Origin: a virus
Lineage: Duplodnaviria > Caudoviricetes
Virus record (IMG/VR): IMGVR_UViG_3300031867_000015
Coordinates: 51,129 to 115,128 of that record
Reading direction: 5' to 3' (one strand)
Length of the DNA: 64,000 nucleotides
In this document: positions 1 to 64,000 of the stretch, piece by piece
Layout of the letters: each line of letters starts with the position of its first letter
Position numbering within the stretch: position 1 is the first letter of the stretch
Notes under the pieces: generated by a model
Databases searched by the model: none
The model's input: the letters and a program-made list of their open reading frames with translations, nothing else
What the model was told of the DNA's origin: nothing
Translations under genes and position numbers: made by a program

Positions 1-103
1 CCCATACGTAGCCACGCTGAATAGGATTGTTGAACTTGATTGTTCCATTCTCGATTGCCTTTGAAATCTGCTTTGCGCTCCAATTTACATTTGCTTTTAA
101 CAT
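1..103 (-). CDS. DUF262 (ParB/GmrS-like) domain protein, 5' part only (runs off window)
   Basis: Translated by hand: MLKANVNWSAKQISKAIENGTIKFNNPIQRGYVW. QRxYVW is the DUF262 signature; AGGAGG RBS upstream. Confidence 0.65.
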   Translation of the reverse strand, partial: MLKANVNWSAKQISKAIENGTIKFNNPIQRGYVW

Positions 104-170
104 AATAATTTCCTCCTAAGAATTAACTTTAAATTTTATTTTCGGACTTGCTGTCCTTTGCTATGGTTTT

Positions 171-199
171 ATTATACTATATTATTTGCTCTTTGTCAA
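171..199 (-). promoter_or_regulatory. sigma-A promoter with phage box in spacer
   Basis: TTGACA-aagagcaaataatatag(17)-TATAAT followed by aaaaccatagcaaag. Confidence 0.8.
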
Positions 200-254
200 G
201 CACATTTTGAAATTTTTATTTTTTAACTTATTCCAAAATGTGCTTGACGTTTTC

Positions 255-416
255 TTAATAGATTCTTCCATCCTTTTCGATGGTAAGAAGTCCATCCCTG
301 TACCTTGTTTCCTTGCTTAACTCCTTGATAGCTTCTTTAGCCTTATCAAGAGTATCACATTCTCCAACAAGGATTTCTTCGTTTCCTTTTGTAAATACTA
401 TGCTGTACTTTGACAT
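255..416 (-). CDS. small hypothetical protein (53 aa)
   Basis: MSKYSIVFTKGNEEILVGEC...; AGGAGG RBS, directly under the 440-468 promoter. Confidence 0.6.
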   Translation of the reverse strand: MSKYSIVFTKGNEEILVGECDTLDKAKEAIKELSKETRYRDGLLTIEKDGRIY

Positions 417-439
417 TTAATTCCTCCTTTCATGATTCT

Positions 440-468
440 ATTATACCATATACAATTCACTCTGTCAA
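440..468 (-). promoter_or_regulatory. sigma-A promoter with phage box
   Basis: TTGACA-gagtgaattgtatatgg(17)-TATAAT. Confidence 0.85.
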
Positions 469-486
469 GAGCAAATTGAAATATTT

Positions 487-828
487 TTATTTTAACTTAA
501 TAACCCATCCGATTCCTTCCTCATGAACGCTGAATCCATATTTAACATAGAAGTCTTTTACACGTTCGCTGATAGTTCTGGTTTCTCCGTCATTCAGAAT
601 CCCTACCATTGCATCCCATGCTTCATGGGCTTCTGATGGTGTCATTTTATAGCGTTTAAGATTCCCATTATAAAATATATCTTCCAACGCTACCTTTGCT
701 TTTGTGACTTTTCTTGTGTCCACTGTTTTACCTCCGTTATATAATTCCGTTCTCTTTGAACTCTTTGAGAAGTCCGAATTTCTTTCCCATGCGTTCAAAG
801 TATCTTTGCATTTCTGTAAGTTCTTCAT
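487..828 (-). CDS. hypothetical protein
   Basis: ORF track; co-oriented with early arm; start uncertain. Confidence 0.55.
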   Translation of the reverse strand: MKNLQKCKDTLNAWERNSDFSKSSKRTELYNGGKTVDTRKVTKAKVALEDIFYNGNLKRYKMTPSEAHEAWDAMVGILNDGETRTISERVKDFYVKYGFSVHEEGIGWVIKLK

Positions 829-906
829 AGCTTAACTGAAACTCTGACATTGTATTCTGCCATTCAATAGCTTCTTGTCTCAGCTTTTCCTTTAACTCCT
901 TATACA

Positions 907-1296
907 TCACTCATACTCCTTTAAGACAGCTTCTTTTGCTGTCTCTGACAGCCGTAGTTCATATGGATATCCATATTTATTAGGACAGATATCTCTGCCA
1001 AAGGAAACTAATCTCCATGTTCCCTTATGATATCTACATCTTATCCATGAAGAATATGGTGTCCATCTGTAACAGTTTGGAAAGTGCTGACGGAAGTCAT
1101 AAACAAATTCCGTTCCTTCAACAGCTTTCTTGAATCCTCTTGGTGTAATAATATTTAATCGTTTTTCCACATCATTACAGATACCTTCTATTTGGTAATA
1201 GCTATAGAAGATTCTCTCTGTTGCTCCGCCCTGTATTACATTCAGCGCAGACATAATCTTTTCTGCATTGGATTCCTTTATGACGATTTCTTTCAT
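907..1296 (-). CDS. hypothetical protein
   Basis: ORF with AGGAGG RBS. Confidence 0.7.
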   Translation of the reverse strand: MKEIVIKESNAEKIMSALNVIQGGATERIFYSYYQIEGICNDVEKRLNIITPRGFKKAVEGTEFVYDFRQHFPNCYRWTPYSSWIRCRYHKGTWRLVSFGRDICPNKYGYPYELRLSETAKEAVLKEYE

Positions 1297-1310
1297 GATA
1301 ATGTTCCTCC

Positions 1311-1841
1311 TTACTTGATTCTGTTAAGTTCTCCACCGCACTTACAGCGGAACGACTGTGGATGTTCTATCACTTTACTCATGCGGTATCTTCCGATTTT
1401 TGCACCGCATTTCTCACATTGTACAACGTATGTAAATTTCTTTACAACGTCCTGTTCTTTCTCATCTACTCCCTTGTCGTTATCGTTTCCGCAACGCTTT
1501 ATATCTATTCCGTAACGGTCATAAACCATTTTAGCATATGTTTTCCACTGTGTACCATGACCGTGACAGTCAGGACAAGTATGAAGCAATTCATGAATCA
1601 TTGTATTCATAAGTCCTTCATCCGTAGGTGTATACTTTTCATTAATCAGCTTGTAAGATATGCTGATTTTAAAATCAGCCCTTTCTCCTGTGCCTATACT
1701 CTGTCTCCATGAGGTCTGTCCCCATCTTCTTTCCGCATGAGATACAGAAAGTTCCTTGATGTCTTTACAGTATGGGATGTTCAGTTCATCAAGCATCCTC
1801 ATACACTTTTCCATATAGTTTTTAAGTTTACGCTGTGCCAT
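1311..1841 (-). CDS. SprT-like zinc metalloprotease
   Basis: HELLH zincin motif, HG..WK, C-terminal CxxC...CxC zinc ribbon. Confidence 0.8.
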   Translation of the reverse strand: MAQRKLKNYMEKCMRMLDELNIPYCKDIKELSVSHAERRWGQTSWRQSIGTGERADFKISISYKLINEKYTPTDEGLMNTMIHELLHTCPDCHGHGTQWKTYAKMVYDRYGIDIKRCGNDNDKGVDEKEQDVVKKFTYVVQCEKCGAKIGRYRMSKVIEHPQSFRCKCGGELNRIK

Positions 1842-1854
1842 AGTTTAATCCTCC

Positions 1855-2370
1855 TTAATCGTAATATCCCCATGCTTCACGGTCTGCTATATCTCTTTCC
1901 AGTTCTGCTTCTGGTGTATGATGATAAGCAATAGCATCAGGAATTGTCCACTTGTCAAGTGAATATCCGCTTGCGCCCCCAATGTAGAAATAAAAACCTG
2001 TCTCATCCTGTTTGATATCAAAACGATGTAATGAATAAAGGTGTGGAATATCCGCTGTTAAAAGTCCTTTTAAATTCGCTTTAAGAGAAACTTCCGTAAG
2101 CTGTTCGCTTAAAAGTTTCCATGTTTCATCAACCTTATTTTTAATTTCTTTCTTTGGTGCTCCCGAAAAACTAACCATTGTCAAAGAGTTTCCACACTCA
2201 GGGTCATGTACTCTAAAAAGAAATTCCGCTGTATAAGCTGTCTCAGATTCTTCATCAAAGACCTCAACTGTACCCTGTATATATCCCTTTAAATATCCGC
2301 TTGTATAATATACTGCGCTGTGAGTCCATGATTTATTTGCAAGGTCATTTAAGATTAAGTTGATGTTCAT
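1855..2370 (-). CDS. hypothetical protein
   Basis: ORF with AGGAGG RBS. Confidence 0.7.
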   Translation of the reverse strand: MNINLILNDLANKSWTHSAVYYTSGYLKGYIQGTVEVFDEESETAYTAEFLFRVHDPECGNSLTMVSFSGAPKKEIKNKVDETWKLLSEQLTEVSLKANLKGLLTADIPHLYSLHRFDIKQDETGFYFYIGGASGYSLDKWTIPDAIAYHHTPEAELERDIADREAWGYYD

Positions 2371-2387
2371 ATATGTTTCCTCCTTAT

Positions 2388-2418
2388 GGAGAGTGAACTG
2401 TTATACAATTCACTCTCC
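2388..2418. promoter_or_regulatory. inverted pair of the phage box (operator-like palindrome)
   Basis: GGAGAGTGAAcTGT-tat-ACAaTTCACTCTCC. Confidence 0.6.
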
Positions 2419-2428
2419 GAATATATTT

Positions 2429-2833
2429 TTACTTGATTCCTAATTCGCTTCGTACATCCAATTCAGAAACCCTTCGTAATTCCATTGTCTGTAAATCGTT
2501 GTATGATTTGATTTCCAAACGATACATTTTGATGTAGTTATTTGTTCCATAGGTAGATGAGTTTTCAAGTCTTGATTTTACGAAAGAGTTTCCATCAACT
2601 CCGCTGTCTCTGATTCCGATGTAAAGCACATCATTTTCAAAGTTCTGAACGACTTTCTCTATCGCTGTCAGAGTATAATATAAATCGCTTGCGTAGTATT
2701 CGCAGGTCATTCCTGCCGCCTGTATAAGTTCCGTAAAGATATCCGAATAATTAATATTTGTTGTGGGTTCTCCATTGTATGAACTTGTGTAGACCTGTCC
2801 TTCGCAGGTGATTTTCTGTCCGTGATGTAACAT
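2429..2833 (-). CDS. hypothetical protein
   Basis: ORF with AGGAGG RBS. Confidence 0.7.
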   Translation of the reverse strand: MLHHGQKITCEGQVYTSSYNGEPTTNINYSDIFTELIQAAGMTCEYYASDLYYTLTAIEKVVQNFENDVLYIGIRDSGVDGNSFVKSRLENSSTYGTNNYIKMYRLEIKSYNDLQTMELRRVSELDVRSELGIK

Positions 2834-2845
2834 ATTATTTCCTCC

Positions 2846-3025
2846 TTAAAAATCAAAGTCCTCATAATCTTCCAGTGCAGATATAAGTCCGTCAAAATCC
2901 TCTGATGTTCCTAACATACTTGCAAGCATTGCAACTGTTCCGTAGTCAATTCCGTAATCATCCGCAAGACTTTCAAGATATTCCTTGCGATTTTCATATC
3001 CGTTTTCCTTATAAATGTTTGACAT
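2846..3025 (-). CDS. small acidic hypothetical protein (59 aa)
   Basis: MSNIYKENGYENRKEYLESLADDYGID...EDYEDFDF; AGGAGG RBS, first gene after promoter. Confidence 0.7.
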   Translation of the reverse strand: MSNIYKENGYENRKEYLESLADDYGIDYGTVAMLASMLGTSEDFDGLISALEDYEDFDF

Positions 3026-3085
3026 ATTGATTCCTCCTTATGCTTATGTATCATAGAGTGAATTGTATCTCTCTGCTATGGTTTT

Positions 3086-3114
3086 ATTATACCATATACA
3101 ATTCACTCTGTCAA
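3086..3114 (-). promoter_or_regulatory. sigma-A promoter with box in spacer and inverted box downstream
   Basis: TTGACA-gagtgaattgtatatgg-TATAAT; second box in opposite orientation at ~3055-3068. Confidence 0.85.
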
Positions 3115-3138
3115 GTGTTTTTTTATTATTTTTTTATT

Positions 3139-3417
3139 TTAACTTTCTTCGTATGTTCCGATAAGATATTTATGACCGCAGATTGATATTGTAATTTCTC
3201 CATTAGTAGTTGATACACGTTTATTTTTCTTCATCATGTTGATTCTTGCTTTCGTTTCTGAATCGTATTTCCAGAACATAACTTCTGCTGTTCTTCCGTG
3301 TACATCCGTTACATAAAATCCATCAACGGTTCTTTTCCAACCGTCATTATCTTCAATTACACGCTGTTTATCAAGCCATTTGTCTGACCAGTCAGGTGTT
3401 GCTTTTACTCTAAGCAT
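3139..3417 (-). CDS. hypothetical protein
   Basis: ORF with RBS. Confidence 0.65.
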   Translation of the reverse strand: MLRVKATPDWSDKWLDKQRVIEDNDGWKRTVDGFYVTDVHGRTAEVMFWKYDSETKARINMMKKNKRVSTTNGEITISICGHKYLIGTYEES

Positions 3418-3429
3418 TATTATCCCTCC

Positions 3430-4296
3430 TTAATAATCGTGTTCCATGCACCATTTGTTGAAGTCTCTTTTAGCTGATTTGAACGCTTCTTTCATAGTAT
3501 CGTTCATTTCTCCACATCCAGTTGAGTAAGCCGCTTCTGCAAATCTTCCACCATACATACATTCATAGTTGAAGAACTCATGGTAGAAAGCTTTTTTCCA
3601 GAACTCAAAATTGTTTGCAAGTTCTTCCTTTGCCTTTTCAATACTTTCCGCAAGATTGTTTATTTTCTTACAAAATTCCTTAGACTTATAGTAAGCGTGA
3701 GTTATCGCACTTACATACAGTCCTTTTGTTTCTGCTCTATACCATTCTTCCATGCCCTCATGATTAAAGATATGGAAACGTGATACATGGTTCTCTCTGT
3801 CTCCGTAGTAGTTGACAAGATAGTATTCACGGTTCTTTAAATCCGCATAAGATTTGATTGGAGTTGAAAGTTCTTCATCCGTGTACAGCTTTTCCGTAAG
3901 CTGTTTTACGTAAATTTCCTTTAACTCTGCATGAGTTTTTCCAGAACGATGAAGTTCATAGTCACCTGCGTATCTTATCTGATGACTGTTAAAGAAAACA
4001 ACCACAGAATATCCAAAGCCGTTTCCAAAGTCAATAAAATAGCAGTCATGCTCCTTTATTTTTTCATAGTCATCACTCATAACAATAGCGATTTCCTCTG
4101 TAATAGATTCGATATCATCAATTGTCCATTTATCCACGTTCTGAGCCACAGCAAGAGCCGCTGTTCCACTAATAATCTTATCAGGTTTTGTGATTGTCCA
4201 CATCTCGTCTGATAATACAGGAGCATTGTTCTCTCCGTAATATTCATTGAGTGCCTGTCTGATGTTTTTGTTTCTGTACATTTCCTTTACGTTCAT
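3430..4296 (-). CDS. hypothetical protein (288 aa)
   Basis: long ORF with AGGAGG RBS. Confidence 0.75.
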   Translation of the reverse strand: MNVKEMYRNKNIRQALNEYYGENNAPVLSDEMWTITKPDKIISGTAALAVAQNVDKWTIDDIESITEEIAIVMSDDYEKIKEHDCYFIDFGNGFGYSVVVFFNSHQIRYAGDYELHRSGKTHAELKEIYVKQLTEKLYTDEELSTPIKSYADLKNREYYLVNYYGDRENHVSRFHIFNHEGMEEWYRAETKGLYVSAITHAYYKSKEFCKKINNLAESIEKAKEELANNFEFWKKAFYHEFFNYECMYGGRFAEAAYSTGCGEMNDTMKEAFKSAKRDFNKWCMEHDY

Positions 4297-4375
4297 AGTA
4301 ATTTCCTCCTTTGATTTAGGTTTAAAACCCTTATATCAGGGCATCGGAATTTCCAATGCCCTATTATAAAAGTTC

Positions 4376-4555
4376 TCATACCTCTCTTACTACATTTTCT
4401 TTGACGAACTCCATATACCATTGTACGGTAAACCCTTTTTCTTTGGCATACTTTTCAAGGTATTCCAGTGTTGCATCATAAAGGGCTTTTGGAATATCTA
4501 CCCATTCGTCATATTTTCCGTGACCGTTAACATATTTTAAATTTCTCTGATACAT
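4376..4555 (-). CDS. small hypothetical protein (59 aa)
   Basis: MYQRNLKYVNGHGKYDEW...; RBS present. Confidence 0.6.
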   Translation of the reverse strand: MYQRNLKYVNGHGKYDEWVDIPKALYDATLEYLEKYAKEKGFTVQWYMEFVKENVVREV

Positions 4556-4567
4556 ATAAGTCCCTCC

Positions 4568-5011
4568 TTATACTTCGTGAATGTGCCATCCGTCTTTGTC
4601 AAGCAGGATATTATCTGCACATCTTTCCGCATTGTCTCCGCTGTTGTAAATGTCCATAATATATTTATCATCAATCACCTTTGTTAACTTCTGTAAATCC
4701 GCAAAGGATTTTCTTGTCTTGCTGTATGGAATTGTTCTAAACAATCCCAGTCCAGAAGATGAAGCCATACCATTTCCACAAGAACTGAATTTACTGATAT
4801 GCAGATTGATTTCCAGTCCTACCTGTCTAAAGTTCTGATACTTTTCCGAGAACCAAAGCTGTGCTTCGATATACTCAGTATCATTCAACTTGATGACCTT
4901 AACAGGCTGTTTCTCTCCGCTATGCATATAGAAATGTCTCAGGTCAAACTTCCAATTGTTTGACATTTTTTCGTTGTACTTCTGTACCTGTGCTGTTGTA
5001 ATATTTGCCAT
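4568..5011 (-). CDS. hypothetical protein
   Basis: ORF with AGGAGG RBS. Confidence 0.7.
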   Translation of the reverse strand: MANITTAQVQKYNEKMSNNWKFDLRHFYMHSGEKQPVKVIKLNDTEYIEAQLWFSEKYQNFRQVGLEINLHISKFSSCGNGMASSSGLGLFRTIPYSKTRKSFADLQKLTKVIDDKYIMDIYNSGDNAERCADNILLDKDGWHIHEV

Positions 5012-5084
5012 AATATTTTCCTCCTAAATTGTATATATTTTACTCTATGCCATGCGAATATAAAATCCGCATGGCTATTGTTTG

Positions 5085-5555
5085 TCAGCAAGTGAGTGTT
5101 GCTACCTTTATGGTGTCCACGAACTGTGAACCGTATATATCACGGATTCTGTTCATGGAATATCTTGAAGCCCTTCCTCCCTTCGTTTCATCATCCGCTA
5201 AGTAATAGCGTTTCTGCTTTGTGCTATATTGGAATCCCATTGACTTGATTTTTACAAGATACTTTCCTACGTTGTCAAGCCATATCCAACCGCCTATTAT
5301 CTCGATACGGATATCCGAAAAGTGTATCAGCTTTTCAATTATCCCTCTAAACTTCTCAGGGACTTCTTTTGAAGCTTTTTCCTTTTCCTTTTTGTTTCCG
5401 TGAGTAGCGAAATACTTAATCATTTCATCGTATTCGCTGTTGATTTTCTGCATTGTCTCCACATCACCGCCCATGTCAGGATGATATTTCCTGCACAGCT
5501 TGTGATATAATTTTTTCAGTTCATCCAGTGTCTTGACTTCTTTGAAAAAATTCAT
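5085..5555 (-). CDS. J-domain (DnaJ-like) protein
   Basis: LKKLYHKLCRKYHPDMGGD..MQKINSEYD with HPD motif; start moved to MNFFK (GGAGG RBS, promoter upstream). Confidence 0.8.
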   Translation of the reverse strand: MNFFKEVKTLDELKKLYHKLCRKYHPDMGGDVETMQKINSEYDEMIKYFATHGNKKEKEKASKEVPEKFRGIIEKLIHFSDIRIEIIGGWIWLDNVGKYLVKIKSMGFQYSTKQKRYYLADDETKGGRASRYSMNRIRDIYGSQFVDTIKVATLTC

Positions 5556-5608
5556 ATATGTTCCTCCGTTTCCAAAGAGTAAATTGTATATCTCTTTGCT
5601 ATGGTTTA

Positions 5609-5637
5609 AGTATATCATACAATTCACTCTTTGTCAA
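5609..5637 (-). promoter_or_regulatory. sigma-A promoter with box plus inverted box
   Basis: TTGACA-aagagtgaattgtatga-TATACT; inverted box ~5576-5590. Confidence 0.8.
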
Positions 5638-5667
5638 GTAGTTTTTATATATTTTTTTGTTTTAACT

Positions 5668-6321
5668 TTATCCCTCCCATTCTCCGTAAAGTCCCTGTGG
5701 CTTTTCAAAAAAGCTGTCGTTTTCTGCATCCACAAACACATCACAGGGCGCACGATGAAGCAGTTTTGATATCTCAATAATAGCTTCATCCCTTGGTTTA
5801 TCCGTTGTATATGTTCCTACTTGTGAAGCATAAGTCCACGAACCATCAGGAATTTTTGCGATAACTCCAAAAGTATAGGAAGTATAGGCTGTTTTCATTC
5901 TTCATCATCCTCCATATAATCATAGTCAATATCAAGTTTATCCATAAGTTCTTCCAATGCCATGACCTGTGCAGAACACCACTGATACTGCTCTCTTTTC
6001 CGAACGCTTCTTCTGTCCTCATCGTATGCCTTTTCAGCTTCTTCCTCTGCCTTTAAACATTCCGCATAATATTCAAGTATTTTCTGTTCCATGATATTAT
6101 CCTCCTATCTTTTCCGATATGATTTCCAGTACCCTTTTCTGTGTAGGAATATCCCACATACCGCCTGTACTGAATCCATCAATGGTCATATTCTGAATAG
6201 ACTTTCCATAAAGTTTGATACCTATGATATGACCATCAACTTCAAAAGTTCCGTTTAACCATTCGTTTTTGAAGTTGCGCATATGGTTTTTAACCATTGC
6301 AAGAAATTCCGCTTTATTCAT
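5668..6321 (-). CDS. three small hypothetical proteins (6097-6321, 5895-6092, 5668-5898)
   Basis: translationally coupled ORFs with RBSs downstream of the 6375-6403 promoter. Confidence 0.65.
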
Positions 6322-6374
6322 AATAATCCTCCTTATGTATCATAGAGCAAATTGTATATCTTTGCTGTGATTAT

Positions 6375-6403
6375 ATTATATCATATACAATTTGCTCTGT
6401 CAA
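6375..6403 (-). promoter_or_regulatory. sigma-A promoter with box plus inverted box
   Basis: TTGACA-gagcaaattgtatatga-TATAAT; inverted box ~6344-6358. Confidence 0.85.
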
Positions 6404-6430
6404 TAGCTTTTTAAAAAGTTTTTATTTTAA

Positions 6431-6919
6431 TTAATCCGTAACTCTTACAGTTTCCTCAAACGGATTAATCTCAATGTCAATTGAACCTGTTGTATCATCC
6501 GTAAACTCATAATAGATATGCGCTGTTGTAATTTCCGATATAGTCAGTTCATACTGTCTACACGGCTCTCCATTTACAAAGTCTATCTCATAATAGAGCA
6601 TAAGATTATCCACAAAATCTTCACGCTCCATATATTCAGTTGTGTAATTTTCCCACGCTATATCAACAATAGTTTCCTCATCAAGCGTGATTTCGTTTCC
6701 ATACGTGCAGTTATCTTCGTACCGTTTCCGTACTCCTACGGCATCCGCTATGGTTAATTCTCCGTCACCGTTGAAGTCAAGGTGTTCATGGTATTCCTCA
6801 TTGATTACCTTATCAATTATGATATCTGATATCTCAGGGGATATCCATGAATGATAGTTTTCCGCAGGTTGTGGTGTACCTGCAAGAAGTGAAAAGCACA
6901 TAAATAAAGTTTTTAACAT
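6431..6919 (-). CDS. secreted protein with dockerin/EF-hand-like repeat
   Basis: N-terminal signal-like MLKTLFMCFSLLAG; DFNGDGELTIADAV matches the dockerin Ca-binding loop DxNxDGxxxxxD. Confidence 0.6.
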   Translation of the reverse strand: MLKTLFMCFSLLAGTPQPAENYHSWISPEISDIIIDKVINEEYHEHLDFNGDGELTIADAVGVRKRYEDNCTYGNEITLDEETIVDIAWENYTTEYMEREDFVDNLMLYYEIDFVNGEPCRQYELTISEITTAHIYYEFTDDTTGSIDIEINPFEETVRVTD

Positions 6920-7239
6920 GATTATTCCTCCGTATAGTCTGTATCATCATATTCGCATGGTGCTTTATCGTCAGGGCATCGGTTCTCCCAGTGACAACAA
7001 GCACGTTCTTCGTCATCTTCTTTCCAGAAGTAGCAACAGTAACGTATGGTTCACCTATAGTCAATGATGTTTCCAGACCTATTGCATTAGCCTTCTTTGC
7101 GAACCTGTTAAACTGCTTTTGCAGTTCTTCCAAACGGTTCATAAAAATCGTCATTTCCATAACAGTACCTCCGTGATATGTATTAAGTGCAATGGCACTT
7201 TATGAAGCCTATCGAAAAATCCGATAGGCTTGAAAAATG

Positions 7240-7440
7240 TCAATACACAAAGTCAGTGTAAACAGTTTTGTTTCCGTCAAAGTATCGTGAATAGCTGATA
7301 TCGTCACATCTTCCGCAGTCGTATTTCTTTTCAGTTCTGTCATATTCTCCCTTGATGTAAACTTGACTATCTGTAACGTGCTTTTCTCCATGTGGTTTAA
7401 GGGCGAATAAATCGCCCTTTTTGAGTTCTTTTAATTTCAT
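7240..7440 (-). CDS. small hypothetical protein
   Basis: ORF coupled to upstream gene. Confidence 0.6.
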   Translation of the reverse strand: MKLKELKKGDLFALKPHGEKHVTDSQVYIKGEYDRTEKKYDCGRCDDISYSRYFDGNKTVYTDFVY

Positions 7441-7441
7441 A

Positions 7442-8023
7442 TTATCCCTCCATTGGCATTGGTGTTAATCCGTAGTCAGCACATTTGCTGACTACTTCAT
7501 TGTATGTAAGTTCCTTGACAATACGCATATTACCTGCAATTATCCAAGTTCCAAACATATTTGGATTGGTCTTGTAACGGTAATATCCGTGAAGGTCTAC
7601 CATTTCAAGCTGTGCATTTTTAGGAATGATTTTTCCCTGTTTGTTTCTGCCTTTTTCGTTTGCCATAGGCTGACAGTCAACAGTTGTTTCATATTCCACT
7701 AAGCACCAAACATGGTCTTTTTTCTGCACTTTGTTAAAACGTCTGCCTGTATTCTTTTCCAGTTCTGCACCATTATCGCAATAGTGTTTTCCGTATATGT
7801 GCGTAACATACGGACATTCCTCGTTTAAGTGCCAACCGCCACGGTAAGCAAGTTCTCCAAGCTTGCTTTTAACCTTGCCAGACTTTGTGCGTTCTCCGCA
7901 CTTTGCGAACATCCATGTATTCATGGGAAGGATTTCACTTGCATTGACATACAAGGGATGAAGATTTCCCTTGCTGTCTTTTCTGAAAAGTTTATATCCG
8001 TGAGCTGTTTTGATAATACTCAT
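7442..8023 (-). CDS. hypothetical phage protein
   Basis: 193-aa ORF, AGGAGG RBS. Confidence 0.7.
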   Translation of the reverse strand: MSIIKTAHGYKLFRKDSKGNLHPLYVNASEILPMNTWMFAKCGERTKSGKVKSKLGELAYRGGWHLNEECPYVTHIYGKHYCDNGAELEKNTGRRFNKVQKKDHVWCLVEYETTVDCQPMANEKGRNKQGKIIPKNAQLEMVDLHGYYRYKTNPNMFGTWIIAGNMRIVKELTYNEVVSKCADYGLTPMPMEG

Positions 8024-8346
8024 GATTATTTCCTCCTATTATGTATTTAGTAGTATTTCCAGTAGTCAGGGCTTTAGACCTTTTGACTGGTAACAAGCTA
8101 CATTAACGGTGCATCCGCACCGCCTATCTGTATTCGTATCTGTATTCGGTGGACGTTCCGCAAGTTGTGGGATATTCCCTCCCTTGCTTTCCGTGATGTT
8201 GGTATGATATTCAGTTGACGGAATTTCCTCCGCTGTCTGCATTGGAATTTCCGTCAGAATCTTTGCGTATGGTGGTAGTTCCGCAAGGTAATCAAAATAC
8301 GTTGTCCCTTGCCAAAGGTAAAAACGTCTATGGTATTTTCTTGTCA

Positions 8347-8619
8347 TTATTCCTCATCCTCCTTAATGAATAAGTGTACACAGTCAACCATGAAGTCAAA
8401 GGCAAAACTGCTGAAAGTTCCACCGTATTCAATATACAGTGAGTTGTCAGAGTGTTCCCAGATATCACGGCATATTGCTATGATATCCGCATCACTCATG
8501 CACTGGTCTGCACGTTTCAGCATAGCGGAATAATCCGCATTATTGCCCTTTGTGTACATTCTGTTCTTAATGCAGTAGTTGCGAACCTCGTCCGCAAACA
8601 TTGTTTTGTCAATTGTCAT
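8347..8619 (-). CDS. hypothetical protein
   Basis: ORF with GGAGG RBS. Confidence 0.65.
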   Translation of the reverse strand: MTIDKTMFADEVRNYCIKNRMYTKGNNADYSAMLKRADQCMSDADIIAICRDIWEHSDNSLYIEYGGTFSSFAFDFMVDCVHLFIKEDEE

Positions 8620-8713
8620 AATTCATTCCTCCATATGAAAATTAGCATCCGTCTACTTTGGATATGACGGAGTAGCTTTAAAGGACTACGTTTCCGCAGT
8701 CCTCCCATCAGCG

Positions 8714-8896
8714 TTATGCTTTTTCGTCTATTGAAAAGTAAGTGTAGAACAGTTCTACAGCGGATTCATCGTCAATGTTAGTTCCAGATTCCAGAAGTCT
8801 ATCTTCCAGATAGTCCTGACATTCGTTAAATGTTCCAGAGAACACAACGTCAGCAAAATTGCCGATTTGTTCCCATACCTGATATGTTTTCTCCAT
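8714..8896 (-). CDS. small acidic hypothetical protein
   Basis: ORF with GGAGG RBS. Confidence 0.6.
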   Translation of the reverse strand: MEKTYQVWEQIGNFADVVFSGTFNECQDYLEDRLLESGTNIDDESAVELFYTYFSIDEKA

Positions 8897-8936
8897 GATA
8901 TACCTCCATTTTTATTATACAATTCATTCTTTGTTA

Positions 8937-9254
8937 TTAAACGAATGAAAAGTCGCTTTTTATAACCTCGAATCCGATTGACTCTTGGTTGAAGGCTTGC
9001 TTTAAGGCGAGAGCCAGTCTTTTCATGCTCTCAATGTCAATGCCTGACACTTCGATTCTGAGTGTAGGCTCTTGTACAATCTCACCATTTTCGTGAGTGT
9101 ACACTCCGCAGGCTTCGGTAATTGTACCAAAGCCGATGATCTCCGTGAGAAGATTTGAAGCCACTTTGTAAGCGTCAAGAGTTGACACTTCCTGAGCCTT
9201 TGAATCCTTGTCGAATAAGCCACAGAATAAAATTACCTTAGTTGCATTTGTCAT
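8937..9254 (-). CDS. SAM lyase-like (T3 SAMase/DUF3574-type) anti-restriction protein
   Basis: GVY...QEPTLRIEV and LKQAFNQESI parallel the GxY...EExTVxV and AxxxxQDxV motifs of phage SAM lyases; start at MTNAT with GGAGG RBS. Confidence 0.6.
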   Translation of the reverse strand: MTNATKVILFCGLFDKDSKAQEVSTLDAYKVASNLLTEIIGFGTITEACGVYTHENGEIVQEPTLRIEVSGIDIESMKRLALALKQAFNQESIGFEVIKSDFSFV

Positions 9255-9332
9255 AATATACCTCCGTTTAAAGTCCATGAGACTATGTAATTGGTGCCAA
9301 TCATAGCGGATTTACGCTAATCTTGACATAAA

Positions 9333-9894
9333 TAAAGCGGTAAATCGTAAGAAATACCGCTTGACAAATCAGATAAATTATGATAAAATCAGTATGTAGG
9401 ATTAGTCACTCAGATTAGCCAATTGTAGCTTATTGCCAATTATGGCAACTTCGGTTACTCACAGGTACAATACTCTCATATTGCCGAGGGCTTCACAGCC
9501 TATCGTTTTACCCACCATCTGCATACAAGCTATAAAATACAGATGCATTTATTTTGACTATTTTTCACGCTAAGAGTGTATTCTTGCAAACGCACCCAAC
9601 CCTAATCAGTACACGATTTAAGACGGTTTTAAGACTTTCAGCTTTTTATCTCACAAGTCAAAATAGAGAACTACCAATATTTTGACCACGTTCCCCTGAC
9701 AGATGTATGCATCCTAAGCCGTTTTACTTCCCATTTGTCACTTTAGTAAAACTACCCCCGATACACCTAACACTACTTACAGATGTAAAGTCTGTTTTTG
9801 TGCGTTTTCAGTCAATTCGTGCTGTTTATTACAGCTTTACTTGCCTACTTTTCGCATCCGTGATACTTTAGTCAAACTACTATTTACCGCTTTA
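9333..9894 (-). ncRNA. large structured ncRNA candidate (~560 nt, ROOL-like)
   Basis: No ORF >=60 aa; 13-bp closing inverted repeat 9333-9345/9882-9894; internal helices 9550-9559/9656-9665, 9721-9728/9745-9752, 9433-9448, 9821-9835; downstream of three promoters. Confidence 0.55.
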
Positions 9895-10119
9895 CGTTGT
9901 GCTTTTTGGTTTAGCTGTAAAAAGATACAGCACCCCCCACGGCTCACTACAACACTTTTATCGTCAAATACATGGAGTTAGAGCGTTCTCACTTGCATTG
10001 ACTATCAGATTTTAGGTTACTGCAAACCACCTTTTTGCTATAGTATACCCCATAGACTTATAGGAAGGCTATTCCTACGATGAACATTCAGCAAGTCTTT
10101 TTCAAGTCCCTTGCTATGG

Positions 10120-10346
10120 TTTTATTCTATCACATATTCACGAATTTGTCAACTGTCAAATTGCACAAACTTTAAACCGTGTTTTTGTGATATCTGATAA
10201 ACTACATTGAAAAGCACTTTTCAGCTTTTTCAAGCTGTTTTTGTGTTTTGTTCATTTCGTTTACCGTGATTTTATTCTATCACATATTCACGAATTTGTC
10301 AACTGTCAAATTGCACAAACTTTAAACCGTGTTTTTGTGATATCTG
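10120..10346. repeat. 77-bp direct repeat (10120-10196, 10270-10346), 150-bp period
   Basis: identical ttttattctatcacatattcacgaatttgtcaactgtc...gtgatatctg; similarity continues imperfectly beyond. Confidence 0.9.
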
Positions 10347-10446
10347 TCAATCGGAGCAAATCAAACATTTTTCAACTTTTTCAAGCTGTTTTGTGTTGTT
10401 GTCTGTTGACAGTTATTATTATAGCCGATATTGCACACGATGTCAA
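10124..10446 (-). promoter_or_regulatory. three tandem leftward sigma-A promoters (10124-10152, 10274-10302, 10418-10446)
   Basis: TTGACA-17-TAGAAT twice and TTGACA-17-TATAAT. Confidence 0.8.
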
Positions 10447-12276
10447 TACTTTTTTTGACGTTCTACCTTTTGCACATATAATTATTGTTTTGCGATATCT
10501 TGTGTTGTATAAAATGCACTAAAAAAGGAAGAAAAATATACTCGATGTAGAAGTTCGGGTATATCTGATATTGATTTTTATACTGTCTGTATACTCTCTT
10601 TATATTCTAATAGGTATTATAATATTAATACCTATTAAATACAAAGAGAGCAATACGTTCATTTGATTTGCAAATAAGTTCTTATGAACCTATTACTATC
10701 AGAGCTGGAAACTGTATATACTGTATATGTACAATATATACAGTTTTGTAGTCCCGATAGATTCAACAGATAGTATAAATTATGTATCATTGGTTTACTA
10801 TTTGTATATTTTGCGACCGTGTAAACCTTTACTTTTTGTATAGTCTATTTATGGCTATTTATAGCGGTTTATTCACTGTTGAATAAAAATATACGATACT
10901 TTTTGAATATTTTTCAAATTGAATTTGACTGAATGTATAATAATTATTGTTTTTCAATATCAGTTTATTGAATAACAATATTATTGTTAACATAGTAAAC
11001 TAAATAGATGATATCAGGCTGTTTTGTAAAAAGATAAAATAAAATAGTCTTTTTGTGTTGTCTCAAAACAGTGTTTAAAATGCTTTTTGACGGCTTTTTA
11101 TTATCGGAATGATATTATATTACCCATATGTTACAAAGGGCATTAGAAACGATTTTGCTGTTTTGTAGCGATATACGGTAGTTTGAAGGCTGTTGAAAAC
11201 TTTGCTTTAATTGTTGAAAGTTGTATACATTGCACAAATGTATTCATTAAGTAGTGAATATTCATGAAGATAGATTCGGAGTTTATGCCTATATTTCGGA
11301 TAGAATCGGGATTTTATGAATATGAATATTCAGTATTTTGTGTATATTTTAGTGTGTTTTGGTGTTATATTACTTATTGTTTATTTGTATGGTATTTATA
11401 CAGATTGTTATTGAAGTGAATGTGTTATAGGTATAGACTATTAATTTTATTTGTGTTATTGGTTTTAGTTATATATTATTGGTGCATTGGTTATGTGTTA
11501 TGTTTTGATATCGGTATGATATCAAAATGATATCAAAAAATAAAAGTGTTGCAATTGCAACAAAACTACCGACAAAATCACTGTAAACTAAAATTGCTTT
11601 ACATATGTATATGGATATTATATAACAGCATTAAAAAAATATATATGAATGATTCTTCAATTGTTAAAGATTTATCGTATACTATTATAATATAAAAGGG
11701 AAATGTGTTAGGCGGTACTAACAGTAGGAAATGTGCGAACCTACTGTTAGCAAGCCCTAACTTGGCGATATATAGGGGATTGGTTTACATCGTAAAATCT
11801 TTTAACAACTGTTTTACACGGTAAAGGTATTCCATTCACAGCCTTCAAAAAAAATTACATACACTTCATATGCACCTTATATACACTTCACATACATTCC
11901 AAAATGCAATTCAAAATCATATAACTTCACACATACTCTTATTGCTTCTCCCCCTCACCTCTCTCCCTCAAAACTATCCCTTATCAGATATCGGCTTAAT
12001 ACATTCAATATAATATCTAATATTAAATTTCAAATAAACATCTCTTAATTCCTAAAAACTTAATCTAATCCAATCAAGAACGTATCTATCCTATTATTTT
12101 ATTATCTATATAATTAATCACTTTATAATACTCCTATTCGCTCTACAATAAACTACAATCAATTCTAACAACATAAGTAGTGTAACTATATTCTAATTAA
12201 TACAAAGCCTTACAGCGCATTTAAAAGCGTATTATAATACTATAAAATATTTCCCATTCAATAAATAAAAAACAAG

Positions 12277-12856
12277 TCAGATAGTTTTACCTTTAAGCGG
12301 ATGCGAAGCAGACGATTAAAGGTAAATCTGATTATGCGAGTATGAGAACGAGCGGAGCGAATGTTCTCATACGGCAGAATCAGACAATGCCATAGGCTAC
12401 AATTAAGATAGTATTAATTAATAATCCAGTGTAAAAAATTGGGGGTATGTTTAATAGTAGCTATGCAACAATTTTTGTAACGGTCTATTGACAAAGAGTA
12501 AATTGTATGTTATAATATAAGTTAGAATGTGAGATGATAATTGTAGGATATTGTGAAGATAATTGCCCGAACTCCGATTCTCTCCGTTCGTTCACTTATC
12601 TTCACGAACAATAATCCGCAAGCGGCTTATTGTTCCATCTCTTTTTTGTTTTTTATTTATTATTAATTATATTATATATATTTATATTAATTATATTATA
12701 TATTAATTATTGGCAAGCGTATCGGGTGTGTGTATTACGAGCAACGTAAACGACCAAAATCGGGACTATTTGCCTATGTATAGCGGTTTTTTAGGAATTG
12801 CACCCTCGCCTGAAATGTCCGAAAAAGGGGGTGTTTCTCGCCTGAAATGTCCGAAA
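12277..12856. other. putative replication origin (hairpins, AT-rich tract, two 20-bp iteron-like repeats)
   Basis: ctcgcctgaaatgtccgaaa at 12805-12824 and 12837-12856; almost pure A/T at ~12641-12711; GCGAAGC/GCGGAGC-capped hairpins; directly upstream of a Rep-like gene. Confidence 0.5.
12488..12516 (+). promoter_or_regulatory. rightward sigma-A promoter with phage box
   Basis: TTGACA-aagagtaaattgtatgt-TATAAT. Confidence 0.8.
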
Positions 12857-12870
12857 TTTTTAAAAACCTC

Positions 12871-12899
12871 TTGACAAGGAGTAAAATGTATAGTATAAT
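12871..12899 (+). promoter_or_regulatory. rightward sigma-A promoter with degenerate box
   Basis: TTGACA-aggagtaaaatgtatag-TATAAT. Confidence 0.8.
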
Positions 12900-12954
12900 A
12901 TAATTGCAGAAACGCATAGTGTTTCTAATAAATACAATTGAAAGGATTGGTTTA

Positions 12955-13953
12955 ATGGAGATAATACCAACAAACATTAACGAAGAAACAGGAGAAGTGA
13001 TAACAGAAAAAACCACATACACAGAAGAAGATATATATGCCGCCGAGGTCAAAGGACGAGAAGAAGAAAAAGAGCGAGAACGTCAAAATAAAAAAATAAG
13101 AAAAGAGTTTTACGAAAAGAAACAGAATTTAAAAATGGTTACATCAGAATTGGGTGGAAACTTCTTTTGGGGGATATATAATCCAATCGAAATATACTAC
13201 CCTACTTTATCCGATAGTATGCTTGTACAAGTAATGTATCTAATGACATATTTAAAATATAATGATAATGTTTTAGTTATTAGGGATGATTGTTATTCAA
13301 CCTATCGTTATATGACCAAAGAAGATGTGAAGAAGATTATTGGTGTAGATAAAACTCATTTCGCTCGTTTTTGGAAAGAACTTCTTAAAACTGAAATTGT
13401 CGCTGAACAAGAAGATGGTAAGCTAACTGTGTCCGAAAACTTTAAAAGGGGTTGTATAAAAAAAGATATTGGAGAAGATACTTGTGCTATAAAAATATTT
13501 TCACATTGCGTTAGATATCTTTATGAAAAGACTGAACCACGCTCACGAAAATATCTTGCAATGCTACTGCGATTCATTCCGTATATCAATGTAAAATACA
13601 ATGTGCTTTGTAGGAATCCATTGGAATTAGATGTGAATGAAATAGATTTAATGACAACAAAGGATATGCTGTCGCTACTTGGACTTGGGGAAAGACAAGA
13701 GAAAAGATTAATTGACACTTTATTTAAGATTTGTTTTATAGATAAAGATGGAAGTAGCAGAAGTGTAATTACTATTATCCAAAACGTCAAGGATGACAAG
13801 ATAAGAAAATTCATTACAATTAATCCTCAATTTTACTCAGGTTATTATTGTAATGAGGACATAGCACCAATAATCGCTGACAAGTGTATAAAAGAAAATA
13901 AAGCATTAAATATTAACCTAAAGGAAAACTATTATGAAAATAAAAGTGTATGA
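12955..13953 (+). CDS. putative replication initiator (tandem winged-HTH, RepL-like)
   Basis: two HTH-like segments (MTKEDVKKIIGVDKTHFARFWKELLK; MTTKDMLSLLGLGERQEKRLIDTL), ITINPQFY ending, adjacent repeats. Confidence 0.5.
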   Translation: MEIIPTNINEETGEVITEKTTYTEEDIYAAEVKGREEEKERERQNKKIRKEFYEKKQNLKMVTSELGGNFFWGIYNPIEIYYPTLSDSMLVQVMYLMTYLKYNDNVLVIRDDCYSTYRYMTKEDVKKIIGVDKTHFARFWKELLKTEIVAEQEDGKLTVSENFKRGCIKKDIGEDTCAIKIFSHCVRYLYEKTEPRSRKYLAMLLRFIPYINVKYNVLCRNPLELDVNEIDLMTTKDMLSLLGLGERQEKRLIDTLFKICFIDKDGSSRSVITIIQNVKDDKIRKFITINPQFYSGYYCNEDIAPIIADKCIKENKALNINLKENYYENKSV

Positions 13954-14311
13954 CGAGTTTAAGACATTCAGAGAATTTATTAATATTTGTAAGGGAGTAT
14001 GGAGGTTTTTGAAAAACAATAATTGTACTATAAAGAATCTCACTGTATACGTAACCCTTTATAACGAGAATAATAACTGTGAAGATATTAACCTTTATGA
14101 CAAAGATGGTAATATATCTTGTAAGAATGTAGGATTAATGATTGGGGATTTCCCTTATATCAATTGGGATGAATTTAATGAAAATAAGAAAATAGATAAG
14201 GGTAAGAAAATAATTGTTCGTTCAGAAGGGGATATGTTAAAACAACGTGATTATAATTTGAATTGCAATAGAGTTTATTATAAGGGAATAGATTTTGATG
14301 ACTTAGAATAG
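13934..14311 (+). CDS. hypothetical protein
   Basis: ORF overlapping upstream gene. Confidence 0.6.
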   Translation: MKIKVYDEFKTFREFINICKGVWRFLKNNNCTIKNLTVYVTLYNENNNCEDINLYDKDGNISCKNVGLMIGDFPYINWDEFNENKKIDKGKKIIVRSEGDMLKQRDYNLNCNRVYYKGIDFDDLE

Positions 14312-14338
14312 TTAAAAATATAAAATTTCATTTCCCTC

Positions 14339-14367
14339 TTGACAAAGAGCGAATTTTATAGTATAAT
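14339..14367 (+). promoter_or_regulatory. rightward sigma-A promoter with box, plus second box ~14405
   Basis: TTGACA-aagagcgaattttatag-TATAAT; agagtaaattgtata downstream. Confidence 0.8.
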
Positions 14368-14439
14368 ATATATAGAGGTAAACGATTTATATTTTAACCC
14401 TCATAGAGTAAATTGTATAATAGAAAGGTGGTGAACTTA

Positions 14440-17400
14440 TTGAAAGACTGGATTGACTACTTACAGACACTAACTAACGGTCAGTCGGACACGGAGCAGT
14501 ATGATAATGATGAATGGTCTGACCAATACTACGGTCTGTCAGAATATAGAGAGTATGCAGAGTTATGGTGTTAAACAAGGAGAATCGAATGGTAAACGAA
14601 TACAGGTTACACATTGTCTTAGCGATAGAAATGCTATTATGTGGTATATGGTGGACATACAAAGCAATTACGAAATCTCAACAAAAATTAGATTATTCCC
14701 TTGATATTATATTATGCGGATTGAGTTTTATATCATGCGGTATTAATCTTGGTTATCTTTTATATGCGAGGTGAGGAAATGTATATTAATAATAAATGGT
14801 ACACCGAGAGTGAACTTAATGCTTATGTTAAAAAGTTAGAAAGCACAATTTCAGAACTGGAAGATAAGCATTGGAATGAATGTAGACAGATTGCTCATTA
14901 CGAAGAAGAACTTACAGAAGCCAAGAGATTATTGAAGATTGCAGTTGAAAGTTTTGATAAACTGCTTGACACAGTAGTAGGGTTTGAGCAGAGATGTATT
15001 GTATGCGACTACGCTATGAAGTATGCTAATCCTTATGATGCGTGTAACTCTTGTCCTCTTGGGAATGGTAAACATAAGAGATGTACATGGAAGTTTAAAG
15101 AAGAAGCAATGAAGTTAATAGGAGTTCGTGAAGATTATGAGGAAGATTAATAAGAATGATGACCAAAGGGGATTTGTTAATTGAAGTCATGCAATATTGC
15201 TGTAGGGATATTTGTTATAAATGTCACAACTGCAATGTGGTTGATAGATGCCTAAATGATTTCTATGAAACTATACCGTGTGATTGTCCATGCAACGACA
15301 CTTGTCATGATATGACAATAATATCGTTTTGGTTAATTGACGAGGGAAAATATTAAAAGGAGTTAATATGAAATTATTCAGTGTGCAAGAGTTATGTTAT
15401 AAAGTATTGGGATGTTTTCGTCCTATTGCAGAAACAAATGTAGATAATGAACGATATGAACATCTGAAAGACTGGACTGAGTTCAACAGACATATTATAT
15501 ATGAATTGATTATGTGTGCCAGAAATGAAGATATGCGTTCATACGCTTCATCAAAACAGATTGTAGATTTGACAAGAGAACACCTTGACGAAATATATCA
15601 GTGGATAAAGGATGAGCGTAAGCTGTGGCATCCTGATTGTGAGGAAAATGATGAGTAAGAAAGAAACAAGATTAATGAAGTATCTGTCTGAGGTAGGTAG
15701 CATTACTTCGATGGACGCTATTAAGGAACTGGGAGATACCAGATTAGCCGCAACGGTATTTGAGTTAAGACGAAAGGGAATCAATATAATTTCAACATCT
15801 GAAACAAGTGTGAACAGATGGGGTGAAAAGGTAACTTATACAAGATATGTTTTACAGGAAGGGAATAACAATGACAAACAGACAGTGGCTTAATAATATG
15901 GCATTGATTGACCTGTTGAGTTTCATTAATGGAAATCTTGACAGTGATGAAAGATGTATTATTCAATTGCTTAATGATAATTATGATTATTGCCCTAAAG
16001 AGTTTGCACCAGTGTATGAAAGAAATTATACAACAAGTTACCCATACAAGTTAATCGAACCTGCAAAATGTTATGAATGTATTTGTGCATGGTTAAATAA
16101 GGAGAGAAACAAATGAAACTATCAGTGGTATTACTACGATTATTAAAAATGATTCAAGATGATTGTAGTAAACATAATTGCAGTCATTGTAAGTTTAAAA
16201 AGAACATCTATATGCATGAACCATGCTTATTAGGTTATCCCCATAAATGGAAATTAGATGAACTTACTGATGATATACTGCGACAAATACCAGAACTTGC
16301 TTTTGAATTTGACCATTGGGATTTATATGATTTATTTGCACAAGAAGCTGAGGAAGAATGATAAGGAGAGATAATATGGATTTAAACGATATTAAACAGA
16401 AAGCATGGGAATTTAAAGGAGCAACAAGTTACTGGACTGAGATTCATGCAATAAAGGATGATTTGAATTTATTAAATCCTCTTGCAAAAAGGATTAAGAC
16501 TTGTTCGTTTCCACTTGAAGTAAGAATAGCAAACCGAGCATTTGATATGATATTTAAGGATTGGGGTTACAATGTAAACTACGTTGAAGATGTTTATGCT
16601 GTATATACTATGCTTACTGAAATTGTAAATGATATATATAATGAATCAGAAAAGTATACCGATAAAGAGAAACGTGACTTTCTTGAATGGTGTTATGATT
16701 CTGGGATTGATGTATCTACGTTTGTAAAATGTACAATTGATTGTTCCAGAGGAATTGCAGGAACTATTACTAAAGTTGATGCAATAATGAGGGAAATCGA
16801 AAGAGAGCGTGGAGAATGAGTATGAGCGAATTGAATGAATGGGCTGAACGCTGTCAGCAAGACGGTATAGAAGTATGGAGACTTGAACATGAATCAGATA
16901 TAACAGGACTATATATGACAAAGAAGAAAATAGGTAATGGAGTTCCATACTACAATTGGACTTCACCCATATATCATATTTGGATAAATGATAAACGAGT
17001 ATTTACCTGTATGAACTATCGTGATGCTTATGAGATTTATAAAAATGAAAAGGAGAGATTTGAAAATGATTAATTTATTATCTGCGATTACATTATCTGT
17101 AATAGGTTCTACTCTTATTAGTAGACGTACCAACAGCAAGGACAAGTTTGATTTTATTATGACTATGGCTATTTGGTCATTGATATTATCTGGCATGAGT
17201 TTAGCCAAATTCTTTGAGGGGTAATTAATTATGAATACCAATTGTGAAGAATGGTGCAGAATTGAATGTGGTGAATGTAAATGGTTTAAAGTCAATGCTG
17301 ATATGGACGGTGTTGAATCTACCTGTAAGAGATTAGACCACAAGCATTTAAGATTTGCCAAAAAGATTTTTAAATGCTACGATTGTGGGTGTTTTGATAT

Positions 17401-18395
17401 AAATACCTGTGCTGATTTTGAACCAGATGAAAAGAAAGTGCCATGGCTGTATAATCATTGGGATAAAGTCAAAGAGCAAATTATACCTTATGGAGAATTT
17501 GCTTGTGTTGAACTTAATGTTGACGGAAATACGGATGTGAGATATTGTGTGTTAGGTTCAGATTTTTATAATAACACTTTTATTAATGAAGATGGTTCTC
17601 TTAAATGGAGATATAAATATTATTCAGTTCCAGATAGAAAGAGTCCTATAAAGTATCGTATAGTTTATGAAACACCTGATGGACTAAAACTGACACAGGA
17701 ATTATGTAAGTTATATGATAGGGGGTTATTACAATTGACATTTGAAACTTTAAAGAAGGTTCTTAATAAAGGCGATAAGCATGGGTCAGCTTTCAATGAA
17801 ATACTTGACTACTATCATATAGAAAACAAAGACCTTACTAAGATTACAGAAGATATGGCAAAGAATTGGTTGGAAAGGAAGTGACAATAATGTGTTCAGC
17901 AACTACTAAAAGGATAGCTTCATTTAGTAAGACCGATAAACATGAGACTTTAACAATGCTTATGGATTGGTATGGACTTAATGACCTTGAAAATATTCCT
18001 GAGACTGCCGCATTAGAATTTCTTGCAATGCTTGAAAGTGGTGAGGTAAAGGTTTGATAAGAATTGTTTTGCTTGATTTATTACTTGATATATTTGTTGC
18101 AATAACACTTGTTGTAGTTTATCACATTGTAGATATAATCGCAATAGATATTTTATATGGCAAGGGTATTGCCAAGTTTGATAGTGATTACCAATTTGAT
18201 AGACTTGTGTCAATATTAATAATTGGCTTGATACCAATAATTAATATCATGTGCTTGTGTTATATGCTCTGGACATTTGAATACAGAGTTGAAGCATTTA
18301 CATGGGGTATATATAGATTGGCACGAAAGAAACATGGAGTAATTGTAAGAAAGACAATAAAGACAAGAAAGAAGGAAATAAGAAATGATATTTGA
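14440..18395 (+). CDS. run of about 14 small hypothetical genes (several Cys-rich or membrane; HTH protein ending 15893)
   Basis: tightly packed co-oriented ORFs with RBSs; SITSMDAIKELGDTRLAATVFELRRKG is HTH-like; 14440-14574 is an unlisted 44-aa acidic ORF. Confidence 0.6.
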
Positions 18396-18510
18396 TAAGT
18401 ATTCAATAGTTTGCGACAGTGCGGATTACAAGTGGTGTTCCAAGAAAGGCAGATGGTGTCATAAAGATTCGTTTGGCTTTGAGTGTAAAGAGTGTAATTG
18501 GAGATGATGT

Positions 18511-19074
18511 ATGCCTGTAGGAGTTTATCAAATAAAGAATGTGGTGAATGGCAAACGATACATCGGTGAGTCAGTTTCGATTACCAAAAGGTTTGCAGAA
18601 CACAAACATGACCTCGAAAAACATAAGCATCATTGCAAGGCTTTACAAAAAGCATGGAACAAAACACCTTCGATTTGTTTTAAGTTTCGTATAAAAGAAA
18701 TATTTCTATTTACAAATCATTTTGTTAATAGAGATAAATTAATATTAATGTTGTTTCTTAGAGAAGCATATTATATGAGAATGACAGACGAGTTATATAA
18801 TACTGAGGACACTGGTAGTATGTTAAAATCATTTGCCCTTAATGGAAACTTTGAAGGGCGGTTCAAAAGATACAAACATTACAGACGGTGGATTAAGAAG
18901 CGTTTGGTGTTTATGCGGAGATGGATGCCACATTTGATTATAGCGGCGCAGTACAATATTGCTGTGCGATTGTTGCTGTTGATTGGAGGTGCTGTTGGCT
19001 TATGGGAGATTTGGCAATTTTTGTCGGATATGTACTTGTGGGAATTGTTGCGTATAAAGTTTACAAGTATGTGA
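18511..19074 (+). CDS. GIY-YIG nuclease-domain protein with hydrophobic C-terminus
   Basis: GVYQIKN...KRYIGES..ITKRFAEH. Confidence 0.75.
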   Translation: MPVGVYQIKNVVNGKRYIGESVSITKRFAEHKHDLEKHKHHCKALQKAWNKTPSICFKFRIKEIFLFTNHFVNRDKLILMLFLREAYYMRMTDELYNTEDTGSMLKSFALNGNFEGRFKRYKHYRRWIKKRLVFMRRWMPHLIIAAQYNIAVRLLLLIGGAVGLWEIWQFLSDMYLWELLRIKFTSM

Positions 19075-19490
19075 AGCTAAAAAAATCTCAGCTTGATGTG
19101 GTAAGGTTTGACCAAGAAGTTTCAGACTTAATGTTAAAACGAGATAGGGCAATGACATTACACCGATTACTTACTGATGTAAACATATGTGATAAAAAGA
19201 ATGAAAACTACAAGGTATTTAATTTATCTTGGAAATCAGAAATGGACGGTCAAATATATGCTTACGATATTTATATCACAGATAAGAAATCAGCCAACGC
19301 AAATGCCCTGACTGAATTGGCAAACATTGAATTAACTAACCTTGCGCCTGATATTAAAACAGGTATATACAAGTTGAAGTTAAGAAGTAACTTAGTAGGA
19401 ACAGAGTTTAAAACAGAGGATGAGTATATAGCAGAAAAACCAACAAGAGATATTGAGACTTTAGGGGACGATACGAAAGTATATTTTTAA
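18921..19490 (+). CDS. membrane-anchored hypothetical protein (start probably later, at MGDLAIF)
   Basis: TM-like LAIFVGYVLVGIVAY; GGAGG upstream of internal ATG. Confidence 0.55.
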   Translation: MDATFDYSGAVQYCCAIVAVDWRCCWLMGDLAIFVGYVLVGIVAYKVYKYVKLKKSQLDVVRFDQEVSDLMLKRDRAMTLHRLLTDVNICDKKNENYKVFNLSWKSEMDGQIYAYDIYITDKKSANANALTELANIELTNLAPDIKTGIYKLKLRSNLVGTEFKTEDEYIAEKPTRDIETLGDDTKVYF

Positions 19491-19584
19491 ACCACTCCCC
19501 TACCGAAATAAAAGAGGTATTTTTACCTTTGAGGTAGATTAATCTATAAATTTTTAACTACTATTAACGAAAGGGGAGAGGTAT

Positions 19585-19899
19585 ATGAATTGTCCTGATG
19601 TAAAGTTTTGTGAAATGTGCGGAAAAAAAATAAGTGATATCAATGACCCCAATACGGATTGGATGAGTCATATAAGAATTAAATACTGCCCTGAGTGTGC
19701 GGCTTACCGAAGGAAAATGAATAAGCGTAATTGGGCTTCTAAAAACACGGATGCTCATAAAACAGTTGAATCGTTTCTTGGAGAATATTCAAATTTAATG
19801 AGAGAACAGATATCAGAATTAAAATCTCAGCTTAAACTAATTCAAGAAGAAAATGATTTGCTAAGAAAAGAAATAATAACATTGAGAGGAAATATGTAG
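19585..19899 (+). CDS. zinc-finger coiled-coil protein
   Basis: CEMC...CPEC plus leucine-zipper-like C-terminus. Confidence 0.6.
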   Translation: MNCPDVKFCEMCGKKISDINDPNTDWMSHIRIKYCPECAAYRRKMNKRNWASKNTDAHKTVESFLGEYSNLMREQISELKSQLKLIQEENDLLRKEIITLRGNM

Positions 19900-19939
19900 A
19901 AAGAGTGAATTGTACACTCATATGTTAGGAGAGAAATTA

Positions 19940-22576
19940 ATGGCATTAGATAAACAGTATTGTATTTATGGAGTAGATACTTCTGCCTTTTACTTTGACG
20001 ATGAAAGAAATGTAGAGCAGAAAATGTATAAAATAAGAAACCAGAAGAATCAATATAAAACATTGCTTGAAGATAAAAATATTTGTGATGCTGTAAGATT
20101 TGTTTTGGAAAAGAAGTACAAGGAAGTATCAAGACAACTTTCGACTTTAAAAGAAATTCTCTTGTCAATGATGAGAGGAAATATGAATCGTTATAGATAC
20201 ATTAATCCTTTAAAGTTAAATCCTCGCAATAGAATATCTATATTCGACAGTGAATTAACTCGTTGTTTTGGTATGACACCTTTAAACCTTAATGTAAGAC
20301 AGACAATTGAAAATACAATTGTCAATGAACAGATTATGGTGGTATCAGTATTTTATTTTGAAGTTCTTGAAAATATGATTCACAGTGGATTTGGCTATAA
20401 CGGAAATAAGTATGTGTACTTTGCAAGTAGTGCAGGTCAGATACGAACAAAGAAAGCCGTTTTCGTCAGAGAAGATTTACTTAATCTAAATTGGAATAGA
20501 CTATCATGTGGTCTTTCGATTGAAGAAGTTAATAACAAAGGTGGCATGAATCTTAATAAATACAATGCGTATCTTGCTCTTTGTAATTCAGCAACAGAGG
20601 AATGGACTGACTTTGATATTGACCGTTGTATCGTTGTTGATGATTTTGAAACTAATGTTATTACCGAGGTTGATTATGTTGATGACAGGGATTATAGCAT
20701 TACTCGTCAGACTATGCCTGTGCCTATTCCTCATACCGATGGATGCGGAATGATAAGTCCAGAACTGAGTAGTAAAAACTTTATGGTCAGGATGCCGTGG
20801 GTCAAAGGATTACTTGGAGTATTTGACTTCAAAAGATTTATTATTGAAAACAAGTGTTCGTCCATAGTAAAAGATATTTGGGGCAAGGAATGGGATATTA
20901 TTGAAGATAATATTCAAATCATTCTTACTAAATCTCAGCTTAAAATGTATGCTTATTATGACAGTTGGGACGATTATAAGAATAGGTTTAAAAAATATAA
21001 TTGCCATGTAGGTAAATGTAATGTTGAAGAAAACTACTACAAGAAAGCAAGTATCAATTATCAGATGATTCAGAGTTTTATTGATTATAAGGATTCTGAA
21101 TTAAAGAAGATGTGCGCTGACAGCGTGAGTTTAATTAATGGCATTTGCACTGACAAACAAGTTCAGCTTGAACAGTTTGGTATTAGGGATGGTAAATCTT
21201 ATAACAAGTACAATGGTATGCAGAAATGTCTTATTGAATATAACGGACTAATTAAGGATAACTTTTTTAGAGAGAAACTGCGTGATTCCAGAAAGAAACT
21301 TATCAAAGATTTATATTCGGCTAAGTTTAGAGTCAATGGATATTACACTTTCCTTTTGCCAGACCTATATGCTTTTTGTGAATGGTTATTTGAGGGTAAT
21401 CAAATACCAAATGGTTTGCTTGCAAACGGTGATGTGTATTGTAACCTTCATGAATTTAATAAGGAAGTTGATTGTTTAAGAAGCCCTCATTTATATTTTG
21501 AACACGCTATAAGAAATAATGTTGTCAATTCTGAAATTCAGAAATGGTTTACAACTAATGCTTGCTATACAAGTACACATGATGTTATTAGTAAGGTTCT
21601 CCAATTCGATGTAGACGGAGACAAGACGTTGATATTACAGGATGATAATATTATTAGCGTTGCAAAAAGAAATCAAATGGGTGTTGTTCCCTTGTACTAT
21701 AATATGCGTAAGGCGGCAAAAGAACAGGTTACAAGCGAAAGCAGATACAGAGGACTATCAACTGCCTTTACAGGTGGCAATATTGGAGTAGTGTCAAATA
21801 ATATCAGTAAGATAAAAAACAGTCAGGAAATCAGAACACCTGAGACAAGACAAGAAGCCATTGACTGTTTGAAATATCTTTGTATGGTAAATAACGAAGT
21901 AATTGACTTTGCCAAGACTTTATATAAGAGTACACCGCCAAAGCAAATTAAGGAAACAATATCAAAGTATGTTAATAAGAAATTACCTGCTTTCTTTACT
22001 TACGCAAAGGATAAGAAAGAAACACAGGTAGAACCTCTTAACGATTGTATTGTAAATAGAATCTTTACATTATATCCAGAAAATGAATTTAAACTTTCGT
22101 TTGAAGATAAAAAAAGATTTGATTATCGTATGCTTATGAACAATCCTAACATAGAAATAGACGAGAATGTACTTAGAACATATAGTGACATGGTATCAAC
22201 TGCTAAATTAAAGAAACATAAAGAAGAAGAAACCAATGCAATAGTTATTAATGATATTATTTCAGAAATGCAGAAATTTGATTATGCTCAATACGAAATA
22301 TGTGATATGCTTGTCAAGGATATGTTTAAGGAACATACGGTGTTTAAGGACATTAGATATAAAGAGTTCTTCTTTACGATATATGGTGATATTGTTTATG
22401 AAAACATTGTAGCTAACAAAACTAAATACGGCTACACTTGTATTGATTGTGGTACTGAAATAAAGAGAGTAAACGGTAAATGCAGATGTGAAGAATGTCA
22501 GAAGAAACAAAAAACAATATTAGCAACATTAAGAAAACGTAAACAAAGAAGTATGTCACGCACCGAAAATGTTTGA
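19940..22576 (+). CDS. yonO: YonO-like single-subunit DNA-dependent RNA polymerase
   Basis: DGCGMIS and FDVDGD (DxDGD catalytic) double-psi barrel motifs, RSPH; ~880 aa; SPbeta-like neighbourhood. Confidence 0.85.
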   Translation: MALDKQYCIYGVDTSAFYFDDERNVEQKMYKIRNQKNQYKTLLEDKNICDAVRFVLEKKYKEVSRQLSTLKEILLSMMRGNMNRYRYINPLKLNPRNRISIFDSELTRCFGMTPLNLNVRQTIENTIVNEQIMVVSVFYFEVLENMIHSGFGYNGNKYVYFASSAGQIRTKKAVFVREDLLNLNWNRLSCGLSIEEVNNKGGMNLNKYNAYLALCNSATEEWTDFDIDRCIVVDDFETNVITEVDYVDDRDYSITRQTMPVPIPHTDGCGMISPELSSKNFMVRMPWVKGLLGVFDFKRFIIENKCSSIVKDIWGKEWDIIEDNIQIILTKSQLKMYAYYDSWDDYKNRFKKYNCHVGKCNVEENYYKKASINYQMIQSFIDYKDSELKKMCADSVSLINGICTDKQVQLEQFGIRDGKSYNKYNGMQKCLIEYNGLIKDNFFREKLRDSRKKLIKDLYSAKFRVNGYYTFLLPDLYAFCEWLFEGNQIPNGLLANGDVYCNLHEFNKEVDCLRSPHLYFEHAIRNNVVNSEIQKWFTTNACYTSTHDVISKVLQFDVDGDKTLILQDDNIISVAKRNQMGVVPLYYNMRKAAKEQVTSESRYRGLSTAFTGGNIGVVSNNISKIKNSQEIRTPETRQEAIDCLKYLCMVNNEVIDFAKTLYKSTPPKQIKETISKYVNKKLPAFFTYAKDKKETQVEPLNDCIVNRIFTLYPENEFKLSFEDKKRFDYRMLMNNPNIEIDENVLRTYSDMVSTAKLKKHKEEETNAIVINDIISEMQKFDYAQYEICDMLVKDMFKEHTVFKDIRYKEFFFTIYGDIVYENIVANKTKYGYTCIDCGTEIKRVNGKCRCEECQKKQKTILATLRKRKQRSMSRTENV

Positions 22577-22679
22577 TATTCGCCTATAAATAGCCATTTG
22601 TTAAGGGTGTCGTAACAAAAAACTGGGGCTATATGGAGAAAGTACAATCGCATAAGTTACAAGCAACTCTTAAAGTGAT

Positions 22680-22719
22680 GAGGAACATAAGATAGAACTT
22701 GTGTTCCTCTTATCTTTTT
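22680..22719 (+). terminator. hairpin/terminator after RNAP
   Basis: gaggaacataag...cttgtgttcctc followed by T tract. Confidence 0.5.
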
Positions 22720-23061
22720 ATACGTACAATCTCCCAATATATCATACCATATCAAAGTTAAAAAGTCAAGAGGTATGATAAATAAATTGAAAGTAGTGAA
22801 ATAATTAATGATTCAGATTAACCGTGATGAAGCACAGGCACTTATGTCTCAGGGTATTCATTGTCCAAAGACTTGCAGACTTAAAAGAGATGGTAGTAAG
22901 CGTGGCAAGTATTTCTGTCCTAATGAAGCAGATGCTATCAGAAAACTTGAACAGTATCGCAAGGAACAGGCAGAAAAGTTTAGCAATAATACTAAGTAAT
23001 AATATCCCCTGTTGTACACAGAGGGCTATCTTAATGATAGTAACTTAAATGAATTGAGGAA

Positions 23062-23826
23062 ATGTTAATGGCTAATAAGAAGAAACCAGAAACAAAGATT
23101 GAAGAAACAACTAATATTCCAGAGGGATATGTAGAAATCACTCCTGAGCAACTTGTAGAAATGCAGAGTGGTATGCAAACCATAATGAGCATCGGACTGG
23201 CTGAAAGACTTTACCTTGAAGATAGGGCAGATAGGATTCTTTATCTTGATGGAGAAGTAGATGATGATGTTCTTCATACATTAATTCTACAAATATGCAA
23301 GATAAACGGAGAAGATTTTGGTAAGTCAAGGGACGAGAGAGTACCTATTACTTTAGTAATAAATAGTTCTGGTGGCAATGCAATTATAGGCATGGCATTA
23401 GTGAACGCTATTCAGAGTTCTATCACTCCTGTAATTGGTGTATGTCTTGGTATGTGTGCAAGCATGGCTTTTGGAGTATTTGCGGTTTGCCATACAAGGC
23501 TGTCTGTTGCAGATGCAACATTTATGGTGCATGATGGTTATGAATACAATCCTATATCTACGACAACAAAGGCACAGGACTGGGCTAAATTCTCCCCTCG
23601 CCTAACTAATAGATATAATAAAGCTATTGCGGCAAGAACTAAGTTTACAGTAAAGGAACTTGAAGATATGTCTCCGCATGATTGTTGGTTCTTTGCAGAT
23701 GACCTTGTTGATATGGGGATGGTTGATGGTATCATTGGCAAGGATATTGAAATGGAAGAAATATTTTCTTTTATGAGTGATATGTCTTGCGACTGCTGTA
23801 ATGAACATGAATGTTCTGAGAAGTGA
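23062..23826 (+). CDS. ClpP-like serine protease
   Basis: RILYLDGEV, PITLVINSSGG, CASMA (Ser), FMVHDG (His). Confidence 0.8.
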   Translation: MLMANKKKPETKIEETTNIPEGYVEITPEQLVEMQSGMQTIMSIGLAERLYLEDRADRILYLDGEVDDDVLHTLILQICKINGEDFGKSRDERVPITLVINSSGGNAIIGMALVNAIQSSITPVIGVCLGMCASMAFGVFAVCHTRLSVADATFMVHDGYEYNPISTTTKAQDWAKFSPRLTNRYNKAIAARTKFTVKELEDMSPHDCWFFADDLVDMGMVDGIIGKDIEMEEIFSFMSDMSCDCCNEHECSEK

Positions 23827-23837
23827 GGTATGTCCTC

Positions 23838-25262
23838 ATGGCTAAAAGCAAGGATAAGATTAAAATTGAAATAGTTGGCAAGAGTGGTGACGGAGTAACA
23901 GGAAGTATGTACTTCGTCACATTCAACGATAAACAAATACTTCTCGATGCAGGTCTTTATCAAACCTCGTCTGATGATATCCTTAAACAATATAAGGTCA
24001 ATCATAGGAATTATAAAGTCCCATTTGCTGACCTTGATGCTGTGATAATTAGTCACGCTCACATAGACCACATAGGAATTGTACCTTATCTTTTTGCAAG
24101 AGGTTACAAGGGTAATATTTATATTCCAAAAGGAAATAAATATCTTGCACGAATTATGTGGGAAGATAGTTTGAAGATATTTGAAAGTGATTGTGTAAAA
24201 TTAGAAAAGCGTTACGATATGAAAGCTACTCCATTATATACACAAGAGGATATAGAAGTTGCAATGGAGCATTTGGTTGAACTACCATTCGGTGAAAATA
24301 TTGTTCTGTTTGATGATTTGATTTTGAAATATTATCATGCCAGTCATATTGTAAATGCCGCACAGATTCATTTGACATTTAAGGTTGGTGAAACTATAAA
24401 GACATTATCATACACAGGAGATATTGGTTCTGATATTGATAAAGATTATATCTTATCATATGAGCCACTTCCCTACTCTGATATTGTCTTGGCTGAATGT
24501 ACTTATGGTGGTAGTCATAAGACACATAAACAAAAAGACAGAGATAAGGATATTGAAAAAATAAAATGTGTTGTTGACCAATGTTGCCAATATGATACAC
24601 AAAAGGTTTTGTTCGGTTCATTCTCTTTGAATCGTTTACAAGATATATTAACTACATTATACAAGATATACGGTGATGATGAATCATTTGCGACACCAAT
24701 TGTTATTGATGCCCCACTTGGTAAAAAGGTATCTGACATATGGGACAAGTTAATTGAAAAGGATAATGACCTTTGGAAAAGAGTTATTAATTGGAAAAAC
24801 ATTGTATGGGTTGATAGCTTTGAAAATTCTCAGGAATGGCAGAAGTTAAAAACCTCGCAAGTAGTAATTAGTACAAGCAATTTCTTAAAGAATGGACGTA
24901 TTGTTTCATGGCTCAAATCTATATTACCGAATGAAAATGCGAGAGTTATGTTATGTGGCTATGCAGGTGACAAAGATAGCGTTGCGTATCAAATTCAGTA
25001 CAGTAAGAAATACGTAAACATTGACGGAGAACAAATAAGAAGTAGAGCCAATGTAATGCAATTAGTTTCATTTTCAAGTCACGCTTGTAGAAGCGAGTTG
25101 CTTGAAAGATACACTTCAATGAATTATAACAAAATATATCTTGTTCATAGCGAGAGTGATGGCAAGAAAGAATTTGCAGAATTGCTTCGTAAAGAATTGA
25201 GTTCAGCAAATAAAACCTCAAAGGTTCACACACCTGTTATGGGTGATAAAATAACATTCTAA
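23838..25262 (+). CDS. MBL-fold beta-CASP nuclease
   Basis: SHAHIDH, HIVNA, YTGD, ECTYG, FSSHA, LVH motifs. Confidence 0.85.
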   Translation: MAKSKDKIKIEIVGKSGDGVTGSMYFVTFNDKQILLDAGLYQTSSDDILKQYKVNHRNYKVPFADLDAVIISHAHIDHIGIVPYLFARGYKGNIYIPKGNKYLARIMWEDSLKIFESDCVKLEKRYDMKATPLYTQEDIEVAMEHLVELPFGENIVLFDDLILKYYHASHIVNAAQIHLTFKVGETIKTLSYTGDIGSDIDKDYILSYEPLPYSDIVLAECTYGGSHKTHKQKDRDKDIEKIKCVVDQCCQYDTQKVLFGSFSLNRLQDILTTLYKIYGDDESFATPIVIDAPLGKKVSDIWDKLIEKDNDLWKRVINWKNIVWVDSFENSQEWQKLKTSQVVISTSNFLKNGRIVSWLKSILPNENARVMLCGYAGDKDSVAYQIQYSKKYVNIDGEQIRSRANVMQLVSFSSHACRSELLERYTSMNYNKIYLVHSESDGKKEFAELLRKELSSANKTSKVHTPVMGDKITF

Positions 25263-25460
25263 TATTATTCTGCACTAATTTAATTTTGCAGAAATCTATT
25301 AAAATAAATAATGCGATATGTAGGTGATTATATGGCTGTTTATGCTATACCAAATGATAAACCTTTCATTGGACAAAACATCAAATTAAAAAGAAAGTAT
25401 GGTCACATTGACATTAACGCAGAATTACTAAAACAAGGAATAAATTTGGAGGATATAACT

Positions 25461-25652
25461 ATGAGTAAGTCAAGTATGGCAACAAAGAAAACAACAGTTA
25501 GTCTCAAAGGTGTTCTTAATATTGATGCCGATGAGAAGATTATTTATATTGTAAATGAAGATGGTGAAGCAACACCTATTTCGGAGTATCTTGAAGCATT
25601 TAATAATTGTGAAGTAAGTCTTTCTGTTAACGAAAGTATTGACCTTGCATAA
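25461..25652 (+). CDS. yonK: YonK-like protein
   Basis: 63 aa, KKTTVSLKGVLNID...YLEAFNNCEVSLSV; precedes phosphoesterase as in SPbeta. Confidence 0.6.
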   Translation: MSKSSMATKKTTVSLKGVLNIDADEKIIYIVNEDGEATPISEYLEAFNNCEVSLSVNESIDLA

Positions 25653-25664
25653 GGAGGAATATGA

Positions 25665-26846
25665 TTGGGAATCTCGGCTAACAAAAAGTTTACTCAATCC
25701 GAATTGCGAGAAATATTTGATGTATGTTCTCGTAAAGACCTTACGGGAGATTGGAATAAAATCAGAGACATATTAAATACAAGGCTAAAAAAAGATTATA
25801 ATGAGTCAACGTATCGAAAGAAATATCAGTCATATTGTGATATGAAGTTAGCTTGTAAAGACATAGACCCTGATTTCACAGGTGATACAACTGAGGTTGA
25901 TGTTCAGAAGCGTGAACTTGAACGTGCAAAGATTCAGTTTCGTGACGAACGAAACGCTTGGCAAAGACAAAATTATGCTGATGCAAGAATTGAACAGAAA
26001 CTTGATTATCTTGAACAGGTTATTAAAGAAACAGGCAGACGTAAGTTTAATTCAAACTACTCTTATCCTGTATCAGTTACCAATGAAACAATGGTAGTAT
26101 GTCTGAGTGACCTACATATTGGCGCAGAATACAATAGTATGTGGGGTAAGTATAATTCTGATATTGCAGAACGTAGACTTGCAGAGTATTGTTCGGAAGT
26201 AAAGTCTATTGGAAAAAGACATAACGTTAATAATGTCGTGGTTCTTGGAATTGGTGATTTAATAAGTGGTTCTATCCATAAGTCTATACAGGTCACAAAT
26301 AGGGAAACTGTTATCGAACAGATTATTCTTGCTTCTGAATATATTTCAGAGTTTATAGGAGAACTATGTAAGAATTTTTCTGTTAGATTTGTTAATGTGT
26401 CTGGAAATCATTCAAGAATTGATAAGAAAGATGACGCTCTTAAAGATGAACGTCTTGATAAACTTATCGGTTGGTATGTTGATAAATCACTTTCCCATCT
26501 TGACAACTTTGAATATATAGAAAACAAAGACACAAGTCTTGGTGAAGTTGATGTTTGTGGTCAAAAGTATTGGGTGGTACATGGAGACTATGACCCATTC
26601 AATAAACAGGGATTAGCAAATCTTGTTCTCGCTATGGGGTATAAACCATCAGGAGTATTCTGTGGTCATATGCACTCTGCGGCTATGGATGATATCTCTG
26701 ATATTAAATTTATAAGGTCAGGTTCTTTTGGCGGTAGTGGAGATGATTACACTATCGAAAAGAGATTAACAGGTAAACCCTCACAGACAGTTGCTATATG
26801 TAACCATGAGGGTATTGAATGTATATATCCTGTTACATTACATTAA
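25665..26846 (+). CDS. calcineurin-like metallophosphoesterase (YonJ-like)
   Basis: SDLH, GD, GNH, HGD, GHMH motifs. Confidence 0.85.
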   Translation: MGISANKKFTQSELREIFDVCSRKDLTGDWNKIRDILNTRLKKDYNESTYRKKYQSYCDMKLACKDIDPDFTGDTTEVDVQKRELERAKIQFRDERNAWQRQNYADARIEQKLDYLEQVIKETGRRKFNSNYSYPVSVTNETMVVCLSDLHIGAEYNSMWGKYNSDIAERRLAEYCSEVKSIGKRHNVNNVVVLGIGDLISGSIHKSIQVTNRETVIEQIILASEYISEFIGELCKNFSVRFVNVSGNHSRIDKKDDALKDERLDKLIGWYVDKSLSHLDNFEYIENKDTSLGEVDVCGQKYWVVHGDYDPFNKQGLANLVLAMGYKPSGVFCGHMHSAAMDDISDIKFIRSGSFGGSGDDYTIEKRLTGKPSQTVAICNHEGIECIYPVTLH

Positions 26847-26856
26847 GGATGATATT

Positions 26857-27204
26857 ATGAAACTGCAAAGAAAACAATTAATTGATGAAATGCAGAAAGC
26901 CTTTGCAGAAGTGACAGACGGTGAATTTTTAAATAAAAGAGTATGTGGAATTTTAATAGATGTTTTTGCAACAGCAATAACAAATGTTCTTGTCAGCGGT
27001 AATGACGTAAATATTCGTGGCTTTGGAACTTTTAAAATAAAACATCGTAATTCAAAAGCATATTCAAACCCAAGTAAGCGTGGTGAAAAGATAATTAAAC
27101 CACCAACAATCTGTCCTGTTTTTGTGGCAGGTAAGGAATTAACTAAAGCTGTAAAGGAGACTTTCAATTATGAAAGCAAAGAAAATATTCAAGAAGATGA
27201 TTAA
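26857..27204 (+). CDS. HU-family DNA-binding protein
   Basis: VNIRGFGTFKIKHR...NP...PVFVAGKEL. Confidence 0.85.
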   Translation: MKLQRKQLIDEMQKAFAEVTDGEFLNKRVCGILIDVFATAITNVLVSGNDVNIRGFGTFKIKHRNSKAYSNPSKRGEKIIKPPTICPVFVAGKELTKAVKETFNYESKENIQEDD

Positions 27205-27959
27205 GTCACATAATGATAACGTTGTAACTTATGTGTCAAATTTTGAAAATGTAAGAGAAGTTGCTAAGATGCTTATAGCGTTGCCTGATACTATTATAGA
27301 AGGTGTACATTTGGAATCCCCTGAGTGGGATGGGTATGAGGGTGCATTTCTTCTTACGTTTGACGAGGATAATACTATCTGGATTCAGAAAGCTTATTTT
27401 GATGATGGAAGAATTGCCAGAGGAATAGGTGTTTATATTATTGATAAAAACTCAATAGGCACACATAGACCAGAGGAATTTCTTGTTGAAAATGAAGGAA
27501 TCAATAAAATAATTCTTGTAGGCGGTGAGTCAAATGATTGATGCTAATTATCGAAAGTATGAGTCCTATGACAAATTTATTGAAGAATTTCTTTTCACTG
27601 TAATGGACAATGGTCATGCAATTATTGTAGTTAACTATAAAGACTATCAAGGCGTGATTGAAAATCTTAATGGTAAAGTTCTGAATGGCAAGTCGCTTGC
27701 TACTGATATTGAGACAGCAGAATATTTTGATGATGATATCAAGACAGCGATAGACCATGATGGGAACATGATGATAACAGTTTATAATAATAATTCTATT
27801 ATTGTTGGCGAACCTGTTATATATTCAGACAAGGCAAATAGTTTTATTGATAGTGCATATTTCATTGAAGAAGATGCTATTGAAAAGGCTATGGGCTATG
27901 CTATCCCCAAGAAGAATATTGTACCATTTAAAATTGAGAAAAAGACTATAACGGTATAA
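27170..27959 (+). CDS. two hypothetical proteins (27170-27541, 27525-27959)
   Basis: overlapping co-oriented ORFs. Confidence 0.65.
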
Positions 27960-28032
27960 CCGTTTATATAGTTCTCGTTGCAAATCATAACGAGTAATAA
28001 AAGATGAGATGGGGCTTGATGATGCCCCATAT

Positions 28033-28069
28033 GCAGAGAGCAACTGCAATGATGTTGTAATCTACACCA
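28033..28069 (+). ncRNA. 37-nt tRNA-like mini-hairpin ending ACCA (copy 1)
   Basis: tat|gcagagagcaac-TGCAATGAT-gttgtaatctac-ACCA, preceded by a GC hairpin. Confidence 0.4.
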
Positions 28070-28269
28070 GTATAAAAGAATTAGACTGCTTCTTTGTAAG
28101 CATAATGTTTACGTTGCGCTTAGTTTCTTTGCAGTCAACTTTCAAGCTAAAGAGTTTGCAAGCATCTCTTGCATTGCGTTGTCTGTGCGCACAGGTATCG
28201 CTTTGATTTTCGTGCTTACAATACTTGCGCATTATACCCTTTACAGTACAATGTAAAGGTGCGCATTAT

Positions 28270-28346
28270 GGGTGTATCGTCTAATAGGTAAGGACACAAC
28301 CCTTTCAAGGTTGCAATGGCGAGTTCAAATCTCCCTACGCTCACCA
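28270..28346 (+). tRNA. tRNA-Glu(UUC)
   Basis: acceptor gggtgta/tacgctc, anticodon arm caacc-ctTTCaa-ggttg, gttcaaat T loop, encoded CCA. Confidence 0.9.
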
Positions 28347-28514
28347 GAATAGAGGGTAATCTTTTAGGAGATTACGTGAGATGAAAACCTCTCACCGCTA
28401 CGCCAATAGCAGTAGGTGTTCAAGAGCAATCTTGTAAAGCCATTGGTACAGGCGCATTAGTTGTTTGCTGATATCTTATAATGTAACCCGTAGTAATAGA
28501 AGAAATCAGTATGC

Positions 28515-28588
28515 GGCAGATTGGTGAAATGGCATCATATAAGGTTCATACCCTTTTGTTCTACGTTCGATTCGTAGGTCTGCAACCA
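28515..28588 (+). tRNA. tRNA-Met(CAU), possibly initiator-like or Ile2
   Basis: aagg-ttCATac-cctt anticodon arm, ctacg-ttcgatt-cgtag T arm, 1:72 mismatch, CCA. Confidence 0.8.
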
Positions 28589-28616
28589 ACAATAAGTATA
28601 AAGGAGATTTTAATTA

Positions 28617-28865
28617 ATGGACGAAAGAGCATTACAGATTGTCAGAGATTATATTATAGAACATCTTGATATTACAGATTGTACAGCAAATGCAAGTTTT
28701 GAGGTATACACAGTATGGAAGTGTAAGGCATTACAGAACTGGAAGTATCTGCTTTCAAGCACATTGCCTGACGGAATGTACTATGAACTTACATACAACG
28801 GTGACAAGAAGGAATGGTATCTTGATGCTTATAAGAAATTTCAGAACGTGGTTATCAAGGATTAA
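28617..28865 (+). CDS. DUF6275-like phage protein
   Basis: VWKCKALQNWKYLLSSTLPDGMYYELTYNGDKKEWYLDAYKK. Confidence 0.7.
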   Translation: MDERALQIVRDYIIEHLDITDCTANASFEVYTVWKCKALQNWKYLLSSTLPDGMYYELTYNGDKKEWYLDAYKKFQNVVIKD

Positions 28866-29027
28866 GTGTAACCATGAATATCAATTTTATTATTCTCACA
28901 TGATTAATGGTGGCATGGGTAAGGTAATATGTTACAAATGCCGTAAATGTGAAAAACAAATTTATAAATATATTTAAAGACAACTACTAAATTAATATAT
29001 TTCCTCCTTGCCCTCTTGGAGGGCTAT

Positions 29028-29064
29028 GCCGTTAAGTGTTGCAACGATACACAAGACAGCACCA
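29028..29064 (+). ncRNA. 37-nt tRNA-like mini-hairpin ending ACCA (copy 2)
   Basis: tat|gccgttaagtgt-TGCAACGAT-acacaagacagc-ACCA, preceded by gccctc/gagggc hairpin. Confidence 0.4.
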
Positions 29065-29087
29065 AATAAAATATAAGGGGAAATAAA

Positions 29088-29276
29088 ATGGAATATTATT
29101 ATAAATGTCCTAAGTGTAAAAATAGATTTATGGTTGAAAAGAAAATATCTGAATATAATCCTCATGAAATTTGTCCCAAATGTGGTGAGGAATCAAACAG
29201 AGATATGGAAGTCAACTACTGTAACGGAAACTATGTTGTTAAATGTAGTGGATTTTATGGCAAGACTTCCAGTTAA
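29088..29276 (+). CDS. FmdB-family zinc ribbon protein
   Basis: YYYKCPKC...CPKCG...SGFY. Confidence 0.7.
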   Translation: MEYYYKCPKCKNRFMVEKKISEYNPHEICPKCGEESNRDMEVNYCNGNYVVKCSGFYGKTSS

Positions 29277-29288
29277 AGGAGGAATAAT

Positions 29289-30308
29289 ATGCCAAGAGGT
29301 AGACCTAAAGGAAGTGGTGGCACTAAAGCCAAAGGTACTTTTACAAAGTTAAACAAATCAGGTCTTAAAGAGTTGAAGTTTGATGAGGAAACAGTAAAGA
29401 AACTTAGGGAAATAAATGCTTCTGATAGTGAAATAAGGATGCTTGAAGCCCCATATCAGTGTACTTGTTGCGGAAGGAGATTTAAGAAACAACAGGGAAA
29501 TTTTATGCACTCAGAAAGCGTACTTCATAATGGTAATAATCATTACGTAACTGTTTGCAAGTCTTGTGTCGATTCTCTATTAGACCAGTATACAGCATTG
29601 CTTGGTTCACAGGATGCCGCAATAAAGCGAATCTGTATGAAGTTTGATATTTACTTTAGTGAATCCACTTGTGAACAATCAGTAAAGAAGGATGAAAATA
29701 CTTCACGAATATCAAACTATATAAGTAAGTTGAACCTTCAACAGAACGCAGGTAAAACTTATGATACTTACCTTTCTGAAATAAGTGAGCAAGGTGGAAT
29801 TGATTCTTACGATGACCTTGACAATTATAATGATGGTAGCAGAATCAGTAAGGTTATGTTTGAACGTTGGCAAGGTAATACACCAGAAGATATTATTTTC
29901 TTGGAAGAACATTACAAGATGTTAAAACGAACAAATCCTAACGCTGACAACAATCAGGAAATATTCATTAAACAGTTATGTATAATTCAATTAATGCAAG
30001 TTAAAGCACAGAAGAAAAGTGATATTGCCGCATTTGAAAAGTGTATCAAGATGTATAGGGAAACATTTAAACAGGCAGGTTTGCAAACTGTACAGGAAGA
30101 AGATACAAGTGTACAGAATCCTTTAGGTGTTAATGCCGAAATTATTTCCCAGTATACACCAGAAGAATTTTATAAAGATAAAAAACTTTATGAAGATTAT
30201 GATGGGCTTGGCGAATACTTTGCTACACACGTAGAAAGACCTTTGGAGAATCTTATGTTCCATGCTAATAAGGTATATGAAATAGGTGATGCAAATGAAA
30301 CTGAGTGA
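29289..30308 (+). CDS. YonG-like protein, probable terminase small subunit
   Basis: CTCC..CKSC zinc finger; immediately upstream of large terminase. Confidence 0.55.
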   Translation: MPRGRPKGSGGTKAKGTFTKLNKSGLKELKFDEETVKKLREINASDSEIRMLEAPYQCTCCGRRFKKQQGNFMHSESVLHNGNNHYVTVCKSCVDSLLDQYTALLGSQDAAIKRICMKFDIYFSESTCEQSVKKDENTSRISNYISKLNLQQNAGKTYDTYLSEISEQGGIDSYDDLDNYNDGSRISKVMFERWQGNTPEDIIFLEEHYKMLKRTNPNADNNQEIFIKQLCIIQLMQVKAQKKSDIAAFEKCIKMYRETFKQAGLQTVQEEDTSVQNPLGVNAEIISQYTPEEFYKDKKLYEDYDGLGEYFATHVERPLENLMFHANKVYEIGDANETE

Positions 30309-32088
30309 TTATGCTGATAAGAACCAAATGCAATTATACAAACAGTTTCCTTCCACTCATTTTCTTAGTAGCCCTAAAAGAGTTTTGAATACTATTGCAT
30401 GGATAACATTCTTTAGAAGAAATATGCATAGGTGTGCCATTGATTATCTCGGTATCAAATTATATCCTTACCAAGCATTAATGATGTATTTACTTGGCAT
30501 ATGTGATTTATTTAATACGGTAGGTTCAAGATGTATAGCAAAGTCATTTATCATTGGTCTGTATTCATGTTGTCACGCAATCCTCTATCCTCATAGTGAG
30601 ATTGTTATAGTTAGTGCAACTGTCAAGCAAGCTGAGTTAATTATAACTAAGAAAATTCAAGGTGAATTGATGCGTAGTTCCCCTCAGTTACGTGCTGAAA
30701 TAAAAGCAGTTAGACGAGTTGATGGAAACCTTTGTGTATTCTTTAATAACGGAAGTACCATTAAGATAGGTAATTCCAGAGGTGAACGAAGCACACTTCT
30801 CATTAGAGAAGAAAGTCGTATGATTAAAAAGGAAATAGATGATTCGGTATTCTCCCCTTTCCAACACGTAAGAAATGTTGAGTACATGAAAAACGCTTTC
30901 TATACTAATATACAAGGATGCATTGAAGAACCCAAAGATGTTTATATAACTTCTTCTTGGTTAGACAATGGACATTGGATGTGGGAAATAGCAGACGAAG
31001 CCTTTAGCCAAATGATGAAACATGGAAAACAAATTCTTCTTGCTTTTGACCTAAGTGTTGTTATAGAACATAAACTTAAAACTCTTAATTATCTTAGGAG
31101 AGAAAAGAGAAAACTGGATAATCTGTCATGGCGCATTGAGTACCTTAATGAAAGAGTTAAGGAAAATACTGGTGCGTTTTTTAATTATCAGGAACTCGCA
31201 AGACAGCAAAGGTTGGTAAGACCTTTCTATCCAAGAAAAACAATAGATGTTTTATCGGGAAAAAAGAATCCATTTGCCATCCCAAAACAAGAAGGTGAAA
31301 TTAGAGTTGTCGCTTGTGATATGGCTTTTGTAGAAAATGAGAAGAATGATAATTCTATTTTCTCTTGCACAAGGTTACTGCCAGAAAGTACAACTCACAC
31401 ATTGGCTGATAAAAGTATTGAAATTAATAACGGATATCGTAGACAATTCCCTTATCTTGAAAGTGTACAAGGTGGAGACATTGATATGCAAGCAATTCGT
31501 ATTAGGCAATTGTATGAGGACTTTAATGCCGATTATATTGTACTTGACCTAAGAAATGCAGGTGTTGCAGTTTATGACCGTCTTGCAAAAGTTATGTATG
31601 ACGAAGAAAGACAAATAGAGTATTCACCATTGACCTGTATGAACGATGATAGCATAGCAAACAGAGTTAAAACACCAAATGCAAATCCATGTATATTTGT
31701 TATCATAGCTTCACAAAAGATGAACAGTGATATAGCAATGGCTTTAAAGACAGCATTACAGGATAATAAGATTGATTTACTTATATCGTACAATAAGGCT
31801 CTTGAAGAACAGTTACCCAAGATTGATGAATACAATCAGGCGATTGAACTTGATGACCAATTGTTTTACGAAAAGCCATATCTTGAAACTCAGGAATTTA
31901 TTGCAGAAACAAATGGATTGCTTTGTGAAAGGAAGGAACAAACAGGTGTTCTTGTTATAAGCGAGAGAGGTGCTAACCGTAAGGATAGATATACTTCTAT
32001 TTCGTATTCAAATTATTTTGCAGACTTATTAGAACAAGATTTAATGTCAATTAATACACAATATGAAGTTGTTGCACTTGTAAATTAA
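30286..32088 (+). CDS. terminase large subunit
   Basis: LYPYQ, SRCIAKS (Walker A variant), IREES (Walker B variant), ACDMA and KDRY nuclease motifs. Confidence 0.85.
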   Translation: MMQMKLSDYADKNQMQLYKQFPSTHFLSSPKRVLNTIAWITFFRRNMHRCAIDYLGIKLYPYQALMMYLLGICDLFNTVGSRCIAKSFIIGLYSCCHAILYPHSEIVIVSATVKQAELIITKKIQGELMRSSPQLRAEIKAVRRVDGNLCVFFNNGSTIKIGNSRGERSTLLIREESRMIKKEIDDSVFSPFQHVRNVEYMKNAFYTNIQGCIEEPKDVYITSSWLDNGHWMWEIADEAFSQMMKHGKQILLAFDLSVVIEHKLKTLNYLRREKRKLDNLSWRIEYLNERVKENTGAFFNYQELARQQRLVRPFYPRKTIDVLSGKKNPFAIPKQEGEIRVVACDMAFVENEKNDNSIFSCTRLLPESTTHTLADKSIEINNGYRRQFPYLESVQGGDIDMQAIRIRQLYEDFNADYIVLDLRNAGVAVYDRLAKVMYDEERQIEYSPLTCMNDDSIANRVKTPNANPCIFVIIASQKMNSDIAMALKTALQDNKIDLLISYNKALEEQLPKIDEYNQAIELDDQLFYEKPYLETQEFIAETNGLLCERKEQTGVLVISERGANRKDRYTSISYSNYFADLLEQDLMSINTQYEVVALVN

Positions 32089-32107
32089 ACAAAGAAAGGA
32101 GGACGAA

Positions 32108-33703
32108 ATGGCTAAGACACAAAAAAATTATGATAATAAAAACTATGAAACGTGTAGTTATTGGTATCATAACGATGTAACTACCGCTACATATTTTAAT
32201 ATTCTATACGATTATAAAATTGAACAGCTTATTGGTATGATTCAAGAGCCAATGATAGATAGCAATAATGAACTTATAAGAAAGATATCAAGAAGATTCT
32301 ATTCAAGTGATGGTATTGTTCGTAATGCTCTTGATTATATTAAGGTTCTTCCAACTTTGGATTATATTGTAACAAGCTATGCCAATGACAAAGCTTCTAA
32401 AATTAACAAAGAAGTTGTTAGATATGCAATGAAGAAGATAAGACACAAACAATTTGTTAGAGATGCTATTCTAAAGGGATGTATTGACGGTGTGGCTTTT
32501 TACTATCTTGATACTGGTAAAACTAAAGAAGATAGAAAGAAGTTTATAAGTCAATTCCAAGCCGATAGTATATCAGAGGTCAATGCGTTAAAACCAAAGT
32601 TGGCTAAATTAAACGTGTCTATCAAATCATTGCCTACTGATTATTGTAGAATAATTGGAACTAAGAATAATTCTTATGTCGTTGCGTTTGATTTAGATTA
32701 TTTTAATCTTGGCAATGAAAGTGCAGAAAGCAAATTGAGAAGATATCCTCCTGAGTTTACACAGGCATACAATAAGTGGAAATCGGGAAACAAAGATTCT
32801 AACCAGATGTTTATATTGGACAACACGAAAACAATTGTTCATAAAATATCTTCCAATCTTGATGAACCGTGGGGTAGACCACTTGTGCTTTCGGCTATCA
32901 AGGATATTCTTTATTCTGATGATTTTATAAATACTAAAAGAAATGTACTTGATAAGGTAAATAATAAAATTATTTACGAAACATTTCCAGAGGGCAAGAC
33001 CGCAGGTACTTCGGCTTTGAGCAATGAACAACAGAAACAGCAACATAATGCTGTTAAAGAAGCTGTGCAGACAAGAAAGGGAAATGGAACAACTTTCTTT
33101 TCCGTTGCCGCAGGTACAAAAATAGGAAGTATAGATGTTAATACAGATTTGTTTGATAGTGACTACGAAACAAATCTTGACCTAAATGTTGGTTCAGATT
33201 TAGGTATCGCCATATCCTTATTGAATGGTAACGGTGCTAACTATGCATCACAACAAACAAATCTTGAATTGATTACAGCAAAGGTGTTTGAATGGGTTGA
33301 TATAATTGTAACCGAACTGAATAAAGTTATTAATTATAATGTACTTGGTCTTAATTATATTGACGTTGAAATTAACTATCTTCCTATTACCAATCTTAAT
33401 AGGGAAAAATATTTTAATATCGCAAAAGAATTATTTACAATCGGTAGAGGTTCGCTTGCTTATCTTGCTAATTGTGCAGGTTTATCAAAGGAAGTATATT
33501 TCGCCATGTTGGATGAACAGTTAGAAGAAGGAGTCATGGACAAATATCCTGTTAATGCAACTTCTTATAACACCTCTGGTAATGATGTAAATAATACAGA
33601 AGATGATAAGGGCGGTAGACCAACGGAAGATAATCCTACCAATGACAACACTGTTAAAAGTCAAGCTAACAATTCAAATGGTCAGCCTAAACCAAACGTG
33701 TAA
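32108..33703 (+). CDS. portal protein
   Basis: 531 aa after terminase; EPWGRP motif; GGRP..DN tail. Confidence 0.8.
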   Translation: MAKTQKNYDNKNYETCSYWYHNDVTTATYFNILYDYKIEQLIGMIQEPMIDSNNELIRKISRRFYSSDGIVRNALDYIKVLPTLDYIVTSYANDKASKINKEVVRYAMKKIRHKQFVRDAILKGCIDGVAFYYLDTGKTKEDRKKFISQFQADSISEVNALKPKLAKLNVSIKSLPTDYCRIIGTKNNSYVVAFDLDYFNLGNESAESKLRRYPPEFTQAYNKWKSGNKDSNQMFILDNTKTIVHKISSNLDEPWGRPLVLSAIKDILYSDDFINTKRNVLDKVNNKIIYETFPEGKTAGTSALSNEQQKQQHNAVKEAVQTRKGNGTTFFSVAAGTKIGSIDVNTDLFDSDYETNLDLNVGSDLGIAISLLNGNGANYASQQTNLELITAKVFEWVDIIVTELNKVINYNVLGLNYIDVEINYLPITNLNREKYFNIAKELFTIGRGSLAYLANCAGLSKEVYFAMLDEQLEEGVMDKYPVNATSYNTSGNDVNNTEDDKGGRPTEDNPTNDNTVKSQANNSNGQPKPNV

Positions 33704-33768
33704 AAGAATCGCTAAAACATTAGCGGTTCTTTTTATATTATTATTTCATTGAAAGGTGGTGAGACTAA

Positions 33769-34950
33769 ATGAACACAATTCTCGAAATGGGAAGTAAGAA
33801 AACCAAAGGTGGTAGACGATATATCAAATTAGCACTTCTCACCATTCATGAAAATGAAGAAGATACCAATTTAAACGGCATTAATTGGCGAGAGCAATAT
33901 GTACTTAATAATATCGAAAGCGCAAAGGGTATGCCGATATGTTGTGAATTTACAGACGAAACAAAGACAGTTCCTTTAGGTCATGGGTATACTGACCAAA
34001 TGACTGATGAGTATGGAAACCAAATTCCTCTTTTTGAAAACTCTGACACAGTAGGTGTTGTAGAAACAGCACAGATTGAAAACATAGTTATCGACAATGA
34101 AGAAAAGCGTGTTCTTGTAGGAGAAGGATATTTATACAATCAAAGATATCCTAATTTTGTAAGATGGCTTAAAGATAATATGGCTGAAAATTCTATTAAA
34201 TCCTCTATTGAAATAGTTGGCACAGAGGAAAACAAAGGTCATATTATTTACGATGGTGAAGTAACTGAGGAACATCGTGTCCCTAAAGAATTTGACTTTA
34301 GTGGTAGTGCAATTTTAAGTGTAAAAGAAGCAGACAAAAACGCTGTTGTGTTAGAAGCGGCTTCTTTAAATAAAAACAGTAACAAAGAAAGTGAGGTTAA
34401 TAGAATGGATGAAAAGACACTTGCTCTGATTTGTGATTCAGTAAAGAATACAATCTCAGAAACTAATTCTAAGAACGCAGAATATGAGACAAAGATTGCG
34501 GAACTTAATCAGACTATTACTGATAAGGATGCTAAGATTAATGAACTTAATGCTTCTGTTGCAGAAATTCAGACTGCTATTGAAACTGTAAAGGCTGAGA
34601 TGGCTAAGAAGGAATCTGAACTTAATGCGGCTTGGGAAGAAAAGGCGGCTCTTGAAAAGGCTCTTGGTGAAGCAATGGCAAAGGAAAGACTTGGCGAACT
34701 CAATGAAGCTATTAAGGATTTCTCTGATGAGCAGAAAAACTACGCAAAGGATGAAATCGAAAAGTTCAATGCAGACCCTACTAACGTAGAGATTAATACT
34801 GTACTCGATGCTATTTATCGTGGTATTGGTAAGCAGTCAATGGAAAAGAAGGATGAGCCTGTAGTTGAAGTTAATTCAGCAGATATTTATGGTGAGGTAA
34901 TTCACCCTACATCTCAGGTTAATCAGCCCGTAGAAGGTTCTATTTATTAA
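33769..34950 (+). CDS. prohead protease / scaffold fusion
   Basis: protease-like N-domain (SSIEI, FSGSAIL) plus acidic coiled-coil C-domain with internal RBS/ATG (MDEKT). Confidence 0.7.
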   Translation: MNTILEMGSKKTKGGRRYIKLALLTIHENEEDTNLNGINWREQYVLNNIESAKGMPICCEFTDETKTVPLGHGYTDQMTDEYGNQIPLFENSDTVGVVETAQIENIVIDNEEKRVLVGEGYLYNQRYPNFVRWLKDNMAENSIKSSIEIVGTEENKGHIIYDGEVTEEHRVPKEFDFSGSAILSVKEADKNAVVLEAASLNKNSNKESEVNRMDEKTLALICDSVKNTISETNSKNAEYETKIAELNQTITDKDAKINELNASVAEIQTAIETVKAEMAKKESELNAAWEEKAALEKALGEAMAKERLGELNEAIKDFSDEQKNYAKDEIEKFNADPTNVEINTVLDAIYRGIGKQSMEKKDEPVVEVNSADIYGEVIHPTSQVNQPVEGSIY

Positions 34951-34973
34951 TTACAAGAAAGGATGGTTTTATT

Positions 34974-35423
34974 ATGGTAAAGGTTTTTACAGTTGAAATG
35001 ATTGAACACTCAGCACACAGCACACCTAATGTAACTGCACACGCAGACCTGCCTAATGGTGCGCTTGTAGGTCTTACTTACACAGGTACAACACAGACAA
35101 CAAAAGCCCCTGCAACTGGCGAGGAACTTTATATTGTTCTTAATACACAGGAGGGCGATAAGGAGTATGACCTTACTTACACAATCGCACAGGGCGAATA
35201 TGTAAATCTCTTTAAGCTTTCAAATTGGGTTGGCAAGGAACTTGCTGTAACAAAGGAAAATATTGTAGGCACATTTGCTGATATTGCAGTAGGAGACACA
35301 CTTACATTTGATGCTACAACTTTCAAGTTCAAGGAAGATACTGCAACTTCTGGTGATGTTGCATTTGAGGTACTTGCAATTACTCCTATTGGTGTAAGAG
35401 TGCTTATTAAGATTGCCGCTTAA
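34974..35423 (+). CDS. head decoration/cement protein
   Basis: position between scaffold and capsid; beta-rich; high-expression codons. Confidence 0.55.
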   Translation: MVKVFTVEMIEHSAHSTPNVTAHADLPNGALVGLTYTGTTQTTKAPATGEELYIVLNTQEGDKEYDLTYTIAQGEYVNLFKLSNWVGKELAVTKENIVGTFADIAVGDTLTFDATTFKFKEDTATSGDVAFEVLAITPIGVRVLIKIAA

Positions 35424-35450
35424 TCAAAGAGGAAAGGAAGGTAATAAAAT

Positions 35451-36539
35451 ATGAAAACATTTGAAATAAATGAAATGGCAAATTGCCGTAGAGATTCAGT
35501 AAACAAGAATCTTCACTCAACATCTCCCATCGTAGAGACTTTTTCTGCGCTTGTTAAGGGTGAGTCTATTGAGAATATCAAGGACACCAACGGTGTTAAG
35601 TGCGGTGATAGATGCGTAACAGCTATTAAGGAACTTAACGCAAGAGCAGAATCAGGTGATGTTTCTGCTATTTCCGAGATTAACACTATCAGAACCTATG
35701 TTGTAAATCCTCTGCTTCTTGAAGAAATCAAACTGCTTGGCTTCTTTGGTGGTTACGAGAATCTTGGATATGATGAAACAATTGAGCGTAAGATTATCAA
35801 GCAGAGTGTAAACACAAGAGGACAGGCTCTTAATGGTGATGTGCCTTTCAGCTTCAATTATGCTGACAAGTATACTGTTCCCTCTACATCCCTGAGTGCA
35901 GGTTATGAGGTAGATTACCGTAAGGCACAGTTTGGTGATATGTCTGCTGAGAATATTCTTATTGAAAACATCAAGACAGATATGAGAAACAAGGCGGCTT
36001 CTTATGCGTTCGACAATGTAATTAATGCAGTAAATAATGCTACAATTAAGAACGCTGTAGTAGGCGTAACAAGAGCAAATGTTCAGACAGTTATCAACAA
36101 GGCTCGTCCTTTTGGTAGGGTAACTCTCGTTGGTGATACATCTGCTGTTATCAAGCTTAATGATATCGCCACATATGCAGATTCACAGGCTACACCTTAC
36201 ATGAACATTTCTCAGGAGGCTATGAATGAGATTGCTAAGAACGCATACGTTTCAAATATCATGGGTGCAACAATCTACGGTATGGATAACGCTTATGACG
36301 TTAGCAAGCTTAATGCCGCAGGTACATGGTTTGATAAGGTTGCAGATGACAGATATATCTATGTAGTTCCTACTGGTGTTACTTCACCTGTTCAGCTTTG
36401 GACAAGGGGCGGTCTTACATCTATGACTGGCACTGATGTTACAACTGGTAGACTGCTTACAAGATATGACCTTGAAGTAGCCGCTGATGTAGCAAAGGGC
36501 GAAGAATATAAGATTGGTCTTATTGACACTGTATCATAA
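35451..36539 (+). CDS. major capsid protein
   Basis: 362 aa, high-expression codon bias, position, followed by terminator. Confidence 0.75.
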   Translation: MKTFEINEMANCRRDSVNKNLHSTSPIVETFSALVKGESIENIKDTNGVKCGDRCVTAIKELNARAESGDVSAISEINTIRTYVVNPLLLEEIKLLGFFGGYENLGYDETIERKIIKQSVNTRGQALNGDVPFSFNYADKYTVPSTSLSAGYEVDYRKAQFGDMSAENILIENIKTDMRNKAASYAFDNVINAVNNATIKNAVVGVTRANVQTVINKARPFGRVTLVGDTSAVIKLNDIATYADSQATPYMNISQEAMNEIAKNAYVSNIMGATIYGMDNAYDVSKLNAAGTWFDKVADDRYIYVVPTGVTSPVQLWTRGGLTSMTGTDVTTGRLLTRYDLEVAADVAKGEEYKIGLIDTVS

Positions 36540-36552
36540 TTGAATTAAATAA

Positions 36553-36578
36553 AGTGGGGCGGTCAATACTGCCCCACT
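36553..36578 (+). terminator. hairpin after capsid gene
   Basis: agtggggcgg-tcaata-ctgccccact. Confidence 0.6.
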
Positions 36579-36599
36579 AATTAATTAAGGAGGATTTCT

Positions 36600-39500
36600 T
36601 TGATGAATCTTAACATGAATGAAAATATATCAATAAAAAATCTGACAACTTTTCCTGTAGGATTTAGAAGAATCAATGGAAACGGAGAAGTTAATCTTCC
36701 ACCTAACACATCAGTTCTTATTGATAGAGCAGAAGTTATTTCGCAGATTCAGTCACAGAATATTTTATTCTGTGGAGAGAACAATGATTCTTCTCATCCT
36801 TATATCTTTGTTGAGGATAAAGAAACAAGAGTGTTTGTTGGATTTGAAACAGAGGATAAGCCACAGGAGATTATTAGCGAAGATAAAATTAAAAAGATTT
36901 TTGATATAAAAACACAGAAGTCTTTTGAGAAGGCTATTACTGAAACAATTGTAACATTGGCTGAAAAGAAAACACTTATTGAAACAATTAAGAAGCTTGG
37001 TATCAATGACCATAGCAAGATTAAATTTATTGAAAAGTATACAGAAATGAAGATTGATGACTAAGATAAGGTGGTGAGACTATGGCTGACACAACAACTT
37101 TTGAGGATGTGCTGAATAGTTTTCATACTCATTTGCAAGAGAAACAACCCTTACCTACTGGATTGGAAAATGCGTTCTTTGAGTCAGCCCTTGCTTACTA
37201 TGAACTTGAAATAGACCATCTCGACTACAACGAGGATGAAAGTAAGTTTGATTCAAAGCATAATAGGACAGTGGTATATACTTTAGGCATGATAATGTAT
37301 ACTGAATATCTTACAAGAGAATTAAGTAGAATTGAAAAATTACAAGGTTTTCATGGCAAGGATATTCAGTTAACAGGAAGTGATGAAAGTAAGCGAACTA
37401 CCAAGTCAGACTTGGAACTTGAACTTCAAAGATGCAATGAGTATCTTCATAAACAGAAAAGGCATGGATATAATTGAGGTGATGCGGTATGGAATCATGG
37501 TATGTTATACAACCGCAACCTACAATGAATAGCGGATATGAAAATGACGAATGGGACAATTATGTTACAGATGCATTTGATGAAGTTTTAACCGAAACTA
37601 AGTTGGGGCAAACTGTTTTTCTTTGTAATGGTTTATATGATATCGAAACTGGTTTGTTTGAAACTGAATTTGAAACACAGGCGGTTATTCAGAATGTAAC
37701 TCCCGATGCTTATACTCAGGGTTGGAAACGACAGATACTTACACGCATTTCAGATATGCTTGTTAATTATAAGTATGTAAAAGTAAAAGATACTAAAGGT
37801 GATTGGCAAATATATCTTATTATGACAATGCCAGACCAGAATCACATTTACACTAAGTCCGTTATACATGAGTGTAATTACACATTGCGTTGGCAAAATA
37901 AACAAGGAATAGTTTACAATTATCCTTGTTTTATAGAAGATGCTTCTCAGTATAATAGTGGTGTTAATGATGTAAATAGTGTAATCAGAACACCTTATAA
38001 TCAGCTTATGTGTTGGATATCGTTTGATGATAATACAATTGGTCTTAAACGTGATAGACGTATGTTTATTGATTATACTACTGCATATCCACCAGAAGTT
38101 TATAAAATAACTTCAACATCAAAAGTACCTTATTCCTATAATGATAAGCGCATTATACGTTTGCTGTTTACAGAGGATGTATATAATCCTGATGTAGACG
38201 ATTTAGAATTAGGTTTGTGCGATTATGTTGACCCCGATGATATACCTCAACCAACTACTCCAATTGTAATATCCTATAAGGGAAATCCAGAGATTAAGAT
38301 TGGTGGACGTAAGACATTTAAAGTTGAAAATGAAACTTCTGTTGTTTTCAGCTTATTGCATGACACTTCACTTGTAAATAAAGTTAGTTTAGAACAAACT
38401 GATAATCAGTGTGTCATTAGATGTGTTAACGATGTAAATATAGTTGGCAGTCATTTTAAATTAATTGCAACTACTAATGATGGACAAGCAGAACTATTAA
38501 TAACAATAAAGGGAGTGATATAATGCCAAATAGTTCTCTGGTAATACAGGCAAAGAACGATATGCTTGTAGCACTTCAAAATGATGACAGAATTATAGAA
38601 GCACTTGGTATACATGACGATGAGGATATTGACAATCTGATTGCAGATAGTGATAAGGATGCTTTATCAAAAAAAAGATTATTTCCTCATTGGTTTGTGC
38701 CAAAAACACAGGATATTGCCAAGACATATATCTGTATTGAAGCAGGTGTTACGGCAATTGAAAGAAGGTTTACTTCAAGTGTTGCGCCTAAAACATATGA
38801 TATGGCTACAATAACCATATATGTATTGTCCCATCAGGACGATTTATATATGAATAAGGCAGGTGTATCAGCAATTCGTCCAGACTACCTTTCGGTTTTG
38901 ATTGACGAAAAGTTTAATGGTTCTAATGAATTTGGCATAGGCACGTTACAACGAATAAGCAACGAACCTTATAGCCTTAAAGACAATGTACATCGTTATA
39001 GACAAATTGTATTTCAAGCAGTTGATTTCAATGACAATATGTGTGAGGTTATCCCATGATTCAAGGTTTAAGTCTTTTACGTGGTAAGGATATAAAAATA
39101 AATGATGACATTTATATTCGTCAGCCATCGTTAGGTGAAATTGAGGAACATGATGAGTTTAAATATATGTCTATGATTTCAAACTTTGTATGCTCCCCAT
39201 TTGATATGATTGCACAACTTGACAAAGAGGGATATGACTTTACTGAGATAACAGACTTTCAATTGTTCTGTGCGTTGTGTCAGAACTTAAACAAAGATGA
39301 TACTAAGATTCTTTTTAGGGATTTAGACTTTTCTTCTTTTAGGGTTTTTATAAATGAAGAAAAGAAGCAAGTTGAATTAAGAAATAAAAGTATTGTTATC
39401 ACTGAAAGAACTTATAAACAAATTGCTGACACTATTCGCACTATTCATTCAATCCCCCCACCTCAGTTTAAGGGTGTGGCAGACGAATATACAAAGCAGA

Positions 39501-39781
39501 AGATGATTGAATATGCCTATGATGAATTAGAGTTTGCAAAACGAAGTACACCGAAATCAAGTTTAAGGACTATGATATCAAGAGCAACCAACCATCCTTA
39601 TTTTAAATATAAATTAAATGAAGTATGGGACATGAAAGTTTATGCTTTCTATGATGCCATAAAAAGTATTAATATAGTTGAAAGCTCAAATCAATTAAGT
39701 ATGGGTGCATACTCAGGTAATTTAGATTTGAGTAAAATAAACAAGAATAATTTTAATTGGCTCAGAGAAGTCAAGGATTAA
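36600..39781 (+). CDS. five head-tail joining / tail completion genes (36600-37064, 37082-37477, 37489-38523, 38523-39059, 39056-39781)
   Basis: position and sizes between capsid and major tail genes. Confidence 0.6.
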
Positions 39782-39799
39782 AGAAAGGAAAGTGATTAT

Positions 39800-40630
39800 A
39801 TGGCAACAGTTAATAGTGTAATTCCAGATATAATTCAGCGTGTTGTTGGTAGAAATCGTCTTACTGCCGAAGTTCTTTTCATTACAGGTAAGGTAGCAAA
39901 TGGCTCTCTTACAACTGATGCACAGGAAGAAGTAAAGACAGATGCAGAAGGTTCAACACTCGCAAGATGGATGAACGCTAAGACAGCAGAGTTCACAGGT
40001 GATGAAACATTCTGGAATCTTGACCTTTATGCACAGCAACTCAATGGTGAAGGTAAGACAATTGGTACAACTGGCAACGGTGTTATCGTTCCTATTTCTG
40101 ACCCTATTAAGACATATGCTGATGGTGATACTCTTACTACATATGTAATGAAGTATAGTGCGGCAAATGTTAGTTCAACTGCTACACCTGCATATAAGAT
40201 TTCTGTTTGTACACTTAATAAGGACGGTAGTCCAAATAAGAGATTTAGACAGGGTGATGCAACAAGTTCTGGTGTATTTACTTATACTGCTGAATCACAT
40301 ACACTGAAATTTGCCGAGGGCGATATCGCAATTGGTGATAAGCTGTTTGTTGAATACGATTTCAACTCTGAGGACTGTGTGGCTGTTATTGACTCTGCTG
40401 ATAAGTTCCCCGAAGATATTGAGATTGTTGTAGAGGGTCTGTTTAAGGATGCTTGCGGTAACGCACAGGCAGGTTATACAGTATTCCCTAAAGCACAGCT
40501 TTCAGCTTCTACTACTGCTTCATTTGGTAGAACAGATACGTTCCCATTCTCATTCTCAGCACAGCAGGATTACTGTGATGATGAGAAACAACTCTTTAGA
40601 CAGGTATTCCCAAATCTTCCTACTGTTTAA
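39800..40630 (+). CDS. major tail protein
   Basis: 276 aa, high-expression codons, FPKAQLS..FPFSF tail-tube-like end. Confidence 0.65.
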   Translation: MATVNSVIPDIIQRVVGRNRLTAEVLFITGKVANGSLTTDAQEEVKTDAEGSTLARWMNAKTAEFTGDETFWNLDLYAQQLNGEGKTIGTTGNGVIVPISDPIKTYADGDTLTTYVMKYSAANVSSTATPAYKISVCTLNKDGSPNKRFRQGDATSSGVFTYTAESHTLKFAEGDIAIGDKLFVEYDFNSEDCVAVIDSADKFPEDIEIVVEGLFKDACGNAQAGYTVFPKAQLSASTTASFGRTDTFPFSFSAQQDYCDDEKQLFRQVFPNLPTV

Positions 40631-40644
40631 TGGGGTGATTTAAT

Positions 40645-40962
40645 TTGAAGAATAACTGTTGGATTTGTGGCAAGGAATATGATGCTTGTCTGAACTGTAA
40701 TAAAACAAATGGTTGGAAAAGATTCACCTGTTCGGAGGAACATTATCAGATTCACCAGATTCTTTCAGAGTACAGAGAGGGCATCATAAATCCCAAAGAA
40801 GCTACAGAAATGTTTGAGCACCTTGATATCAAAGCTGATACTGAGTTAAATCTGCTTGAAGCTATAACAACAGATATCAAGGCTATTATAGCAAAAGGCA
40901 CTCCTAAGAGCGTACCTAAACCAAAAAGCAAGTCAGTCGATAAAGACGTTGACAATGAATAA
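40645..40962 (+). CDS. Cys-rich hypothetical protein
   Basis: CWICGKEYDACLNC...CSEEH. Confidence 0.6.
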   Translation: MKNNCWICGKEYDACLNCNKTNGWKRFTCSEEHYQIHQILSEYREGIINPKEATEMFEHLDIKADTELNLLEAITTDIKAIIAKGTPKSVPKPKSKSVDKDVDNE

Positions 40963-40966
40963 AAGA

Positions 40967-41007
40967 AGGGGGCAAGTTAATTACGATTGGCTTGCCCCTA
41001 TTTTTTT
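40967..41007 (+). terminator. intrinsic terminator
   Basis: ggggcaag...cttgcccc plus T7. Confidence 0.7.
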
Positions 41008-41018
41008 AACAAGGAGGA

Positions 41019-41591
41019 ATGACAAGAGTGATTATACTCTCAACAGACCAGAGTAGTTCTTCAACAGGACTAAGTGTTTTTGATGATGGAGAACTTGTTT
41101 ACTATGAACTTATTGAAATGAAAAAAACTACAAGCAAGAAAATAATTGATATGGTTCTTAAAGAAGAAGAACACCTTTATCAAGTAACCATGCCAGAAAT
41201 TATATATAAGAATATTCTTAATCGTATCTGTATTGTTTCGGATAGAATTGAATATCTTATTGACAAATATAAACCCGATGTAATTTATATGGAAGATATA
41301 TTTTCAAGTCAAAATGTTAAGAGCGAATTTAATCTTGCAAGATTACAAGGATTTGTTTTGCACATCTGTCATAAGAAAGTAATCCCCATTAAGATTGTTG
41401 CTGAAAATACATGGATAAATCATTGGGGTAAATACGATAAGAAAATAAAAAGACCAGAACGAAAAAAGGATATTATGCGTAAAGTAAATGAATGGTATGA
41501 TTTATCATTGACTGTTAATGATGTAAGTGATGCTATTGCCATTGGACGATACGCTGTATCAATTGAAGAATCTAAAACTAAAGGAGAATAA
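41019..41591 (+). CDS. RuvC-like Holliday junction resolvase
   Basis: STDQSSSSTG, YMED, DVSDAIAIG acidic residues. Confidence 0.8.
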   Translation: MTRVIILSTDQSSSSTGLSVFDDGELVYYELIEMKKTTSKKIIDMVLKEEEHLYQVTMPEIIYKNILNRICIVSDRIEYLIDKYKPDVIYMEDIFSSQNVKSEFNLARLQGFVLHICHKKVIPIKIVAENTWINHWGKYDKKIKRPERKKDIMRKVNEWYDLSLTVNDVSDAIAIGRYAVSIEESKTKGE

Positions 41592-41593
41592 TT

Positions 41594-42682
41594 ATGATTA
41601 ATATTAATAAGCTTACAGACAAATATCCACTTTCTCATTCAAAAGTAAAAATTGGAAAGACAATAGTGCAGATAAAAAACTTTCTTTCAGTAGATGAGTT
41701 TTCAGAAGCGGTTAATATGGTTATTGATGGCTGTTTCCCTAATGACAAATACGTGCCTGAGTTTAAAGATGTCGCAACAAGATATATGATATTGACAACG
41801 TTTACTGATATTGATTTGGGAGATATGCCTATCGAAGAAGTATTTAAAGTATCTCAGGCAGATTGGTATAACATCATTGAAAATAAGGTTGCAGAATTAC
41901 CTATATATCATGAAATTATTAATGCAGTAAATGACGGACTGGAATACAAAATTCGCACACAGAAAAATTCATTTGATTATCTGTGCGATACTCTTAGTGA
42001 CTTTGCCTTTAGAATGGGAGACACAAGTGTATTCGAGAAACTTGCAACAAGACTTGAAGGACTTGATGACAAGAAAGTTGCAGAAGCAATAATTGAAAAG
42101 GAGTGATAAGTAATGGCTTCTATTGAAGAACAACTCAATATGATTTCATTACAATACGCAAGGGTTGATGATGGTAGAACTATTGCAGAGGTTCTTAAAG
42201 ATGAAGTCAATAGGTTATATCACTGTATTCAAAAATATATAGATGCATGGTATACCAAATATAATCCACAGGTATATGAGCGTACTTATCGTTTACAAGG
42301 TGCGCTCTATGCAGAGGACTTGGCAGATATAAGGGTTGATAAAAAAACTCTTACTTTATCGGTTTGTGTTCATGATGATTTAGATTATCATAAAAATCTT
42401 AGTGAAGTTTATTGGACTGATATCCATGAATACAACGGATATTGGTTTGAAGATAGAATAATTCCTATCAAAGACGAACATGAAACATCAACATTGCTTA
42501 CAATGAACTACGGTTGGTATGCCCCTAAATTGGAATGGCTAATAGGACGTAGAGTAGATGGACTAACTCATTTTAGTGGGGTTGGGTTTATCGAAGATGG
42601 TATTGCAGAATGGAATCAAACGAATAAGTTTGGAATTAAAATTAAATTTGACAAATTACGTTCAAGAAATTTATATAGATAA
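41594..42682 (+). CDS. two hypothetical tail-region proteins (41594-42106, 42113-42682)
   Basis: position upstream of tape measure; YNPQVYERTYRL. Confidence 0.6.
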
Positions 42683-42696
42683 GGTGGTGAAAAGGT

Positions 42697-45600
42697 TTGA
42701 GTAAAAATGCTTTTATAGACTTGATTGCAAGACTTAATAAGAATAAATCTAAGTCACAAATAAAAGAAGATTTAAAGGTAATATCTGGTGAACTGAATGG
42801 CTTAAAAGACAATGGCTTAAATATTCAATGTCATATAGACACAAGTAGTGAAGCTGTAAATAAATTACAAGGCGAACTGAATACGTTAGCAAGCAAACTC
42901 AAACTTAATATAGGAGTTGATGCTAAATCTATTGCTTCTACGGTGGCTTCTAAAACACAGTCAGATAATAGTGCAACAACTTCAACGGTTAAGATAGATA
43001 AAATGTCTGCTCAGTCTCAGGTAGAAGAACTTGGTAAGTTATTGCGTAGCAATTTAAAAGGAGAAGCTGATGCGGTTCTTAAAGGCTTGCTTGAAGAAAC
43101 AAAGAACACACTGGGTCAAACTACTGAGATATGGACAACATGGGAAAGGAACGCAGAAGGAGCATTAAAGAGTTTTAGTATTTCTGCAAAGCAAGCAACT
43201 GGTGACTTACAGAAATTTAATTACGCTGTTGAGGAAGGTGGCAAGGTTAGCCTACTTGGTTCTAATGGTTCTGATAGAGGTATTCTTCAAAAGCAGAAAG
43301 AGACATTGAAGTTTATTGATGAATATACTTCAAAGATAAATTCATTGCGCTCATCAAGTAATGGCAATTTTACAACAGCATATAATGGAGAAACCGTTGG
43401 TTTTAAATCTTTATTAGACGATTTGGAAAAACTTCGTAACGGTGAGGGTAGTGTTGAAGATATTCGTGCTAAGTTCGTTGCTTTGCAAGGAACAATAGAT
43501 TCTATAAAAGTAACAGTTAAGGAATCACAGGGCAAAAGTCTTAATCCCTTTACTAATGCTAATATTACAGCCAAAGAGTTTGATAACACCTTAAAGTCTG
43601 TTAAAATAGACCTTGACAATCTTAAAGGTTTTAAGACCAATAATGACAGTGTTCCTACGGTTAAAGAATTAAATAAGGAGTATAAAGACTTATCAAAAGC
43701 AATCTCTACGCTCAATCAGGTTGAAGAATCTCAACGTGGCAATCAGTGGTATTTAGATTTTGCAAGTGCTTCTGAAAGAGTAAGACAGCTTCAAAGCGAT
43801 ATTAAACTCTTAAATAAACTTAAAAGAGAAGATACTTCATCTGGAACTAAAAAGCAAACAGAAGAACTTTTAAAAATCACACACGCTTATCGTGAACTTC
43901 AAAAATTAGAAGAACGTAGATTCTCTGGTAAAGCAGGTAATAATGAGATTAATCAAATTAATTCTTTAGAAGGTGGATATCGCAGAATAATCAATACTGC
44001 ACAAGACAGACTAAAGAAACAAGAACTGTTAACTTCCGAAGTAAAAAAGACAATTGCAGAAGAAGAAAAGGCTTTAAATATTGCACGTAATTTAGCAAAG
44101 GCTAAATTGCAAGATAAGTCAATTACTCAGGAAAGCGCACGTATTGAAAAAGAGCGTTCTAATATTGTTTCAACATTGAACAAGTATAAGAACTCATTAG
44201 GCGGTTTTAATAATTCTAATATCATCAAACAGAATGGCACTAATGGTGATGTTATGAAACAGCTTAGTGCGAACAAAAATTTGTTACAACAGATAGAGTC
44301 AATATCAGCTTTATTGAGTAATGGTAAAAATAGTTCTGCGGCTAATATTGCACAGGCAAAACAGGAACTTGATAAACTTATTCCCTCTTTGGAAACAGCC
44401 AAAAAGGATAGTGATAATTTAAACCAATCCTTAAAAGATGATAAGATTACTCGTCAGGTAACAAATAAGTTTAATACCTTAAAGAATCAAATTGAGACAT
44501 TTGCTTCTGTAAATAAGAAAGCTACAGAATCAACTCTTAAAATGAGCAATGGTCAGACCTTTAAAGATAATTGGGAAACCATTGTAAGAACTTTATATTC
44601 TGGTAATTTACAGGGCAATGCCGCTGAAATTGAGAAACTTGCAATTGCTTTTAGAGATTTAAACGGACAGGCTCGTTCAGCAGGTTTAACTACAAACCAA
44701 TTCTTTACAAGCATGGGTAGCCAATTAAAGATGGTTCTCAATAGATATATTTCACTTTATGCAGTAATTGGTTACATTCGTAAGATGGTTGATAATGTCA
44801 AGGCTCTTGATGAAGCAATGATAAACTTGCGGAGAGTTACAGATGAAACAGATAGTGGTTATCTTGCTTTTCTTGAAAAGGCTAATAAGCAAGCACAAGA
44901 TTTAAAGGTTGTGACAAGTGACCTTGTTGAGCAAACCTATCAATGGGCTAAGTTAGGTTACGACTTGAACGATGCTTTGGAATTATCAAGAGCATCTACT
45001 ATATTTTCTAAGGTTGCAGATGTTAGTCAAGAACAATCGTTACAGAACCTTATTACAATATTAAAGGCATATGGTATTGAAGCTAAGAACGTAATGGATA
45101 TTGTAGACAAAATGGATAATCTCAATAACCGTTATGCTGTAAGTGCCGCAGGTCTTGGTGAGGGTCTTGAACGTTCTGCTTCTGCGTTAGCAATGACAGG
45201 AATGTCATTAGACAAATCATTAGCCTTGCTAACTGGTACAGGTGAAATTACACAGAATCTTGATAATACAGGTAACGCTTTAAAAATCGTATCTCTTAGA
45301 TTACGTAATATGAAGGGTGCATTAGAGGATTTAAACGAGCCTGTCGATGACCTTATGGAAGTCAGCAAAGTTCAAACACAGATTCTTAATCTTACTGGAA
45401 ATCAGGTAAACATTTTTGATGATAAGACCAAAGAGTTTAAGGACTTATATGATATAATGGAAGATGTTGCCGAGGTATGGGATTCTTTAAGTTCCACTAA
45501 TCGTGCTTCTCTTACCGAAATTCTTTTTGGTAAAAACAGAGCAAACATTGGTCTTGCTATTATTCAAGCATTTCAGTCAGGTACTATTCAGAACGCTTAT

Positions 45601-48600
45601 AAGGATAGCGTTAAGTCAGCAGGTACAGCTACCGCTGAGTATGAAAAAATGATGGATGGTATTGAAGCACATAGCAACGCTCTCAAAGGCTCGTTCCAAG
45701 AATTATCTAATACTGTTTTGAATAAGGAAACTGTCAACTTCTTTATTGATAGTGGTAAACGCATTACTGATATACTTGCATGGATAATTAAACATTTGGG
45801 TTCAATTAGTGTTATCATGGGAGTAATATTTACCACGATAAGTGTAAAGTCTCATGCAAATGTTATTGGTGTATTAAAGGGAATTGCACAATGGCTTGGT
45901 ATAATAACAACCAATGCTGAAAACGCACGTAGCGCAATGGCATTATTAAAGTCGGCAGGTGCGGCATTAGGGTCATTGTTAGCAGGTTTGGCAATCGGGG
46001 CTTTGGTAAAAGGTTTATCTTGGCTGATTGACAAACTAATTATTACGAGAAGTGAACTTGACGAATTGGCAAAAACATCACATGATGCCTTAGTTGATTT
46101 AAAACAAAATATAGATGAGTTGAAACAATCTGAACAAAAACTTGATTCTATAGCACAGTCATATTCTAAAATCGCAACTACGGTTACGGATGTTTCTGAA
46201 AGACAAATGAAGTTACAAGAGATTCAAAATGATTTAATAACTTCATACAAAGACCAAGCAGATGGTATTGATTTGGTTAATGGTAAATATTCTGAGCAAT
46301 TAAAGAAACTTGATGAGATTGCCAAAAAGGAAAAAGAGAACTTTGAAACAGACAATGTTGCTAAAATAGCCAAAGCACAAGCACTGTCCAGTCTTTATGT
46401 AGATGATAGTAATTTCACATACAATGGTGATGATTCATACATCAGTAAGGGTTTAGACAAAAATGCCAAAAGTCTTTTTAAAGTAGGCGGTGTTGGTGTT
46501 ATATCCCAAAAGGACTTCGATGATTTGTCTCGCATTGCTTCACAAATAGAAGGAGTAAGAAAAGGAGCAAGCCAAAGTATATATCTTTCTGGTGATATTG
46601 AAACCGCAAAGAATCAGTTGGAAAAATTTATTGTTGAGTATAGTAAAGTTAAGGATAGAAACTTGGAAATACTTGACATATATAGTAAGCAATATGAAAT
46701 TTTAAAAGAGGATGTTGAACTCTTAAAAGAAATGTCACCTTACCTTGAAGAACATTCTCATAATGGATTATTTGGCACTATGTTTGATAGTTTATCAAAT
46801 GGGATTCAAGATTCCGTTAGTGAAATATCTTTAACTCCATTTTACAACAAACTTGATGAAGCACAAGCTAAACTTCAACAGCTTGCTAATCCTGATGATT
46901 TGTCTTTGGATGAATACCAAACACTTTATAATGAAGTTGGAGTTTTAGAAAATTCATTATACAAGATGGCAGGTAGTAGTGAAGAAGCAAAACAAAAAGT
47001 CGCTGACTTATTTAATGGTTTCAAACAGGGTGTTGCTGAGAATGGTGATGGTCTTGATAACTTTGTGCAGAAATGGAAAACAGAGTTAGATGAGAACTTT
47101 AAATCAACCGCTGAAACAGTAACAACTGTACAAGAAGCTATATCTAAACTTGGCGAAGGAAAGGGGTTGTCCCATACTGATGCTTGGAAACTTCTGGAAC
47201 AGGATGCGGATGGTTACTTACAAACCATTAAACTTGTTAATGGCGAATATGTATTTTCTGAACAGGAATTAACTGCCTTTAAGGATGCACAGATAAAAAA
47301 GTCTCAGGAAACTATAAGGGAAAATATTCATGAGGGCGAAGTTGCAATAAAAAATCTACAAGCAGAGATTAAGACAAGGATGCAAAATCTTTATTCGTTA
47401 CAAAAAGAATTTGATTTAAAAGTTAAAATGAGACAAATTAATTCTGAATCTGATTATAAAACATATCATGATGAGATAGCTGAAACCAAATTTGCTATTC
47501 AACAAATGGAAGAATCAATGTTGGATTATGCTAAAGCTATTGACCGTGATAATTTCCTTGTTACTGAACTTAATCAAAATCTTGGTACAACACGTACTAT
47601 TTCTGTTGGTATGGAAACCGAGTTAAATAACGCTGTCAAGGCTCTTGAAAATGAAGTAAAGGCTGTGGACGATACAATAGATTCTTTAAATAATCGTAAG
47701 GATGTTCTTGAATCTGAACAGAAAGAATTACAAGAACAACTTGATATTCTCAATGAACAGAAGAAGGTTATCGAAGAACAGCAGAAGTCATTCCAAAAGG
47801 CTGTAACCGATTACATGAAGCGTTATGAAGATTCATTAAAGTCTCAGCTTGATTCGTTAAAGCAACAGCAAGATGATATCAAAGATGAATATGAAGAACG
47901 TATAAAAGTTTTAAAGGACGAAAACGAAGAACGTGACCTTGCTTATAAAAAGGAAAAAGCTTTACTCGATTTGAATAAGGCAAAACAACAGCAGGTCAGA
48001 ACATATTCATCTGCAAGAGGTTGGGAATATGGAGCATCTAAGGAAAAGGTTGTTGAAGCACAAAAGAATCTGGACGATGTTTTAAATGAAGAACAAATTA
48101 AGGCTCTTGAAAAAGAAAGAGATGAAAAGATTAAACCTCTTGAAAAACAGGAGAAAGCTTTAGACCATCAGATTAAGGCATATGATGAGTATGTAAAACA
48201 GTACGATATTCTTACTGAGGAAATCGAAGATAAAGATGGTGAACTCCTTGCTGAACAGTTACTTGGTTCTGATTGGAGAGAGAAAATTGAAAAGAAGGAC
48301 GAAGGTCTGTTACGTGCTTACAAGCGTGAGTACAGCAATTTTTCAAACGAACTTGAACGATTAACCAAAATTGAAATCAAGAATATTGAAGCAAGTATTA
48401 AGGCAAAAGAGAACGAGATTGATAAGATAGGTGATGAAATAACTGCCTATAATAACTATAAGACCGCTGTACAAAGTAATCTCAATGATGCCAAGAGCGC
48501 ACTGGAAAATTACAAGAATAGCATGGATAGTGCAAAGAATGATGTGATTAGTGCCGCAAGTGATATGGAGCATGGTGTATGGGAGAATCTTAGTAAAATA

Positions 48601-49107
48601 CAACAGTGGATGAATGACACAGAAAACAATATCTTTAATAATAAAAATAAAGCTGTACAATGGCTTACAGAATGGGCTGATGCATATGAATCAATGCAGA
48701 AGCGTTTAGCTAATAGTTCTACTGGTTATGGTATTGTAAATAGCGCATGGGATGCAAAGCTTGCAAGAGGTTACGCTGATGGAGGTGTCAATTCAACCAC
48801 AGGAATTGCTATGCTTCATGGTACTAAACAAAAATCAGAAACTATTTTCAATGCTAACGATTCAAAGAAACTCTATGAAGCAGTTCATGAAACTCCAAGT
48901 GTTATGGCTTCAATTATTAAACAGGCTGTTCAACTTTCTGGATTCAATCCCTCTAATGTTATTAATAACAATGGTGCAAACACAAATACTGTTAATGTCA
49001 ATATAGGTCAAGTGGTTGCAAACAATCCACAAGATTTCGTAAGAAACCTTGACCCTCATCTTGATTCTTATTTTAAACGTAAGTTAACGCAAAGTTATAC
49101 TCAATAA
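42697..49107 (+). CDS. tape measure protein
   Basis: 2136 aa helical; TP901-type core; ILFGKNRAN; GYADGG near end. Confidence 0.9.
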   Translation: MSKNAFIDLIARLNKNKSKSQIKEDLKVISGELNGLKDNGLNIQCHIDTSSEAVNKLQGELNTLASKLKLNIGVDAKSIASTVASKTQSDNSATTSTVKIDKMSAQSQVEELGKLLRSNLKGEADAVLKGLLEETKNTLGQTTEIWTTWERNAEGALKSFSISAKQATGDLQKFNYAVEEGGKVSLLGSNGSDRGILQKQKETLKFIDEYTSKINSLRSSSNGNFTTAYNGETVGFKSLLDDLEKLRNGEGSVEDIRAKFVALQGTIDSIKVTVKESQGKSLNPFTNANITAKEFDNTLKSVKIDLDNLKGFKTNNDSVPTVKELNKEYKDLSKAISTLNQVEESQRGNQWYLDFASASERVRQLQSDIKLLNKLKREDTSSGTKKQTEELLKITHAYRELQKLEERRFSGKAGNNEINQINSLEGGYRRIINTAQDRLKKQELLTSEVKKTIAEEEKALNIARNLAKAKLQDKSITQESARIEKERSNIVSTLNKYKNSLGGFNNSNIIKQNGTNGDVMKQLSANKNLLQQIESISALLSNGKNSSAANIAQAKQELDKLIPSLETAKKDSDNLNQSLKDDKITRQVTNKFNTLKNQIETFASVNKKATESTLKMSNGQTFKDNWETIVRTLYSGNLQGNAAEIEKLAIAFRDLNGQARSAGLTTNQFFTSMGSQLKMVLNRYISLYAVIGYIRKMVDNVKALDEAMINLRRVTDETDSGYLAFLEKANKQAQDLKVVTSDLVEQTYQWAKLGYDLNDALELSRASTIFSKVADVSQEQSLQNLITILKAYGIEAKNVMDIVDKMDNLNNRYAVSAAGLGEGLERSASALAMTGMSLDKSLALLTGTGEITQNLDNTGNALKIVSLRLRNMKGALEDLNEPVDDLMEVSKVQTQILNLTGNQVNIFDDKTKEFKDLYDIMEDVAEVWDSLSSTNRASLTEILFGKNRANIGLAIIQAFQSGTIQNAYKDSVKSAGTATAEYEKMMDGIEAHSNALKGSFQELSNTVLNKETVNFFIDSGKRITDILAWIIKHLGSISVIMGVIFTTISVKSHANVIGVLKGIAQWLGIITTNAENARSAMALLKSAGAALGSLLAGLAIGALVKGLSWLIDKLIITRSELDELAKTSHDALVDLKQNIDELKQSEQKLDSIAQSYSKIATTVTDVSERQMKLQEIQNDLITSYKDQADGIDLVNGKYSEQLKKLDEIAKKEKENFETDNVAKIAKAQALSSLYVDDSNFTYNGDDSYISKGLDKNAKSLFKVGGVGVISQKDFDDLSRIASQIEGVRKGASQSIYLSGDIETAKNQLEKFIVEYSKVKDRNLEILDIYSKQYEILKEDVELLKEMSPYLEEHSHNGLFGTMFDSLSNGIQDSVSEISLTPFYNKLDEAQAKLQQLANPDDLSLDEYQTLYNEVGVLENSLYKMAGSSEEAKQKVADLFNGFKQGVAENGDGLDNFVQKWKTELDENFKSTAETVTTVQEAISKLGEGKGLSHTDAWKLLEQDADGYLQTIKLVNGEYVFSEQELTAFKDAQIKKSQETIRENIHEGEVAIKNLQAEIKTRMQNLYSLQKEFDLKVKMRQINSESDYKTYHDEIAETKFAIQQMEESMLDYAKAIDRDNFLVTELNQNLGTTRTISVGMETELNNAVKALENEVKAVDDTIDSLNNRKDVLESEQKELQEQLDILNEQKKVIEEQQKSFQKAVTDYMKRYEDSLKSQLDSLKQQQDDIKDEYEERIKVLKDENEERDLAYKKEKALLDLNKAKQQQVRTYSSARGWEYGASKEKVVEAQKNLDDVLNEEQIKALEKERDEKIKPLEKQEKALDHQIKAYDEYVKQYDILTEEIEDKDGELLAEQLLGSDWREKIEKKDEGLLRAYKREYSNFSNELERLTKIEIKNIEASIKAKENEIDKIGDEITAYNNYKTAVQSNLNDAKSALENYKNSMDSAKNDVISAASDMEHGVWENLSKIQQWMNDTENNIFNNKNKAVQWLTEWADAYESMQKRLANSSTGYGIVNSAWDAKLARGYADGGVNSTTGIAMLHGTKQKSETIFNANDSKKLYEAVHETPSVMASIIKQAVQLSGFNPSNVINNNGANTNTVNVNIGQVVANNPQDFVRNLDPHLDSYFKRKLTQSYTQ

Positions 49108-49112
49108 TTTAT

Positions 49113-49143
49113 ATTCTCCCCTACAATAAAGTAGGGGAGAATT
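49113..49143 (+). terminator. hairpin after tape measure
   Basis: attctcccctac-aataaa-gtaggggagaat. Confidence 0.6.
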
Positions 49144-49150
49144 ATTATTT

Positions 49151-52100
49151 ATGAAAGTAGGTGAATTAATGTTACAATATCCAACAAATGTATATCCTGA
49201 GAATATTGCTTTTGACTCAACGGTTCTTGACTCCAATAATACTATTTCGTTTAAATTCAATGGTGATATTTTAACTGGTGCATTATATAATGTGTTTGAT
49301 TACAATACTGGTGAACTGGTTTTAACAAAGGGTCATGTTTACCAATCAAGAACACCTATTGTTTATAATGGACAAGAGTTAAAAATGGCAGATGGTTTCT
49401 TAAACGACTTGGACAATGGCAAAGATTATGCTATGCAAATCATGGTATTACAATGGCAAAGTGATGGTACTGCTCCATTATGTGATATGTTTGTTTTAAG
49501 AGGTCAGACACAAGAAAACTATTTAACAACAGACGATACTACAATTACAATTGAAGATAAAATATCTTCGATATACGAATGGGAGCAAACAACATCAGAG
49601 GGATGGAGAAATAATTCTGTGTGGGCAGGTGTTGTTGTCACATCATGTGAACTTGTTATAGGAGAAGAAAGGAGACATATTGTTGCCTATCAGGAAACAA
49701 CAGGCAAGGCGGTTTTATCTTCTGCTTTACCAAGTAATATACCTGCTGGCACAAAATATCAGATATATTGTAATTACAAGGTAAGTCCATTATATTTCTT
49801 TAAATGCAGACAAACACCTCAGATTGCACCAACAATGGAATTGATAGACTACGCTCCTACTTCCAGAGTAGATTCGACATTGGGATTTCATGTTACTGCT
49901 ACGTACAATGGATATAATTCGTTAATCAATTATTATAACATAAAGCTTTATTGGAACTGGACTGGTGATGATACTGTACCGTGGAGATTGGTTGACGAAA
50001 CTGATAATATATACTCTCAAAAAATCGAAAGTTCTTTCTTTGAGGATTTTATTCTTCATTACAAGAAAAGGGTTAATGGTGAAATAGTAGAAGTTCCTGC
50101 AAATCAAAATAAAGATTTGTATTATAAAGCTGTTGTCAATATCGTAACAGTGGATGGGCTTAGTTGTTCTGGTTCAAGTAGTATAATATCATGCGGTGGG
50201 CTTGAAGATGACGTACCTAAAACTATTATACAAGCACTGGTTGTTCACAATCAGGATAAACCTGATGCTTATTATCCTCAAAATAAAGATTCATTTGTGT
50301 TCGCAAGGACACCGCAATTAAAACACATGATTCATATTGTGGGAGCAATTGATAGAACATTATCTCCAACTGGCGATTTCCCATCTGGAACAAAATATAC
50401 CTATTACCGTGAAAATCTCAATACAGGAGAGATAAGAGTTTTAGAAACTGTGGATGATACAACCATTCCAACAAAGGGTAAGTATAGATATTATTACGTT
50501 CCAAGAGAAGGAACTACAGGACAAGCCTATCTGAATGGCATTAGTTATGTTGATGTAGAAATGACTGCGGATGCATCACATAGACAAGTTGAGACTAAGC
50601 GTGTTACAAAAGACAAATTTAATAAAATAAATATGAACGGTTATACAATCACTGAACTTATTTTAAAAGATGAAAGATATCAGTGGGGAACGAAAACAAG
50701 ATATAAGACAGGCGACCAATGGAAAATTGTTGGTGAAATTGAAGATACAACTATAACACAGAATATGGACAAACATCTTCATGTTAGCTATAACACATAT
50801 CCTACCCAAACTGTTACCAAAACAAACTACCTTACTGGAACACTGACTGCAATGAATGGTTATGTAGACTGTACTACACGGACATATATAGATGATATTG
50901 ACACAGTAAGAGCATGGAGGGAATTTATTTCAAGACCTTCTATATATATGCTAAAAACTCAAAAGGGTGACGTTTTAATTGTGACAATTACAGATAACCC
51001 AACAACAACATATCAGGAAAACAATTCCAAGATTCCTACAGTATTTTCATTTAACTGGGCTGAGGTACTTGATGTTAATGATATTAAAGTAGACTATATA
51101 ATAGATGTAGACCCATCTACTCCTTATTAAGAAAGGTGTGATATAATATGGAATATTTTAATAAGAACACATCACAATATCTCACTGTCTTGAAAAGGAA
51201 TCTTGTTACAAGATATTTGATTCGTCTTGAACTGTTATCTTATCATGAACATACAATTGGTGAAATAACTAAGGACTTGACTCTTGATGCACAGGGACAA
51301 ATAAACATAAACTATAAACAGCTTGTTCGTAGAAGCTGTAGTTTGACATTAGCGAATATTCCAGATAAATATTTACCAAGCCCAAATTCGCCTATATGGT
51401 ACTTGCGTAAATTTAAATTATGGATAGGTATTCAAGATAATCAAGATAACATTTGGTGGTGGTCACAGGGAGTATATTATATTACCAGTGCTACAGCCAA
51501 TGCACACACCGTTTCAATAGAAGCTATCGACAAGGGCGGTGCGCTTGATGGAACATTAAAAATTAATATTGCAGAGGTTCAGTATATTGTTAAAGCAGGT
51601 AGTACGATTGCTGATATAGTAAGAGACACGCTTGCTTTAAATCTTGGTAGTAATATAAAAATGTCAAATAGTATTGCTTATGGTGGTGCAAATATGCCAA
51701 TAGACCCAGTACAACCATTAATTGATTTGCGATACAACGAACAAAAGATAAAGGCAGACATTTCAATAGATGCAAATAATTATCTTGGAAACATATTCAC
51801 ATCATTGGGTGACGGATATGGTGCTGATATATACTATGACAACGATGGTCATTTTCGCTTTAATGCACTTACAGATATATTCTTTGTAGATGGTTATAAA
51901 TACGTAGCACCTCAATGGGAATATACTAACTTGTCAGAAGCAAATTGCCAGTATAATTTTGATGGACTAAATGCGGTTACGGTTTATACAAACCTAAGTG
52001 TCGATACACAAGCACTTGTTAACGCACAAGAAGAAAGTAAAACTCAATCTGATGATATAGATAAAGTAATTGAAGATGAAGATATTCAAGCACCTAATTT

Positions 52101-52482
52101 GTCTTATACTGCATATAATGTAAATCCATTATCTCCTATCAGAGTAGGCGCAGTAGGTTTGAGAAGAATGGAATCTCAGGAGATTGATTATATTGATACC
52201 ACGGAAAGTGATATGATTGCAAGGTGTCAGCAGTATGCGGTTATGTTGTTGCATAAACAAACAATGATAGGTGCTACATTAAATTTTAATAGTCCTATTA
52301 TACCGCATCTTGACGTAAATAAAACAATCAGAATCACAGACGAATATCAAAAAATAAATAATGAACTATTTGTAATACAATCTATTACAATACCATTGGG
52401 CGCAGGTGCTATGCAAATTTCAGCAACTAATATAAATTGGTTGCCATCAGAAACTAATATTGAAGGAATGGGGGTGGGGTAA
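49151..52482 (+). CDS. distal tail / baseplate hub proteins (49151-51130, 51148-52482)
   Basis: position after tape measure; IPHLDVNKTI..IQSITIPL hub-like C-terminus. Confidence 0.65.
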
Positions 52483-53319
52483 TTGGCAGATGCTTTAATT
52501 GAATTAATAGAGCATAGTGTAGATAAAAAAATGCAGAATAGCGATTACCTCATGGCTATTCCTGCAAAAGTAAAAGAACCATTATCTAATGGTATGTATG
52601 TAGTGAATGTATTAGCTAATGATACACAACTTATTGTCCCTAACTGGTCAGGAACAGAACTTGATGTTGATGACAATGTTCATTTATTTTATAAAGGCAA
52701 TACGCTGTCTGAAAGAACTGCATACATTGGGGCTTCTTTATTTAAGCCAGAGGGTGCGAATCGAAATAAAATTAAGTACGTGGTTGGTAGTAATTCATTA
52801 GGAGTGGTTGGAAACACTCAGTTTACTATTTGTCAAATTGAATGGGAATCTGTTCAAAAGCAGAATGTCTTTATCTCTTTTAATGCAAATGTAACTGGAA
52901 ATACAACAGGCATTAATACATTGTACATTTACATGGATGAAACACTCCATGAGTTTCAACCTAAAATGACATTAAACGAAAACCAATGTTATATACAGAA
53001 TTTTTTATTGCCCTTTGAAGCAAGTGTTGGTAAACACGTTGTTGAAATTAAAGCAATGGGTTGTGGTGATTATACTGATATTTACGGATTTGTATTTGGT
53101 CAGGGATTAAGAGATGAATCAAATGCATTTGACCCCACAAATGAGAATGATTATATTTATACAGGTGGAACGATTCTTTATTACGTTGGTAGTAGTAAAC
53201 GTCCAGAAATTCCAACTACACTTGATGGTGTTCCTGTTAATGAATTGGAATTAACAGCCTTTAATGATACTAAGGTTGAAGCAGTAAAGATACCAGAGGG
53301 TGTAACTATTATAAGATAA
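52483..53319 (+). CDS. tail protein ending in partial BspA-type LRR
   Basis: IPTTLDGVPV..AFNDTKVEAVKIPEGVTII. Confidence 0.65.
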   Translation: MADALIELIEHSVDKKMQNSDYLMAIPAKVKEPLSNGMYVVNVLANDTQLIVPNWSGTELDVDDNVHLFYKGNTLSERTAYIGASLFKPEGANRNKIKYVVGSNSLGVVGNTQFTICQIEWESVQKQNVFISFNANVTGNTTGINTLYIYMDETLHEFQPKMTLNENQCYIQNFLLPFEASVGKHVVEIKAMGCGDYTDIYGFVFGQGLRDESNAFDPTNENDYIYTGGTILYYVGSSKRPEIPTTLDGVPVNELELTAFNDTKVEAVKIPEGVTIIR

Positions 53320-53325
53320 GGAGGA

Positions 53326-54228
53326 TTGATTATGGCATATACAGGAACAGGCACGCAAGATGACCCATACGTAGTAGACGATTGGGATAGTCTGATAGAA
53401 AAGATAGCCGAGGTTGATACCTATGTTACAGTGGCAGATAATGTTGATATAGATTTAACTAAGATATATCCAGAAGGAATACCATACACAAACGCACCAC
53501 CTCTGCTTAGTTTTGCTTGCAAGGAATTTGATGGTAATGGTATTACCATAAGAAACGCTTATAATCTAAATGTTCGTACAGGTAGTACAAGTGTTGTAGA
53601 ACTTGCCAGTACTTGCACTGTTGTATCAAATTTTAATTTTGTAAACTTCTATGTTAATGTAGGTACACAACCCTTTATGCGTGGTCGTGGTACAAGCAAT
53701 AACAAACTTATAGCACATTCAACATTTAAAGGTGTTGTGTTTACAACCAACATTGCCACTTATGAACCCATAGCATCTATAGCACGTTTTTTCGACTGTG
53801 TATGGAATACGAAATATACGTTTACAGGTAACGGTTATGTTAGCCATCATTATCCAGTATTTGATTCTTGTTGGGTACGGTTTGATGTCAATAGAAGATG
53901 GCTTAATAATGGTGGAAGTTTTGTCAATACGTATATAGAAGGGGCTTTTAGAGCAAATCAAAATAATGCTCCTGTTTTTGCTTTTGGCAATAGTTTATGT
54001 AGTATTTTAAATGCCAACATTGTTGCAGGTGATTATACTGGATGTACCATAACGGCAAGTGGTAGTGCGACTATGTGCTTGATAAATAGTGATAAAGTTG
54101 AAGAAGGTATAACATTAGGCGGTACTACATCTGCTATGATTGAAGTTACAGACAGTCAATTAAAAGATTACGATTATCTTAAAGATATATTTCCTGTAGT
54201 TCCTAACGAAGAAGGAAGTGGTGGGTAA
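53326..54228 (+). CDS. beta-helical tail-associated protein
   Basis: GTGTQDDPYVV and FDGNGITIRN (GLUG/beta-helix-type starts). Confidence 0.55.
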   Translation: MIMAYTGTGTQDDPYVVDDWDSLIEKIAEVDTYVTVADNVDIDLTKIYPEGIPYTNAPPLLSFACKEFDGNGITIRNAYNLNVRTGSTSVVELASTCTVVSNFNFVNFYVNVGTQPFMRGRGTSNNKLIAHSTFKGVVFTTNIATYEPIASIARFFDCVWNTKYTFTGNGYVSHHYPVFDSCWVRFDVNRRWLNNGGSFVNTYIEGAFRANQNNAPVFAFGNSLCSILNANIVAGDYTGCTITASGSATMCLINSDKVEEGITLGGTTSAMIEVTDSQLKDYDYLKDIFPVVPNEEGSGG

Positions 54229-55334
54229 TGTATAATTTTGATGAGGAGTATTGGAATATTTTAGGTAGTGGGTTTTCTGCCAGTGGAGATGCTTGGGAAC
54301 AACGAGATGGTAATCCCCATTATGTTAGACCTAATTCAGATATTCACACAAGGGGAACTGACATTATTGTATTTAATCAGAGTACACCCCCAGTCTCAGG
54401 TTCAGATGCCACAGAGGATTGGGTATACGGTGGAATATTAGAAATATACAACGATACATTAAGAACAGACCTTCCTACAGTTACAGCAGGTCAAACTTAT
54501 AGTGGATGTACAATACCTACAGCGGAAGAATGGAACGCCATGACTACCGAAGAACAGAACAATTTCAAAAACACATACTTTGAACCTGCTACTCCAACTT
54601 CAACTACCAAGATTGGCTTACCCTTTGAAGATTATTATGTAGTGTATGCTTGGGTGGGCGTTGTAGTAAGAGGTGGGGATTATCCAACAGACCCTAATTA
54701 TCCCTACTATGTTATATGGGGTGATTTAACAACCAGTAATAGCAGAAAGACTCTTAGCTACAATTTGGAAACTGGTGAATCCACACATATTGACTTAAAT
54801 GTAATAATGGCAGAAAACTTTAAACCAGAAGAAGAAGGCGTATTCAGAGCATTAATAATACAAACACAACAAACGCAGTATACACGATTCTGGACAGGCT
54901 ATTCGTCATCAGGTGCATTGACGTATACTTATTCTTCGAGAGGTAGAAACTCCGAACCCTGTAATTCTGTTTCTTTTAATCTTAGAAAGTTTGACTGGAA
55001 AATGAAAGCTGATAAGAATAATGGCTATCCTTATAAAGGGGATGTTGAAGTTTTTGATTTTGACTTATTGGTTAAACCTATGCCATTTTTTATGTGGACT
55101 ATGAAGCCAGAAGAAAATCAAGGATATCCTACTCTTGGTGGTAAGGAAATAGATGCATTAGGTGCTTTTGGTAATTGCAAAAAATTAAGAACTATTGTAA
55201 TACCTACAACTGTTGGAGAGATTGGTGAATATGGTTTTGCCAAAACTGCTTTGACAGCGGCAACAATATCAAGTGATTGTCATTATTCAGAAACTTCATT
55301 TCCCCCAAGATGTATTATAAACTATTACAATTAA
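54228..55334 (+). CDS. tail protein with C-terminal BspA-type LRRs
   Basis: AFGNCKKLRTIVIPTTVGEIGEYGF. Confidence 0.65.
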   Translation: MYNFDEEYWNILGSGFSASGDAWEQRDGNPHYVRPNSDIHTRGTDIIVFNQSTPPVSGSDATEDWVYGGILEIYNDTLRTDLPTVTAGQTYSGCTIPTAEEWNAMTTEEQNNFKNTYFEPATPTSTTKIGLPFEDYYVVYAWVGVVVRGGDYPTDPNYPYYVIWGDLTTSNSRKTLSYNLETGESTHIDLNVIMAENFKPEEEGVFRALIIQTQQTQYTRFWTGYSSSGALTYTYSSRGRNSEPCNSVSFNLRKFDWKMKADKNNGYPYKGDVEVFDFDLLVKPMPFFMWTMKPEENQGYPTLGGKEIDALGAFGNCKKLRTIVIPTTVGEIGEYGFAKTALTAATISSDCHYSETSFPPRCIINYYN

Positions 55335-55349
55335 GAAAGGAGAATAATT

Positions 55350-56013
55350 ATGGCAGTAACAATAGGAAAAATAGGACAGAATACAAACAGTCGTATTCTT
55401 GAACTTTATGGTAAGTCAAGTGATATAAAACCCACTGACTTTGTAAATGGTGTACAGGTAATCAATGGAAGTGTTTTCATTGAAATGGACACTGGTGATG
55501 CGTATTTCTTTGACGAGGAAACTCATACTTGGATAGCAACATAAGAAAGGGAGTGATTAAACAATGGATGCGGCTACATATATTTTGTGTAAATCTTCTG
55601 CGAAGAAATACACTGACCAAGTAACACAGTCTCTTATGGGCGGTGTACATTATAGAGGTAGTGTTAATTACTATGCAGACTTGCCAAATAACGCACAGGA
55701 AGGCGATTCTTATACGGTCAAATACGCAGGTACAAGTGGTAGTATTGCTGACGGAACAGAGTATACATGGGGTTACGATACGGACTTAGAAGATTATGCG
55801 TGGATAAGTTTTTCCAAGGATGCTTACAGCAAGGCTGAGACAGATGCGTTACTCAGTGGTAAGCAAGCTACTCTTTCACAGGCACAACTTAATGCGGTTA
55901 ATTCAGGCATAGATAGTGAAAAGGTTGCTCAGATTGCTACAAATGTGAGTGATATAAGTGATATACAACAGACAATCGGTGACATTAACACTGTCTTAGA
56001 GGAGGTGCTGTAA
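55350..56013 (+). CDS. two tail fibre-associated proteins (55350-55544, 55564-56013)
   Basis: GSVFIEMDTGDAYFFD; YRGSVNYYADLP..AQEGDSY fibre repeat; coiled-coil end. Confidence 0.6.
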
Positions 56014-56014
56014 T

Positions 56015-57364
56015 ATGTCTAATACAATAGCTGAGAATTTACAGCGACTTAAAGTTGCTACAACTGCTATCGGTAATGCAATTACTGCAAAAGGTGGCAC
56101 TGTAAACGAGGGTGACGGATTAGAGGAGTTCCCTGATGATATTATGTCTATTCCGCAAGGAAAGCCTGTTATTTATGGTTTTCATATCAATCCGAATGAA
56201 TCAGACAGTTCAGCAGCCATAACGTATCTTAAAGATGCTGTAGGTATGACACCTGCATACATGGACAGTGCGAACAATACATTTGAATACGGTTCATTTG
56301 CGAACGCTTTCTTCATACCTAAGCCTTGTATGCTTAAATCAGACGGTACAGTTGACTATTATCTTGACCCGAATGACTATACTAAGAAAGCTGATGGAAC
56401 GGCTTCTGATATTGCAGACCCTAACTATGACGGTAACGCAATGATGGAATGGGGAATGCTGTGGTATAAATTTGAAGGCGGCACTGAGGACGGAGAAGGA
56501 TATTTCTATATCTCAAATCAGAAAGTAGATAACACTTACTATTGTTGGTGCAACTATGACAGCAAAGATAATATTATCCCACATTTTTATACTGCTATCT
56601 ATAACGGCACTGGAACAACCAAACTACGTTCCATTTCTGGCGTTGCTTTAACTTCTGCAAATGGTAACGGCAGTACAACCGCAACTCAGGAAGAAACAAG
56701 AGCGAAAGCCAATAATACCACAAACGATGTTGAATGGTATATTGATGTTTGGTGTGATAGACTACTTATAAATGCACTTCTTGTGCTTATGGGTAAATCA
56801 CTGAATACACAAGCAGTATTTGGCAGAGGTATTGATACTGGCGGTCAGACAGCTAAAGAAGCATACGTAACAGGAACACTGAATGACAAAGGTTTATTCT
56901 GGGGCGATACTGCTAACGGTACATCTGCTGTTAAAGTTTTCGGTATGGAAAACTGGTGGGCTTGCTGTTGGCACAGAACCGCAGGTTGTATCTCTGTAAA
57001 CAGAGTATTGAAAATCAAACTCACATATGGTACAGCAGACGGAAGTACAACAGTTGGTTATAATCAGACAGGAAACGGATATATTTCTAATGGTACAATT
57101 CCATCGTCAAATGATTATGTAAGAGCCATGACATACAATCAGTATGGCTACATGACAAGTAATGTTACTGACGGTAGTTCTTCGACATATTACGCTGATT
57201 ATTTTTATCAAAATACTGATATAAGATATTTATTGGTTGGCGGTCGCTCTGGCTTTGGCGTTCATGCGGGTGCGTTCTGTTTTGATCTGCTTGATGCGCC
57301 CTCGGTTGCGTATTGGTCTTTTGCCGCTGCGCTCTCTTGCAAACCACTTGCTCAGAAAGGGTGA
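56015..57364 (+). CDS. DGR target protein (receptor-binding tail protein, CLec/Mtd-like C-terminus)
   Basis: C-terminal VR matches TR; FGMENWW..W, LLVGG motifs. Confidence 0.85.
   Translation: MSNTIAENLQRLKVATTAIGNAITAKGGTVNEGDGLEEFPDDIMSIPQGKPVIYGFHINPNESDSSAAITYLKDAVGMTPAYMDSANNTFEYGSFANAFFIPKPCMLKSDGTVDYYLDPNDYTKKADGTASDIADPNYDGNAMMEWGMLWYKFEGGTEDGEGYFYISNQKVDNTYYCWCNYDSKDNIIPHFYTAIYNGTGTTKLRSISGVALTSANGNGSTTATQEETRAKANNTTNDVEWYIDVWCDRLLINALLVLMGKSLNTQAVFGRGIDTGGQTAKEAYVTGTLNDKGLFWGDTANGTSAVKVFGMENWWACCWHRTAGCISVNRVLKIKLTYGTADGSTTVGYNQTGNGYISNGTIPSSNDYVRAMTYNQYGYMTSNVTDGSSSTYYADYFYQNTDIRYLLVGGRSGFGVHAGAFCFDLLDAPSVAYWSFAAALSCKPLAQKG
57235..57350 (+). repeat. DGR variable region (VR)
   Basis: 116-nt copy of TR; 27 differences at TR adenines; 3 non-A differences only in the 3' IMH end. 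Confidence 0.95.
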
Positions 57365-57365
57365 A

Positions 57366-57403
57366 TTGCCGTAGGCAAGAGGGGAAACGCTTGCGTGTCC
57401 CCT
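57366..57403. other. DGR homing hairpins downstream of VR
   Basis: ttgcc-GTA-ggcaa and agggga-a-acgc-tt-gcgt-g-tcccct. Confidence 0.65.
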
Positions 57404-57445
57404 TAATGATAAATATTTGTTATTAAATACAGGGATTTGTGGTGC

Positions 57446-57561
57446 GGTTGGCGGTAACTCTGACAATGACGTTAATGCAGGTACGTTCTATTTTAATCTG
57501 AATAATACGCCCTCGAATACGAATTGGAATATTGCCACTGCGCAAACTTATAAATTACTTG
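57446..57561 (+). ncRNA. DGR template region (TR)
   Basis: AAT/AAC-rich copy of VR just upstream of RT. Confidence 0.95.
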
Positions 57562-57669
57562 AAAATAATGCACCACACTTTCCTTACCTCTTGGTAAAAT
57601 TGACAGTCGATAGCAAGCAACTGTTAGTAGCATTGTCGAAAGCGGTTGAGACTATAAGAGAAGGTGACT

Positions 57670-58737
57670 ATGAAATCATACAATCATTTATGGGAAGAAT
57701 TAATATCTGACGATAATATCAGACTTGCTATTCATAACGCCTCACATGGCAATATGAAACGCAGAAAATTGACAGAAATTAAAAACAACCCTGATAAATA
57801 TATTTCTATCGTGCGTAATTGGATAGAGAATTTTAAGACTATCAAACATACTCCTAAGATAATCAATGACGGCATATCGGCTAAGAAACGTGAAATAATC
57901 GTTCCTACGGTGGCAGAGCATATAGTTCAACACGCAGTAATGAACGTTATGAAACCTATTTTCTCAAAAGGAATGTATGAACACACATATGCTTCAATTC
58001 CTCAGAGGGGCTGTTACAAAGGAATGAAAGTTGTGAGGAAATGGATAAGAAATGATGTAGGGAATGTCAAGTATTGTCTTAAACTTGATGTAAGAAAATA
58101 TTTTGACAGTATCTCTCAGGAAATTCTTATTGATAAACTACACAAGAAAATACATGATGAGAGATTCATGGACTTGCTAACAAAGATTATCAGAACAACT
58201 GAACACGGCTTACCTTTAGGCTTTTATACTTCTCAATGGTTTGCTAACTTTTATTTACAGGACTTCGACCATTTCGTCAAAGAAGATTTGCACATCAAAC
58301 ATTATATAAGATATATGGACGATATGGTACTGTTCCACTCGAATAAGCGAGAGTTGCACAGAATCAAGAAGCTGATAGAGCTATATCTGAGGGATAATTT
58401 ATCGCTTGAAATAAAAGACAATTGGCAGTTGTTTCGTTTTCATACTCGTAAAGATAAAGGTAGATTCCTTGACTTTATGGGATTCAGGTTTTACAGAAAT
58501 CGGGTGACATTGCGCCGCAAAATCGCTTTGAAAGCTATGCGTAAAGCAAGAAGGATAGCAAAGAAGAAACATACAACTGTTCATGATGCAAGGCAAATGT
58601 TGACATATATCGGTTGGAGTAAATGCACAGATAGTTACAACTGGGTTAAGAAGTATATTTTATGTCATATAAATTTCAGAGAATTACGAAAAATAGTAAG
58701 CAATTATGATAAAAGGAGGACTTTATATGTGGTATAA
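57670..58737 (+). CDS. DGR reverse transcriptase
   Basis: LKLDVRKYF, GLPLGFYTSQWFAN (DGR-type GxxxSQ), YMDD, DFMGF. Confidence 0.95.
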   Translation: MKSYNHLWEELISDDNIRLAIHNASHGNMKRRKLTEIKNNPDKYISIVRNWIENFKTIKHTPKIINDGISAKKREIIVPTVAEHIVQHAVMNVMKPIFSKGMYEHTYASIPQRGCYKGMKVVRKWIRNDVGNVKYCLKLDVRKYFDSISQEILIDKLHKKIHDERFMDLLTKIIRTTEHGLPLGFYTSQWFANFYLQDFDHFVKEDLHIKHYIRYMDDMVLFHSNKRELHRIKKLIELYLRDNLSLEIKDNWQLFRFHTRKDKGRFLDFMGFRFYRNRVTLRRKIALKAMRKARRIAKKKHTTVHDARQMLTYIGWSKCTDSYNWVKKYILCHINFRELRKIVSNYDKRRTLYVV

Positions 58738-59130
58738 AGCAGAAAGTAGTGAATTACCATCAACGATTGATGATACATCATCAAGGGTATATGTCTACGT
58801 AAGAAAGAACATCAACGTTGAACAGCGTACCGATGAATCAGGTGAAATCATAACAGTGTATGTATATGATGAAATCAAGATACCGAAAGAGGTATATGAG
58901 ATTTTCAAACTTGAAAGCGGAAACGAAAGAAGAATTTCTGACATTGAAGATGTACTCGCAGATATGCTTTTCGGGGGTGACGAAGAATGAGTAATGCTAA
59001 ATTAAAACTCATGATTGCTGTATTCAGCCGCAGAATTAATCAGGGAGAAACTTTTGAGGAAATTGCAGAGGACTATCCGAAACTGACAGCAGAGGATTTA
59101 GAGCAAATTAGTGAAGCGTTGAACCGATAA
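58727..59130 (+). CDS. two small tail-fibre-associated proteins (58727-58990, 58987-59130)
   Basis: acidic 87-aa ORF and 47-aa ORF MSNAKLKLMIAVFSRRINQGETFEEIAEDYPKL; RBSs. Confidence 0.6.
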
Positions 59131-59196
59131 AAAGGTAATTTTAACAGCAAATAACCCAATAAAATTATATTTTCATCAAAACAAAGGAGTGATTAT

Positions 59197-59733
59197 ATGA
59201 ATTCCCCATACGAAGGAAAATTCAAGGTAACGCAGACACAGCATAGCGCACATGATGGACTTGATTTAGTCGGAATCGACAGCAAGGAAATTCATGCGAC
59301 TGTTGACGGCACTGTGCATTATGCAGGGTGGGAAAATGCGAACAATCCGAAACAGGGATTTGGACAGTATGTGTGTATCCGATCCGCTGACAACAAGTAT
59401 TACTATTACGGTCATATGTCGCAGTTAAAGGTAAAGACAGGCGATAAAGTAAAGTGTACTGACGTTATCGGCATTGAGGGTCATACAGGACATACCATCC
59501 CCGATAACGAGTACGGCAGTCATTGCCATTACTGCATCCGTCCTCAGTTTGCCGCAGGCAACGCTTTAAGCACTCCGCAGATATCGGGTATACCTAACGC
59601 TTGCGGTGTGTATGATGATGGATATAGACCATCCTCGAAGCCACAGGAAGAACCGACAGAACCTGATGGACTGACAGGAGAACTGAAACTCTCAGACGGT
59701 ACGATCTACGATATCACACTCACAAAGAAATAA
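59197..59733 (+). CDS. M23 peptidase, probable endolysin
   Basis: HDGLD, YGHMS, GSHCHY M23 motifs. Confidence 0.85.
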   Translation: MNSPYEGKFKVTQTQHSAHDGLDLVGIDSKEIHATVDGTVHYAGWENANNPKQGFGQYVCIRSADNKYYYYGHMSQLKVKTGDKVKCTDVIGIEGHTGHTIPDNEYGSHCHYCIRPQFAAGNALSTPQISGIPNACGVYDDGYRPSSKPQEEPTEPDGLTGELKLSDGTIYDITLTKK

Positions 59734-59761
59734 ACCTACACTTACAACGCACTAAGAGACT

Positions 59762-59968
59762 ATGAACAGATTCGACAACATTTCCAACACGGATTTATCA
59801 CGGCTGATAGATGAATGGGTTAAGGGAGAACGAGACAGGGCTATCATGAAGCGCAGGCTGATTGACTGCATCTGTTTTGAACCGTTAGCCGAGGAATTCA
59901 GCCTATCGGTACAGACAACGCACAAAATAGTTCAAAAAAATCTTAAAATAATCACCACAAAGATATAA
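59762..59968 (+). CDS. sigma-region-4-like HTH protein
   Basis: ERDRAIMKRRLID...FEPLAEEFSLSVQT. Confidence 0.65.
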   Translation: MNRFDNISNTDLSRLIDEWVKGERDRAIMKRRLIDCICFEPLAEEFSLSVQTTHKIVQKNLKIITTKI

Positions 59969-59969
59969 T

Positions 59970-60008
59970 AAAAAGCTCGGTTTGCTTGATGGCAAATCGG
60001 GCTTTTTT
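59970..60008. terminator. bidirectional terminator
   Basis: aaaagctcggtttgc-ttgatg-gcaaatcgggcttttt. Confidence 0.7.
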
Positions 60009-60034
60009 GTTTTATTATGTAATTGGTGATTAAA

Positions 60035-61001
60035 ATGTACGAATTTGTGAATGTGAACCCTTGCAAGAAACGACTCGGAGACTGCGTTGTCCGTGCTTTG
60101 TCTCTTGCTTTGAACCAGTCATGGTACAGAACAGCTATTGATCTATGCATCGAGGGGCTTATACAATGCGATATGCAGGATTCTAACGCTGTGTTTGGCG
60201 CATATTTGCAGTCTAAGGGCTTTAAAAAATACCCTATACTTGACACCTTGACGTTCGAAGAATTTGCTACAACGCATCCTGACGGCTTGTACATCGTTGC
60301 AACAGGCTCACATGTTGCAGTTGTGCGTGATGGAATACTGCTTGACAACTGGGATTCATCAGATGAACAAGTCTCATACTACTTTGTGAGGGAGTGATAA
60401 ATCATGCCTTATGGATACATACCGAATAATTACAACGCTTACAATCTGCCGCAGTATCAACAGCCTATGCCACAGCAACAGCAGTCTAACGGCTTGATAT
60501 GGGTACAAGGCATCGAAGCTATGAAAAGCTATCCTGTTGCTCCCGGTCAGAGTGTTCTGCTCATGGATTCGGAATCAAACTGTTTCGGCATAAAGACAGC
60601 TGATGCATCAGGAATGCCGCTCCCCTTGCGAATTTTTGATTATTCCGAAAGAACCGCTCAGAACGCACAGAAACCGCCTGTAACAGCTTCTGTTGATACG
60701 GATAGATATATTACTCGGGAAGAATTTGAAAGCCGTATAACAGCGATTACAGCGCAAATAAAGGAGAGTGAAGATAATGCCGAATGAACTGTATAAAGAG
60801 ATCGGACAACAGCAAACACAACAGCAGCAGAACCCAAAGGAGCAGGCATTGAATTTGATGAAACAACAGGGAATTGCTATCCCCGAGGGCATGGAAAATA
60901 ACCCACAGGGCATTATACAACACCTTATGCAGTCTGGACGCGTACCGCAAAGCCGTCTGACTATGGCTCAACAGATGATGCAGAGGATGTTCAGACGATA
61001 A
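60035..61001 (+). CDS. three hypothetical prophage proteins (60035-60397 papain-like Cys/His; 60404-60787; 60768-61001 Gln-rich)
   Basis: NP..KRLGDCVVRA..HV..DNWD; LIWVQGIE..SYPVAPG..LLMDSE. Confidence 0.65.
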
Positions 61002-61110
61002 AAAAAGAACGCCCCGAAAGACGTTCTTTGTCAACAAAAGCATTCATTCAAAAAATGATACTTTAGCCATGTAGCAATTACATTATATCAAGTGTAATTA
61101 TGTTTGTCAA
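60999..61110 (-). ncRNA. promoter-sRNA-terminator unit 1 (~75 nt RNA)
   Basis: TTGACA-17-TATAAT at 61082-61110; TTCG-loop terminator at 60999-61029. Confidence 0.5.
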
Positions 61111-61220
61111 GCAAACGCAAATTTATTATGATTTTGCGTATTGTAACTTGCGAATAGCGAAAGTTTACGCAAATAAACTTGAAATATGAGAAAGTTGCAA
61201 CCGACACAAATGCCGGTCAC

Positions 61221-61319
61221 AAAAAAAAGAACAGCAGCCCCGAAGGACTGCCGCTCTTTATATCATCTTACCTTATCTTATCTCATGGATATTATAGCAG
61301 AGATCAGGGGATTTGTCAA
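61221..61319 (-). ncRNA. promoter-sRNA-terminator unit 2 (~65 nt RNA)
   Basis: TTGACA-17-TATAAT at 61291-61319; TTCG-loop terminator with U8 at 61221-61259. Confidence 0.55.
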
Positions 61320-61419
61320 GCTATTAAGGCAACAGCCTTGATATAAATTTTACCGACTATCACAAAACTTAGGAGATAGTCGCTTACCCTCATAATTCGA
61401 GGGAGAAAGGAGTGCAGAT

Positions 61420-62325
61420 ATGGCACTTACAGACGAAAACAGCATGGTAATGCCTGTTCAGCCTATGTATGGCGGTTATGGCAACGGTGGCGGCGGTATA
61501 TTCGGCAACGATGGACTGTGGCTTCTTCTCGTTCTGCTTCTCGGTGGAGGTTGGGGCGGCTTTGGCGGCTTCGGCATGGGCGGCGCAATGATGGGCGCAG
61601 GCATGATGGGTATGGACTTCCTTTATCCGTGGCTCAACAACTCGCAGAACATCAATGACGGTTTCAGAGATCAGATGCTGAACAGCAATGTAACTTCAAT
61701 CCGTGACGGCGTGCAGGGCTTATCTACACAGCTTTGTCAGTGCTGCGGTGATATGCGTTATGATCTTGCTAATTCCGCAAATGGCATTCAGAACAGCATC
61801 TTCGGCGCACAGGTAGCAATCGGACAGCAGCTTAACGCTAACGAGATGGCAAGCCTTAACCGCTCTTTTGCTGAGCAGTCCGCAAATCAGCAGGGATTCA
61901 ATGGTGTTCAGGCACAGCTCGCACAGAACGGCTTTGCTCAGCAGGCAGGCACAGCAGATTTGAAGTACACCATAGCAACTGAAAACTGCGCTGATCGCTA
62001 TGAAGCTGCACAGAACACACAGAGCATTATTACTGCTCTTACAGCAGGAATCCAGTCTATAAAGGATGATCTCTGTCAGAACAGACTTGATGCAGAACGC
62101 AGAGAGAACGCTAACCTCAGAAGTGAGCTGATGTATGCACGTGGTCAGGCTTCACAGGTTGACCAGACAGCACAGCTTCGTGCTTCACAGCTTGCAGCCA
62201 ACACAGCCCTTCTGAACGAACTTCGTTCCTGCCCTATCCCAGCACAGGCTGTATACGGAAATCAGCCTGTATTCACCTGTTCACCGAATAACAACTGCGG
62301 TTGTGGATGCGGCAATAACTTCTGA
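61420..62325 (+). CDS. Gly-rich membrane-segment / coiled-coil protein with CGCGC tail
   Basis: GGYGNGGGG..LWLLLVLLLGGGWGG, Q/N/A heptads, CCG, CGCGC end. Confidence 0.75.
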   Translation: MALTDENSMVMPVQPMYGGYGNGGGGIFGNDGLWLLLVLLLGGGWGGFGGFGMGGAMMGAGMMGMDFLYPWLNNSQNINDGFRDQMLNSNVTSIRDGVQGLSTQLCQCCGDMRYDLANSANGIQNSIFGAQVAIGQQLNANEMASLNRSFAEQSANQQGFNGVQAQLAQNGFAQQAGTADLKYTIATENCADRYEAAQNTQSIITALTAGIQSIKDDLCQNRLDAERRENANLRSELMYARGQASQVDQTAQLRASQLAANTALLNELRSCPIPAQAVYGNQPVFTCSPNNNCGCGCGNNF

Positions 62326-62339
62326 TAGGCGGTGATTCT

Positions 62340-62822
62340 ATGTCAGCTAATTACAGCATAGTTACACCGCAGAACTTAGCACCGAATCAGCCTGCCGTGT
62401 TTCTGAATAGCCCCTGTCCTTGCAACGAGGGACTTGTTTTCAAGAAATCAGGCGGTGTGTTCCTGCTTGCAAGCAACGCACCTACACATGACCGTTGTTC
62501 ATGCGGATGTGGATGCAGACGTATCTATGAGACTAATTATGAGGTCGAGGTACACGCTAACATCGAGATACCGACAGGCGGCACAGTTGAGGAAATTCAG
62601 CTTGCTCTTGCTGTTGACGGTGTTATCGCTCCCGAAAGCCTTATGTCTTTCACTCCTGCGGCTGTTGAGGTTGCAGGCAATGTGGGAACAAGTGTCATAG
62701 TACCTGTTATATCCCTCTGCGGATGTGACAGCGTGGCTCTTGTAAACGCAAGCACACAGAATATCACGATCAATAACGCTTCGATAGTCTTTGACTATGC
62801 CGGAGTAAACAGGCTGAGATAA
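62340..62822 (+). CDS. Cys-rich beta-sandwich protein (possibly BclA C-terminal-like)
   Basis: CSCGCGC; YEVEVHANI..LALAVDG..ITINNASIV. Confidence 0.6.
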   Translation: MSANYSIVTPQNLAPNQPAVFLNSPCPCNEGLVFKKSGGVFLLASNAPTHDRCSCGCGCRRIYETNYEVEVHANIEIPTGGTVEEIQLALAVDGVIAPESLMSFTPAAVEVAGNVGTSVIVPVISLCGCDSVALVNASTQNITINNASIVFDYAGVNRLR

Positions 62823-62839
62823 GAAAGGAGTGAAACAGT

Positions 62840-63548
62840 ATGGATAAAATCTGTAAATACATCGACAAGGAACTTGACGAACTTGAAAACAAAGTCGCTA
62901 TGGGCGGTAAGCTGTCCAGAGCCGATATCGAGGACGGCAAGAACATGGCAAAGTTTAAGACTGCGATCCTCACTAACAAGGCAATGGAGGAAGAAGGTTA
63001 TTCAGGTGACTGGGATGAACCAATGCACAGAATGTCAAATGCACGTGGCAGAGGTTCTAATGCTCGCCGTGAAAGATACAGCCGTGAGGACGGATACAGC
63101 AGAGCCGAGAGCGATTTCAGGGAAAGACTGGAAGATGCAATTGATTCAGCTCCCGATGAACACAAGCGTAAAAAGCTTGAAAGAATTCTGAACGAAATGT
63201 AAGGACGGTGAAGCCGCTATGATTACGGTTGACGAATTAAAGGCGGCTATTGCCGAAATGCAGGGTGAGCGGAATCCGAATGCTAACACCTGCATCAAGC
63301 TTGCGGCATATTACACCATTCTGAACGAATTGCAGGGGAAACCTGATACAAGCGGATATTCTTCTGCGCCTGCTCCCGAACCTGTCAAAGAAACAGTTGG
63401 ATACTACTCAGAGACGGAATTCGGGCAGTTGGTACAGGATAAACCCATCAAAGAAGTTATGTCGGTGATGGATGAACTGATATCTGTTCTATCAGCGATT
63501 CAGCCCCGGTTATACAATGGCGTGATGCGTAAGCTGCACGATATATAA
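62840..63548 (+). CDS. two hypothetical proteins (62840-63202 with RGRG/YSR repeats; 63219-63548)
   Basis: ORFs with RBSs. Confidence 0.65.
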
Positions 63549-63576
63549 TTTCGTGTCTAATTTCGTGTCTAATTTC
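63546..63576. repeat. 2.5 x 12-bp direct repeat, integrase arm-type sites
   Basis: taatttcgtgtc-taatttcgtgtc-taatttc. Confidence 0.65.
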
Positions 63577-63708
63577 AACTGCAAATATGCATATTCAATA
63601 TGCAAAAATGCATACAACTGTGATATAATTATCACATTGAAAACAAAGAAAAATCCCGATATATCGGCAGAAACTTGAAAAAACTGCTGTATATTGGGAT
63701 TTATCATT

Positions 63709-63731
63709 TGGCGCAGTGGGTGGGATTCGAA
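63709..63731 (-). mobile_element. attP core: 3' end of a tRNA (likely Ser)
   Basis: TTCGAATCCCACCCACTGCGCCA = T loop, T stem, acceptor strand, G73, CCA; ~25 bp from integrase stop; followed by a hairpin. Confidence 0.75.
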
Positions 63732-63755
63732 AAATCACACAACAACGAAATATCG

Positions 63756-64000
63756 CTAAACATCCGCTTTTGTTGCTAATATCATGTCTAATAAACCGTT
63801 AAAATAGTCATTGATCTTCCTGTCAGCGGCTTTTCTTTCAGCTGAAAATGTATGCTGATAAACACTTTTCAAGGTGCTGTTTGTACTCCATCCACCTCGC
63901 TCCATAGCATACTTGTCAGGAATGCCAAGCATAAGCATTATCGATGCATTCATATGTCTTAAATCGTGAAAACTCATATGCTGTACACCTTTACGCTCCA
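63756..64000 (-). CDS. tyrosine integrase, C-terminal part (start outside window)
   Basis: FHDLRH...GGW...VYQH catalytic H-x-x-R, W and Y. Confidence 0.9.
   Translation of the reverse strand, partial: ERKGVQHMSFHDLRHMNASIMLMLGIPDKYAMERGGWSTNSTLKSVYQHTFSAERKAADRKINDYFNGLLDMILATKADV

Follow-up and report, generated by a model that had tools for sequence, protein, structure and literature searches.

The early region of phages T7 and T3 starts with the tandem host-polymerase promoters A1-A3, which are followed by a leader and the anti-restriction gene 0.3, the product of which is Ocr in T7 and a SAM hydrolase/lyase in T3. A structured leader is controlled by a complementary RNA in several other elements, including the CI RNA in the early leader of phage P4, the c4 antisense RNA of P1/P7, and the RNA I/RNA II pair of ColE1. 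The regulators of these systems are approximately 70-110 nt long and target the 5′ part of the leader, and a swap of their sequence changes the specificity, which is expressed as heteroimmunity or compatibility. Phage SPbeta carries bsrG/SR4, a type I toxin-antitoxin locus with a convergent toxin mRNA and antisense RNA. We know of no function for the ROOL and GOLLD RNAs, nor of a genomic setting that suggests one. They are large ornate RNAs of phages and prophages, usually located beside tRNA islands (PMC12286853). Coliphages 186 and P2 employ face-to-face promoters, separated by about 60 bp, as switches that use transcriptional interference (PMC5001618).

The locus described here comes from a rumen phage in IMG/VR, the record of which is 115,128 bp long and rated complete by CheckV. 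The window, which is the whole stretch of 64,000 nt that was analysed, comprises bases 51129-115128 of that record, and its numbering is used throughout. The phage is SPbeta-like, judging from its terminase, which shares about 33% identity with the terminases of SPbeta-like phages of Bacillus and Clostridioides, and from a YonO/RdRP-type polymerase domain. The domain belongs to an 888-aa protein encoded at 19910-22576 on the plus strand (eukaryotic-type RdRP/YonO-like two-barrel polymerase, PF05183, E-value 5.7e-15), which marks the phage as SPbeta-like with a putative late RNA polymerase of its own. The C-terminal part of a tyrosine recombinase/integrase at 63846-63992 on the minus strand (PF00589, 31.7 bits) is truncated where the record stops, and hints at a temperate lifestyle or at a permuted record. 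Genes point leftward left of 9278 and rightward right of 12955. The gap between the two gene arms is a 3.6-kb control region that is almost free of open reading frames (ORFs) and rich in palindromes, and the RNA cassette forms its left quarter.

The head of the leftward arm resembles the T7 and T3 early region in having three strong tandem host-type promoters approximately 125-150 bp apart, a non-coding leader, and an anti-restriction-type first gene. Unlike in T7 and T3, the leader extends for 790 nt past the proximal promoter, has a covarying fold, a terminator, and an opposing promoter, and is subject to cassette exchange. The parallel is striking but, by all appearances, convergent; the phages are unrelated. 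The elements that delimit the cassette are, in the order of leftward transcription:

10446 to 10418, minus strand: P(-)3, the distal tandem promoter, TTGACA-17-TATAAT, 12/12 consensus positions
10373 to 10395, plus strand: second copy of the plus-strand hairpin with a T-run
10302 to 10274, minus strand: P(-)2, TTGACA-17-TAGAAT, 11/12, with a TG extension, in a 150-bp tandem repeat unit
10222 to 10247, plus strand: terminator-like hairpin with a T-run, found by the terminator scan, a possible end of the antisense transcript
10152 to 10124, minus strand: P(-)1, the proximal promoter, 11/12, TG-extended, in the 150-bp tandem repeat, with a predicted start at about 10117
10117 to 9327, minus strand: sense non-coding RNA of about 790 nt from P(-)1, longer from P(-)2 and P(-)3, ORF-free and purine-rich
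10115 to 10090, minus strand: 5′-proximal hairpin with an invariant GAAA tetraloop at 10100-10103
9882 to 9894: segment complementary to 9333-9345, itself invariant, with the complement in this phage only
9361 to 9389, plus strand: P(+), outward-pointing antisense promoter, TTGACA-17-TAAAAT with a TG extension, abutting the terminator
9362 to 9327, minus strand: predicted intrinsic terminator, stem 9350-9362/9335-9344, U-tract 9327-9334, -13.3 kcal/mol
9254 to 8937, minus strand (ORF also given as 8937-9278): first early gene, 105 aa, with a weak S-AdoMet-lyase match

The initial annotation had reported an ORF-free stretch at the head of the early operon, behind a triple promoter, with a purine-rich minus strand and without a repressor box, and each of these observations is borne out. 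No ORF of at least 60 aa is present on either strand between the 8937-9278 gene and 10240 when read with table 11, the longest being 54 aa; recoding of TAG to Q, TGA to W, or TAA to Q does not open the region, and the plus strand contains no credible ORF before 12955. The three minus-strand promoters, like the others discussed here, are matches to the sigma-70/sigma-A-type consensus, from which their activity is predicted. Purines make up 57% of the minus strand over 9393-10118, and the G+C content and strand skew of this block fit the leftward early genes and not the AT-rich remainder of the gap, whereas an RNA read from the plus strand of the cassette would be G-poor, with 15% G. The operator-like box AGAGYRAATTGTAT occurs at 21 sites in the window, compared to 4.2 expected, and the sites are spread over 179-19915 in both arms. 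None of them is located between 8931 and 12494, so all three minus-strand promoters are without a box; one copy, at 8917-8930, directly follows the first gene. Together with that gene, the RNA cassette thus forms a box-less unit ahead of the box-bearing promoters, and the missing box suggests that the cassette may be expressed in lysogens.

The first early gene product matches PF23780 (S-AdoMet-lyase) with an E-value of 7e-4, which is below the cut-off, and its remoter homologues carry the domain; we therefore call it SAM-lyase-like or anti-restriction-like on a weak match. The protein has at least 140 metagenomic relatives. Matches to the type-P5 twister ribozyme are located inside the leftward early operon of the phage group: at 8067-8132 on the minus strand of the window (37.2 bits, just below the gathering score of 37.6, E-value 5.7e-5), and in relatives, two of the scores being 45.8 and 55.5 bits, at 6336-6395 of L004/L005, 3182-3242 of L017, and 2957-3022 of L016. 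The matches suggest self-cleaving processing of early mRNAs.

A scan of metagenome contigs, in which stop-free frames of the cassette served as pseudo-proteins, found true homologues of it in two contigs, L009 (1.6 kb) and L010 (3.0 kb), and all comparisons of the cassette are therefore among three sequences. The two contigs are 81-86% identical to the window overall (blastn). Identity of the cassette to L009 is 90% at 9393-9560, 95% at 9561-9800, and 96.5% at 9801-10118. The adjacent gene is 71% identical to that of L009, with 58 of the 91 differences at codon position 3, and the promoter regions are about 60-67% identical. The ORF-free block, which exceeds both, is thus the best-conserved part of the locus. 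Its high conservation could reflect selection, recent exchange, or both. Indels between the cassette homologues measure 1-2 nt and 13-24 nt. The cassette had no blastn match among 50,697 phage records, and neither an exact 20-mer search nor a pseudo-protein scan of IMG/VR produced a match, while in genome contigs the pseudo-protein scan returned nothing but spurious matches of 22 aa, in Flavobacteriales. L017 and L018 were the only loci contributed by an alignment-based scan for the neighbour gene.

At 9327-9362, the minus strand has a G+C-rich stem followed by a U-tract, as expected of an intrinsic terminator on the transcribed strand. In all three sequences, an 8-10-bp stem precedes UUUAUUUAU on the minus strand. 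The stem of L009 and L010 is different and fully compensated, forming a perfect local 10-bp hairpin (-15.4 kcal/mol) with the same U-tract, and the L010 copy was called by the terminator scan. The terminator is positioned 70 nt before the first early gene, which sets the minus-strand unit at about 10117 to about 9327, or approximately 790 nt. P(-)1, from which this unit would start, is kept in L010, where it is present as two tandem copies. The minus-strand block 10117-9327 is a genuine, single bounded non-coding transcription cassette that heads the leftward immediate-early arm.

The closest phage in IMG/VR, L002, has a neighbour gene that is 98% identical to that of the window, and a different cassette. 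The similarity of L002 to the window ends at 9316 and resumes at 10108, and the intervening 9317-10107 is replaced by approximately 600 unrelated ORF-free nucleotides that contain one sense promoter and one antisense promoter with a 12/12 match. The cassette sequences of L004/L005 and L003 differ again from both the window and L002. The window, L002, and L004/L005 have a common layout, with a sense promoter 680-1170 nt and a consensus promoter 60-100 nt upstream of the first gene, the latter directed away from the gene. L002 and L004/L005, and partly L003, share a common core of about 230 nt with 79% identity, which includes a GCAG-loop hairpin with two compensated pairs and with G·U-tolerant changes on the sense strand. 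An nhmmer profile of the window cassette detected no homology to the other cassettes beyond promoter elements, and a core-motif search for the other cassette type found no loci beyond those already in the set. Because the window cassette and those of the L002/L004 type are unrelated, at least two RNA families occupy the slot.

The exchanged block is bordered on the left by CGTAAATCCG, a short motif at 9290-9316 in the 5′ untranslated region of the first gene, which is kept in L002, L004, and L017 despite their differing cassettes, and on the right by a shared AAACCATAG just past the sense start. Upstream of the cassette, P(-)3 and a plus-strand promoter (TTGACG-16-TATAAT, 10455-10482) form a divergent back-to-back pair at 10418-10482, which is also present in L002 and L010 and opens into the AT-rich gene-free zone. 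Within the gap, an ORF-free segment of 2 kb (10950-12955) shares 94% identity with L002 and also with L010. Its features are long palindromes, an inverted strand skew, and, at 12488 and 12871, two rightward promoters that match the consensus at 12/12 positions. It could represent an origin, a terminus, or a further conserved non-coding element.

The outward promoter P(+) is oriented back through the entire cassette. Its -35 element, TG extension, and -10 element are kept in L009 and L010, where the spacer and downstream sequence vary, and a 12/12 promoter occupies the same position beside the unrelated cassettes of L002 and L004/L005. At the far end of the cassette, CUUGAAAAAG recurs after each of the three tandem promoters; its minus-strand reading is a 5′ hairpin with a GAAA cap, and its plus-strand reading a hairpin with a T-run behind it. 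The T-rich tail 3′ of the 10090-10115 hairpin makes it resemble an antisense terminator on the plus strand; this reading of 10090-10122 was made by eye and was not called by the scan, which called the copy at 10222-10247. L004 has two antisense-strand terminators 20-65 nt from its sense start, and six T's follow a hairpin at the equivalent place in L002. Owing to P(+), the hairpin-T sites at the far end, and the layouts of the sister phages, the locus resembles two fully overlapping convergent non-coding units. Each unit looks to have its own promoter and terminator, in an architecture that is conserved while its sequence is exchanged. The initial annotation missed both the conserved antisense promoter and the swapping of cassettes between sister phages.

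The convergent promoters of the locus recall those of coliphages 186 and P2 in that polymerases must collide and a strong promoter on the lytic side is opposed by a weaker one. Unlike in 186 and P2, the promoters are separated by about 750 bp, the opposing transcript encodes neither a repressor nor another ORF, and the intervening DNA is conserved and structured. A switch of the 186/P2 type was rejected: convergent promoters are present, but the plus strand has no credible ORF for an immunity repressor before 12955. The arrangement of a structured early leader with a putative complementary RNA, and of specificity that would change by swapping, is analogous to P4, P1/P7, and ColE1. It differs from them in that the antisense RNA starts at the 3′ end of the leader and would span all of it. 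Processing sites or target boxes of the kind used by P4, P1/P7, and ColE1 were not identified in the cassette. The ColE1-type RNA I/RNA II arrangement was rejected because the antisense promoter (9361-9389) is at the 3′ end of the sense RNA and not at its 5′ end; within about 100 nt of P(+), the plus strand has no conserved terminator, and the lone hairpin there, 9488-9501, is an insertion specific to the window. A type I toxin-antitoxin locus was rejected because no small ORF is conserved: the sole hydrophobic one (31 aa, at 10080-10175) loses its frame in L009 and is cut short by an early stop codon in L010.

The RNAalifold consensus of the minus-strand alignment of the three sequences contains 215 base pairs, ten of which are changed on both sides. 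This exceeds the 3.4 ± 1.5 double-sided changes in shuffles, none of 500 of which reached ten, and the 0-1 obtained with pairing partners slid by 1-3 columns, and is to be taken as support rather than proof, as the three sequences are about 8% diverged and the structure was derived from the same alignment. The compensated pairs are concentrated in four helices, which are the first three listed here and the terminator:

9808 to 9815 with 9696 to 9703, minus strand: helix that closes a domain of about 120 nt, three compensated pairs in two different homologues, arms 105 nt apart
9745 to 9766 with 9707 to 9728, minus strand: long hairpin, three compensated pairs, three invariant G·U pairs and two more in two of the three sequences
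9537 to 9545 with 9516 to 9524, minus strand: hairpin, three compensated pairs
9574 to 9597, minus strand: hairpin with an invariant GCAA tetraloop (9584-9587), kept in the window copy through three G·U pairs
9483 to 9506, minus strand: inserted hairpin with a GUGA tetraloop in the minus sense, present in the window only and absent from L009 and L010

Owing to its G·U pairs, the outer half of the 9707-9766 hairpin forms fully only on the minus strand. The 5′ 320 nt of the RNA are nearly invariant, so that, at a divergence of about 8%, most of the fold is a prediction. Unpaired stretches of the cassette are as invariant as the stems. The cassette thus combines the lack of a conserved reading frame with base pairs that appear to be kept by compensatory change, as expected of a structured RNA.

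Parts of the fold proposed in the initial annotation have to be revised. It joined 9333-9345 to 9882-9894 in a perfect 13-bp helix that enclosed the other helices and set a unit of about 560 nt. The complementarity exists (17 nt, 94%), but in this phage only. In L009 and L010, the 5′ arm of the helix is replaced by a different local hairpin, 9882-9894 is unchanged, and neither contig has an upstream complement to the local hairpin; the conserved structure is therefore the local hairpin, which is the terminator. The 13-bp helix was thus rejected as a conserved closing helix or antiterminator. The terminator stem type of the window also occurs with a different cassette in L004/L005. The conserved unit is accordingly that from about 10117 to the terminator at 9362-9327, and 9895-10118, which had been considered a possible separate RNA, is the best-conserved part (96.5%) and a third of the same RNA. 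Among the proposed nested helices, covariation supports 9721-9728/9745-9752, which is part of the long 9745-9766/9707-9728 hairpin, and 9516-9521/9540-9545. The segment 9433-9448 and the repeats 9550-9559/9656-9665 are invariant in the three sequences, and the consensus fold pairs these repeats differently. A pseudoknot between 9697-9705 and the loop at 9732-9740 is unsupported, because 9696-9703 pairs with 9808-9815 through three compensated pairs, and L010 changes the segment without a change in the loop.

The evidence on which strand carries the fold is mixed. Folding z-scores of the cassette body alone, relative to dinucleotide shuffles, are -1.0 on the minus and -2.4 on the plus strand for the window, -3.1 and -3.2 for L009, and -2.6 and -4.8 for L010. 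The scores are modest, with a range of -1.0 to -3.1 on the minus and of -2.4 to -4.8 on the plus strand, equal or better on the plus strand, and of no use in choosing between the strands. The RNAalifold covariation term is -2.41 for the minus strand and +0.81 for the plus strand. At least nine plus-strand pairs break as A·C where the same pairs are G·U on the minus strand, and one-sided changes in helices predicted on both strands result in G·U six times on the minus and twice on the plus strand. Three of the six consensus tetraloops are invariant GNRA loops (GAAA, GCAA, and GAGA) in the minus sense only, compared to an expectation from composition of about 4% per loop, and the window-only hairpin also has a GNRA loop (GUGA). 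The plus-strand versions of the tetraloops are UUUC, UUGC, UCUC, and UCAC, none of which has a meaning that we know of. The 9574-9597 hairpin of L009 and L010 is perfect on the plus strand and has one C·A mismatch on the minus strand. We consider it likely that the minus strand is the structured one, and correspondingly unlikely that the plus strand is.

A large non-coding RNA with conserved secondary structure is probably the first product of the tandem box-less promoters. For its role we lean, short of thinking it probable, towards a reading in which the cassette is a new structured leader or non-coding RNA that, with a full-length antisense partner, gates the immediate-early arm. Most leftward transcripts would stop at the terminator and give rise to a stable folded RNA of about 790 nt, and the read-through fraction would supply the anti-restriction-like gene. 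P(+) would oppose leftward transcription by polymerase collision and would also yield a full-length complementary RNA, the pairing of which may expose the leader to double-strand-specific cleavage. Since sense and antisense RNAs originate from the same DNA, a swapped cassette would keep self-recognition and change its specificity, and such a change would account for exchange between phages, as in RNA-based immunity. The promoters, terminators, and their spacing, the lack of an ORF under any code, the conservation, the covariation, the minus-strand signs, and the cassette swap are all consistent with gating. It is weakened by the restriction to three sequences, by conservation that could stem from recent exchange, by a terminator efficiency and P(+) activity deduced from consensus, and by folding z-scores that are modest and as good or better on the plus strand. 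Moreover, a 700-nt leader far exceeds the needs of any known attenuator, no conserved antiterminator was found, and if both box-less promoter sets fired simultaneously, the immunity logic would need an extra regulator. The discrete promoter-to-terminator unit with its 5′ hairpin, the unpaired stretches that are as invariant as stems, and the GNRA loops would also suit a large structured RNA that stands alone and acts in trans, a possible parallel to ROOL and GOLLD; it would be freed by its own terminator as the bulk first product of infection, and we find this reading doubtful. Also doubtful is the corresponding mode of action, in which the RNA would act on a target in the host or in a rival, for instance by inhibiting or decoying a defence system or by forming a scaffold, and the antisense promoter would do no more than limit or time it. 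A trans-acting role would also fit with a location immediately ahead of an anti-restriction-like gene, with a slot that is exchanged in the manner of accessory counter-defence loci, and with promoters that lack an operator-like box. No target was found, however, the longest complementarity elsewhere in the phage genome being 15 nt (E-value 0.07); the RNA has no homology to any known RNA in Rfam 15, and the antisense promoter and terminator kept in every cassette type are left unexplained.

It is improbable that the plus-strand RNA is the product, as a moron-like autonomous non-coding RNA gene inserted backwards in the early leader, with its promoter at 9361-9389, its terminator at about 10090-10122 or at 10222-10247, and the minus transcript merely a long 5′ untranslated region. 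The dedicated conserved promoter, the terminator-like sites in all cassette types, the equal or stronger folding z-scores on the plus strand, and the 9574-9597 hairpin, which in L009 and L010 is perfect on the plus strand and has the C·A on the minus, would be expected of such a gene. Its RNA, however, would contain only 15% G, have UUUC, UUGC, UCUC, and UCAC tetraloops in place of GNRA, and lose several G·U pairs of the covaried 9745-9766/9707-9728 helix as A·C, and it would have no need for a compensated minus-strand terminator. A block without function at the RNA level, either a recently exchanged spacer or a DNA element such as an origin, packaging, or recombination zone, is quite improbable, as is the associated origin of the hairpins as quasi-palindromes kept by template switching. 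The position within a 3.6-kb ORF-free, palindrome-rich control region and the block-wise identity with sharp borders, a pattern of recombination, are what such a block would show, and three sequences with modest folding z-scores would allow it; it is contradicted by compensated pairs across arms 105 nt apart in two independent sequences, by the enrichment of GNRA loops on one strand, by promoters and terminators that bracket the block precisely on both strands, and by a G+C content and skew like those of transcribed early genes rather than of the AT-rich remainder of the gap. The initial annotation had called the RNA ROOL-like and proposed a search of Rfam for ROOL, GOLLD, and OLE. Rfam 15 matched only two tRNAs (28270 and 28515) in the whole window at the gathering score; at 9200-13000, with an E-value up to 10 and permissive filters, it gave only noise matches to miRNA and ctRNA models; and in L009 and L010 (E-value up to 0.1) and the sister cassettes it gave only twister matches, all outside the cassette. 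ROOL, GOLLD, OLE, HEARO, and raiA were rejected for lack of a covariance-model match. The RNA is similar to ROOL and GOLLD in being several hundred nucleotides long, non-coding, and phage-borne and in having many hairpins, and ROOL is also known from the rumen. Unlike ROOL and GOLLD, it is situated away from tRNAs, as a leader with tandem early promoters on one side and the first early gene on the other; it faces an antisense promoter of its own, and three sequences of it are known. The similar size, phage origin, and rumen source of ROOL (PMC12286853) notwithstanding, a divergent member of the ROOL/GOLLD/OLE group is very improbable: matches are absent at the gathering score and at E-values up to 10, and for the homologues at up to 0.1, and there is no tRNA island nearby, the nearest tRNAs being 18 kb away.

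The setting of the cassette RNA is sharply defined. It would be the first immediate-early transcript, located before an anti-restriction-type gene, with its own terminator and antisense partner, in a swappable slot, and this makes concrete experiments possible. More speculatively, and in our estimate rather unlikely, the cassette may represent a new class of structured phage RNA of about 0.6-0.8 kb that forms, with its full-length antisense RNA, an RNA-only specificity module at the start of infection. Such a module might serve in superinfection immunity or counter-defence and be shuffled among SPbeta-like rumen phages to escape each other or the host, which is an equally speculative proposal. 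If true, early control in phages of Firmicutes, or the conflict of such phages with one another or with the host, would gain a layer that operates at the level of RNA.

Follow-up and report, generated by a model that had tools for sequence, protein, structure and literature searches.

The source record is a 115,128-bp phage genome in IMG/VR that CheckV rates as complete, and the window analyzed here (the whole stretch of 64,000 nt) is its right 64 kb. Near-identical DNA occurs mainly in bovine-gut and faecal metagenomes. The features that matter for the analysis are as follows.

23823-25262: phage-encoded beta-CASP/RMMBL nuclease, RNase J/CPSF-like
27525..27959, + strand: o144, a 144-aa protein (tblastn synteny; homologues lie 5' of every type A copy)
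27974..27994, + strand: hairpin H0, just 3' of the o144 stop codon (folding)
28009..28030, + strand: GC-rich hairpin H1, 7 bp with an 8-nt loop (sequence, folding)
28031-28032, + strand: E1 spacer AU, with U-1 at 28032
28033..28069, + strand: E1, a type A minihelix with a 12-layer stem (RNAfold, alignment, 50.2 bits)
28045-28053, + strand: E1 loop, UGCAAUGAU (sequence)
28066, + strand: E1 discriminator A28066, followed by CCA at 28067-28069 (sequence)
28270..28346, + strand: tRNA-Glu(UUC) with encoded ACCA and TAT directly 5' (ARAGORN, Rfam)
28515..28588, + strand: tRNA-Met(CAU) with encoded ACCA and TAT directly 5' (ARAGORN, Rfam)
29000..29009, + strand: anti-Shine-Dalgarno (anti-SD) stretch, the 5' strand of predicted helix P1 (TTCCTCC core at 29001-29007)
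29010..29024, + strand: GC hairpin P2, 6 bp with a UUG loop (sequence, RNAfold)
29025-29027, + strand: E2 spacer UAU (sequence)
29028..29064, + strand: E2, a type B minihelix with a 12-layer stem (RNAfold, alignment, 48.9 bits)
29040-29048, + strand: E2 loop, UGCAACGAU; ACCA at 29061-29064 (sequence)
29075..29084, + strand: Shine-Dalgarno (SD) region of the next gene, the 3' strand of predicted P1 (RNAfold, motif comparison)
29088..29276, + strand: Znr62, a 62-aa zinc-ribbon ORF that opens the packaging module (Pfam Zn_ribbon_8 below the family cut-off; PHROGs)

Znr62 is followed on its 3' side by a 339-aa ORF, the large terminase, and the portal.

E1 and E2 are both 37 nt long, begin with G, and end in ACCA, and each directly follows a GC-rich hairpin and a spacer that ends in AT. 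In these respects sequence and RNAfold agree with a preliminary description of the locus, which had also likened the spacers to the leader of a tRNA; both tRNAs (Glu and Met) do follow TAT. The hairpin fold given there stands as well. The division of each stem by an internal loop does not, since with G8·U26 counted as a pair both elements become rods of 12 layers, with mismatches at layers 6 to 8. RNAfold returns the described hairpins with unremarkable energies (z of -0.95 and -1.7), so the case for the elements rests on comparative evidence.

The joint motif (the loop, 11 nt, and CACCA) occurs twice in the window and in none of 100 shuffles. A generic scan of the whole phage for any 12-layer hairpin followed by NCCA gave no excess (6 against 10.7 in shuffles). 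When IMG/VR was scanned with the joint pattern, copies appeared whose stems are quite different yet still pair, and pattern scans of phage and metagenome contigs yielded 28 distinct sequences. Pair counts among the pattern matches are bimodal. In the 28-sequence alignment 88.4% of cells are paired, a percentage that is inflated by the requirement of at least 9 of 12 pairs for membership, against 59% in shuffled sequences and 24-52% with the register slid; 10 of the 12 pairs show changes on both sides. In scans anchored on internal sequence only, every match proved to have G1, U-1, and C33-ACCA, and a covarying GC hairpin 5' of them. By this comparative evidence, E1 and E2 belong to a genuine conserved RNA family. 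The stem covariation around a shared loop that the preliminary description had noticed between two copies therefore extends to 28, and the covarying homologues for which it had proposed a search exist.

All copies come from phage and metagenome contigs. Nothing in Rfam 15 matches when gathering thresholds are applied, and relaxation to E values up to 10 adds noise alone, in line with the earlier statement that no described family could be recognized. An exact-pattern scan of 185,579 prokaryote genomes gave 86 matches, none of them genuine; those with 9-10 pairs were rejected, being inside open frames of 690-1188 nt and without the upstream hairpin. BLAST of E1 and one type B copy against 50,697 GenBank phages returned chance matches only, the best of which (MT836503, 20.6 bits) is coding sequence with neither ACCA nor hairpin and was set aside. 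Covariance-model matches of 16-18 bits in related genomes are likewise chance. Among 79 loci around terminases that are 47-57% identical (one 99%), the element is present only in the near-identical phage.

The stem has 12 layers in all 28 copies, and several copies form perfect 12-bp helices. Unpaired cells in the 28-copy alignment concentrate at layers 6 to 8, which is the acceptor/T junction of a 7/5 arrangement. The G1-C33 pair and the terminal ACCA are invariant (28 of 28 each), and every context has U-1. At pair 2 the family has either C-G or U·G; pairs 3 to 5 and 8 to 12 covary freely, as does pair 6 where it is formed. In a 15-sequence alignment, 31 cells hold G·U and 2 hold A·C, which identifies the transcribed + strand as the strand that folds.

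Since the elements lie in a tRNA cluster that adjoins the packaging module, they could in principle be decayed remnants of tRNA genes, or a site acting at the DNA level near the terminase genes (pac/cos or recombination). We consider either explanation highly unlikely. Across diverged phages, the compensatory changes in 10 of 12 pairs, together with the invariant loop and ends, show selection on the RNA fold, and the 31-to-2 bias excludes a double-stranded DNA palindrome read by a protein. Some copies, moreover, are far from any terminase gene.

The loop, UGCRAYGAU, is 9 nt long and near-invariant; in the 28 copies variation was found only at position 16 (A or G) and position 18 (C or U). Scans with a relaxed loop recovered a single real variant (A16 to G); positions 19 to 21 gave none. 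Compared with the T-loop consensus UUCRANY, it agrees at 54, 56, 57 (R), and 58, carries G at 55 where tRNA has U55, and contains two extra bases. The variation at R16 and Y18 parallels that of T-loops at R57 and N59/60. We predict that the loop folds as a self-capped T-loop, through U13·A17 and C15-G19 pairs. In a tRNA, the coaxial acceptor/T-arm half has this same geometry of 7+5 layers, a discriminator, and CCA.

The preliminary description had read the start of the loop, U-GCA-A, as a Cys anticodon and, with the ACCA end, had proposed an armless tRNA. A minimal tRNA-like RNA is the part of this proposal that survives. The armless form finds no support. Armless mitochondrial tRNAs of about 42 nt do exist and would be the precedent, but the stem here is a continuous 7+5 rod without bulges in place of the D or T arm, and several copies are perfect 12-bp helices. 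The Cys reading fails on the loop itself, which has 9 nt rather than 7, varies in the manner of a T-loop, and would present the same "anticodon" in all 28 copies and in both contexts. Neither ARAGORN nor the Rfam tRNA model (RF00005) finds anything at 28033-28069 or 29028-29064, although both find tRNA-Glu and tRNA-Met, and the alanine identity pair G3·U70 is not conserved (2 of 28 copies). The distance that a tRNA must span from the decoding centre to the peptidyl-transferase centre is well established, and a 12-bp rod would be too short to bridge it. A decoding or chargeable armless tRNA, whether for translation or as a primer, is thus very improbable.

All copies are intergenic and oriented like the flanking genes, and many border a tRNA cluster. 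Those of type A, such as E1, lie 3' of an o144 homologue, at the head of a tRNA-bearing non-coding stretch; type B copies such as E2 lie shortly 5' of a start codon; and a third copy type lies in a long structured leader 3' of a strong promoter. An upstream hairpin was found in 18 of 18 genomic contexts examined in viral contigs, and about 25 of the 28 distinct copies have one, 0-7 nt away, while 3 do not. The arms of H1 covary between phages. The upstream hairpins have a mere 2-5 nt after them, and in some type B copies these are rich in U. A consensus scan for intrinsic terminators found none on the + strand at the locus, and it is ACCA, not a U tract, that follows the minihelix stem. The flanking ORFs are represented in metatranscriptome contigs, which leave 27997-28600 and 28982-29065 uncovered; one of the contigs stops at 29066, 2 nt past the CCA of E2, and two start at 28603/28604, 15 nt past tRNA-Met. 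Such contigs cannot define RNA ends, and we do not count their ends as evidence.

The leader of type A copies is homologous between phages and runs from the o144 stop codon through H0, a linker, and H1 to xAU. What follows it is the minihelix in 6 phages and a canonical tRNA-Asn in 2 (L146 and L148), with the first G aligned. Boundary position and interchange with a true tRNA, the two marks of tRNA punctuation and t-elements, are both found here. The position of H0 is also kept across related leaders, including that of tRNA-Asn. Its loop sequence is not, so the likeness of the tGCAA hairpin at 27974-27994 to the minihelix loops, which had been taken as a sign of kinship, is coincidental.

The determinants by which RNase P recognizes its substrates are U at N-1, a G+1/C+72 pair, RCCA, and a 12-bp ruler formed by the acceptor and T stems (PMC11143913). 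In RNase P RNA, of type A as well as type B, a GGU pairs with the RCCA, and the enzyme cuts hairpin models composed of an acceptor stem and a T stem-loop at the canonical site (PMC11143913). E1 and E2 have 12 stacked layers (7+5), G+1/C+72, U-1, and a 3' RCCA. Because the invariant positions outside the loop are those determinants, and because the exchange with tRNA is exact, a surrogate-tRNA cleavage signal is the best reading of the elements. We propose with moderate confidence, from comparison of sequences, that E1 and E2 may be top-half tRNA mimics that stand in for tRNAs as RNase P processing signals on phage transcripts. The phage's own tRNAs have U-1 in 10 of 14 cases and an encoded CCA in 12 of 14. 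No CCA-adding enzyme and no RtcB ligase was found in the phage, which would consequently rely on host enzymes and on encoded CCA.

According to this proposal, host RNase P would recognize the 12-layer rod with its T-loop-like cap, U-1, G1-C33, and the 3' ACCA, and would cut between U-1 and G1, that is, at 28032/28033 and 29027/29028. The upstream RNA would then end in the GC hairpin, which could protect it against 3' exonucleases. The downstream RNA would start at a blunt 5' helix that may act as a 5' stabilizer, or after the CCA if the 37-mer is excised as a tRNA would be.

Several observations sit uneasily with the RNase P reading. A stable hairpin only 0-7 nt upstream might keep the protein subunit of RNase P from binding the leader. 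With its 9 nt and G for U55, the loop departs from a T-loop, and its near-invariance could instead point to some dedicated partner that is not RNase P. The upstream hairpin is absent from three copies, and one copy type is in a promoter-proximal 5' leader, where there is no upstream gene to separate. Finally, phages whose terminases are 50-57% identical manage without the elements.

If the 37-mer is excised at both ends in the manner of a tRNA and accumulates, it may itself be the product: a free, CCA-ended top-half mimic that would serve in trans to lure away, or compete for, host proteins that read the acceptor end or elbow. Candidate targets are CCA pyrophosphokinases of the toxSAS/CapRel type, nucleotidyltransferases of the MenT type, GNAT toxins, and acceptor-end nucleases. 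RNase P processing would be consistent with this possibility. The toxSAS FaRel2 accepts synthetic tRNA minihelices as full substrates and reads the CCA together with pairs 1:72, 2:71, 4:69, and 5:68, and phage tRNAs are known counter-defence cargo (bioRxiv 10.1101/2024.07.05.602228). The family retains G1-C33 and Y2-G32, its copies are located among phage tRNAs, and the invariant loop suggests a specific partner. However, the stems differ freely between phages and even between the two copies of one phage, with covariation at each of pairs 3-10, which is unlike a decoy for readers of acceptor sequence, and a CCA-adding or repair enzyme was not found in the phage. The type B copies described below speak for action in cis, through their strict SD spacing and the anti-SD linked to 13 of them. 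Together, the free stem variation and these cis features argue that shape, and not acceptor sequence, is under selection. We regard a free decoy as plausible, although not likely.

The 13 type B copies have their start codon 22-26 nt, and the SD 10-13 nt, 3' of the CCA. All 13 have an anti-SD motif (TTCCTC-like) 28-38 nt 5' of G1, which is absent from all 15 remaining copies. In the 54-kb rightward-transcribed arm, TTCCTCC occurs once only on the + strand, at 29001. RNAfold predicts a three-way junction of P1 (anti-SD:SD), P2 (the GC hairpin), and P3 (the minihelix) in 8 of 8 type B leaders folded. The energies of the anti-SD:SD duplexes are no better than those of shuffled controls (z from -1.5 to +0.3), so P1 rests on the co-occurrence of the motifs. 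An alternative pairing of the anti-SD with the P2 hairpin in place of the SD was considered and rejected; judged by eye, it is not conserved. A sigma-70-like promoter that ends at 29001 is seen at E2 only. In related phages, the gene 3' of some type B copies is a Znr62 homologue of 62-63 aa that opens the packaging module; others precede what is presumably a glycosyltransferase-like ORF, by an N-terminal motif seen by eye.

At E2 and other type B sites, the upstream anti-SD is predicted to mask the SD, and RNase P cleavage would part the two; at E2, removal of the anti-SD would free the gene that opens the packaging module for translation. It is conceivable that both roles are combined, the free 37-nt half-tRNA serving in trans as a decoy for defence enzymes while packaging-gene translation depends in cis on RNase P through removal of the anti-SD, and we offer this combination tentatively.

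The same arrangement of anti-SD and SD is typical of translational control, and an invariant loop on stems that are free to vary could be a recognition site. The elements might accordingly be cis-acting leaders independent of tRNA enzymes: a site for a phage protein (o144 or the beta-CASP/RMMBL ribonuclease), a 5' stabilizer, or a translational operator. The constant presence of o144 homologues 5' of type A copies, and their absence from 78 related loci without the element, would suit such a partnership. The protein belongs to no Pfam or PHROG family, homologues were found in phages only, and its AlphaFold2 model (pLDDT 88) has no clear fold match and no recognizable RNA-binding fold, which weakens the case for it as the binding partner. 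The RNase J/CPSF-like nuclease is encoded by the phage, yet its gene is also present in 44 of the 78 related loci without the element. A leader of this kind leaves U-1, G1-C33, the ACCA, the 12-layer length, and the exact exchange with tRNA unexplained, and we consider it rather unlikely.

If RNase P does cut at these sites, phages would punctuate their transcripts with a 37-nt surrogate tRNA, and in one class of copies the cut would turn on translation by removing an anti-SD. Mitochondrial tRNA punctuation and the MALAT1-mascRNA module would then have a counterpart in bacterial viruses, and minihelix substrates, so far mainly laboratory constructs, would have a natural version. The family also offers a compact 37-nt system, with clear invariant positions, for defining the minimal signal for RNase P and elbow recognition in vivo, and it prompts one to ask if half-tRNAs are set free by phages to act as decoys for defences that target tRNA.

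As kinds of element, tRNA-like processing signals and hairpin substrates of RNase P are already known. The literature searched contained no conserved natural 37-nt phage family with a UGCRAYGAU loop, a hairpin partner, and anti-SD coupling. Close structural parallels are the synthetic AT1-type minihelix model substrates of McClain, Guerrier-Takada, and Altman (reviewed in PMC11143913), which have in common with E1 and E2 the 12-layer hairpin, G+1/C+72, U-1, and RCCA. In contrast to those models, which have a 7-nt T-loop, the phage elements are natural and conserved, have the 9-nt UGCRAYGAU loop, and are often unpaired at layers 6 to 8; they also have a GC hairpin on their 5' side, and one class is bracketed by the anti-SD/SD pair. 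RNase P also has substrates that are not tRNAs, among them a phage RNA, the precursor of the P1/P7 C4 antisense RNA, and sites between the cistrons of E. coli operon mRNAs (references 222 and 223 of PMC11143913). These provide a precedent for RNase P shaping a phage regulatory RNA and polycistronic mRNAs, but have neither a conserved 37-nt minihelix-ACCA nor a linked anti-SD.

The armless mitochondrial tRNAs of enoplean nematodes resemble the elements in being very short and without D and T arms. At about 42 nt, they have an acceptor stem that bulges connect to the anticodon stem and its 7-nt loop, and they serve in decoding, whereas the phage family is a continuous acceptor plus T-like rod with a single invariant 9-nt loop. 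Among boundary signals, plant-mitochondrial t-elements and tRNA punctuation place tRNA-like structures at transcript boundaries, where they are thought to direct tRNA-processing enzymes in the formation of mRNA ends (for example PMC1920247). The phage element shares the boundary position with t-elements and also trades places with a true tRNA. Unlike the organellar t-elements, it is phage-borne, is pared down to a top half of 37 nt whose CCA is encoded, and has an invariant loop specific to the family.

A further likeness is to the mascRNA module of MALAT1 and MEN-beta. Wilusz et al. reportedly found in 2008 that RNase P cuts 5' of the tRNA-like element and thereby makes the 3' end of the upstream RNA, an end that is said to be protected by a structure immediately upstream. 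In the phage, the GC hairpin would take this protective role. The mascRNA is eukaryotic and full cloverleaf-like and has its CCA added after cleavage, whereas the phage element is a bare minihelix whose CCA is encoded.

The 144-residue protein o144 (window 27525-27959, + strand) is encoded upstream of every type A minihelix, the class of 37-nt, ACCA-ended, tRNA top-half-like hairpins that includes E1 and heads a non-coding stretch with tRNAs, and its gene is missing from 78 related terminase loci. Homologues of o144 were found in phages only. The AF2 model (pLDDT 88) depicts a small alpha/beta protein, for which there was no clear fold match.

Downstream of E1, about 370 nt with few ORFs surround tRNA-Glu and tRNA-Met (window 28070-28269 and 28347-28514). 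In sister phages, the sequence 3' of the type A copies is conserved between loci L009 and L315. Additional small RNAs may lie within the two window intervals. In this phage and its relatives, several tRNA genes are immediately preceded by a conserved 10-nt leader, TGCGCATTAT, possibly a promoter signal or one for processing. Just upstream of tRNA-Glu, two copies stand on either side of a hairpin (28237-28259).

Features in and around the tRNA regions and the third-type leader
Window 28226-28235 and 28260-28269: TGCGCATTAT leader copies, also present in related-phage loci L143, L144, L146, L315, and L034
Window 28617-28865, + strand: gene for a DUF6275 protein, between tRNA-Met and E2, the second minihelix
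G000:C1:40868-40936, minus strand: CACCA-ended element of ~69 nt, immediately 3' of the tRNA-Lys CCA
L145 (G002:30000-42000, reverse complement), 5535-5885: long leader of the third-type minihelix

Within the tRNA and minihelix region of the window, DNA-level matches to cultured phages (of Fusobacterium, Lactobacillus, and Lactococcus) were confined to the DUF6275 gene.

The second tRNA cluster (Gln, Lys, Leu, and Leu) lies beyond the limits of the window. Its ~69-nt element has a 10-bp closing stem, two inner hairpins, and the CACCA end, and ARAGORN made no tRNA call for it; a shorter stretch ending in CACCA is located after tRNA-Leu(CAA). In the L145 leader, a strong TTGACA-17-TATTAT promoter is followed by a terminator-like hairpin plus U run and by ~220 nt of hairpin-rich non-coding RNA. 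Downstream of these lie the minihelix of the third type and the opening ORF of an operon.

The phage also encodes a 479-aa metallo-beta-lactamase/beta-CASP/RMMBL protein (window 23823-25262, + strand), preceded by a ClpP-like protease gene (23062-23826). The same gene order is kept in related phages, many of which are without the minihelix. The 479-aa protein belongs to the RNA nucleases of the RNase J/CPSF-73 type.
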